A DNA stretch of 32,000 bases from Candidatus Aminicenantes bacterium UBA6072 (lineage in GTDB: Bacteria > Acidobacteriota > Aminicenantia > UBA2199), in contig DIXU01000004.1 of the NCBI GenBank assembly GCA_002436105.1, positions 40,166-72,165 on the forward strand. The letters are read 5' to 3'. The translations under genes were made by a program, and so were the position numbers. Shown here piece by piece: positions 1 through 32,000 of this stretch; position 1 is the stretch's first letter; the number at the start of each line of letters is the position of its first letter. A model generated the notes under the pieces. That model searched no databases. It had not been told where the DNA came from and saw nothing but the letters and a program-made list of their open reading frames with translations.

Positions 1-283
1 GGCCTAAGTGGTAGTGATAGTGGTAGTGGTTGTCGAAGACCGGAGCATTTCCGGTTCTTTCTCATCACGCATCACTCATCACGCATCACGATATTACAGG
101 CAGAGTGTCAGTGTCAGTGACACTGTCAGCAGGAGGCCTTACAGGCCAAAGTGGTAGTGATAGTGGTAGTGGTTGTCGAAGACCGGAGCATTTCCGCTTC
201 TTTCTCATCACGCATCACTTATCACTCATCACGATATTACAGGCCAGAGTGTCAGTGACAGTGTCAGTGTCAGCAAGAAAATC
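1..283. repeat. Tandem mosaic repeat: two units of about 143 bp built from short-period modules. The array is cut by the window edge.
   Basis: gtggtagtgatagtggtagtggttgtcgaagaccggagcatttcc occurs at 8 and again at 151 (period 143). Each unit has a GGCCTAAG-like boundary, a GTGGTA/GTGATA run, an imperfect hairpin (aagaccgga / tccggttctt), a CATCAC/TCATCAC run and a GTGTCA/GTGACA run. ORF 30..305 is just this repeat translated. Confidence 0.9.
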
Positions 284-294
284 AACAGAATATA

Positions 295-330
295 GTGACG
301 AGTAACAAGTGACGAGTGACGAGTGACGAG
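295..330. repeat. Heptamer microsatellite (GTGACGA)n
   Basis: The sequence gtgacgagtaacaagtgacgagtgacgagtgacgag was read directly. It follows the two 143-bp units. Confidence 0.85.
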
Positions 331-417
331 GAAAAGCCGCAGTTCTTACTTTTTGCTATTCCATTTCATTTTTCACCCAGGTTCGATCGCTGGCCGTAGA
401 ACCTTAGCATCAGTTTC

Positions 418-458
418 CAACCTGGAACATGGAACGTGGAATCTTGCACCGAGATCTC
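418..458. repeat. GGAAC-run module of the mosaic repeat family. An inverted copy lies at 29229..29270.
   Basis: caacctggaacatggaacgtggaa...gagatctc here matches the reverse complement of ttccaagttccacgttccaagttccaggttg plus gagatctc at 29229-29270. Confidence 0.75.
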
Positions 459-474
459 GGTATTGAATTTCAAA

Positions 475-547
475 TGACCCCTGATGGAATCGAACCATCA
501 ACCTATTGATTAAGAGTCAATTGCTCTGCCAATTGAGCTAAGGGGCC
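475..547 (-). tRNA. tRNA-Lys (anticodon CUU), 73 nt, CCA not encoded
   Basis: The reverse complement reads GGCCCCTTAGCTCAATTGGCAGAGCAATTGACTCTTAATCAATAGGTTGATGGTTCGATTCCATCAGGGGTCA. Acceptor stem is GGCCCCT/AGGGGTC (one G-U pair). D stem is GCTC/GAGC. Anticodon stem is ATTGA/TCAAT with loop CTCTTAA, giving anticodon CTT. T arm is GATGG-TTCGATT-CCATC. Confidence 0.93.
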
Positions 548-558
548 ATTGAAGGAAA

Positions 559-587
559 AAACTACCATAAATTCGAGCTATTGTCAA
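559..587 (-). promoter_or_regulatory. Possible sigma70-type promoter for tRNA-Lys
   Basis: On the minus strand, TTGACA (582-587), a 17-nt spacer and TAGTTT (559-564), about 12 nt upstream of the tRNA 5' end. The -10 element is weak. Confidence 0.3.
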
Positions 588-766
588 TATCCGATCGAAT
601 AAACGGGCCCAGGTTCCTGAGACAGGCCTGCCGCATACGCTGAAGTGGCATAAAGAAGACGGGAAGCATGTTCTTGAGTTTTCCCTGTTTTATTGCTATC
701 CTTGTCCGAAAATGATAAGAAAAACGGATGCGGCGCGCTGACACAGGCAGGGAGAAAAGCTAGGAA

Positions 767-3376
767 ATGGCGAACTACAAAGGCAGGGACCTGAAGATCT
801 ACGCCTCGGACGAATCGCTGGCCGGGGACGAAAGAAATTACCGCAATGTCTTTGACGTGTGCGAGGTGTCGTTCATCTGGGCCGAATTCTCGTTCTATAA
901 CAAGCTGGTTGACGAGAAGAACTGGCGCATCAAATGCCATCTGCGGGTCATTGACAGGCAAAACAAAGTGGTCTGCGACCTGGATGCCAGCCAGGAAGTC
1001 CTCCTTGGAGAAGCGCTGAAAATCATCCGCGTGAAATGGGGGGCTGAACAGGAGAGCGCCTTCTGGGGAGAGGGCGAATACCGCTGGGAAGCCTGGGTGG
1101 ACGATGAATTGGTCTTTCACAGGACGTTCTATATCACGGATCAAGGGGCGGTCCTGCCCGGACACAACCCCTATTTCACGATCAATTCCCTCCGCTTATT
1201 TGAAGGCCCTTCCCTGATACTGGAACCTGATTCCCGGAACTATGCGAATCAATTCCCCTGTGACCAGGCGCGCTTCATCTGGCTGGAGTTGAAGGCGGAG
1301 AACCGGCTGGTGAATGAGCCGCATGATTGGCCCTGCGAGATCTTCGTCAGCCTGTTCGGCCCCACCATGCGGTTGAAAAGCCGGATCCGCAAGCTGTTTC
1401 TCGTCGGCCGAAACGAAGCGCAGTTCAGTGTCATCCTGGGCTGGGGCGCTGATGAAGCCGGCAGCTGGAAGGAAGGGGACTATCGCATCGAGGTGCATTT
1501 TATGGACCTGTTGCTGGCCAATATGAAATTTTCGATCACCGCCCCCGCGGACGGCGAAAAGGATGAGGAAGGCGTCAATGCCAACAAAAGGCTTACGTTC
1601 ATCTTCACCAAGGACCCGAAGCCGCTCAGGCCAGCGGAGGAAAAAGCCCCTTGCCCCGAGGATGTCCTGGACGGACTGAATGCCCTGATCAGCCTGGACG
1701 CGATCAAATCCCGGGTAACCGATTTCATTCAATACGTGCAATTCGTCAAGCTGAGGAAGGAGAAGGGGCTCCAGGAGGCGGACAGGATCAACCTGAACGC
1801 GATCTTCACCGGCAATCCCGGGACCGGGAAAACCATCGTCGCCAAGCAGCTGGGCGGTATCTTCAAGCGCATCGGGCTGCTGCCAGGCGGGCACCTGATC
1901 CAAGCCGACCGCTCCGACCTGGTCGGCGAGTACATCGGCCAAACCGCTCCCAGGACCAAGGCCCTGATCCAGAAGGCCCTGGGCGGCGTGCTGTTCATCG
2001 ACGAGGCCTACTCCCTGCAGCGCAGGGACGACGATGCCCGCGATTACGGCAGGGAGGTGATCGAGATCCTCCTCAAGCAGATCTCGGAGAACGAAGGGGA
2101 GCTGGCCGTCATCCTGGCCGGATATCCCCAGGAAATGGAAATCTTCATGAACTGCAACCCGGGGCTCAAGTCGCGTTTCGGCATGCATTTCGAGTTTCCC
2201 GACTATACCCCCCAGGAGCTCCGGCAGATCGCGGAGCTGGCGGCCAAAAAGCGGGGCATCGAGTTTTCCCCGCCGGCGGCCGAGCAGTTGTACAGGAAAC
2301 TGGTGGAGGCCTACCGCAACCGCGACCGCACCTTCGGCAACGCCCGCTTCGCCATCTCGCTGGTCGACGAGTCCAAGATCAACATGGCCCTGCGCCTGAT
2401 GCAGTTGCCCGATCGCCGGGACCTCGGCCGGGAAGCGTTGTCGCGGATCGAAGCCCCGGATGTGGAGAACATCCGCCTGAAGAAGCGCGGCAAGGTCCCC
2501 GACATTCCCGTCGACGAGGCGCTGCTCAAGGACGCCCTCCAGCAGCTGCAGGCCATGGTCGGCCTGGAAGCGATCAAGCACGAGATCGAGGAGCTGGTCA
2601 AGCTGGCTCGCTATTACCGGGAGATCGGCAAGGATATCCGCCGCGTCTTCTCCCTGCACTCGGTGTTCATGGGCAATCCCGGCACCGGCAAGACCACCGT
2701 GGCCCGCCTGATGGCCGACGTCTACAAGGCGCTGGGCATCCTGGAGCGCGGCCACCTGGTCGAGTGCGAGCGCCGTCAGCTGGTCGCCGGCTACGTCGGT
2801 CAGACCACGGAAAAAACCAACCGCCTGATCGACACCGCCATGGGCGGCGTGCTGTTCATCGACGAAGCCTACGCGCTGTCGCGGCGGGGAGCCGATGATT
2901 TCGGCATGGAGGCCATCGAGACGCTGCTGAAGCGCATGGACGACGACCGCGGCCTGTTCGTGGTCATCGTCGCCGGCTACGTGCAGAACATGAACCGGTT
3001 CATGGAGTCCAACCCGGGGCTGAAATCCCGCTTCGACCGCGTCCTGCATTTTGACGACTACACCGCCGCCGAGCTGAACGAGATCGCCCTGTTCCTGTTC
3101 GACAAGGAGGGCGTTTCCCTCGCCGCGGGGGTAAAGGACCATCTGCGCGGCTATTTCGCCGCCCTGTGCGCCATCGGCGATCCCAACCTGGGCAACGCCC
3201 GCATCGTCCGCCGCGTCTGCGAAAAGGCCGTCCGCAACCACGACCTGCGCCTGGCGGCGCTGCCCGCCAAGTCGCGCAAGTCAAAACAAGCGGGAACCCT
3301 TACCCTGGAGGACGTGCAGGAGTTCAGCGCCGACGACGTGCTTGCCCGGATCGACAATCGTATCGGATTCCGTTGA
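767..3376 (+). CDS. Double-module AAA+ ATPase of the CbbX/SpoVK/EccA type, with a duplicated N-terminal domain of unknown function
   Basis: ATG with AGGA 4 nt upstream and strong GC3 bias. Two Walker A motifs GNPGTGKT, each followed by GGVLFIDEAY (Walker B) and NPGLKSRF. The N-terminal ~270 aa is an internal duplication: FIWAEF..VKWGAE..WGEGEYRWE versus FIWLEL..LGWGADE..WKEGDYRIE. Confidence 0.9.
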   Translation: MANYKGRDLKIYASDESLAGDERNYRNVFDVCEVSFIWAEFSFYNKLVDEKNWRIKCHLRVIDRQNKVVCDLDASQEVLLGEALKIIRVKWGAEQESAFWGEGEYRWEAWVDDELVFHRTFYITDQGAVLPGHNPYFTINSLRLFEGPSLILEPDSRNYANQFPCDQARFIWLELKAENRLVNEPHDWPCEIFVSLFGPTMRLKSRIRKLFLVGRNEAQFSVILGWGADEAGSWKEGDYRIEVHFMDLLLANMKFSITAPADGEKDEEGVNANKRLTFIFTKDPKPLRPAEEKAPCPEDVLDGLNALISLDAIKSRVTDFIQYVQFVKLRKEKGLQEADRINLNAIFTGNPGTGKTIVAKQLGGIFKRIGLLPGGHLIQADRSDLVGEYIGQTAPRTKALIQKALGGVLFIDEAYSLQRRDDDARDYGREVIEILLKQISENEGELAVILAGYPQEMEIFMNCNPGLKSRFGMHFEFPDYTPQELRQIAELAAKKRGIEFSPPAAEQLYRKLVEAYRNRDRTFGNARFAISLVDESKINMALRLMQLPDRRDLGREALSRIEAPDVENIRLKKRGKVPDIPVDEALLKDALQQLQAMVGLEAIKHEIEELVKLARYYREIGKDIRRVFSLHSVFMGNPGTGKTTVARLMADVYKALGILERGHLVECERRQLVAGYVGQTTEKTNRLIDTAMGGVLFIDEAYALSRRGADDFGMEAIETLLKRMDDDRGLFVVIVAGYVQNMNRFMESNPGLKSRFDRVLHFDDYTAAELNEIALFLFDKEGVSLAAGVKDHLRGYFAALCAIGDPNLGNARIVRRVCEKAVRNHDLRLAALPAKSRKSKQAGTLTLEDVQEFSADDVLARIDNRIGFR

Positions 3377-3498
3377 TCGCTCATGTTTGCAAACACATCG
3401 AGTTCTCTGTTGAGTGGAATCGGATGAGATGGAGATCGTTTTGAAATCAGACATCTCCATATAAATCGTTGAAATATGTCTCAAATGGAGGAGGAGCT

Positions 3499-6400
3499 AT
3501 GGATAGACGGCCTGAATCGCCTGGTTTTGATTCTTCAGATAATCGACTAATCCGAGTCTTCGTTTCTTCCACTTTTCGTGACATGCTCGAAGAACGAGAT
3601 AAACTGATGACCCATACCTGGCCGGAGTTACGACGTTTTTGCAAAGAACGGCAAGTAGAACTGGTTGAAGTTGATTTACGCTGGGGGATTTCGGAAAGTC
3701 AGAGCGAACGAAATGAAACACTGAAATTATGCTTAGGTGAAATTCGTGCATGCCGCCCTTTTTTTATCGGATTACTTGGCGAACGTTACGGAGGAGCACC
3801 AGCGGACGCTGCTTTCACTGCCGACCTTAAGGAAGAACACCCATGGTTAATTAAAAATTACGGAAAAAGTTTTACTGAATTTGAAATCCTTTATGGAGTT
3901 CTCAACAATCCCGAAATGGCAGGCCGTGCTTTTTTTTATTTCCGCGATCCAGCTTATGCTAAGGCTCACGGGGTGGATTTCCTTGCTGAGAATACTAATG
4001 CTTCATTAAGGCAATCCGAATTAAAGGACGCCATCCGCGCTGTATGTAAAACGAAAAATATCCCTCTGTACGAAAACTACTCCGATCCGAGCGAGTTAGC
4101 TGCTCTTGTCCTCAATCAACTAAAAATGGCAATCGCCGACTTATTCCCAACAGAAGCCATTCCAGATCCGCTTGCACATGAGGCCCTAAATCACAAAGCA
4201 TTTGCAGAAATTCGTTGCCGTACATATATTGGGTGCCACGAATATTTTGATAAACTCAACAACTATATTAAGGGAAACGATACGCCAATTGTATTGCTGG
4301 GAGATTCAGGAAGTGGCAAATCTGCTTTGTTGGCCAACTGGATTCAGGAATGGTCGAAATCACATCCGAATGATATTATTTTCCAGCATTACATCGGAAG
4401 TACGCCGGATAGTATCGGACATTGGAAACTGATGACCCGATTGATGGCCGAAATAAATAAAATATCTGGGGTTTCCGATGAAATACCACATTCACACGAT
4501 GAAATTCTCTTAGCGTTTCCTGCCTGGTTGGCAAAAGCTCGAAGCAAGGCGGAGCGTGAGGGCTTCCATTTCATTGTCGTGCTAGATGCTCTCAATCAAC
4601 TTGAAGATGTAGACAATGCTAAAAATCTTGGTTGGTTACCATCCCATTCTTTTAAAGGCCCCTTAAAGCTTATAGTATCTACCCTTTCTGGTGACACCCT
4701 TAGAGCTCTGGATTTGAGGCATTGGGATACGCAAACAATTAAACCTCTTTCACCTGATGATCGCCGTAAGATGATTGGCGATTACTTATTACGTTTTGGC
4801 AAAAAAATCGATTCTGCTCGACTTATTCGCATTGCCGACAATCCAGCTACGGCCAATCCTCTTTATTTGAAAATATTTCTTGATGAATTGCGAGTTACAG
4901 GCACCCATGACAGGCTTGACGAACGAATCAACGATTATCTGGCTGCAACGGATATTCCATTATTAATGCAAAAAGTTCTGACACGTTACCAAAGTGACTA
5001 TGAACGGGACTGTCCAGGGCTGGTGAAAGAAGTGCTTGGGCTTATTTGGGCTTCTCGACGCGGGCTTACTGAAGCTGAGATACTGCGTATCCTGCGTCCT
5101 GCCGATTTGCCACAATTGCCGTTGGCATTTTGGTCCCCCCTGCGAGCGGCACTAGAGGAAAGCCTTATCGACAGAGGGGGATACCTGAATTACATTCACG
5201 ATTTCATTCGAATTGCTGTTGAGGTCGCTTTCGTGCCTGATGAGGACAGTAAAAACTCATTTCGCCAAAGGCTGGCGAGCCATTTTGAAGCCCAACCTGA
5301 AAACGAGCGAAATTGTGACGAGTTGCCATGGCTTTTAAAGCAGATGAATGCTCGAACCCGCCTCCGTAGTTGCTTGCTCGAAATAAACCGATTTATTTTT
5401 ATGTTCGCGCGAGATGAAGATGAAATCACGTCGAACTGGGTATGGCTGGGAGAAGTACAAGAGATGGGGAAATCCTATCAAGATGCATTTAAAAAATGGT
5501 CTTTGAGATCTGGGGGAGATAAAGATTCGAATTTCCGAGCTGCTGCCCGCATTAGTCATATTCTTTTCAAGGCAGGTTTAGTTAATGAAGCCGAACCGTT
5601 AATGCGAGAGGCACTCAAGATGTGTCCAAAAGGGGATCCAACTGAATTAACAGATTTGCTCAATGATTTCGCTAGATTGCTCAGCTCGACGAATAGAGTG
5701 GATGAAGCCCAAAAATATATGCGACAAGCGTTGCAAATAGATGAGTCTTTCTTTGGGAAACAGCACCAAAAAGTTGGCCGCGATTTAAATAGTCTCTCAA
5801 TAATGCTGGCTATGGCTCAACGCCCGGATGAAGCTATATCGTATATGCAACAAGCATTGCAAATCGCGGAAACCAATTTGGGAATGAATCATCCCGATGT
5901 AGGAACCGCAGCAAAGAATCTCGGGGTCCTATTACAAAACAATGGAAGACTTGATGAAGCCGAACCACTTTTACGACGAGCTCTTTTTATTTCCGAATCA
6001 AGCCTTGGGAAAGAGGATTCAAGCGTTGCCCAAAAAGCCTTAAGTCTCGGGTTTTTGCTACTGTATACGCAACGTTGGGAAGAAGCTGAATCTCTATTTC
6101 GCAGAGCTCTCTCCATACTTGAGAAGAGCTTCGGGCCGGAGCACCCAGATGTGGCGACGGCCCTAAATAACCTTGCCCAGTTGCTTAATTCAAGTAATCG
6201 ATCTAGCGAGGCGGAACCACTTTTGAAAAGAGCATTGTATATTGCGGAAACTACTTTTGGGAATAGCCATCCTAATGTATCCCTATACCTCTACAATCTC
6301 GCTCTGACTTACCAATTATTGAATCGAATTGACGAAGCTATACCGATGTTTCAAAAAGCATTGCAAATAAGCGAGTCAAACCTAGGTCCTTATCATCCAG

Positions 6401-7041
6401 AAGTGGTAAAAGATCGTAATAGCCTAATGGAGTTGATTGAGGCTGCAGCTCAAGTAAAAGAAAATGAATCTTTTTTGCGCAATGAATTGCATTTTGCCGA
6501 GGAACAATTCGGGAAGGATCATGTCCAAGTAGCGGAAAAACTCAATGAACTCGCCCAGTTTCTTCAAGCCACGAATCACCTGTCTGAAGCTGAAAATCTT
6601 ATGCGCAGGGTTATTTCAATTTTTATAAACTCAACACCAAAGAATCCGGCGAACCTGGTTATCAGTCTCAATAATCTAGCTGGCTTGTTTCAGGCTGGAA
6701 AACGATTACATGAGTCCCAACAGCAATTCCACGAGGCACTGAAAGTTGCTGAGGAGAATTTAGATAAAAATCACCTCGCGACGGCCATCACTCTTAACAA
6801 CCTTGCGATGTTACTTAAAACCGATGGACGACCGAAAGAAGCTCAACCATTTATGTGTAGAGTTATAGAAATATTTGAAAAAAATGCAAAAATTAATGGT
6901 CAATTGCATCCAAACTTCCAGGCAATTGTAAAAAACTATATTGAAATTCTGGAGTCGATTCAATGGAATCAATATCAAATCAGTTCACATTTAAATAAAA
7001 TAGCTCCCGACTATCGTTGGGACGACAAGTTTTGGAATTAA
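3499..7041 (+). CDS. DUF4062-like N-terminal domain + NACHT/STAND P-loop NTPase + about 11 kinesin-light-chain-type TPR units (NPHP3-like architecture; candidate Avs/bNACHT-like sensor)
   Basis: I chose ATG 3499 (GGAGGAGGAG at 3487-3496) rather than the TTG at 3469. N-terminus is IRVFVSSTFRDMLEERDKL..DLRWGISE. Walker A is LLGDSGSGKSALLANW and Walker B is FIVVLDALNQLED. The C-terminus repeats the 42-aa pattern EAEPLLRRAL.I.E...G..HPDVA..LNNLA. The gene is visibly AT-richer than both flanks. Confidence 0.9.
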   Translation: MDRRPESPGFDSSDNRLIRVFVSSTFRDMLEERDKLMTHTWPELRRFCKERQVELVEVDLRWGISESQSERNETLKLCLGEIRACRPFFIGLLGERYGGAPADAAFTADLKEEHPWLIKNYGKSFTEFEILYGVLNNPEMAGRAFFYFRDPAYAKAHGVDFLAENTNASLRQSELKDAIRAVCKTKNIPLYENYSDPSELAALVLNQLKMAIADLFPTEAIPDPLAHEALNHKAFAEIRCRTYIGCHEYFDKLNNYIKGNDTPIVLLGDSGSGKSALLANWIQEWSKSHPNDIIFQHYIGSTPDSIGHWKLMTRLMAEINKISGVSDEIPHSHDEILLAFPAWLAKARSKAEREGFHFIVVLDALNQLEDVDNAKNLGWLPSHSFKGPLKLIVSTLSGDTLRALDLRHWDTQTIKPLSPDDRRKMIGDYLLRFGKKIDSARLIRIADNPATANPLYLKIFLDELRVTGTHDRLDERINDYLAATDIPLLMQKVLTRYQSDYERDCPGLVKEVLGLIWASRRGLTEAEILRILRPADLPQLPLAFWSPLRAALEESLIDRGGYLNYIHDFIRIAVEVAFVPDEDSKNSFRQRLASHFEAQPENERNCDELPWLLKQMNARTRLRSCLLEINRFIFMFARDEDEITSNWVWLGEVQEMGKSYQDAFKKWSLRSGGDKDSNFRAAARISHILFKAGLVNEAEPLMREALKMCPKGDPTELTDLLNDFARLLSSTNRVDEAQKYMRQALQIDESFFGKQHQKVGRDLNSLSIMLAMAQRPDEAISYMQQALQIAETNLGMNHPDVGTAAKNLGVLLQNNGRLDEAEPLLRRALFISESSLGKEDSSVAQKALSLGFLLLYTQRWEEAESLFRRALSILEKSFGPEHPDVATALNNLAQLLNSSNRSSEAEPLLKRALYIAETTFGNSHPNVSLYLYNLALTYQLLNRIDEAIPMFQKALQISESNLGPYHPEVVKDRNSLMELIEAAAQVKENESFLRNELHFAEEQFGKDHVQVAEKLNELAQFLQATNHLSEAENLMRRVISIFINSTPKNPANLVISLNNLAGLFQAGKRLHESQQQFHEALKVAEENLDKNHLATAITLNNLAMLLKTDGRPKEAQPFMCRVIEIFEKNAKINGQLHPNFQAIVKNYIEILESIQWNQYQISSHLNKIAPDYRWDDKFWN

Positions 7042-7215
7042 ACTTGATCATAAGGAGAGTGGTGATTCCATCGGCAAACCACTTTGTTACAGATCAAACT
7101 TCAGGTACAAGAAATGCCCATTTTATCATGGGGAGATTGGCAAAAATAGTCGCATCAAGGGAACCCCTTGAAAATTATCTTACTAAACTGGATAATCTGT
7201 CAGGGAAGTCGATTT

Positions 7216-7722
7216 ATGGATTCCGATCCAGAGCAAAATCCGGATAACCAGGCCCCTTTGCATTCGCATGGTCCCAGGTCTCCGCTTACAGGCCCGGAAA
7301 AGATAGGAATCCATCCAATGGGAGCCTCCGATCATGGACCTCGCCATAACGATGAACTCCGGATCGTTAATGGTGACAAAGTCGTGATTGACAAGGATTC
7401 GGGATTGGTTTGGCACCAGTCGGGATCGCTCGATATTTTGCTGAATGAAGAGGCCCTTTATTGGCTGAGGGATCTGAACAAGCGGGGATATGCCGGAGGC
7501 TCCGACTGGCGACTGCCCTCGGTGGATGAAGGGCTGGCGCTGTTGGAATTTACTAGAATGAATGGCGATCTCTACATCGATCCTGTTTTCTCCAGGCGCC
7601 AGGAATGGATCTGGACAAGCGATGGCTTCGCGCCCGAATACTTCTGGGTAATCCGCTTCGCCCTGGCCTGCAAGGCCCCTTACAGTCATATTCATCGCGC
7701 CTTCGTCCGACCCGTGCGTTAG
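7216..7722 (+). CDS. DUF1566 (Lcl C-terminal domain)-like protein
   Basis: ATG 7216 with AGGGAAG 7 nt upstream; the track start TTG 7168 is less likely. Motifs DKDSGLVWHQ, GGSDWRLPSVDEGLALLE and EWIWTSD match my memory of DUF1566. Confidence 0.7.
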   Translation: MDSDPEQNPDNQAPLHSHGPRSPLTGPEKIGIHPMGASDHGPRHNDELRIVNGDKVVIDKDSGLVWHQSGSLDILLNEEALYWLRDLNKRGYAGGSDWRLPSVDEGLALLEFTRMNGDLYIDPVFSRRQEWIWTSDGFAPEYFWVIRFALACKAPYSHIHRAFVRPVR

Positions 7723-7730
7723 GGAAGATC

Positions 7731-8696
7731 ATGACCCGACTGGCCGAGCAGATCCTGGTTTCAGACGTCAGCAAGAAAGCCCTGCAGCTGCTCAACCTGC
7801 CGCCCGTTACCCTTGAAAAAGGCACTCCATATGAAAGGCCGGAAACTCCATATTTTCAGGACGCGAGCGAGCCGTCGCCGGACGCGGTGACGATCTTCGT
7901 TTCCTGTGATCTGCGTTATGGAAGTTTTTATGGTGACTCGGATCACTGGAATCACAGCGAAGTATGCGAAATTCCATCCGTATCCTTCTACACGCTGCTC
8001 GCGGGACTGGAAGCAGGCAAAGCGGCATCAATGGAAGTGACGGCCACGATCGGCGAAATAGACATGGCCTGGGGAGTGGATTGTGCTGACCCCCACGAAA
8101 CGATCACTCATAAACAGGAGCCGATTTTAGTCCATGTCGAGATGTCGGCCGACGAGACAGCCGTGGCCCTCAAACTCCTGCGCCAAGAGAAGAATCTGTA
8201 TGTTCCCTATGCCGCGCTGCAACGGGGCGGAAGCGCTCAATGGTTAGAGTCGCTCAGGGTAGAATTGCCGTCAAAAAACAAGCTCAAGAAACATGATTGG
8301 GTCAATAGAGTGAAAGAGGGGGCGGCGGCCGATTTCATACAAAGCTGCTCGCCGGATTTCAAATTCGATCCCGAAAGTTCAACCATCGAAACAGAGGCGA
8401 AGCGCACGCTGACCTTGTCCGGGTGCGGATGGGACGAGGGCTACGATTTTTATTGCGTTTTCAATGCGTCGAACCTTTTGTCTGCAATTGAAAATTACCT
8501 GGCCAGCGGGCGCATGCAAGACAAGGTTTTGCTTGAAGGTGTCGAGTACTATTGCAACATTGAGCTCAGCGGTGCCGGGGACAACATCAGCCGGGCCCTT
8601 TGGGAAGATCCGAATGTACGGCCGGCGCGAGCCGAGGTTCTGATTGACTTTGCAGGGAAAAAGCTTTTAATGAATATACTCGAGGCCAAGGCGTAA
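7731..8696 (+). CDS. Hypothetical protein, apparently translationally coupled to the DUF1566 gene
   Basis: ATG 7731 lies 8 nt after the upstream stop (7720-7722) and is preceded by the same AGGGAAG Shine-Dalgarno. The track start at 7605 overlaps the previous gene in another frame. I recognised no motif. Confidence 0.65.
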   Translation: MTRLAEQILVSDVSKKALQLLNLPPVTLEKGTPYERPETPYFQDASEPSPDAVTIFVSCDLRYGSFYGDSDHWNHSEVCEIPSVSFYTLLAGLEAGKAASMEVTATIGEIDMAWGVDCADPHETITHKQEPILVHVEMSADETAVALKLLRQEKNLYVPYAALQRGGSAQWLESLRVELPSKNKLKKHDWVNRVKEGAAADFIQSCSPDFKFDPESSTIETEAKRTLTLSGCGWDEGYDFYCVFNASNLLSAIENYLASGRMQDKVLLEGVEYYCNIELSGAGDNISRALWEDPNVRPARAEVLIDFAGKKLLMNILEAKA

Positions 8697-8719
8697 GAAT
8701 AACGCCGGCCTTGCCGCTA

Positions 8720-9742
8720 TTACGTCAAAAGCTCGGAGATGGAGCGGTTGTGGTTGATGTTGAAGATCACCCGGGCAAAATACTTGGCGACGGATACTTC
8801 AAGGAACCAGGGAAAGCGCTTGGAAAAATCGTTGCCATGATATACGGCATCGGTCGCGATCAAACCGTTCAGATAGCCTTTTCGGTACAACTCGTCCAGT
8901 TTCTGTACCGCTTTGCCGTTGAACAGGGGAAGCGAGCAGGCGAAATATACCTTATTTGCTTTCTCTTCTATCTTCAGGAGCTCGATCGTGGAAACGACCG
9001 TTCCACCTGTATCCACCATGTCGTCGATGAGCAGGACATCCCTGCCATGGACGTCGCCCAGCAGGATCGATTCCGAAACGCAGTTGGGTTTCGTGTAATC
9101 CCTTTTTTTATAAATGAACCCCAATTCGGTTTTGAGCTTCGAAGCATAGTGTTCGGCGCGCGGGGCGCCCCCGGCGTCGGGAGAAAGGACGACCAGGTTT
9201 TTCGTATCGATGTGCTCGACGACATAGTCGATGATGTTCTTGGACGCGTGAAGGTCCTCGAATCGCGCCATCCTGAAAAAACCGGCGATGGCGGAATTGT
9301 GGACGTCGAGCGTTAGGACCTGGGTCGCCTTGCAGTTTTCGATCTCCTCGGCGACCCGGGCCGCCGTGATGCCTTCGCGGGATTTGGCCTTGTCCTGGCG
9401 CGCGTACGGAAAGGTGGGGATGACGACGCTGATGTTTCCGGCTCCGGAGCGCCAGGCCGCGTCGATGGCCGTTTTCAATGCCCTGAGGTTCTGGTCGACC
9501 GAATAGCCGTTGACGGAGTTCTCGACGTCCTGGATGATAAAGATGTCGGTGCCGCGGATGCTGTCCAGCACTTCGGTCTTGATCTCGCTGTTCTCGAAGT
9601 GGGTTTCCCTGGAATCGATGAAATGCACCGCTTCATCGGCCCCTTCCCTTTGGACGATATCGTTGATCTGGAGCAGCACTTTTTCCGCGAACGGTTTCCC
9701 CGACTCGCAGGCCATGATGGCCAGTTCTCCTCTTTTGAACAT
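8720..9742 (-). CDS. prs: Ribose-phosphate pyrophosphokinase (PRPP synthetase), divergent type
   Basis: Motifs VIPTFPYARQDK, LTLDVHN, VVLSPDAGGAPRA and VLLIDDMVDTGGT (PRPP-binding loop). At 340 aa it is slightly longer than E. coli Prs, and it has RQDK instead of RQDR. Confidence 0.88.
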   Translation of the reverse strand: MFKRGELAIMACESGKPFAEKVLLQINDIVQREGADEAVHFIDSRETHFENSEIKTEVLDSIRGTDIFIIQDVENSVNGYSVDQNLRALKTAIDAAWRSGAGNISVVIPTFPYARQDKAKSREGITAARVAEEIENCKATQVLTLDVHNSAIAGFFRMARFEDLHASKNIIDYVVEHIDTKNLVVLSPDAGGAPRAEHYASKLKTELGFIYKKRDYTKPNCVSESILLGDVHGRDVLLIDDMVDTGGTVVSTIELLKIEEKANKVYFACSLPLFNGKAVQKLDELYRKGYLNGLIATDAVYHGNDFSKRFPWFLEVSVAKYFARVIFNINHNRSISELLT

Positions 9743-9779
9743 GTTGCCTCACCTTCCGATGGGATCGGAATGGAATCGA

Positions 9780-10115
9780 TCAGACTTCATCGACATGGTT
9801 GTTGCGGTCTTTTTTGCTCATTTCCAGGAACCATATGCCAGTAAATTCCTCAAGAATGATCTTTGTAATCCGGGCCAGTATCTCATTGTCGCATCCCGGG
9901 TACGTTTCCTGCAGTCGCGTTATGGATTTATCCAAGGTGGTTTTGACCAGCAGGTCGAAACAATCGTCATACTCTTTTCTGTAGATAACGGCATATTTGT
10001 CTATCCATTCGCCCACCGCCTCTTCCCCTGGATCGCGGCCGATCTCGACACCCTTGAACCACTTGTGCTTGAGCGCTTCCTGCAGCTGATTCCGCATCAA
10101 TGTCTTCATGTCCAT
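9780..10115 (-). CDS. Hypothetical 111-aa protein upstream of prs
   Basis: GGAGG lies 9 nt upstream of the ATG. Its stop is 37 nt before the prs start. No domain recognised with confidence. Confidence 0.6.
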   Translation of the reverse strand: MDMKTLMRNQLQEALKHKWFKGVEIGRDPGEEAVGEWIDKYAVIYRKEYDDCFDLLVKTTLDKSITRLQETYPGCDNEILARITKIILEEFTGIWFLEMSKKDRNNHVDEV

Positions 10116-10234
10116 GGGGGAGTGCCTCCGGATATTTCCAAGATTTTACCATTATTTTGTTGGAATTGAAATTATTTATTTGCTCAAAAATTGCGTGCTT
10201 CCGAGTCAAGAACTGCCTTGTGCCGAGTATTGTT

Positions 10235-10444
10235 TTACAGAATATCCAGTTCCTTTTTGTGAACAGGACATATATAGCCGCTTCCTTCATCCAGGGCACA
10301 CTCCGTGCAGAATGCCTGGTCGCATGTCGGACAGACGCCGAGGAGAAGGTCGAATACGGTTTGTCCGGGCTTGGTCGCGACAATGTTCGGAGCTCGGCCG
10401 CACCGCGAACATGAGGGTTGCAGTGATTGGTTATTATTATTCAT
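10235..10444 (-). CDS. Small Cys-rich zinc-ribbon-like protein (69 aa)
   Basis: Paired metal-ligand motifs CSRC, CPTC, CTEC and CPVH. There is no clear Shine-Dalgarno (upstream reads tttctccatc). Confidence 0.5.
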   Translation of the reverse strand: MNNNNQSLQPSCSRCGRAPNIVATKPGQTVFDLLLGVCPTCDQAFCTECALDEGSGYICPVHKKELDIL

Positions 10445-10534
10445 GATGGAGAAATCATATTATGAAATCCGAATTGTTGCAATCAATCCAAGTCAGGGAT
10501 TCGCTATGATATGATGAGTGTCTGGAGATAAAAA

Positions 10535-10924
10535 ATGAACGATGAAAGATTGTATCCCGTAAAAAAGGAAATTCATGCACAAGGCAATCCGATCGAGTTA
10601 CATTTCAGCGTGAACGCCTATTTCGGCACCCACGACCGGGAAGAGAGCGGGGAGGTGCCGCTGGCCGTTATCAACAAGGAAGGGATGGTTTTCCTTGTCG
10701 AAAAAATATCTGAAAACTGGCAGGGGATCGCTTCCGGCGTGGATATCAAGCATGAGTTGACTTACTCAAAAAACTCCCGGGAATCCAAATACAGCCTGCG
10801 CATTCAGCCCGATGCCTGTCCGGTCACCATCCGGGTCAAACATTTTCATGAAAATTCAGCATCGGATTTTCCGCATCACGGGGAAGCGCATGAAGACTAT
10901 CATTCAATATTGGTTATCGATTGA
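10535..10924 (+). CDS. Hypothetical 129-aa protein
   Basis: ATG with GGAG about 9 nt upstream. No recognisable motif. Confidence 0.55.
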   Translation: MNDERLYPVKKEIHAQGNPIELHFSVNAYFGTHDREESGEVPLAVINKEGMVFLVEKISENWQGIASGVDIKHELTYSKNSRESKYSLRIQPDACPVTIRVKHFHENSASDFPHHGEAHEDYHSILVID

Positions 10925-11001
10925 GCAAAAGTGTGCTCGATCAGGTTTCACAAAGAGAGGGAATGTGCTTGATCAGTTTTCCCATGCGATCTGATTTTAC
11001 C

Positions 11002-11030
11002 TTGACTGCCCGACTGCATTTCCATAGAAT
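11002..11030 (+). promoter_or_regulatory. Near-consensus sigma70 promoter ending 6 nt before ATG 11037, implying a leaderless or near-leaderless mRNA
   Basis: TTGACT (11002-11007), a 17-nt spacer and TAGAAT (11025-11030). There is no Shine-Dalgarno before ATG 11037. Confidence 0.55.
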
Positions 11031-11036
11031 CGGCTG

Positions 11037-11540
11037 ATGGGCAAATCATTTTATTCTGTCCGCACAGTTCTTTTTTTTCTTGTCTTCGTCCTGCTGACCG
11101 CTCCCATCCACGCCCAACCCCGAAAATTGCCCCCCTTGAATCGGGATTTCTTCCTTTTCATGGCGGGGATCATCCTGGTTTTTCTTATCTATTCGATCAG
11201 AACCCGGAGCATCATCTGGCCGCTATGGACTGGCCTGATCAAGCAATCGCGATGGCTTTCCGCGGCGCATATAGTTCTTTTCCTGTCATGTTTCTTGTTT
11301 GGCGCGAAGATTTTCAGCGGCGGCTCATTTGATTGGCAAATCCCGTTGACGTTATTCGTTTTTGGAGTGATCCTGCTGATTCCGGGAGTGTATTGCCAGT
11401 GGAAGATAGCCCCTGATGAACATTGGAGCAGGGCTTTCCTAAATACACTGTTGTCGCTGGCGATCGGTTTTTTGATTTTCCCCGGATTTGCGCTTGTCTA
11501 TTTCTTGACGCACGCATTGACCGCCTTCCTTCGGGATTGA
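11037..11540 (+). CDS. Integral membrane protein (signal/anchor plus about 4 TM segments), function unknown
   Basis: Hydrophobic N-terminus FFLVFVLLTAPIHA-QP, followed by several 20-aa hydrophobic stretches. Confidence 0.6.
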   Translation: MGKSFYSVRTVLFFLVFVLLTAPIHAQPRKLPPLNRDFFLFMAGIILVFLIYSIRTRSIIWPLWTGLIKQSRWLSAAHIVLFLSCFLFGAKIFSGGSFDWQIPLTLFVFGVILLIPGVYCQWKIAPDEHWSRAFLNTLLSLAIGFLIFPGFALVYFLTHALTAFLRD

Positions 11541-11576
11541 TCTGAAAGCATATCTTGGATCAGCAATTTCGGCGAT

Positions 11577-11606
11577 TTGCTTATTCAGGTAATTGTTCTA
11601 TATAAT
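11577..11606 (+). promoter_or_regulatory. Sigma70-type promoter of the 11627-20701 operon
   Basis: TTGCTT (11577-11582), an 18-nt spacer and TATAAT (11601-11606). AGGAGG at 11617-11622 precedes ATG 11627. Confidence 0.6.
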
Positions 11607-11626
11607 GGCAAACTTCAGGAGGATCA

Positions 11627-14266
11627 ATGGATAAAGTGGGAAAGGGGAGCAAGACCATCGTCGTCACCGGCGATTTCACCATCGACTGGAACATCGCCCG
11701 CATCCGCCGCGACGACATCAGCGGCAACAGCTGGAATCCCAACGACCTCACCCGGGCCTGCTGGCAGCGCGGCGGCGCGGCCCTGCTGGGCGACCTGATC
11801 GAAAACCTGGCTGTGGACCTGAAAGGCAAGGGCCTTGGGGAATTCACGGTCAGGAAAATATCGGATATGCCCAAATTCGCCTGCCCCGCCGATGAGCGCT
11901 TCCACCATTCCTATGCCCAGTGGGCGCTTTTCAACTTCAAGGATAAAGAGGGCGCCGAGCCGCGGGCCTGGAGAGTATCCGAGTTCATCGGCCTCGACCG
12001 CAGCGCTAACGGCTGGGCCGAATTCATTGGCGCGCAGTCCAGGGCTGCCGTTGAGCCCGACCTGATCGTTCTCGACGACGCCGACCTCGGGTTCCGGGAC
12101 CATCCCGAACTTTGGTCGCAATTGCTCAAGAAAAGAAACAATACAACCTGGGTCGTGTTGAAAATGTCGCGGCCCGTGGCCCAGGGAGCGCTGTGGGAGC
12201 ACCTGCACCGCGAGTGGGCCGACCGCCTGATCGTGGTCATGACCGCCAACGACCTGCGACGTACCGAGGTGCAGATCAGCCGCGAGCTCTCCTGGGAGCG
12301 CACGGCCCAGGACCTGGCCTGGGAGCTGGTGCACAACCCCCGGGTCAACGCCCTTTCCGATTGCGCCCGGGTGGTATGCTCGTTCGACACGTCGGGAGCT
12401 TTCCTGCTGCACAAGCGCCGGGGATCGCTTTTTTTCGATCCCCAGGGCATTGAAGGCACCTGGAACGGCGGTTTTCCCGGCGGCATGATCGGCTACAACT
12501 CATGCCTGGCCGCCGCCATCGTGCGCCAGTTGCTCATCTCTCCCAAAAATCCCGATATCCAGAATGGAATTCAATCCGGGATCCAGGCCCAGCGCCGCCT
12601 GCACCAGGAGGGCTATGGGGACCGCACTCAGAAAAAAGCCGAACCGCAGCTGGCTTTCCCCTTGGCAACGGTTGTGTCGGCTTTGGCAGAAGATACGTTA
12701 CCCTGCTCGGTCATCGACGTGCAGGACCCGGTCATGCATTTGAAAAACGTGAAGCCGATGCCTGTGGCGGAAACGGCGGACGGATTCTGGACCATATTGC
12801 ATGACCGCTATGCGCAAACCCTGGAAGAAACCGCCCGGCGCATCGTGCTGGAAGGGCCCGAAACCGTGCTGCGCGACGTGCCATTGGGTAAATTCCGCGG
12901 CCTGCTGACCGCCGACCGCCGGGAGATCGAGAGCTTCCGCGGCCTGCGCTCGCTGGTGGCCGAATACTGCAGCAAGAGCCGGCAGAGCAAGCCCATCTCG
13001 ATCGCGGTCTTCGGCTCCCCGGGCTCGGGAAAGTCCTTCGGCATCAACGAGGTCGCCCTTTCGCTTTTTCCGAAGCTGATTGAGAAGAAGGAGTTCAACG
13101 TCTCGCAGTTCACCTCGGTCGATGACCTGCACAACGCATTGCACCAGGTGCGCGACCTGGGGCTCTCGGGAAAGATCCCGCTGGTATTTTTCGACGAGTT
13201 CGACTCCGCCCTGGAGGGGCAAAGCCTGGGCTGGCTGCGCCATTTCCTGATGCCCATGCAGGACGGGGCTTTTCTGAAGGGACAAATATCCCATCCCCTG
13301 GGCATGGCCATATTCGTCTTTGCCGGCGGCACCAGCGAGAAGCTGGAGGCGTTCGGCAGCCACCTGACGCCCGAGGATTTCCGCAAGGTGAAGGGGCCCG
13401 ATTTCGTCTCCCGCCTCAAGGGATTCGTCAATATCATGGGTCCGAACCCCGTTGCCTCCATGGCCGGCGGAGACCCGCATTATATGCTGCGCCGCGCCAT
13501 TTTGTTACGCTCGAGCATTTCGCGCAATGCCAGGCACATCATCGGCAAGAGCGACGGCAGGGAAACCATGAATATCGACCCCGGCGTGCTCAACGCTTTC
13601 CTGAAGATCAGCCAGTACAAGCATGGCGTGCGGTCCATGGAAGCGATCATGGCCATGAGCCAGCTGGCCGGCAAGAGCGGTTATGAGCGCTCCTGCCTTC
13701 CTTCCGAGGCCCAGCTCGACCTGCATGTCAACGGCCTCGAATTCCTGGCCCTGGTGCAGCAGATCGTCCTTACCCCGGAAATATTGGAAAAACTGGCGGC
13801 CGCTGCCCATGACATCTTCTGCCTGGGGAAAAAGCGCGACGGCTATCGTTTCGGCAGGGAAAAAAGCGAGAAAAAAAAGACCCATCCCTTGCTGATGGCC
13901 TATGACAAGCTCCCGGAGTGGGCCAAGGAAGCCAATCGGACCAATGTGAACACCATCCCGCAGAAACTGGCGGCTGCCGGCTATATCATGATCCCGGCCC
14001 GCAGCAACCAGCCGGCACTGAAGTTCCCCGGGAAAGATCTGGAAAAACTCGCGCAGCTGGAGCACGAATTATGGATGGCGGCGAAGCTCGCCGCCGGATT
14101 CAAAAAGGGAAAGCCCACGGCCGCCGATCCCTATCGCAATGAATACCTGGTGGATTGGAATAGACTGACCGACAGGATCAGGCAGATCGATCGCGACCTG
14201 GTCAAGGGCATCCCGCAGATCCTGGCCCGTGCCGGCTATGCCATCGAAAAGCTGAAGCAAGAATAG
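11627..14266 (+). CDS. Large multidomain protein: N-terminal ~340 aa (possibly a degenerate ribokinase/PfkB-like fold), P-loop AAA-type ATPase, two C-terminal RyR domains
   Basis: Strong RBS and strong GC3 bias. Walker A is IAVFGSPGSGKSFG, Walker B is PLVFFDEFDSA, a sensor-like IFVFAGGTS follows, then GPDFVSRLKG. RyR-like repeats are KKRDGYRFGREKSEKKKTHPLLMAYDKLPEWAKEANRTNVNTIPQKLAAAGY and ELWMAAKLAAGFKKGK...NEYLVDWNRLTDRIRQIDRDLVKGIPQILARAGY. N-terminal hints are IVVTGDFTIDW, GGAALLGDL and FPGGMIGYNSCLAAAIV. Confidence 0.88.
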   Translation: MDKVGKGSKTIVVTGDFTIDWNIARIRRDDISGNSWNPNDLTRACWQRGGAALLGDLIENLAVDLKGKGLGEFTVRKISDMPKFACPADERFHHSYAQWALFNFKDKEGAEPRAWRVSEFIGLDRSANGWAEFIGAQSRAAVEPDLIVLDDADLGFRDHPELWSQLLKKRNNTTWVVLKMSRPVAQGALWEHLHREWADRLIVVMTANDLRRTEVQISRELSWERTAQDLAWELVHNPRVNALSDCARVVCSFDTSGAFLLHKRRGSLFFDPQGIEGTWNGGFPGGMIGYNSCLAAAIVRQLLISPKNPDIQNGIQSGIQAQRRLHQEGYGDRTQKKAEPQLAFPLATVVSALAEDTLPCSVIDVQDPVMHLKNVKPMPVAETADGFWTILHDRYAQTLEETARRIVLEGPETVLRDVPLGKFRGLLTADRREIESFRGLRSLVAEYCSKSRQSKPISIAVFGSPGSGKSFGINEVALSLFPKLIEKKEFNVSQFTSVDDLHNALHQVRDLGLSGKIPLVFFDEFDSALEGQSLGWLRHFLMPMQDGAFLKGQISHPLGMAIFVFAGGTSEKLEAFGSHLTPEDFRKVKGPDFVSRLKGFVNIMGPNPVASMAGGDPHYMLRRAILLRSSISRNARHIIGKSDGRETMNIDPGVLNAFLKISQYKHGVRSMEAIMAMSQLAGKSGYERSCLPSEAQLDLHVNGLEFLALVQQIVLTPEILEKLAAAAHDIFCLGKKRDGYRFGREKSEKKKTHPLLMAYDKLPEWAKEANRTNVNTIPQKLAAAGYIMIPARSNQPALKFPGKDLEKLAQLEHELWMAAKLAAGFKKGKPTAADPYRNEYLVDWNRLTDRIRQIDRDLVKGIPQILARAGYAIEKLKQE

Positions 14267-14275
14267 GGAGCAGGA

Positions 14276-15913
14276 TTGCCAATCGCCGACATCCCATTCC
14301 GGTTGCGCATCGGCATTACCGGCCACCGGACCATCAATGATCCCGAAACGGTTTCGCGGCAGATCAGGGATTTCCTGCATGAGCGGATATGGGAATTGTT
14401 CGATCCGCCGGCAGGGAGAAAAAAATCCGGCACGCGCCTCGCTTTCACCCTGCTGAGCCCCCTGGCGGAAGGTGCCGATCGTCTGGCCGCCGCCGAGATC
14501 CTCAAGATCGCCGATTCCGAAATTGAAGCGGTTTTGCCCATGGCCGCGGGCGACTATGAGCGCGATTTTGCCACGTCCGAGTCCCGGGCCGAATTCCATG
14601 ATCTGCTCAGCCGGGCCGGCAGAACGATCGTGCTGAAAGAAACTGCCTCCGACAACACCCTGGACGAGGTGCGCAGAAAAGCATACGAGGCGGCCGGCCG
14701 ATATGTCGTCGACCATTGTGACCTGCTCATCGCCGTGTGGGACGGCATGCCGGCCCGGGGCAGGGGAGGCACGGCCGAGATCGTCGCCTATGCCCGGGGA
14801 AAAAAGCTGCCGCTGATCGTCGTTTCTTCGCTTGATCCTTATGACATAACACTTGAAAAGGGATCGGGGCTGAACGGTCAGGCCTATATCCGGCTGGGGG
14901 TTTTCAATTCATTTGCCATCGCCGCCAATGTCCGGGATGCGTATGTCGACAATATGCACCGGGACCTGTTCGCCAATCCCGATGGTGAACGGCTGGACGG
15001 GGCGATAAGAGAACGCATCCGTTCCGGGCTGCTGCCCTGGTATGTGCGGGCTTCTTCGATCGCCAAGCGCAGCCAGAAAAACTACCTGCGGGCCGGGCTG
15101 CTGGTCTATTCCCTTTCGCCGCTGGCGGTGGCGGCGGTGGCCCTGGCCATTCTCATGCCCAAGTGGGCATCGCCGGCCTTTGTCGTCGAATTCATCCTGC
15201 TGGGGATTATCCTGTTGGTCATCGTGTCATCGGACAGGCGCAGAACCCATCAGAACTGGATCGAGGCCCGCTTTCTGGCCGAACGCATCCGCTCGGCGAT
15301 CTTTCTGACGGCCGGCGGCGTCCAGGCTTCCTGCCTGGTGCACATTCACGCCCTGAGGCCGCAATTGGAAGCCGGGGCGTGGACCATCCAGGCTTTCGAT
15401 GAAATCATGAGACGCATGGGGCCGATTGAATGCTGTGACCAAGCCGGCTGTGATCTCGGCATCGCCTACGTGCGCCGCCACTGGCTGCAGGATCAAATTC
15501 ATTTCCATGTCTCCAAGGCCCAAAGATCGCAAAAGGCCGGTCATCGCCTGGAGAGAGCCGGCTGGCTGGTCTTTATGACCGCTTTTTTTATTGCGGCGTG
15601 GCATCTGATCGAACTGTTTCTTGGTCATCCGGAGATTTTGGCCTGGCTCGGGAAACCTCTTGTTTTTCTCGCTGTTGTGCTGCCGGCCATCGGCGCCACC
15701 CTGGGCGGCATCCGCGGCCACCGCGAATATTCCCGCCTGGCCAAACGCAGCCAGTACATGCAGGCCGTGTTGTCCGACATGGACAGTCGCCTGGCGAACA
15801 TTACCCAGGCCAAGGAGCTGACCGCCCTCCTGCAGGAAACCGAACAGCTGATGCTGCAGGATACCCAGGAGTGGCTGATGCTGATGAAGTTCGCCAAGGT
15901 GGAGGCAATATAA
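14276..15913 (+). CDS. SLOG domain (YpsA/DprA/LOG-like Rossmannoid) fused to a C-terminal multi-TM SLATT-like domain
   Basis: The frame opens at 14267. There is no in-frame ATG before aa ~88, so the start is TTG 14276 (GGGAG at 14266-14270), 9 nt after the upstream stop. SLOG motifs are RIGITGHR, LSPLAEGADRLAAAE and LLIAVWDG..ARGRGGTAEIVAYARGKKLPLIVV. The C-terminal half has hydrophobic helices LLVYSLSPLAVAAVALAIL, FVVEFILLGIILLVIV, WLVFMTAFFIAAWHLIELF and LVFLAVVLPAIGATLGGI, followed by a charged tail. Confidence 0.85.
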   Translation: MPIADIPFRLRIGITGHRTINDPETVSRQIRDFLHERIWELFDPPAGRKKSGTRLAFTLLSPLAEGADRLAAAEILKIADSEIEAVLPMAAGDYERDFATSESRAEFHDLLSRAGRTIVLKETASDNTLDEVRRKAYEAAGRYVVDHCDLLIAVWDGMPARGRGGTAEIVAYARGKKLPLIVVSSLDPYDITLEKGSGLNGQAYIRLGVFNSFAIAANVRDAYVDNMHRDLFANPDGERLDGAIRERIRSGLLPWYVRASSIAKRSQKNYLRAGLLVYSLSPLAVAAVALAILMPKWASPAFVVEFILLGIILLVIVSSDRRRTHQNWIEARFLAERIRSAIFLTAGGVQASCLVHIHALRPQLEAGAWTIQAFDEIMRRMGPIECCDQAGCDLGIAYVRRHWLQDQIHFHVSKAQRSQKAGHRLERAGWLVFMTAFFIAAWHLIELFLGHPEILAWLGKPLVFLAVVLPAIGATLGGIRGHREYSRLAKRSQYMQAVLSDMDSRLANITQAKELTALLQETEQLMLQDTQEWLMLMKFAKVEAI

Positions 15914-15964
15914 TCAGATTATTCTTATTGATATCTCCAAAGATCGATCTTGAAAGGAGAGGAG

Positions 15965-23422: not shown

Positions 23423-24646
23423 ATGGCGTTCACCGTCCCTGAAGCATTCGAGCCCGCTCCCACCGCCACCATCATTCACGCCTACAACAGCGAGGGCATC
23501 ACCCTGCAGGCGCTCAGCGACGACGACATCTGGACGGTGATCAAGTCCTCGGGGGCCAACCTGATCGGCAAGCCCAGCATGCAGCCGCGCGTCCAGGTCA
23601 TGGACCGCTACAGCCCGGAGCGCGACATCCATATCAGCCAGGTCGAGATGTCGCTGGCCATCGAGGAGTCGCACGCCAGTTATTTCTGGGAGCGGCAGGT
23701 CTCAGGAAAGAAATCGTTCGAAATGGCCAGCATGGAGGTCAACACCTGCGGCGACTCGCTGAGCCCCAAGGTCCTGGGCACCTTTCTCGACCTCTGCGAC
23801 TATCCCGAGTTCGTTTCCTTCATCTACTTCGCCCCCACGCCGCTGCTCAAGGAACAGAAGATATCCGACCGGGAATCGCTGCGCAAGCAATGCTTCAAGA
23901 CCCCGGTCGACTGCTGGTCGCGCTACATCATCGACATCCAGGCTCCCATCGAGATCCAGGAAGGCAAGCTGTTCATCGCCCACCTGCACCGCAAGGATGT
24001 GACCCGCATCGTGAAGCGCCTGCGCGAGGAAGTCATCGAGAGGTATTCCCAGCACTCCATCAAGCTGGCCCGCAGCGACCGCAAGCTGAAGCTGATGGTC
24101 AATTCGCAGCAGGAGGAGTACCTGGCCTGCGCCTTCTACGATTGCGACCAGAAGTTCGTCAATTCCCTCTGCAACCCGCGTATCCGCGAGGACGAGGCCC
24201 TCTACCTGCTGGAAGACTGCTTCGAAGACGTGCTGCTCTCCACCGACACGCCCTTCGTTTTCGAGCATGATTTCGATCCCCCCGGCTACACCAGCGTTTT
24301 CCTGACCGGGGGCACCGGCTACATCGCCCTGCACGTCACCCCCAACCCCATCGGCCAGACAAAAAACTTCGTCGAATTCTGCGCCTACATCCATCCCAGC
24401 ATGTGGGTCTTCGAACGCGAGTCGCTGGTGCACGTCATGTGGCCGGTCCTGAAGCTGTTCCAGCCCGGAAAGGCCGAGATCCACTACCGTCTCTCCTCGC
24501 GCAACATCATGCGCGGCCGGAATATCCACCAGAAATTCATCCGCAAGCGGCTGATCGGCCTGGGCTATACCTACGAGGACCTGGTCTCGTTCTATGACGA
24601 ATACTTCGGCCGCACGTTCTTCCACCTGAACATCGAGAAAAAATAG
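23423..24646 (+). CDS. Eukaryote-type (class 2) S-adenosylmethionine decarboxylase-like pyruvoyl-enzyme fold protein
   Basis: From my memory of human AdoMetDC: LAIEESHASYF vs YVLSESSMFV (autoprocessing E-S site), EVNTCGDS vs ILKTCGTT, FDPPGYTS vs FNPCGYSM, GYIALHVTPNP vs TYWTIHITPEP, LFQPGK vs VFKPGK. Strong GC3 bias supports that it is coding. Confidence 0.6.
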   Translation: MAFTVPEAFEPAPTATIIHAYNSEGITLQALSDDDIWTVIKSSGANLIGKPSMQPRVQVMDRYSPERDIHISQVEMSLAIEESHASYFWERQVSGKKSFEMASMEVNTCGDSLSPKVLGTFLDLCDYPEFVSFIYFAPTPLLKEQKISDRESLRKQCFKTPVDCWSRYIIDIQAPIEIQEGKLFIAHLHRKDVTRIVKRLREEVIERYSQHSIKLARSDRKLKLMVNSQQEEYLACAFYDCDQKFVNSLCNPRIREDEALYLLEDCFEDVLLSTDTPFVFEHDFDPPGYTSVFLTGGTGYIALHVTPNPIGQTKNFVEFCAYIHPSMWVFERESLVHVMWPVLKLFQPGKAEIHYRLSSRNIMRGRNIHQKFIRKRLIGLGYTYEDLVSFYDEYFGRTFFHLNIEKK

Positions 24647-24739
24647 CCGTCAGGATTTCCCCGATTGCGCCGTTGCCCGGCCTGGCATATCCTTGGGCCG
24701 GGAGAGCGGGACGGGATCATTTCCCGGCCCGGAAAAACC

Positions 24740-25165
24740 ATGCGCTTACGCTTCAACCTGCAGGCGATACCCGTGGCCCTGGCCGCCCTGGGGCTTTGGG
24801 CCGTCATCGGCGGCTGGTACGTCGCCCTCGCCCCGGCCGGCCTTTCCGGTCCCGACAATATCGGCATCGTCCTTTCCACCTTCGGCGTCTGCCTTTTTCT
24901 CGCCGACCGCCTCGCCTTTCGCTGGCTCAAGGTCTCCTGCTGGGTCATCTTCTTCAAGCTCTGGTTCTGGGGCCTGATCTTCGTCGTTTGGGGGCTGGTG
25001 GAATGGCTGCGCGCCTATCAAGGCGGTTCCGGGCTGTTCTTCACCCTGCATTGGCTGGCCACCATCGCCGTCCTCGCCTTCGCCTGGCTGTTGAGCCGCC
25101 GGCCGGCGGCCGCGGCATCCCGCGGGCGCATGCGGGAATCCACCGGTCCTATTTCCCTGCGCTGA
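24740..25165 (+). CDS. Small integral membrane protein (about 4 TM)
   Basis: ATG 24740, GC3-rich frame, hydrophobic segments AIPVALAALGLWAVIGGWYVALA, IGIVLSTFGVCLFLA, VIFFKLWFWGLIFVVWGLV and LFFTLHWLATIAVLAFAWLL. The competing ORFs in other frames look like GC artefacts. Confidence 0.55.
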   Translation: MRLRFNLQAIPVALAALGLWAVIGGWYVALAPAGLSGPDNIGIVLSTFGVCLFLADRLAFRWLKVSCWVIFFKLWFWGLIFVVWGLVEWLRAYQGGSGLFFTLHWLATIAVLAFAWLLSRRPAAAASRGRMRESTGPISLR

Positions 25166-27482
25166 AAATAAATATCTTTCCCGCCAGGAAATCGCTGACC
25201 CAAACGCTGTCCTCCGCGCCCGTCTGGATCCGGCAGAGATCGTAGACGCAGTCGCCGAACTGGCCGCGCATGAAGAAAGAGCTGTTATGCCCGGCGAAGC
25301 CGGTTTCCCCGAAAGGATACGGCTCGCGGTGGCGCAGCGTGAAGCGTTCCGTCGCCGGGTCGAAAAGGATGATGAGCAGCTCGCCGGCGGTGTGGCTGGT
25401 GATCCAGAGCCGATCCCGGCACCCGGCCAGCTGGTCGGGGCGGCCTGGGAAGGGAATGGAGAACGTGCGCGGCCGGGCGCCCAGCCGGGTCAGGGAATTG
25501 TCCCCGTGATTGAGGACGAATGCGTCCGAGCCGGACAGGGCGATCTTCAACGGCTGGCGGCCGCAGCGGACATCGCTGCGGGAAAGATCGCCCTTGGCGA
25601 TCACGCTCGTTGAGTCGCTGTCGAAGTTGGTTACGTAGATCGATTCCGGGCCGACCGCCAGGGCCGTGGGGGTGATCCCGACCTCCAGGCGGCGGACGGT
25701 CCTGCCGGTCCCGGCATCGACGACCTGCAGCACCCCGTTGTCGCCGTCCGTCTCGCCCACGCGGCCGATCAGCAGCCAGTCGCGGCCGGGATCATGCGCC
25801 AGCAGCCGCTGCGTGGTCTCGCGGCTGACCGTGTCCTCGAGTTCCACCCGCATGTCCCCCTGGTTGGGAGCGCGCACCTCATCCGGGAGCGTGACGTAGA
25901 ATTGCTTCTCGTCCCCCCAGTTGTTCTGCAGGGCGAACAGGGCGCCGGCGGGGGAGAGGGCCATGGCCTGTGCCAGGCGGGGGATGCGGCGGTCGTAGAA
26001 GGTGAGGTCACTGCCGCCGATGCCCAGGATGCCGTTGCGGGCCGCCCAGATGTAGACGACCGGCCAGTAGGACTGGTGCGGGCCGTAGGATAGAAGCACG
26101 TTGCCGGCCGGGGTCGCGAGCGCCTGGTGCGGGTACGGCACCGGCAGGGTCGTGGTCGTCAAGCTGCCGTCGGGGGCGATCCGGGCCATCTGGTCCTCGT
26201 TGTTGAAGGCGAGGAACGCATCGCTGCCGGGCTGCCGCAGCAGTTCCTGCGGCGCCCAGCCGGTGCGGATCTTGTCCAACCCCCCCGTAGCCGGGTCAAA
26301 AACGGTGATGGCGGCGCCGAAGGCGCCGTTGACCGCCGTGGCGCCCAGGGGGATGTACAGCCTGCCGTCGCCGGGATGGAAGGCCATGTTGAACATGTGG
26401 GGCAGGACGGCGGGCTGCAGAAAGCGCCGGCGCAGGCGGCGCGTCTTCAGGTCCACCTGGTCGATCTCGCCGTAGGCCCAGCTGCCCACGTACAGGATGT
26501 CATGCGCCGCGTCCAGGGCGGTGGCGTCGTTGCCGTAGGCCGGGAGCAGGATCTCGCTGACTTTCCCATGGCGCTTGAAGTCGACCACGTGCAGGCTGGC
26601 GTGGTTGTCGTAGGGGATGAAGATCTCATCCCGCTCCTCGGCGTAGCCAATGCCCACCCCTTCGCTGAAGCCCGGCAAGGGGACGACGACATCGCCCGTG
26701 CCGTCGATCCTGATCTTGGCTGCCTGGATGACCTTGCGCGCCGCCGTCTCCACCACCAGCAGGATGGCTTGCTGCCGGGGGGAATAGCCAGCGTAATGCC
26801 AGCGGCCTGCGGGCTCGAGGGCCAGCGGACGCTTGCCGAGGGGCCGGATGTCGTCGGCGCTGAAAAGGTGCAGCGTGGCGGAGTATCCGTCGATGGCGGC
26901 GACGCGGCGCGCGGCGCTGTCGCAGACGATCTTGCGCGGGGGCGGCGGCGGCGTCTGGTTCAGGTTCCGCGCCGCTTCCTTCCTTTCGCTCCAGGGGATG
27001 AAGCGGATCCTGCCTTTTTTCAAGTCGAGCCACGCCAGGTCGCCGCTCTCGCGGCCGACCAGAAACGCATTGCCGTTGGCCTCGTCCACGGCCACCATCT
27101 CGAACTGCGCCCGCGTCGGAAAGGAGCGCGAGCGCCCGGTAGCGGGGAACACCACCTCCAGGGTGCGCCGGCCGATGACATAGATGTTGCCGCTGCGCGG
27201 ATCAATGGCCAGGGCCTCCGACTTGAGGTGCTGCGGCACGCGCGTGCCCACCGGGATATTGCGCACCGTCCGTCCGGGGCCATCGATGAGCGTGACCGAG
27301 GAGCTGAGGGTATTGGCGACCACCAGCCGGTTTCGCTCCGCGTCCATGCGCACCAGCAACGGCCCGGCGGCATTGACCTTCAGCCCCAGGGACGCCAGCA
27401 GGTCGACGCGGGTGATCCCGGCGCCGGCCATGACCGGCAGGGACAGCAGCATGACCATGAAAGAGATGATGCAGCGATGCAT
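25149..27482 (-). CDS. Secreted beta-propeller repeat protein (YncE/YVTN-like)
   Basis: I chose ATG at 27482 (AAGGAGG 6 nt upstream on the minus strand). Signal peptide is MHRCIISFMVMLLSLPVMAGAG. Motifs such as NRLVVANTLSSSVTLID and GNIYVIG recur. Confidence 0.8.
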   Translation of the reverse strand: MHRCIISFMVMLLSLPVMAGAGITRVDLLASLGLKVNAAGPLLVRMDAERNRLVVANTLSSSVTLIDGPGRTVRNIPVGTRVPQHLKSEALAIDPRSGNIYVIGRRTLEVVFPATGRSRSFPTRAQFEMVAVDEANGNAFLVGRESGDLAWLDLKKGRIRFIPWSERKEAARNLNQTPPPPPRKIVCDSAARRVAAIDGYSATLHLFSADDIRPLGKRPLALEPAGRWHYAGYSPRQQAILLVVETAARKVIQAAKIRIDGTGDVVVPLPGFSEGVGIGYAEERDEIFIPYDNHASLHVVDFKRHGKVSEILLPAYGNDATALDAAHDILYVGSWAYGEIDQVDLKTRRLRRRFLQPAVLPHMFNMAFHPGDGRLYIPLGATAVNGAFGAAITVFDPATGGLDKIRTGWAPQELLRQPGSDAFLAFNNEDQMARIAPDGSLTTTTLPVPYPHQALATPAGNVLLSYGPHQSYWPVVYIWAARNGILGIGGSDLTFYDRRIPRLAQAMALSPAGALFALQNNWGDEKQFYVTLPDEVRAPNQGDMRVELEDTVSRETTQRLLAHDPGRDWLLIGRVGETDGDNGVLQVVDAGTGRTVRRLEVGITPTALAVGPESIYVTNFDSDSTSVIAKGDLSRSDVRCGRQPLKIALSGSDAFVLNHGDNSLTRLGARPRTFSIPFPGRPDQLAGCRDRLWITSHTAGELLIILFDPATERFTLRHREPYPFGETGFAGHNSSFFMRGQFGDCVYDLCRIQTGAEDSVWVSDFLAGKIFIFSAGK

Positions 27483-27546
27483 TCGGCCTCCTTGACTCGA
27501 TGGTTCATGGTAGCCCGCAGGCGGCCGGGAGTCAAGGCGGCGCGGC

Positions 27547-27575
27547 TTGTCAAGACACGGACATTGGGATATCAT
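27547..27575 (+). promoter_or_regulatory. Sigma70-type promoter of tlyA-nadK
   Basis: TTGTCA (27547-27552), a 17-nt spacer and TATCAT (27570-27575), 14 nt before ATG 27590. Confidence 0.5.
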
Positions 27576-27589
27576 TGCCGGCAAGCAGC

Positions 27590-28369
27590 ATGAAGAAGGA
27601 AAGAAAAAACCGCCTGGACCGGGCGCTGGTGGAGCGCGGGCTGGCCCCGGACCTGCAGCGGGCCCAGGCGCTGGTCATGGCCGGCGAAGTGCTGGTCAAT
27701 GGCCGCATGACCGACAAGGCGGACCACCGGGTCGGGACCAGTGAAGCGGTCGCGATCAAGGCCAGGAACCCGTACGTCTCGCGCGGGGCGCTGAAGATCG
27801 CCAGGGCCGTCGAGGAGATGGCCCTGGACGTGGCGGGACTGAAGGTCCTCGATATCGGCATCTCCACCGGGGGGTTCAGCGACTTTTTCCTGCAGCACGG
27901 CGCCGCCGAAGTCTTCGGCGTGGACGTCACCATCGACCAGGTCGACCCGCGCCTGCGCGCGGATCCGCGCCTGCGCCTGCTGGAGACGAACGCCCGTTTC
28001 CTGAAAAGGGAAGACGTCCCCTTCGTACCCGACCTGGTCGTCATGGACCTCTCCTTCATCTCCATCACCGCCGTCCTGCCCGTGCTCGCCGGTTTCCCCG
28101 GCGCCCCGGCGCTGGTCCTGGTCAAGCCGCAGTTCGAGGCCCAGCGCGGCCGCGTGGGCCGCGGGGGAGTGGTCCGCGACCGCCAGGCGCGCCGGGACAT
28201 CCTGCTGCGCCTGAAACATCGCGTCGAGGAGATGGATTTCGGCGTCAGCGGCTGGTGCGCCGCCGGCGTCAGGGGGCGCCGGGGCAACCAGGAATATTTT
28301 TTTCTGCTGCGGCACGGGAAAATTAATTCCATTGATGATAAAATGATCGCCGATGCCGAAGAAATTTAA
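27590..28369 (+). CDS. tlyA: TlyA-family 16S/23S rRNA (cytidine-2'-O)-methyltransferase (S4 domain + FtsJ-like MTase)
   Basis: Motifs RLDRALVERGLA..RAQALVMAGEVLVNG, YVSRGALK, VLDIGISTGGFSDFFLQHGA, DLSFISI and LVKPQFE. Confidence 0.9.
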   Translation: MKKERKNRLDRALVERGLAPDLQRAQALVMAGEVLVNGRMTDKADHRVGTSEAVAIKARNPYVSRGALKIARAVEEMALDVAGLKVLDIGISTGGFSDFFLQHGAAEVFGVDVTIDQVDPRLRADPRLRLLETNARFLKREDVPFVPDLVVMDLSFISITAVLPVLAGFPGAPALVLVKPQFEAQRGRVGRGGVVRDRQARRDILLRLKHRVEEMDFGVSGWCAAGVRGRRGNQEYFFLLRHGKINSIDDKMIADAEEI

Positions 28370-29198
28370 GCATGCCGTGATCGTGGCCAAGCCGCACCAG
28401 GACGTGGCGCATTACCTGCGCCAGGCCATCGCCGTGCTGGACGAGCAGGGGGTGAACCATGCCCTGGAAAAGACGGCGGCCGGGCTGCTGGGGATGAACG
28501 AATACCGCGAGCGCGAGGACGTGGCACGGGACGCCGACCTGATCGTCGTCCTGGGCGGCGACGGCACGTTCCTTTCCATCGCCCGCCAGGCCGTGGAGGC
28601 GCAGGTGCCGGTGGCCGGCTTCAACCTGGGCACCCTGGGCTTCCTGACGGCCATGAAAAAGGAGTCGCTGGCCGAGGGGTTGGCGCACATCCTGGAAGGC
28701 CGCGCCGCCGTTTCCTGGCGCAAGCTGCTCCAGGTCGACTTCCGCGGCGCAAGCTACACGGCCCTGAATGACGTGGTGGTCAACAAGGGGGCCATCGCCC
28801 GCATCGTCAAGCTGCTGCTGACCATCGACGGCGACATCATGGCCGAGATGAAGGGGGACGGCGTCATCCTGTCCACGCCCACCGGCTCCACGGCCTATTC
28901 CGTATCCGCCGGCGGCCCGATCGTCAGCCCCGACGTGAACGGCATCGTCATCACTCCCATTTGCCCGCATTCCCTCACCTTCCGGCCCCTGGTCGTGCCC
29001 GACGGCGCCGAGATCGCCGTGCGGCTGCAGACCCCGCACATGGACACCATCGTGACCATCGACGGCCAAACGGCCCTGCCGTTCGACTACGAGGAAGAGA
29101 TCCGCGTCCGCGTCTATCCCAAGATGCTGCCCATGCTGGTCGCTCCGGGGACGAATTATTACCAGCTGCTGAACGAGAAATTGAACTGGGGGCTGTGA
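28353..29198 (+). CDS. nadK: NAD+ kinase
   Basis: Motifs VVLGGDGTFL, NDVVV and GDGVILSTPTGSTAYSVSAGGPIV. It overlaps tlyA by 17 nt, and tlyA-nadK is a common conserved gene pair. Confidence 0.92.
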   Translation: MPKKFKHAVIVAKPHQDVAHYLRQAIAVLDEQGVNHALEKTAAGLLGMNEYREREDVARDADLIVVLGGDGTFLSIARQAVEAQVPVAGFNLGTLGFLTAMKKESLAEGLAHILEGRAAVSWRKLLQVDFRGASYTALNDVVVNKGAIARIVKLLLTIDGDIMAEMKGDGVILSTPTGSTAYSVSAGGPIVSPDVNGIVITPICPHSLTFRPLVVPDGAEIAVRLQTPHMDTIVTIDGQTALPFDYEEEIRVRVYPKMLPMLVAPGTNYYQLLNEKLNWGL

Positions 29199-29200
29199 CT

Positions 29201-29365
29201 GGCCTAAGGCAGGAGCCAGTAGAGCATTGAGATCTCCTGTTCCAAGTTCCACGTTCCAAGTTCCAGGTTGTAAATCGTGATGAGTGATAAGTGATGCGTG
29301 ATGAGAAAGAACTGGAATTGCTCCGTTCTTCAATTACCACTATCACTATCACTACCACTAATGCC
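29201..29365. repeat. Single inverted copy of the mosaic repeat family seen at 1-460; about 165 bp with imperfect terminal inverted repeats
   Basis: The reverse complement reads ggcattagtggtagtgatagtgatagtggtaattgaagaacggagcaattccagttctttctcatcacgcatcacttatcactcatcacg, which aligns along its length with 1-90. Ends are GGCCTAAG (29201-29208) and the reverse complement of CTAATGCC (29358-29365), which is GGCATTAG. Confidence 0.85.
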
Positions 29366-29437
29366 TGGAAGGTTCCCCGCTAACACGACCACTTGTATTT
29401 CGCTTGCAGTTCGTTATAATTGCCATAGAGGTTCAGA

Positions 29438-31696
29438 ATGAAGAAAGCTGCGATCTTTATCCTTGCGGCATGGATGGCCCTGGCGGCCTATCCCGCCCGC
29501 ACCGGCGATGATTTCAATCGCGCCATCGCCTATTACCTGCTGGGCGACCTGGAACTGGCCCAGAAGAGCCTGGATGCTCATTTCAGCAGCCGGCACCAGC
29601 CGACCGTCAAGCTCGGGTTTACCCTGCTGTTCCGGGGCGAGAAGTGGGAAGCCACCAAGAAGTTCCGTGACTACCTGGAGAGCAACCACCGCTCCCTGGA
29701 ATCACTGGTCGGCATCAGCCTGGCCACGGCCGACGTCAAGAACTCACTGGCCAGCGACAACCTGAACAAGATTCTGCGCATGGACCCGGGCTTCGCTCCC
29801 GCTTATGCCTGCCTGGGGCAAGAGCACTTCCTGCGCAACGATTTTCCCGCCGCCGAGGAGTATTTCAACAAGAGCCTGCGCTACGCCAACATCCCGGAAT
29901 TCAAGATCCTGCTGGGGGAGCTTCTGCTCAAGACCGGCCAGGCGCAGCAGGCCTCCGACCTGATCCGGCCCCTGGCCGAATCGATGCCGAAGAATTATCA
30001 TTACGCCTTCCTGGCCGCCCGGGCCGGCCTGGCGCTGGGCGACCTGGAGGCGGCGTCCCGCTTCAGCGAGCAGTCCCGGAGCGCGCGCCCCGATTCCAAG
30101 GAAGCGCAGCTGCTGCGCGGGCAGCTGCTGCTGGCAGCGGGAGACCTGCGCCAGGCCAAGTCGCTGCTGGGCAAGTTGAAATTCGACTATTACAACCCCG
30201 AATACAGCCTCACGCACGCCGAGGTCCTGGTCAGGCTGAAGGACCGCGACGCGGAAAAATACCTGTACGAAGTGTTTTCCCAGGACCCCTGGCACCCCGT
30301 CATCAACAAACTGCTGGGGCTCTTCCATCTGAAGGACAAAAAGGCCAACATCCAGAACTGGATCCAGCGCGCCCTGCTCAGCGGCCTGCCGGCCCAGGAG
30401 CTGCAGAAGGAGTTCCCTTCGCAGTACCGTTTCCCGGAACGGCCAGCATTCCCCATCTTCGCCGCCAGAAGGATCCAATGGCTGGGCAATGGCCGCGTTG
30501 CGGTCGCCGGCGCGCTGCGCAGCGGCGAAAAGGAAAAACTGACCATCCTGGATGCCGCCACCCTGAAGCCGATCCAGTCGTTCGCCTATGAAGGCGCCAT
30601 CCAGGAGATCTTTTCCGCCCCGCGCCAGGACAGGTTCATTTTTTCCAGTACCGCGCCCGGGAATGAGAATGTGTATCTCTATACGCTGATCGCTGACAGA
30701 AACGGCTATCGGCTGAAGCCGGTGGTCGGTTACGCGCTGAACATGTCCAGGGTGCAGGTCGCTTTCAACGCCGACGGCACCGTTGCCTACGTCACCGACG
30801 GCAGCCTGGGCGACCTGGCCTTCCTGTCGCCGTTCTCGACGGTGGGAAGCCTGGGCCGCAGGCAGTCGATCTATCCCGATCATCCCATCGCGGTATTCAG
30901 CTACGCTTATGCCGGCGAACGCTGGACACAGGTCAGGAATCGCGAGGCGTTGCGCAATGTTCCCCTGCCGGTCGTGCGGCGTTACTTCGCCGTCGCTGAC
31001 GCCTGCCGCAACAATCCGGAGGTCGCCAAGCTCCTGGAAAAAGGGGCCGGTCTTGACATCACCACATCCGAGGAAATGAAGATCCAGTTCGGCGCCGCCG
31101 ACGACCATTTCCTGATCAGCTTTTCCGACCTGAAGAACGCCTTCCAGGCATGGGCTTACGATGCGGGCCGCAACAAGCTGGCCCGCTTCGACGAATCCAT
31201 GTTCCTCGGCGAAAAGTATTACGCCGACCTCGACGTCGTCGCCTTCCATCCCGAAAAGAACGAGATCCTGGTCCTGACCCGGGACAAGCACAGGAGCCTG
31301 TACCATTTCAACTACCGCTCCCTGCTGTACAAAAAGATCGCCGGCAACACGCTGAAGGCCGCGGTCGCCCCCGACGGCAATACCATCTACCTGATCGCCG
31401 AGAGGAGCAAGTCGCTCTATTTCAGCGAGACCACCCTGGAGATCATCCGCTTGGTCCCGTTCGCTCGCAGCAAGGTCAATTCCCGGCGCGACCTGGATGA
31501 TATCAGCGACTGTTCCGATCCCAACGCGGTCTATTTCACGACCTACAACGGCGAGCTGCTGAAGCTGGACGAGACGGGCAAATTCACCAGCCGCCAGGTC
31601 TCCCTGGCCGGCGCGCTGCACCAGGTGGCGCCCGACAAGAAAAGGGCCGCCGTCTTCATCCATGGCCGCATCCACGTCCTGGACTGGCAGGACTAG
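29438..31696 (+). CDS. Secreted protein with an N-terminal TPR region and a C-terminal beta-propeller-like region
   Basis: Signal peptide is MKKAAIFILAAWMALAAYPA. TPR-like helices run over aa ~30-330. The C-terminal half is beta-rich (DGTVAYVTDGS, DGNTIYLIAE). Strong GC3 bias. Confidence 0.8.
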   Translation: MKKAAIFILAAWMALAAYPARTGDDFNRAIAYYLLGDLELAQKSLDAHFSSRHQPTVKLGFTLLFRGEKWEATKKFRDYLESNHRSLESLVGISLATADVKNSLASDNLNKILRMDPGFAPAYACLGQEHFLRNDFPAAEEYFNKSLRYANIPEFKILLGELLLKTGQAQQASDLIRPLAESMPKNYHYAFLAARAGLALGDLEAASRFSEQSRSARPDSKEAQLLRGQLLLAAGDLRQAKSLLGKLKFDYYNPEYSLTHAEVLVRLKDRDAEKYLYEVFSQDPWHPVINKLLGLFHLKDKKANIQNWIQRALLSGLPAQELQKEFPSQYRFPERPAFPIFAARRIQWLGNGRVAVAGALRSGEKEKLTILDAATLKPIQSFAYEGAIQEIFSAPRQDRFIFSSTAPGNENVYLYTLIADRNGYRLKPVVGYALNMSRVQVAFNADGTVAYVTDGSLGDLAFLSPFSTVGSLGRRQSIYPDHPIAVFSYAYAGERWTQVRNREALRNVPLPVVRRYFAVADACRNNPEVAKLLEKGAGLDITTSEEMKIQFGAADDHFLISFSDLKNAFQAWAYDAGRNKLARFDESMFLGEKYYADLDVVAFHPEKNEILVLTRDKHRSLYHFNYRSLLYKKIAGNTLKAAVAPDGNTIYLIAERSKSLYFSETTLEIIRLVPFARSKVNSRRDLDDISDCSDPNAVYFTTYNGELLKLDETGKFTSRQVSLAGALHQVAPDKKRAAVFIHGRIHVLDWQD

Positions 31697-31727
31697 GGGA
31701 GGCGCGAAAAGGGGAGAGGCCTCGGCC

Positions 31728-32000
31728 ATGTCGACGCGCAGCGAATTCAAGCCGGTGAAGATCTTCTGCGGCCTGATCTACGCTCGGGAAGCGGCAGCGG
31801 AGGCGGCGCTTGCCCCTCTGCAGGAGACCATTTCCGCGATCGACGACCGCTCGCCGGCCATCCCCTTCGCCGCCACCGACTACTACCGGGGCGAGATGGG
31901 GGGACCCCTTCTGCGCCGCTTCGTCTCCTTCCGTGAATGGCTGCCGCCCGGGCGCCTGGCGGCGATCAAGATCGCGTCCATGCGCCTGGAGGAGACGCTC
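31728..32000 (+). CDS. DUF4416-like protein, 5' part only (runs off the window)
   Basis: This ORF is not in the supplied track because it is open-ended. ATG 31728 has GGGGAGAGG about 9 nt upstream. Translation is MSTRSEFKPVKIFCGLIY...FAATDYYRGEMGGPLLRRFVSF..L..IK, which matches my memory of DUF4416 (F..T.YY..EMG..L.R.F.SF). Confidence 0.55.
   Translation, partial: MSTRSEFKPVKIFCGLIYAREAAAEAALAPLQETISAIDDRSPAIPFAATDYYRGEMGGPLLRRFVSFREWLPPGRLAAIKIASMRLEETL

Follow-up and report, generated by a model that had tools for sequence, protein, structure and literature searches.

The window, a 32,000-nucleotide stretch of Candidatus Aminicenantes bacterium UBA6072, encodes an 879-residue protein with a PfkB-fold domain, an AAA+ ATPase core, and two RyR domains, followed directly by the gene of a SLOG protein, raising the question of what such a protein senses and which response it controls. 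Within a new, predicted bacterial immune module, the protein probably serves as a receptor of an NAD-derived alarm molecule. A plausible though tentative reading of how it works is that it is a signal-gated AAA+ switch, which senses an NAD-derived nucleotide and acts together with its SLOG-SLATT partner.

A large family with a three-part architecture

The open reading frame (ORF) is genuine, with the identical gene call being found on independent public contigs, and the protein belongs to a large family which combines a ribokinase-fold domain with an AAA ATPase and two RyR domains (Table 1). Full-length homologues share 52 to 95% identity, with more than 1,321 matches at 52% identity or above among the matches listed. 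A profile of the N-terminal domain finds 1,609 clusters (50% identity clusters, E value of at most 1e-10), and the N-domain family occurs in at least 571 species genomes from many phyla, including archaea. A variant fused to a CHAT protease also exists. The sequence-only reading had proposed the three-part architecture, and the fold search (N-domain), the motifs (ATPase), and Pfam (RyR repeats) agree with it; the architecture was also called unusual, which does not hold in the sense of rare, the family being widespread and strongly conserved.

The RyR-AAA-PfkB family is so far undescribed in the searchable literature, where we found no description of this associated subunit; a mention in Burroughs et al. 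2015 is possible. No PADLOC defense system model matches the RyR-AAA protein or the SLOG-SLATT protein, and a scan for promoters and terminators gave background levels only.

Table 1. Features of the RyR-AAA-PfkB locus, in positions of the window
Feature	Position	Strand	Basis
Whole ORF, 879 aa: PfkB-fold domain, linker, AAA+ ATPase, tandem RyR domains	11627..14266	+	ORF list; ATG at 11627, stop at 14266
Ribokinase/PfkB-fold N-domain (aa 1-345)	11627..12661	+	AF2, Foldseek, invariant residues
Linker (aa 346-395)	12662..12811	+	Partly poorly conserved, low model confidence
AAA+ ATPase module with lid (aa 396-705)	12812..13741	+	Pfam AAA, PDB profile, invariant catalytic residues
Walker A GSPGSGKS (aa 463-470)	13013-13036	+	Motif
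Walker B LVFFDEFD (aa 519-526)	13181-13204	+	Motif
RyR repeat 1 (aa 712-790): H728, F731, H753, N770, R771	13760..13996	+	Pfam, PDB, BLASTP, conservation
RyR repeat 2 (aa 797-875): H813, W816, N838, D855, R856	14015..14251	+	Pfam, BLASTP, conservation, PMC13232231
Partner: YpsA-like SLOG domain and two SLATT-like 2TM modules	14276..15913	+	9 nt downstream of the 879-aa ORF
SLOG domain of partner (aa 1-200)	14276-14875	+	AF2, Foldseek
SLATT-like 2TM modules of partner	about 15023-15895	+	Four predicted TM helices; sub-threshold profile matches
DUF4062 (TIR-like NADase)-NACHT-WD40 STAND protein	15950..20701	+	36 nt downstream of the SLOG-SLATT gene; precomputed Pfam annotation; candidate sensor and signal producer
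Second DUF4062-NACHT-TPR STAND protein	3469..7041	+	Upstream; Pfam DUF4062 44.7 bits, NACHT, TPR
PRPP-synthetase-like gene	8720-9742		Window gene

The RyR repeats resemble phage cADPR-binding proteins

The two C-terminal repeats, which had been proposed to be RyR domains, match the Pfam RyR family (Pfam ID PF02026) in two stretches with 76.3 bits against a cut-off of 27.4, and a phmmer search of the PDB returned RyR Repeat12 structures with E values down to 1.7e-14. The repeats align to each other without gaps (residues 720 to 788 and 805 to 873) at 30% identity, with a BLASTP E value of 7e-10. The homologous tandem RyR-repeat module R12 of the animal ryanodine receptor binds adenine nucleotides and dantrolene (PMC13232231); there, it belongs to the regulatory periphery of a Ca2+ channel of 5,000 residues, whereas the module described here forms the C-terminus of a soluble ATPase.

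The earlier statement that no function is established for bacterial RyR domains is outdated, as phage RyR-domain proteins named RyDEP are described in a 2026 preprint to bind or hydrolyze 2'/3'cADPR via the residues H75, W78, H100, and D117 (PMC13232231). In phage DyoEdafos, RyDEP is located between NAD-resynthesis genes. Using the RyDEP sequence from its GenBank record, these four residues correspond in ungapped spacing to H813, W816, N838, and D855 of repeat 2 and to H728, F731, H753, and N770 of repeat 1, with the position of D117 depending on the alignment, since the MAFFT alignment shifts it by two residues toward the N-terminus, to E768/Q853. H813, W816, and D855 are invariant across the family and position 838 is either Asn or His, with His in 53 of 82 cases, so that repeat 2 keeps all four RyDEP residues in the family at large. 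RyDEP and repeat 2 have the PF02026 family and a His-x-x-Trp ... (His/Asn) ... Asp-Arg motif in common, and both are found in an NAD/ADPR signaling context. In contrast to RyDEP, the 879-residue protein is host encoded, and its RyR repeats share their chain with an AAA+ ATPase and a PfkB-fold domain. It carries the two repeats on one chain, where RyDEP is a homodimer, with repeat 1 having an Asn for the Asp. When 50,697 phage genomes were searched with the RyR region by tblastn, a single weak match came up. The RyR pocket residues show no covariation with the type of producer (TIR versus DUF4062) in the neighborhood.

The conserved residues could also indicate that the protein is a signal terminator or recycler, a host counterpart of phage RyDEP analogous to the CRISPR ring nucleases, in which repeat 2 would be an active glycosidase linearizing cADPR-type messengers. 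The ADP-ribose set free would be bound, or phosphorylated in a non-canonical way, by the PfkB-like domain, which would reset the pathway or protect the NAD pool. The His and Asp of the RyDEP catalytic dyad (PMC13232231) have counterparts in repeat 2, H813 and D855, and the complete set of four is kept across the family at large. Such a role would also suit the NAD-resynthesis genes flanking RyDEP in DyoEdafos, the ribose-binding Asp and the GG dipeptide kept by the PfkB fold, and the PRPP-synthetase-like and Macro genes in the window. However, six of eight RyDEP homologues in which these residues are kept bound the ligand without cleaving it (PMC13232231), and the same residues are reportedly conserved in the non-enzymatic animal R12 domains. 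A terminator function would furthermore leave the AAA+ ATPase and the obligate SLOG pairing without a reason, a PRPP synthetase is present in 0 of 86 other loci, and the GAGD Asp and the NXXE motif are absent, which together make this function unlikely.

The receptor reading agrees with the domain combinations. In these neighborhoods, RyR is joined to 2TM-TrkA_N, RelA/SpoT, or SLOG, and its occurrence on differing outputs is as expected of a sensor domain.

The N-terminal domain has a PfkB fold and lacks canonical kinase motifs

The N-terminal domain does not yield sequence matches. The Pfam search gave no match at an E value of up to 0.1, the combined Pfam and NCBIfam sequence search was empty, a profile search of the PDB sequences found no match, and hhalign against E. 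coli RbsK gave a probability of 0.06. The AF2 model of residues 1 to 400 (pLDDT 83.4, pTM 0.86; 42 to 52 pLDDT at residues 371 to 400) shows a ribokinase-like alpha/beta fold with a beta-sheet lid, and the best 50 Foldseek matches in the PDB are all PfkB-family kinases, the top one with an E value of 3.7e-10, a probability of 1.00, and TM scores of 0.46/0.56. The PfkB likeness is visible by structure comparison alone, with sequence methods being blind to it. The weak by-eye assignment to the ribokinase/PfkB proteins therefore proved right at the fold level, Foldseek placing the domain in the PfkB fold and not in an unrelated one.

The fold, the beta-sheet lid, and the order of elements are common to the N-domain and the kinases LacC (PDB ID 2awd), RbsK, and HldA, whereas sequence kinship is not detectable, and the N-domain is about 90 residues longer with invariant residues of its own. 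We mapped the active site by motif and secondary-structure order, not by a residue-level structural alignment, and counted conservation over 121 homologues. By this mapping, D20 and G49-G50 take the positions of RbsK D16 and G41-G42 and are invariant or nearly so. The position of the GAGD Asp, where G289-Y290 stands in place of RbsK G254-D255 by element order, holds a Tyr in 112 of the 121 sequences, an Asn in 6, and an Asp in none, which bears out, as far as motif order allows, the earlier remark that the signature is missing. The NXXE motif is replaced by (N/D)208-D209-L210-R211, with an invariant Arg for the Glu in secondary-structure-order mapping.

Because the NXXE motif and the GAGD aspartate are missing, canonical kinase activity is unlikely, and a non-canonical enzyme is conceivable. 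The term degenerate, used for this domain before, fits the lost catalytic signature but not the domain as a whole, which has about 50 invariant residues of its own, among them the GG dipeptide and D20, which corresponds to the Asp that binds the substrate in ribokinase. We propose that the domain is a pseudo-kinase in which the ribose-binding half of the ribokinase site is kept and the phosphoryl-transfer half is gone, and that its most likely role is to bind a ribose-containing ligand or to mediate dimerization and partner contact. PfkB-type pseudo-kinases are known, for example, the plant FLN proteins, to which the N-domain is comparable. The N-domain family represents a ribokinase-fold domain which is absent from Pfam.

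Still less probable than the terminator function is an active non-canonical kinase or other enzyme making a nucleotide or nucleoside signal, an option included in the sequence-only reading. Here, the PfkB-fold domain would use the invariant residues D150, D151, R157, D209, R211, D271, and E276 to act on a substrate with a ribose moiety, yielding a product for the SLOG partner to process or sense, with the RyR domains regulating the protein allosterically. The very strong conservation of the N-domain across phyla, with its many invariant acidic and basic residues, and the retained substrate-binding Asp and GG equivalents are consistent with this option, as are SLOG enzymes such as LOG, which act on nucleotides, LOG being among the structural matches of the partner. 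On the other hand, the catalytic-base position is Tyr or Asn and never Asp, the NXXE Glu is an invariant Arg (by secondary-structure order only), none of the searches with Pfam, PDB profiles, and hhalign against RbsK shows a sequence-level kinship to any PfkB kinase, and dedicated signal makers, TIR and DUF4062, are already present in the neighborhood.

The AAA+ core keeps the hydrolysis motifs and lacks pore loop 1

The Walker A/B ATPase core noticed in the middle of the protein is well supported by conservation. K469, S470, D523, and E524 are invariant in 121 homologues, and G463, G466, G468, R596, and R623 are invariant or nearly so, with R622 being found in 120 of the 121. The module also contains an 'MQDG' motif and includes, with R596 and R622/R623, the Arg finger and sensor 2 in addition to Walker A and B. 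The Pfam AAA family (Pfam ID PF00004) scores 21.0 bits, just below its cut-off of 21.2. In the PDB profile search, the best matches are classical-clade AAA ATPases, namely, Mpa/ARC (E value of 0.004), the proteasomal Rpt proteins, Vps4, and Cdc48. The module has the Walker motifs, the 'L-x-x-M-(Q/D)-G' segment before sensor 1, the Arg finger region, and a helical lid carrying the sensor-2 arginines in common with them. It differs from the classical AAA proteins by the marginal score, by additional insertions, by flanking ligand-binding domains in place of substrate-recruiting N-domains, and by the missing pore loop 1 (aromatic-hydrophobic-Gly): in the HMMER alignment, the Mpa 'KFVGE' loop aligns to 'SQ(F/L)xx' in a shorter segment. 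We downgraded the reading as a protein unfoldase on account of the missing pore loop. As the hydrolysis motifs are complete and a substrate-threading loop is absent, the core would rather act as a nucleotide-driven switch or oligomerizer.

A SLOG partner with SLATT-like modules and candidate NADase-type producers in the neighborhood

The SLOG assignment of the downstream neighbor is confirmed by structure. Its SLOG domain, modeled with AF2 from database homologues (pLDDT 89), has YpsA (PDB ID 2nx2) as the top Foldseek match (E value of 1.2e-8, TM scores of 0.61/0.70), followed by DprA, the SLOG domain of ThsA, and LOG, with the ThsA SLOG domain bound to 3'cADPR being among the structural matches. 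The conserved motifs are GxTGHR, LAEGADR, and WDG..GGT. In Pfam, YpsA, YAcAr, and Nuc_deoxyrib_tr match below threshold only, and the PDB profile search with the SLOG-like domain gave chance-level matches only. Residues 250 to 540 of the partner contain four hydrophobic helices in two pairs, with sub-threshold matches to SLATT_3 (22.1 bits, cut-off 26.3) and NCBIfam SLATT_1 (30.9 bits, cut-off 41).

The pairing is recurrent. Of 85 homologue loci, 40 have a SLOG gene no further than 8 kb away, which takes position +1 in 29. In at least seven loci, there is a 4-nt overlap between the RyR-AAA-PfkB and SLOG ORFs, and in 7 of 150 representatives SLOG is fused to the C-terminus, giving a single PfkB-AAA-RyR-RyR-SLOG chain. 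Elsewhere, SLOG is a stand-alone protein, often beside a 2TM-RCK-RyR channel-like protein, and SLATT and channel effectors occur within the same operons as the family. SLOG/SMODS-SLATT systems were reportedly predicted by Burroughs et al. as nucleotide-centric conflict systems. They share the coupling of SLOG to 2TM effector modules, SLATT-like in the window, and the logic of a nucleotide signal, a sensor, and a membrane effector with the locus described here, which differs by the additional RyR-AAA-PfkB-fold subunit.

The window also contains two DUF4062 proteins and one Macro domain as NAD/ADPR-related genes. For the DUF4062-NACHT-WD40 protein, the DUF4062 assignment comes from the precomputed Pfam annotation, since DUF4062 is missing from the 25 Pfam families (of 60) that the scan lists for this protein. 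Pfam-confirmed TIR_2 or DUF4062 genes are present in 57 of 85 loci, with TIR_2 in 35 of the 85 related loci. They concentrate within 3 to 5 genes, mostly on the same strand, with essentially none beyond 6: 23+12 of 153 genes at rank +-1 compared to 1 of 169 at rank 6 or higher, this decay with distance being the sole control. No associated domain is found within 8 kb in 16 of the 85 loci. The PRPP-synthetase-like gene, considered as a conserved component by analogy to the phage NARP1 context, was ruled out as such (0 of 86 related loci).

The earlier suggestion of a phosphorylated nucleoside signal fits in that the context is one of nucleotide signaling, but the neighborhood points to NAD-derived (ADPR-type) signals from TIR/DUF4062 enzymes and not to a self-made phosphorylated nucleoside. 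For DUF4062, the NADase activity described so far is the hydrolysis of NAD+ to ADPR and not the formation of cyclic signals (preprint 10.64898/2026.05.01.722283). The arrangement resembles Thoeris, with its TIR producer ThsB and SLOG effector ThsA, in that TIR-type NAD-cleaving proteins adjoin a SLOG protein with a toxic output, and the partner's structural matches include the 3'cADPR-bound SLOG domain of ThsA. In contrast to Thoeris, the place of the producer is taken by TIR or DUF4062 proteins fused to STAND modules (the window itself having DUF4062 and not ThsB), the SLOG is YpsA-like and joined to SLATT or stand-alone, and the 880-residue RyR-AAA-PfkB subunit has no Thoeris counterpart; none of the PADLOC Thoeris models matches the RyR-AAA or the SLOG-SLATT protein.

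An AAA+ chaperone or regulator of housekeeping or stress functions, equipped with nucleotide-sensing domains, unrelated to immunity and with STAND, TIR, and DUF4062 neighbors that merely mirror their abundance in large environmental genomes, would agree with the loci carrying none of the associated genes, with the lack of a PADLOC match, and with the abundance of STAND genes in the host lineages (Chloroflexota, Acidobacteriota, and Planctomycetota are rich in them; Kaur et al. 2020, PMC7159879), but it is improbable in view of the decay of TIR/DUF4062 genes with rank, their same-strand bias, the SLOG fusions, and the SLATT and channel effectors in the same operons.

Proposed mechanism

We propose that the 879-residue protein forms the core of a conserved module for NAD+-derived nucleotide signaling in immune ("conflict") systems. 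The analysis shows the domain identities, the conserved residues, the gene linkage, and the fusions, while the ligand, the direction of signaling, and the output are inferred. Neighboring STAND NTPases with TIR or DUF4062 heads would detect the invader, and these heads would cleave NAD+ to ADP-ribose or a cyclic-ADPR-type messenger. The tandem RyR domains may form an R12-like pocket pair binding that nucleotide, with repeat 2 keeping the His-x-x-Trp ... Asp-Arg ligand residues, and binding would switch the central AAA+ ATPase. The switched assembly would then work with its obligate partner, the YpsA-like SLOG protein, and the SLATT-like modules fused to SLOG in the window would permeabilize the membrane. 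Several observations run counter to this mechanism: the RyR pocket residues do not covary with the producer type, the mapping of RyDEP D117 varies with the alignment, the activity described for DUF4062 yields ADPR and not a cyclic signal, the many invariant polar residues of the N-domain would also suit an enzyme, a role which the model does not give it, and 16 of 85 loci are without associated domains and 28 of 85 without TIR/DUF4062, with no PADLOC model matching.

A possible role of RyR domains in immunity

TIR-derived nucleotide signaling is a central theme of immunity, from Thoeris to plant TIR-NLRs and SARM1. To our knowledge, few receptor domains for TIR-derived signals are known, for example, SLOG and Macro. 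The finding that phage RyR proteins bind and destroy cADPR isomers raises the question of the role of the far more numerous cellular RyR-domain proteins. The RyR-AAA-PfkB family offers a concrete and abundant candidate receptor, with at least 1,600 sequence clusters in many phyla and archaea, and a genetic case has been assembled from its fixed and sometimes fused SLOG partner, the adjoining TIR/DUF4062 STAND proteins as candidate producers, and the SLATT or channel-like outputs within shared operons. As a small and soluble fragment, the RyR tandem makes the RyR-ligand question directly testable. The family would also tie the R12 domain of the ryanodine receptor to an immune ancestry.

It is possible, if rather doubtful, that NAD metabolites made by TIR/DUF4062 enzymes are generally received by host RyR (R12-type) domains, which would then rank as a receptor class beside SLOG, CARF, and SAVED. 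If so, RyR would gate several effectors, namely, an AAA+/pseudo-ribokinase machine with a SLOG-SLATT pore, 2TM-RCK-RyR ion-channel-like proteins, and RelA/SpoT enzymes.

Distribution and architecture of the RyR-AAA family

The 879-aa RyR-AAA protein is also called as an identical gene product on eight public metagenome contigs. Its architecture had been described as unusual in the sequence-only reading, but it is not a singleton: a word-indexed search yields more than 1,321 relatives, and the family is found in at least 571 species-representative genomes. Among the 120 relatives listed, nearly all have 860-940 residues, with full-length identities of 52-95%. The profile of the N-terminal domain matches 2,103 clusters at E<=1e-3 and 1,609 at E<=1e-10 (clusters at 50% identity, in a search set of 1.84 billion representatives). 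The hosts belong to Chloroflexota, Acidobacteriota, Planctomycetota, Actinomycetota, Aminicenantes, deltaproteobacteria, Chlorobi/Ignavibacteria, Gemmatimonadota and methanogenic archaea; nearly all of the genomes are MAGs, the one cultured isolate being Maioricimonas sp. JC845 (locus L040). In their sources, the members carry no more specific name than "RyR domain-containing protein", "AAA family ATPase" or hypothetical.

Of the 150 best N-domain representatives, about 40 combine the PfkB-fold and AAA domains without RyR repeats in about 700-750 aa (P0253, P0260, P0275, P0298 and others). Many of these are probably contig-end fragments, and some may be real variants. In one family member of 1,251 aa (P0042), the PfkB-fold domain is preceded by about 370 additional residues that include a CHAT (caspase-like protease) domain, making it, as predicted from its domains, an effector-type fusion.

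RyR repeats and their candidate ligand residues

The Pfam RyR family (PF02026) matches two stretches of the protein with 76.3 bits, above the gathering score of 27.4, and with phmmer every hit among PDB sequences is either a ryanodine-receptor Repeat12 structure or one of the small bacterial proteins labelled "putative ryanodine receptor", with E-values down to 1.7e-14. Both results bear out the tandem RyR domains first recognized by eye as two C-terminal repeats, each of which does end in AGY. The repeats align to each other without gaps over 69 residues (30% identity, E=7e-10).

A PF02026 protein with a described activity is gp78 of mycobacteriophage DyoEdafos (RyDEP), which hydrolyses 2'cADPR and 3'cADPR to ADPR and contacts its ligand through H75, W78, H100 and D117 (May 2026 preprint, PMC13232231). 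Using the gp78 sequence from GenBank MN234187 and the ungapped spacing common to RyDEP, bacterial RyR proteins and both repeats, these residues correspond to H728, F731, H753 and N770 in repeat 1 and to H813, W816, N838 and D855 in repeat 2. The Asp assignment is not secure, since MAFFT introduces a two-residue gap that places D117 opposite E768/Q853. In repeat 2, H813, W816, D855 and R856 are invariant, and at position 838 His occurs in 53 of the 82 homologues from genomes. By parallel with the phage role of RyDEP, RyR-AAA could be a host-side signal terminator or recycler, which we consider unlikely; six of eight further phage RyDEP homologues bind 2'/3'cADPR tightly and do not cleave it (PMC13232231).

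The N-terminal domain and the AAA+ module

The N-terminal domain had been likened, weakly and by eye, to ribokinase/PfkB proteins, an inference that holds for the fold and finds no match at the sequence level. Residues 1-400 have no family match in Pfam or NCBIfam, a 22-homologue profile has no PDB match, and hhalign against E. coli ribokinase gives a probability of 0.06. The AlphaFold2 model of this region, with the 22-homologue alignment as input, has a mean pLDDT of 83.4 and a pTM of 0.86, and the 50 top-ranked Foldseek hits from the PDB all belong to the ribokinase/PfkB family of kinases, including LacC, PfkB, HldA, nucleoside kinase, ketohexokinase and ribokinase (best E 3.7e-10, probability 1.00, TM 0.46-0.58).

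The motifs were mapped by the order of secondary-structure elements, comparing the RbsK sequence with the strand and helix list of the model, so that the correspondences are inferred and not a residue-level superposition. In this mapping, RbsK D16, the Asp that ends strand 1 and binds the substrate, corresponds to D20, and the GG dipeptide (G41-G42) to G49-G50; across 121 homologues, all three residues are invariant or almost so. The NXXE motif (N187-E190) becomes (N/D)208-D209-L210-R211, with D209 and R211 invariant. Both N-domain motifs quoted earlier, GG (aa 49-50) and GGMIGYNS (aa 285-292), are present, and the GAGD signature is indeed missing: the catalytic Asp (RbsK D255) falls on Y290, which is Tyr in 112, Asn in 6 and Asp in none of the 121 homologues. 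The domain is not the decayed relic that the word "degenerate" implied, as about 50 positions are invariant across phyla, including D150, D151, R157, D271, E276 and W279. We read the domain as a pseudo-kinase that would retain a ribose-type pocket. That RyR-AAA might instead be a non-canonical signal-making enzyme seems unlikely to us.

The Walker motifs quoted for the central ATPase are found at aa 463-470 (GSPGSGKS) and 519-526 (LVFFDEFD), and the Pfam AAA family (PF00004) scores 21.0 bits, slightly below the cut-off of 21.2. A profile of aa 396-705 has only classical-clade AAA proteins as PDB relatives, at marginal significance, with Mpa/ARC (E=0.004) ranking before Rpt subunits, Vps4 and Cdc48. 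Every element of the hydrolysis machinery is invariant, or almost so, across 121 sequences: K469 and S470 in Walker A, D523 and E524 in Walker B, R596 within "SRLKG", and the lid residues R622 and R623. Pore loop 1 (aromatic-hydrophobic-Gly, "KFVGE" in Mpa) has no counterpart in the alignment to Mpa, where the segment is shorter, suggesting that the module may not translocate polypeptides but serve as a switch or oligomeriser driven by nucleotide.

The SLOG partner and its putative SLATT modules

The N-terminal 200 residues of the adjacent gene product match no Pfam family. They define a family with over 1,000 members, most of them stand-alone and about 200 aa long, in which the motifs GxTGHR, LAEGADR and WDG..GGT are invariant. 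The AF2 model of this region (pLDDT 88.8) best matches Bacillus subtilis YpsA (2nx2, E=1.2e-8, TM 0.61/0.70), followed by DprA, the 3'cADPR-bound SLOG domain of ThsA and LOG, and so identifies a YpsA-like SLOG domain, in line with the neighbour proposed earlier. The C-terminal half shows sub-threshold SLATT_3 and SLATT_1 matches and two pairs of hydrophobic helices, four in all. Comparative genomics ties YpsA-clade SLOG proteins to NAD/ADPR and conflict systems (PMC6459960).

A homologue of the partner's SLOG domain lies within 8 kb of RyR-AAA in 40 of 85 related genome loci, in 29 of them at gene position +1, and a 4-nt overlap joins the two ORFs in at least seven loci. Seven of the 150 best representatives are single-chain fusions (1,050-1,193 aa) in the order PfkB-fold, AAA, RyR, RyR, SLOG, and one fusion of 355 aa joins RyR to SLOG. 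Taken with the gene order and the translational coupling, these fusions argue for the two proteins functioning as one unit.

Gene neighbourhood

Neighbours in the 85 loci were surveyed with HMMs made from proteins of the window and the loci, followed by a Pfam check, in which 48 of 48 "TIR" segments matched TIR_2 and 35 of 36 "DUF4062" segments matched DUF4062. DUF4062 is a TIR-like NADase with ADPR and nicotinamide as products (preprint 10.64898/2026.05.01.722283). At least one TIR or DUF4062 gene is present in 57 loci, and 69 encode one or more of TIR, DUF4062, SLOG, SLATT or a second RyR protein. The TIR/DUF4062 genes are concentrated at gene ranks -3 to +5, with 23 TIR and 12 DUF4062 among 153 genes at rank +-1 and a single one among 169 genes at rank >=6, this decay with distance being the only background control. 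They are mostly on the same strand as RyR-AAA, and the majority encode long STAND proteins in which NACHT/NB-ARC is combined with TPR or WD40, as in the window (see the table). That RyR-AAA is a housekeeping ATPase with incidental neighbours is improbable.

Features of the window and examples from related loci
Feature	Position	Strand	Remarks
Two-AAA protein	767-3376	+	869 aa; AAA_lid_6 lid on each AAA (CbbX/EccA-like); directly upstream of DUF4062-NACHT-TPR gene
DUF4062-NACHT-TPR protein	3469-7041	+	Upstream of RyR-AAA
Lcl_C-domain protein	7168-7722	+	Small; between upstream STAND gene and PRPP-synthetase-like gene
ORF without family match	7605-8696	+	363 aa; overlaps Lcl_C-domain ORF
PRPP-synthetase-like gene	8720-9742	-	Pribosyltran_N + Pribosyltran; 2 kb upstream of RyR-AAA
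ORF with five hydrophobic segments	11037-11540	+	167 aa; 86 nt upstream of RyR-AAA gene
RyR-AAA	11627-14266	+	879 codons
SLOG-SLATT partner	14276-15913	+	545 aa, SLATT modules putative; 9 nt downstream of RyR-AAA ORF
DUF4062-NACHT-WD40 protein	15950-20701	+	36 nt after RyR-AAA/SLOG gene pair
APH-type phosphotransferase	21343-22443	+	Downstream of DUF4062-NACHT-WD40 gene
Macro-domain gene	22662-23231	+	ADP-ribose binding or hydrolysis; downstream of DUF4062-NACHT-WD40 gene
2TM-TrkA_N/RCK-RyR proteins	L034:5759-7555; L045:11228-13042; L037:11287-13062		Examples; 11 further loci

With the Macro domain the island gains a further element of its NAD/ADPR theme, and the two-AAA protein may be another component. 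In phage DyoEdafos, RyDEP is flanked by a PRPP-transferase-like gene on one side and a nicotinate ribosyltransferase (NARP1) on the other. The PRPP-synthetase-like gene of the window is found in none of 86 related loci, so its link to RyR-AAA is probably incidental. The public gene calls for the Lcl_C-domain ORF and the ORF overlapping it are 168 aa and 321 aa. The best promoter-like match of the region (11002-11030) lies ahead of the 167-aa ORF, which has no gene call on the public contigs and no homologue in the related loci. The G+C content swings from 0.41-0.46 at 4001-7000, inside the DUF4062-NACHT-TPR gene, to 0.58-0.62 at 12001-16000 (RyR-AAA and SLOG genes) and 0.60-0.69 at 21000-29000 in the right-hand third, which suggests a mosaic island assembled horizontally.

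A further RyR protein is encoded in 14 loci, usually by the third gene, following RyR-AAA and SLOG. It is about 600 aa long and contains an N-terminal pair of TM helices, a TrkA_N/RCK domain and tandem RyR repeats of its own. The helix pair brackets a short re-entrant-like segment, and these proteins look like ligand-gated, ion-channel-like proteins that have their sensor in common with animal ryanodine receptors. At one locus in an Acidobacteriota MAG (L003/L014:1267-7791), a RelA/SpoT-RyR protein stands beside the RyR-AAA family member and a TrkA_N-RyR protein, giving three different RyR-domain proteins in one cluster, together with a NUDIX hydrolase, a small TIR protein and an inositol-phosphatase-like gene.

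Proposed function

The most economical reading, which we favour tentatively, is that the adjacent TIR/DUF4062 STAND proteins would make an NAD-derived nucleotide and that RyR would be its sensor domain. In the same neighbourhoods RyR is joined to varied outputs, namely the AAA/PfkB-fold machine, a channel-like protein, RelA/SpoT and SLOG. In RyR-AAA itself, the bound ligand would control the AAA+ switch, and a complex with SLOG-SLATT would deliver the output at the membrane. We infer what the ligand is, which way the information flows and what the output is.

The logic resembles that of Thoeris, in which a TIR producer is paired with a SLOG effector. SLOG-SLATT systems, reportedly predicted in 2015 by Burroughs et al., follow a similar logic. 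In contrast, the RyR-AAA-PfkB-fold subunit is without counterpart in described systems: none of the PADLOC models match the module, and a full-text literature search, beyond the reach of which that 2015 work lay, found no description of the subunit. The family brings an uncatalogued ribokinase-fold domain family and provides the first candidate role for cellular RyR domains.

Follow-up and report, generated by a model that had tools for sequence, protein, structure and literature searches.

Genes and features at the locus

The window (the whole 32,000-nucleotide stretch of DNA that was analyzed) carries a gene in which an N-terminal SLOG fold and C-terminal tandem SLATT modules are joined in one ORF, the single-polypeptide fusion described in the original prediction (Table 1). 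The gene lies between one for a ribokinase-like/ATPase/RyR protein and one for a DUF4062-STAND protein, and a second DUF4062 gene is located further upstream.

Table 1. Features of the SLOG–SLATT locus (nucleotide positions are those of the window)
Feature	Residues	Nucleotides	Strand	Basis or description
Second DUF4062-NACHT-TPR gene		3469–7041	+	Pfam DUF4062 (E 1.6e-11), NACHT, TPR
Upstream partner gene	879 aa	11627–14266	+	Ribokinase/PfkB-fold, P-loop ATPase, two RyR repeats
Ribokinase/PfkB-fold domain of upstream gene	1 to ~375		+	AF2 and Foldseek
P-loop ATPase of upstream gene	~438–640		+	Walker A GSPGSGKS, Walker B VFFDEFD
Two RyR (R12-type) repeats of upstream gene	~700–879	13725–14263	+	Pfam RyR (E 2e-21)
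Shine–Dalgarno-like GGGAG		14266–14270	+	First G shared with last base of upstream TAG
SLOG–SLATT gene	545 aa	14276–15913	+	ORF list, full-length homologs, AF2 model
TTG start codon		14276–14278	+	Sole start-capable codon between frame opening (14267) and conserved N-terminal motif
SLOG-fold (YpsA-like) Rossmannoid domain	8–194	14297–14857	+	AF2, Foldseek, conservation
First SLATT-like module	253–346	15032–15313	+	SLATT_3 match, hydropathy
TM1 (first SLATT-like module)	~272–293	15089–15154	+	Hydropathy
TM2 (first SLATT-like module)	~298–319	15167–15232	+	Hydropathy
Second SLATT module	389–538	15440–15889	+	SLATT_1 match, hydropathy
TM3 (second SLATT module)	~429–450	15560–15625	+	Hydropathy
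TM4 (second SLATT module)	~458–479	15647–15712	+	Hydropathy
Downstream gene, DUF4062 (TIR-like NADase, "NIR"), NACHT/STAND NTPase, and WD40 propellers		15965–20701	+	Pfam

As read from the sequence, the SLOG–SLATT frame opens at 14267 and passes through the codons GGA GCA GGA to the TTG at 14276. The TAG of the upstream ORF (11627–14266) occupies 14264–14266, leaving 9 nt between stop and start. The original prediction held that about 88 codons are free of ATG, that a non-ATG start is therefore forced, and that a GGGAG lies 5 nt before the TTG. All three hold: no ATG appears in frame before 14540 (codon 89), the TTG at 14276 is the only possible start, and the GGGAG at 14266–14270 is followed by the spacer CAGGA. 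The TTG at 14303, which had been offered as an alternative, is ruled out because P7, R9, and R11 precede that codon; these residues form an "IPFRxR" motif that is invariant or nearly so in 44 homologs. The RIGITGHR motif, placed earlier at about codon 10, is present, and its first codon is 11.

The same upstream gene directly precedes the SLOG–SLATT gene in five loci, which were aligned at the DNA level (the window, L081, L082, L001, and L002; protein identity 90–49%). The TTG is kept and is the sole available start in all five, and a purine-rich Shine–Dalgarno-like sequence is conserved 4–5 nt before it. The spacers after the upstream stop are 9–13 nt in this clade. The combination of TTG and tight spacing is conserved only within the window's own clade (5/5 loci); most family members have an ATG 6–16 codons before the motif, and gene order differs in many. 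Translational coupling and a low dose of the protein are thus plausible for the window's clade, as they fit both the spacers and the conserved TTG. Dose limitation through the TTG would be a clade trait, not a family-wide one. Because the relatives mostly start with ATG, a weak start is not generally required to tolerate a SLOG–SLATT effector.

The conserved TTG matters in practice, as gene callers cut off the SLOG–SLATT N terminus. The proteins P0002 and P0010 were called at 534 residues, 11 residues short, and at the P0010 locus the caller chose a GTG lying within the SLOG motif. A promoter and terminator scan of 10000–21500 gave a number of sites not above that of shuffled sequence and did not define operon boundaries; the best promoter-like site was at 11002–11030, ahead of a 167-aa gene. 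Neither the SLOG–SLATT protein nor the RyR protein is covered by a PADLOC (2023) model, and the same goes for two small proteins encoded upstream (129 and 167 aa).

Fold of the SLOG–SLATT protein

The AF2 model of the 545-aa protein had a pLDDT of 85.8 and a pTM of 0.84, with a pLDDT of ~90 over residues 8–194. According to the model and Foldseek, this region has the three-layer α/β Rossmannoid fold of the SLOG superfamily, as in Smf/DprA, LOG, and YpsA. The only significant Foldseek match in the PDB was YpsA (2NX2; E 8e-5, probability 1.0, TM(target) 0.66), and the best matches in BFVD were phage DprA-like (TM 0.81), cpYpsA-SLOG, and DUF2493 proteins. In Pfam and NCBIfam, neither the whole protein nor residues 1–225 matched a SLOG-clan model at E ≤ 1, and a profile search of PDB sequences retrieved no SLOG protein but only chance matches to GAPDH and myosin. 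Weak matches to Nuc_deoxyrib_tr were found in two of 44 relatives. Because no SLOG sequence model matches, the SLOG assignment of the original prediction rests on the fold, by which it is borne out; the expected HMM match was not obtained. The conserved loops are G13-x-T15-G16-H17-R18, E65-G66-A67-D68-R69, W155-D156, and G164-G165-T166. Residues G13, T15, G16, H17, and R18 and the segments E65-G66-A67-D68 and G164-G165-T166 are ≥90% conserved and are located at strand ends of the AF2 model. The G-x-D and GGT loops resemble the predicted G-x-D/E ligand-site motif of YpsA (PMC6459960), a likeness at the level of the motif.

In the membrane half, a Kyte–Doolittle scan and the AF2 model concur in four hydrophobic helices, the number estimated earlier, which form two hairpins (residues 272–319 and 429–479) with short outer loops. 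The name SLATT stands for "SMODS and SLOG-associating 2TM effector" (Pfam; PMC9226505). Each two-TM hairpin lies within one SLATT-matching region; the modules are fused to a SLOG fold, and in 48 of 81 loci a TIR/DUF4062 gene is at most two genes away. The cytoplasmic flanks of both hairpins are basic, the AF2 model is all-helical across this half, and the N and C termini are both predicted to be cytoplasmic. The SLATT_3 match of the first module (residues 256–340 in Pfam) stayed below the cut-off in Pfam (E 2e-4, 22.1 bits, cut-off 26.3) and NCBIfam (E 2.5e-6, 30.9 bits, cut-off 41). The same was true of the SLATT_1 match of the second module (residues 404–533 in Pfam; E 0.016, 15.6 bits, cut-off 26.3; NCBIfam, E 2.2e-7, 27.6 bits, cut-off 45). 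SLATT_1 was matched by 33, DUF4231 by 19, and SLATT_3 by 16 of 44 relatives, and PF18181 appears in the precomputed annotation of many. Six end-to-end relatives (P0058, P0247, P0253, P0248, P0103, and P0116) exceed the Pfam cut-off for SLATT_1, with 26.6–33.6 bits. The SLATT claim thus holds above threshold in several relatives and only below it in the window protein; because the latter scores below the curated thresholds, its membership rests on fold and relatives. The C-terminal peptide QEWLMLMKFAKVEAI, described earlier as an amphipathic tail, has a hydrophobic moment of 0.08–0.11 against a protein-wide mean of 0.24, which does not agree with that description. It is a conserved motif: the C-terminal helix of the second SLATT module ends in E-x-Q-[DE]-W-L-x-L-M, and W533 is invariant.

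The family comprises 2,753 clusters at 50% identity (E ≤ 1e-30) from at least 514 species, with more than 700 full-length homologs, and its spread is patchy and crosses phyla. Three or four TM segments were found in 71 of 74 full-length relatives, and three to five in all 74. Longer relatives (700–1,195 aa) were considered as carriers of a fused TIR, and this was rejected: their extensions lack a Pfam match or are ankyrin repeats. Extra HMM stretches in these relatives suggest duplicated SLOG domains.

Partner genes across the family

The RyR region of the upstream protein matched RyR3 Repeat12 (E 1e-17). An AF2 model of its residues 1–430 had a pLDDT of 87.7, and all 200 of 200 Foldseek matches were of the ribokinase family. 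In this domain, the canonical NxxE and GAGD motifs seem to have become N-D-L-R and G-I-E-G. Neighborhoods were compared in 80 genome loci, which are the best 80 of at least 514 rather than a random sample, and the gene slots in the counts were set by a crude ORF caller. Of 83 loci, 29 have a homolog of the upstream gene ≤8 kb from the SLOG–SLATT gene. This RyR-ATPase gene is the immediate neighbor in 17 of 81 loci and no more than two genes away in 24 of 81. A second RyR architecture, TrkA_N-RyR, was found near the SLOG–SLATT gene in six loci. Compact operons of TIR, SLOG–SLATT, and RyR genes include those at L030, L034, and L045. Among the searchable papers, none pairs the terms "SLATT" and "RyR."

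The downstream gene matched DUF4062 (E 5e-13), NPHP3_N/AAA_16/NACHT, and WD40 in Pfam. Its start is probably the ATG at 15965, with AGGAGAGGAG just before. Across the family, a TIR/DUF4062 gene is directly adjacent to the SLOG–SLATT gene in 34 of 81 loci, besides the count within two genes given above. TIR was found in 46, DUF4062 in 16, and either in 56 of 83 loci, and the same neighbor slot holds one or the other interchangeably. With increasing distance from the SLOG–SLATT gene, TIR/DUF4062 occupancy per slot falls from 24% to 14%, 7%, and 4%, and no slot from five to eight with adequate counts exceeds 2%. All 58 of the TIR ORFs match Pfam TIR_2, 19 match ThsB_TIR, and one Glu is nearly invariant. 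Across phyla, many TIR/DUF4062 neighbors are STAND NTPases whose sensor repeats are WD40 or TPR, and many TIR neighbors are short proteins with a ThsB-type TIR domain; in the window itself, a DUF4062-STAND takes the place of a canonical TIR. About 30% of loci lack all three partners at a distance of up to two genes. SLOG-only genes occur in the same neighborhood context, and the sensor is therefore a separable module.

Other genes vary more locally. The DUF4062-NACHT-TPR gene at 3469–7041 is probably a further member of the same island, the window also contains a two-AAA gene with IetA-like PADLOC matches, and patatin neighbors occur at some family loci. Genes for PRPP synthetase, Macro, and APH were considered as system parts and rejected: their synteny is confined to L081 and L082, none of them occurs at the other 80 loci, and the arrangement is taken as local.

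Proposed function and comparison with known systems

Here, we propose that the SLOG–SLATT protein is the effector (killing arm) of a Thoeris-like antivirus system that uses an NAD-derived signal, a reading whose chances we put slightly above even. The original prediction, in which a ligand-sensing head gates a membrane domain, is consistent with the fusion, but it had missed the TIR/DUF4062 and RyR context. On infection, a STAND/TIR sensor would oligomerize, and its TIR or DUF4062 domain would make ADP-ribose, or an isomer of cyclic ADP-ribose, from NAD+. The SLOG head would then bind the ADP-ribose-derived molecule. The SLOG domain of ThsA does so with TIR-made 3'cADPR, which activates that effector (bioRxiv 10.64898/2025.12.03.692087; PMC9503650). 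Ligand binding may cause the SLATT hairpins to assemble or open, so that the inner membrane is breached and growth is halted before the virus finishes its cycle. As the most speculative step, the RyR protein may bind the same class of ligand. It could serve the host as a buffer or off-switch, thereby determining the threshold for firing, or act as a co-sensor. In the window's clade, the weak TTG and tight spacing probably couple the amount of effector made to that of the RyR protein and keep it lower.

We extend this tentatively to a widespread three-component system, in which a TIR/DUF4062 enzyme would make the signal, the SLOG–SLATT protein would read it and open the membrane, and a host RyR(R12) protein would bind, hydrolyze, or gate it. 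The RyR partner would be the ribokinase-like/ATPase/RyR protein at most loci and TrkA_N-RyR elsewhere. This fuller scheme is possible, and we regard it as rather less likely to be right than wrong.

The composition of the islands admits another view of the functional unit. DUF4062 has been reported to act on its own as an effector that depletes NAD, and the downstream gene could therefore form an Avs-type system by itself. The RyR-ATPase and SLOG–SLATT pair would then be the functional unit, with the TIR/DUF4062-STANDs as independent NAD-depleting island mates. Its trigger would be something else, such as falling NAD+ or rising ADPR through the action of any NADase or of a phage, or the ribokinase-like/ATPase protein itself. 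Consistent with this, L082 (60% identity) keeps the pair while the downstream DUF4062 gene is missing and no TIR/DUF4062 gene lies within 10 kb, and in L081 (90% identical) the DUF4062 gene is on the opposite strand. DUF4062-STANDs have been reported as self-contained NADase effectors (bioRxiv 10.64898/2026.09.04.749371), and the second DUF4062-NACHT-TPR gene and the two-AAA gene are island-typical content. The steep decay of TIR/DUF4062 occupancy, from 24% in the first slot to ≤2% in slots five to eight, nevertheless argues for a specific partnership, many partners are short ThsB-type TIR proteins rather than STANDs, and TIR/DUF4062 genes are found in 56 of 83 loci versus 29 of 83 for the RyR-ATPase. 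We therefore consider independence of the two parts unlikely.

The very strong conservation of the polar pocket residues (H17, R18, E65, D68, R69, D156, and T166) would also suit an enzyme. The SLOG domain might be a LOG/YpsA-type N-glycosidase or carry out other nucleotide processing. At the membrane, with SLATT as the anchor or conduit, it would produce or break down a molecule derived from nucleotides. LOG-clade SLOGs are glycosidases, SLOG domains have been predicted to be sensors or enzymes (PMC6459960, PMC9503650), and two relatives weakly matched the nucleoside 2-deoxyribosyltransferase model. However, the nearest fold is YpsA-like, not LOG, a SLOG or nucleotide-binding head on an effector is a sensor in every characterized case (ThsA), and a candidate signal-making TIR-type enzyme is already next door at most loci, which makes the enzymatic role improbable. 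A nonimmune role in the gene's bacterial hosts from soil and sediment, such as ADPR/NAD-linked membrane permeability or ion flux in stress or development, appears very improbable. It would accord with the ties of YpsA to oxidative stress and cell division, not phage defense (PMC6459960), with the synteny of close relatives' loci with housekeeping PRPP synthetase, Macro, APH-like kinase, and FtsJ genes, and with the link to ion transport suggested by the TrkA_N-RyR neighbors. It is at odds with the patchy, cross-phylum distribution and with the variable gene order, STAND/TIR partners, and patatin neighbors, which are hallmarks of conflict systems.

SLOG sensors and SLATT effectors have so far been validated separately (ThsA; ThsH/CBASS). 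If the effector reading is true, the fused SLOG–SLATT family, which runs to thousands of sequence clusters, would give TIR-based immunity a further and very common type of effector. The SLOG–SLATT effector is absent from the main text of a recent systematic Thoeris survey. In that survey, the TIRs of AVAST (Avs) proteins and stand-alone TIRs were dropped before the partner search, a filter that would therefore remove many STAND-type partners of SLOG–SLATT. A cellular RyR protein beside SLOG–SLATT offers a route to a host-side RyR role, such as threshold setting, signal recycling, or co-sensing, and could reveal whether cADPR, RyR domains, and membrane channels have an ancient connection. For animal ryanodine receptors, it has been proposed that cADPR-type ligands control a membrane conductance via RyR domains; the three-component system, if true, would provide a prokaryotic precedent for this.

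Burroughs et al. reportedly predicted in 2015 that a nucleotide-sensing SLOG and a 2-TM pore-forming effector are associated in TIR-containing conflict systems. ThsA of type I Thoeris (SIR2-SLOG) likewise joins a SLOG domain to an effector that kills the cell, and a TIR gene lies alongside. Its effector is a soluble SIR2 NADase, whereas that of the present protein is a membrane SLATT; its SLOG is of the STALD type, whereas the fold here is nearest YpsA; and its domain order is opposite. The partners here are, moreover, often STAND-type TIR/DUF4062 proteins, with the RyR protein in addition. In type VII Thoeris, the effector reported to respond to cADPR is the SLATT protein ThsH, likewise a 2-TM protein adjoining a TIR gene, and its oligomeric assembly is predicted to breach the membrane (bioRxiv 10.64898/2025.12.03.692087). 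ThsH has no SLOG head, and its ligand pockets are predicted between SLATT protomers, whereas the present protein combines two tandem SLATT modules with a SLOG domain of its own. Together with ThsH, the SLATT effectors of CBASS and DRT10 are the closest known SLATT systems. YpsA of B. subtilis (2NX2) is the best structural match for residues 8–194, and a G-x-D/E loop motif, the predicted ligand site, is seen in both (PMC6459960); YpsA is a stand-alone soluble protein with 13% sequence identity and no HMM-level similarity.

The RyR partner is timely, as phage work of 2026 showed that RyR-domain proteins bind or cleave 2'/3'cADPR (PMC13232231). The RyR repeats of the upstream protein share Pfam PF02026 with the phage RyDEP proteins (RyR/R12 glycosidases or sponges for 2'/3'cADPR), and its repeat 2 has an H-x-x-W and a later Asp (PMC13232231); RyDEP H75, W78, H100, and D117 were compared with the upstream repeats by eye, not by alignment. 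A PDB sequence search found no RyDEP entry. RyDEP is a small viral counter-defense protein, whereas the repeats here are C-terminal in an 879-aa host protein, which, if the proposal is true, would be the cellular counterpart of these anti-Thoeris proteins. The downstream gene shares its DUF4062-NACHT-repeat architecture with Avs/NLR-like STANDs ("NIR," Swarozyc, and Evangelion). DUF4062 in these is a TIR-like NADase and Avs effector that converts NAD+ to linear ADPR (bioRxiv 10.64898/2026.05.01.722283, 10.64898/2026.09.04.749371). These proteins have been described as stand-alone NAD depleters, whereas here they, or TIR equivalents, are recurrent neighbors of SLOG–SLATT, and the DUF4062 product may therefore also act as a signal.

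Translational start of the SLOG–SLATT gene

The reading frame of the SLOG–SLATT gene opens at 14267 with GGA GCA GGA, followed by TTG 14276, and its first in-frame ATG lies at 14540 (codon 89). The original prediction of a TTG start in a frame free of ATG for about 88 codons, with GGGAG 5 nt upstream, agrees with the sequence; the RIGITGHR motif, placed there at about codon 10, starts at codon 11. In an alignment of 44 homologues, P7, R9, and R11 (consensus 'IPFRIRIGVTGHR') vary little or not at all. Translation therefore starts upstream of these residues, which selects TTG 14276 and rejects the proposed alternative, TTG 14303. Four related loci carry the same upstream gene directly 5′ of the SLOG–SLATT gene (L081, L082, L001, and L002, with 90, 60, 53, and 49% identity). 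In all four, TTG is the sole candidate start, lies 10–13 nt past the upstream stop, and is preceded at 4–5 nt by a purine-rich Shine–Dalgarno-like sequence; it is invariant in the DNA alignment of the window and these loci. The gene calls of two homologues, P0002 and P0010, comprise 534 aa and lack 11 residues of the 545-aa form. The caller's start for P0010 (L082, 5573) is a GTG within the conserved RxRxGxTGHR motif, and conserved residues are lost; because the true start is TTG, this L082 call is mis-started.

Among the 51 scored loci, an ATG is present 6–20 codons ahead of the motif in about 35, GTG or TTG alone is available in roughly a dozen, and outside the window's clade a TTG-only start occurs in just one locus. 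Since TTG-only starts are confined in this way and the order of the RyR gene is variable, the conserved TTG with its 9–13 nt spacer is genuine and under selection in this clade. As read from the sequence, the arrangement there would fit translational coupling and a low level of expression. The weak start is not a family-wide answer to putative effector toxicity.

Domains and spread of the SLOG–SLATT family

The AlphaFold2 model of the protein, built on the 44-sequence alignment (pLDDT 85.8, pTM 0.84), consists of an α/β domain (aa 8–194) and an all-helical remainder. The sole significant PDB match of the N-terminal domain in Foldseek was YpsA (2NX2; E 8e-5, probability 1.0, TM 0.66 on target), the founding member of a SLOG clade. 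The best matches among viral models were a phage DprA-like protein (TM 0.81), cpYpsA-type SLOG proteins, and DUF2493 proteins, all of the SLOG superfamily. None of the SLOG models of Pfam and NCBIfam matched the protein; therefore, the SLOG fold of aa 8–194 is assigned from the predicted structure, which upholds the expected domain but not its detection by sequence profiles. Three loops are at least 90% conserved in the alignment (G13-x-T15-G16-H17-R18, E65-G66-A67-D68-R69, and G164-G165-T166). The G-x-D element of the domain appears similar to the G-x-D/E ligand-site signature of YpsA (PMC6459960).

The C-terminal half is assigned by sequence to a tandem SLATT region. Hydropathy analysis located the expected four TM helices (~aa 272–293, 298–319, 429–450, and 458–479), which pair into two hairpins. 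The outer loops are short and the flanks are basic, and the SLOG domain, like both termini, is therefore predicted to be cytoplasmic. Hairpin 1 falls within a SLATT_3/DUF4231-like match (E 2e-4) and hairpin 2 within a SLATT_1 match (Pfam E 0.016, NCBIfam E 2e-7). These matches are below the curated cut-offs in the window protein, but SLATT_1 was found in 33 of the 44 aligned relatives, several of them above the Pfam cut-off. One 545-aa ORF thus combines the predicted SLOG fold with the tandem SLATT region, as had been claimed. A conserved motif makes up the C-terminal peptide, whose hydrophobic moment does not bear out the amphipathic tail of the original prediction.

This architecture is kept end to end across a very large family. 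A word-indexed search returned >700 relatives; at E ≤ 1e-30, an exhaustive search yielded 2,753 50%-identity clusters, a figure that rose to 11,613 at E ≤ 1e-3. Relatives occur in at least 514 species-level genomes of Acidobacteriota, Chloroflexota, Actinomycetota, Desulfobacterota, Bacteroidota, and other phyla. In five loci, SLOG-only genes of ~220 aa (215–225 aa), devoid of TM segments, stand in for the fusion. Longer members include P0058, P0247, P0251, P0253, P0248, and P0260 (700–805 aa) and P0300 (1,195 aa); their N-terminal extensions lack Pfam matches, except that in P0300 ankyrin repeats are fused ahead of the SLOG–SLATT unit. An extra HMM stretch in the longer members suggests a duplicated SLOG domain.

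Genes around the SLOG–SLATT gene

The upstream 879-aa protein ends in two RyR repeats (Pfam E 2e-21), which match RyR3 Repeat12 (E 1e-17); it also has a P-loop ATPase whose Walker motifs are intact. Its N-domain (pLDDT 87.7) matches 200 ribokinase/PfkB-family structures. This domain seems to carry N-D-L-R and G-I-E-G in place of the canonical ribokinase motifs NxxE and GAGD, and may therefore serve to bind a ligand, not to phosphorylate it. By eye, H-E-L-W and a later Asp in RyR repeat 2 resemble the catalytic dyad of RyDEP; in repeat 1, these positions are taken by Phe and Asn. The downstream gene encodes a 1,578-aa DUF4062–NACHT–WD40 protein. GC content is ~41–46% in the stretch with the second DUF4062 gene versus ~58–64% in adjacent genes, suggesting that 767–7041 is a separately acquired defence module of the same island. 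The Macro domain is an ADP-ribose-binding or -processing fold. Its gene is syntenic in L081 and L082, but no copy turned up near the family in the remaining 80 loci; its nearness may therefore be coincidental. The PRPP synthetase gene is likewise syntenic in both, and links of SLOG to phosphoribosyl enzymes are noted in the YpsA literature. Two small upstream genes are conserved only in these close relatives; the best promoter-like site (TTGACT-17-TAGAAT) precedes the 167-aa gene and may open the operon.

Features of the window and selected genes of related loci
Feature	Position	Strand	Remark
Two-AAA-domain protein	767–3376	+	IetA-like PADLOC matches, E 7e-16; 5′ of DUF4062–NACHT–TPR gene
DUF4062–NACHT–TPR gene	3469–7041	+	second DUF4062 gene
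Ribose-phosphate pyrophosphokinase (PRPP synthetase)	8720–9742	-	divergent, upstream of operon
Small upstream gene	10535–10924	+	129 aa, without match
Promoter-like site	11002–11030		
Small upstream gene	11037–11540	+	167 aa, looks hydrophobic
RyR-ATPase	11627–14266	+	TAG stop at 14264–14266
Shine–Dalgarno-like GGGAG	14266–14270	+	5 nt ahead of TTG 14276
SLOG–SLATT	14276–15913	+	545 aa
Macro-domain protein	22662–23231	+	Pfam E 2e-31; three genes downstream
TrkA_N–RyR	L059 9584–11485; L022 5850–7745; L023 10017–11828; L012 9982–11436; L062 8767–10581; L063 8241–10109; L084 10304–12085		beside SLOG–SLATT or SLOG-only
SLOG-only	L054 4758–5411; L062 7959–8636; L078 7962–8612; L079 7974–8645; L025 9221–9868		same family

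ORFs were called, with a crude caller, and clustered in the window and 82 fetched loci, of which 80 were the best-scoring of at least 514. Three neighbour classes recur: RyR-ATPase (29 loci; 26 of the 62 with ≥3 kb on both sides), TIR (46 loci), and DUF4062 (16 loci, including the window). All 58 TIR ORFs match Pfam TIR_2, with ThsB_TIR, the Thoeris model, matched by 19, and they share a nearly invariant Glu. TIR or DUF4062 genes directly adjoin SLOG–SLATT in 34 of 81 loci and lie within two genes in 48; the corresponding counts for RyR-ATPase are 17 and 24, and for any of the three, 57 within two genes. Depending on the locus, the RyR gene may precede or follow SLOG–SLATT or lie on the other strand. 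The order SLOG–SLATT, RyR-ATPase, TIR recurs in L030, L034, L045, and L073. The window has RyR-ATPase, SLOG–SLATT, DUF4062–STAND, an arrangement that L054 shares except that a SLOG-only gene precedes DUF4062–STAND–WD40 there, giving the window order minus SLATT. TIR and DUF4062 fill the same slot interchangeably. A second RyR architecture adjoins the SLOG–SLATT gene in six loci: these ~600-aa proteins join TrkA_N, an NAD-binding RCK-type domain, to a C-terminal RyR repeat. Viewed outward from RyR-ATPase, one context combines SLOG-only, TrkA_N–RyR, and DUF4062–STAND; elsewhere it stands alone or adjoins, in L083 (9677–11713), a RelA/SpoT–TPR protein or, in L085 (9966–11893), a cNMP-binding–TIR_2 protein and an inosine-uridine nucleoside hydrolase. 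These neighbours suggest that several nucleotide-signal systems make use of the RyR protein.

Proposed mechanism and known systems

All results are computational; they show the folds and the topology, where translation starts, how large the family is, and which genes are linked to it. The mechanism proposed here draws on published precedents that tie the parts of the locus together. Thoeris TIR proteins produce cADPR isomers, 3′cADPR is bound by the SLOG domain of ThsA, and type VII Thoeris employs the SLATT protein ThsH as its cADPR-responsive effector (bioRxiv 10.64898/2025.12.03.692087). Avs-type STAND proteins use DUF4062, a TIR-like NADase, as their effector (bioRxiv 10.64898/2026.05.01.722283, 10.64898/2026.09.04.749371), and phage RyR-domain proteins bind or cleave 2′/3′cADPR (PMC13232231). 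The ligand, gating, toxicity, defence role, and RyR-protein role are inferred. In the best-supported reading, the neighbouring TIR or DUF4062 enzyme would yield an ADP-ribose-derived product sensed by the SLOG head, and ligand binding by SLOG would prompt the hairpins of the SLATT region to breach the membrane. A ligand of this class would also be bound by the RyR protein, acting as a buffer or off-switch, or as a co-sensor.

The RyR-ATPase and SLOG–SLATT pair might instead be self-contained, with the STAND genes as independent island neighbours; the DUF4062–STAND gene is indeed on the opposite strand in L081 and absent from L082. The distance profile speaks against this reading: from gene slots 1 to 4, occupancy drops from 24 to 14, 7, and 4% for TIR or DUF4062 and from 11 to 5, 1, and 1% for RyR-ATPase, and it is ≤2% for both at slots 5–8, which argues for specific linkage over general island clustering. 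Other rival readings would make the SLOG domain an enzyme or give the system a physiological, non-immune role. Sensing of a TIR- or DUF4062-derived signal by the SLOG head remains the best-supported reading.

SLOG–SLATT coupling was reportedly predicted in a 2015 computational study, and the name SLATT is said to record the SLOG link. SLOG sensors and SLATT effectors are each validated by experiment, in separate proteins, and their fusion is an expected effector type. PADLOC has no model for the family. The 2025 survey of Thoeris, which dropped TIRs in AVAST (Avs) and stand-alone TIR proteins before the partner search, does not mention the family in its main text, and no mention of SLATT together with RyR was found in the searchable literature. 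Against this background, the new and interesting features are the conserved partner with RyR domains and the way in which TIR and DUF4062–STAND replace each other beside SLOG–SLATT.
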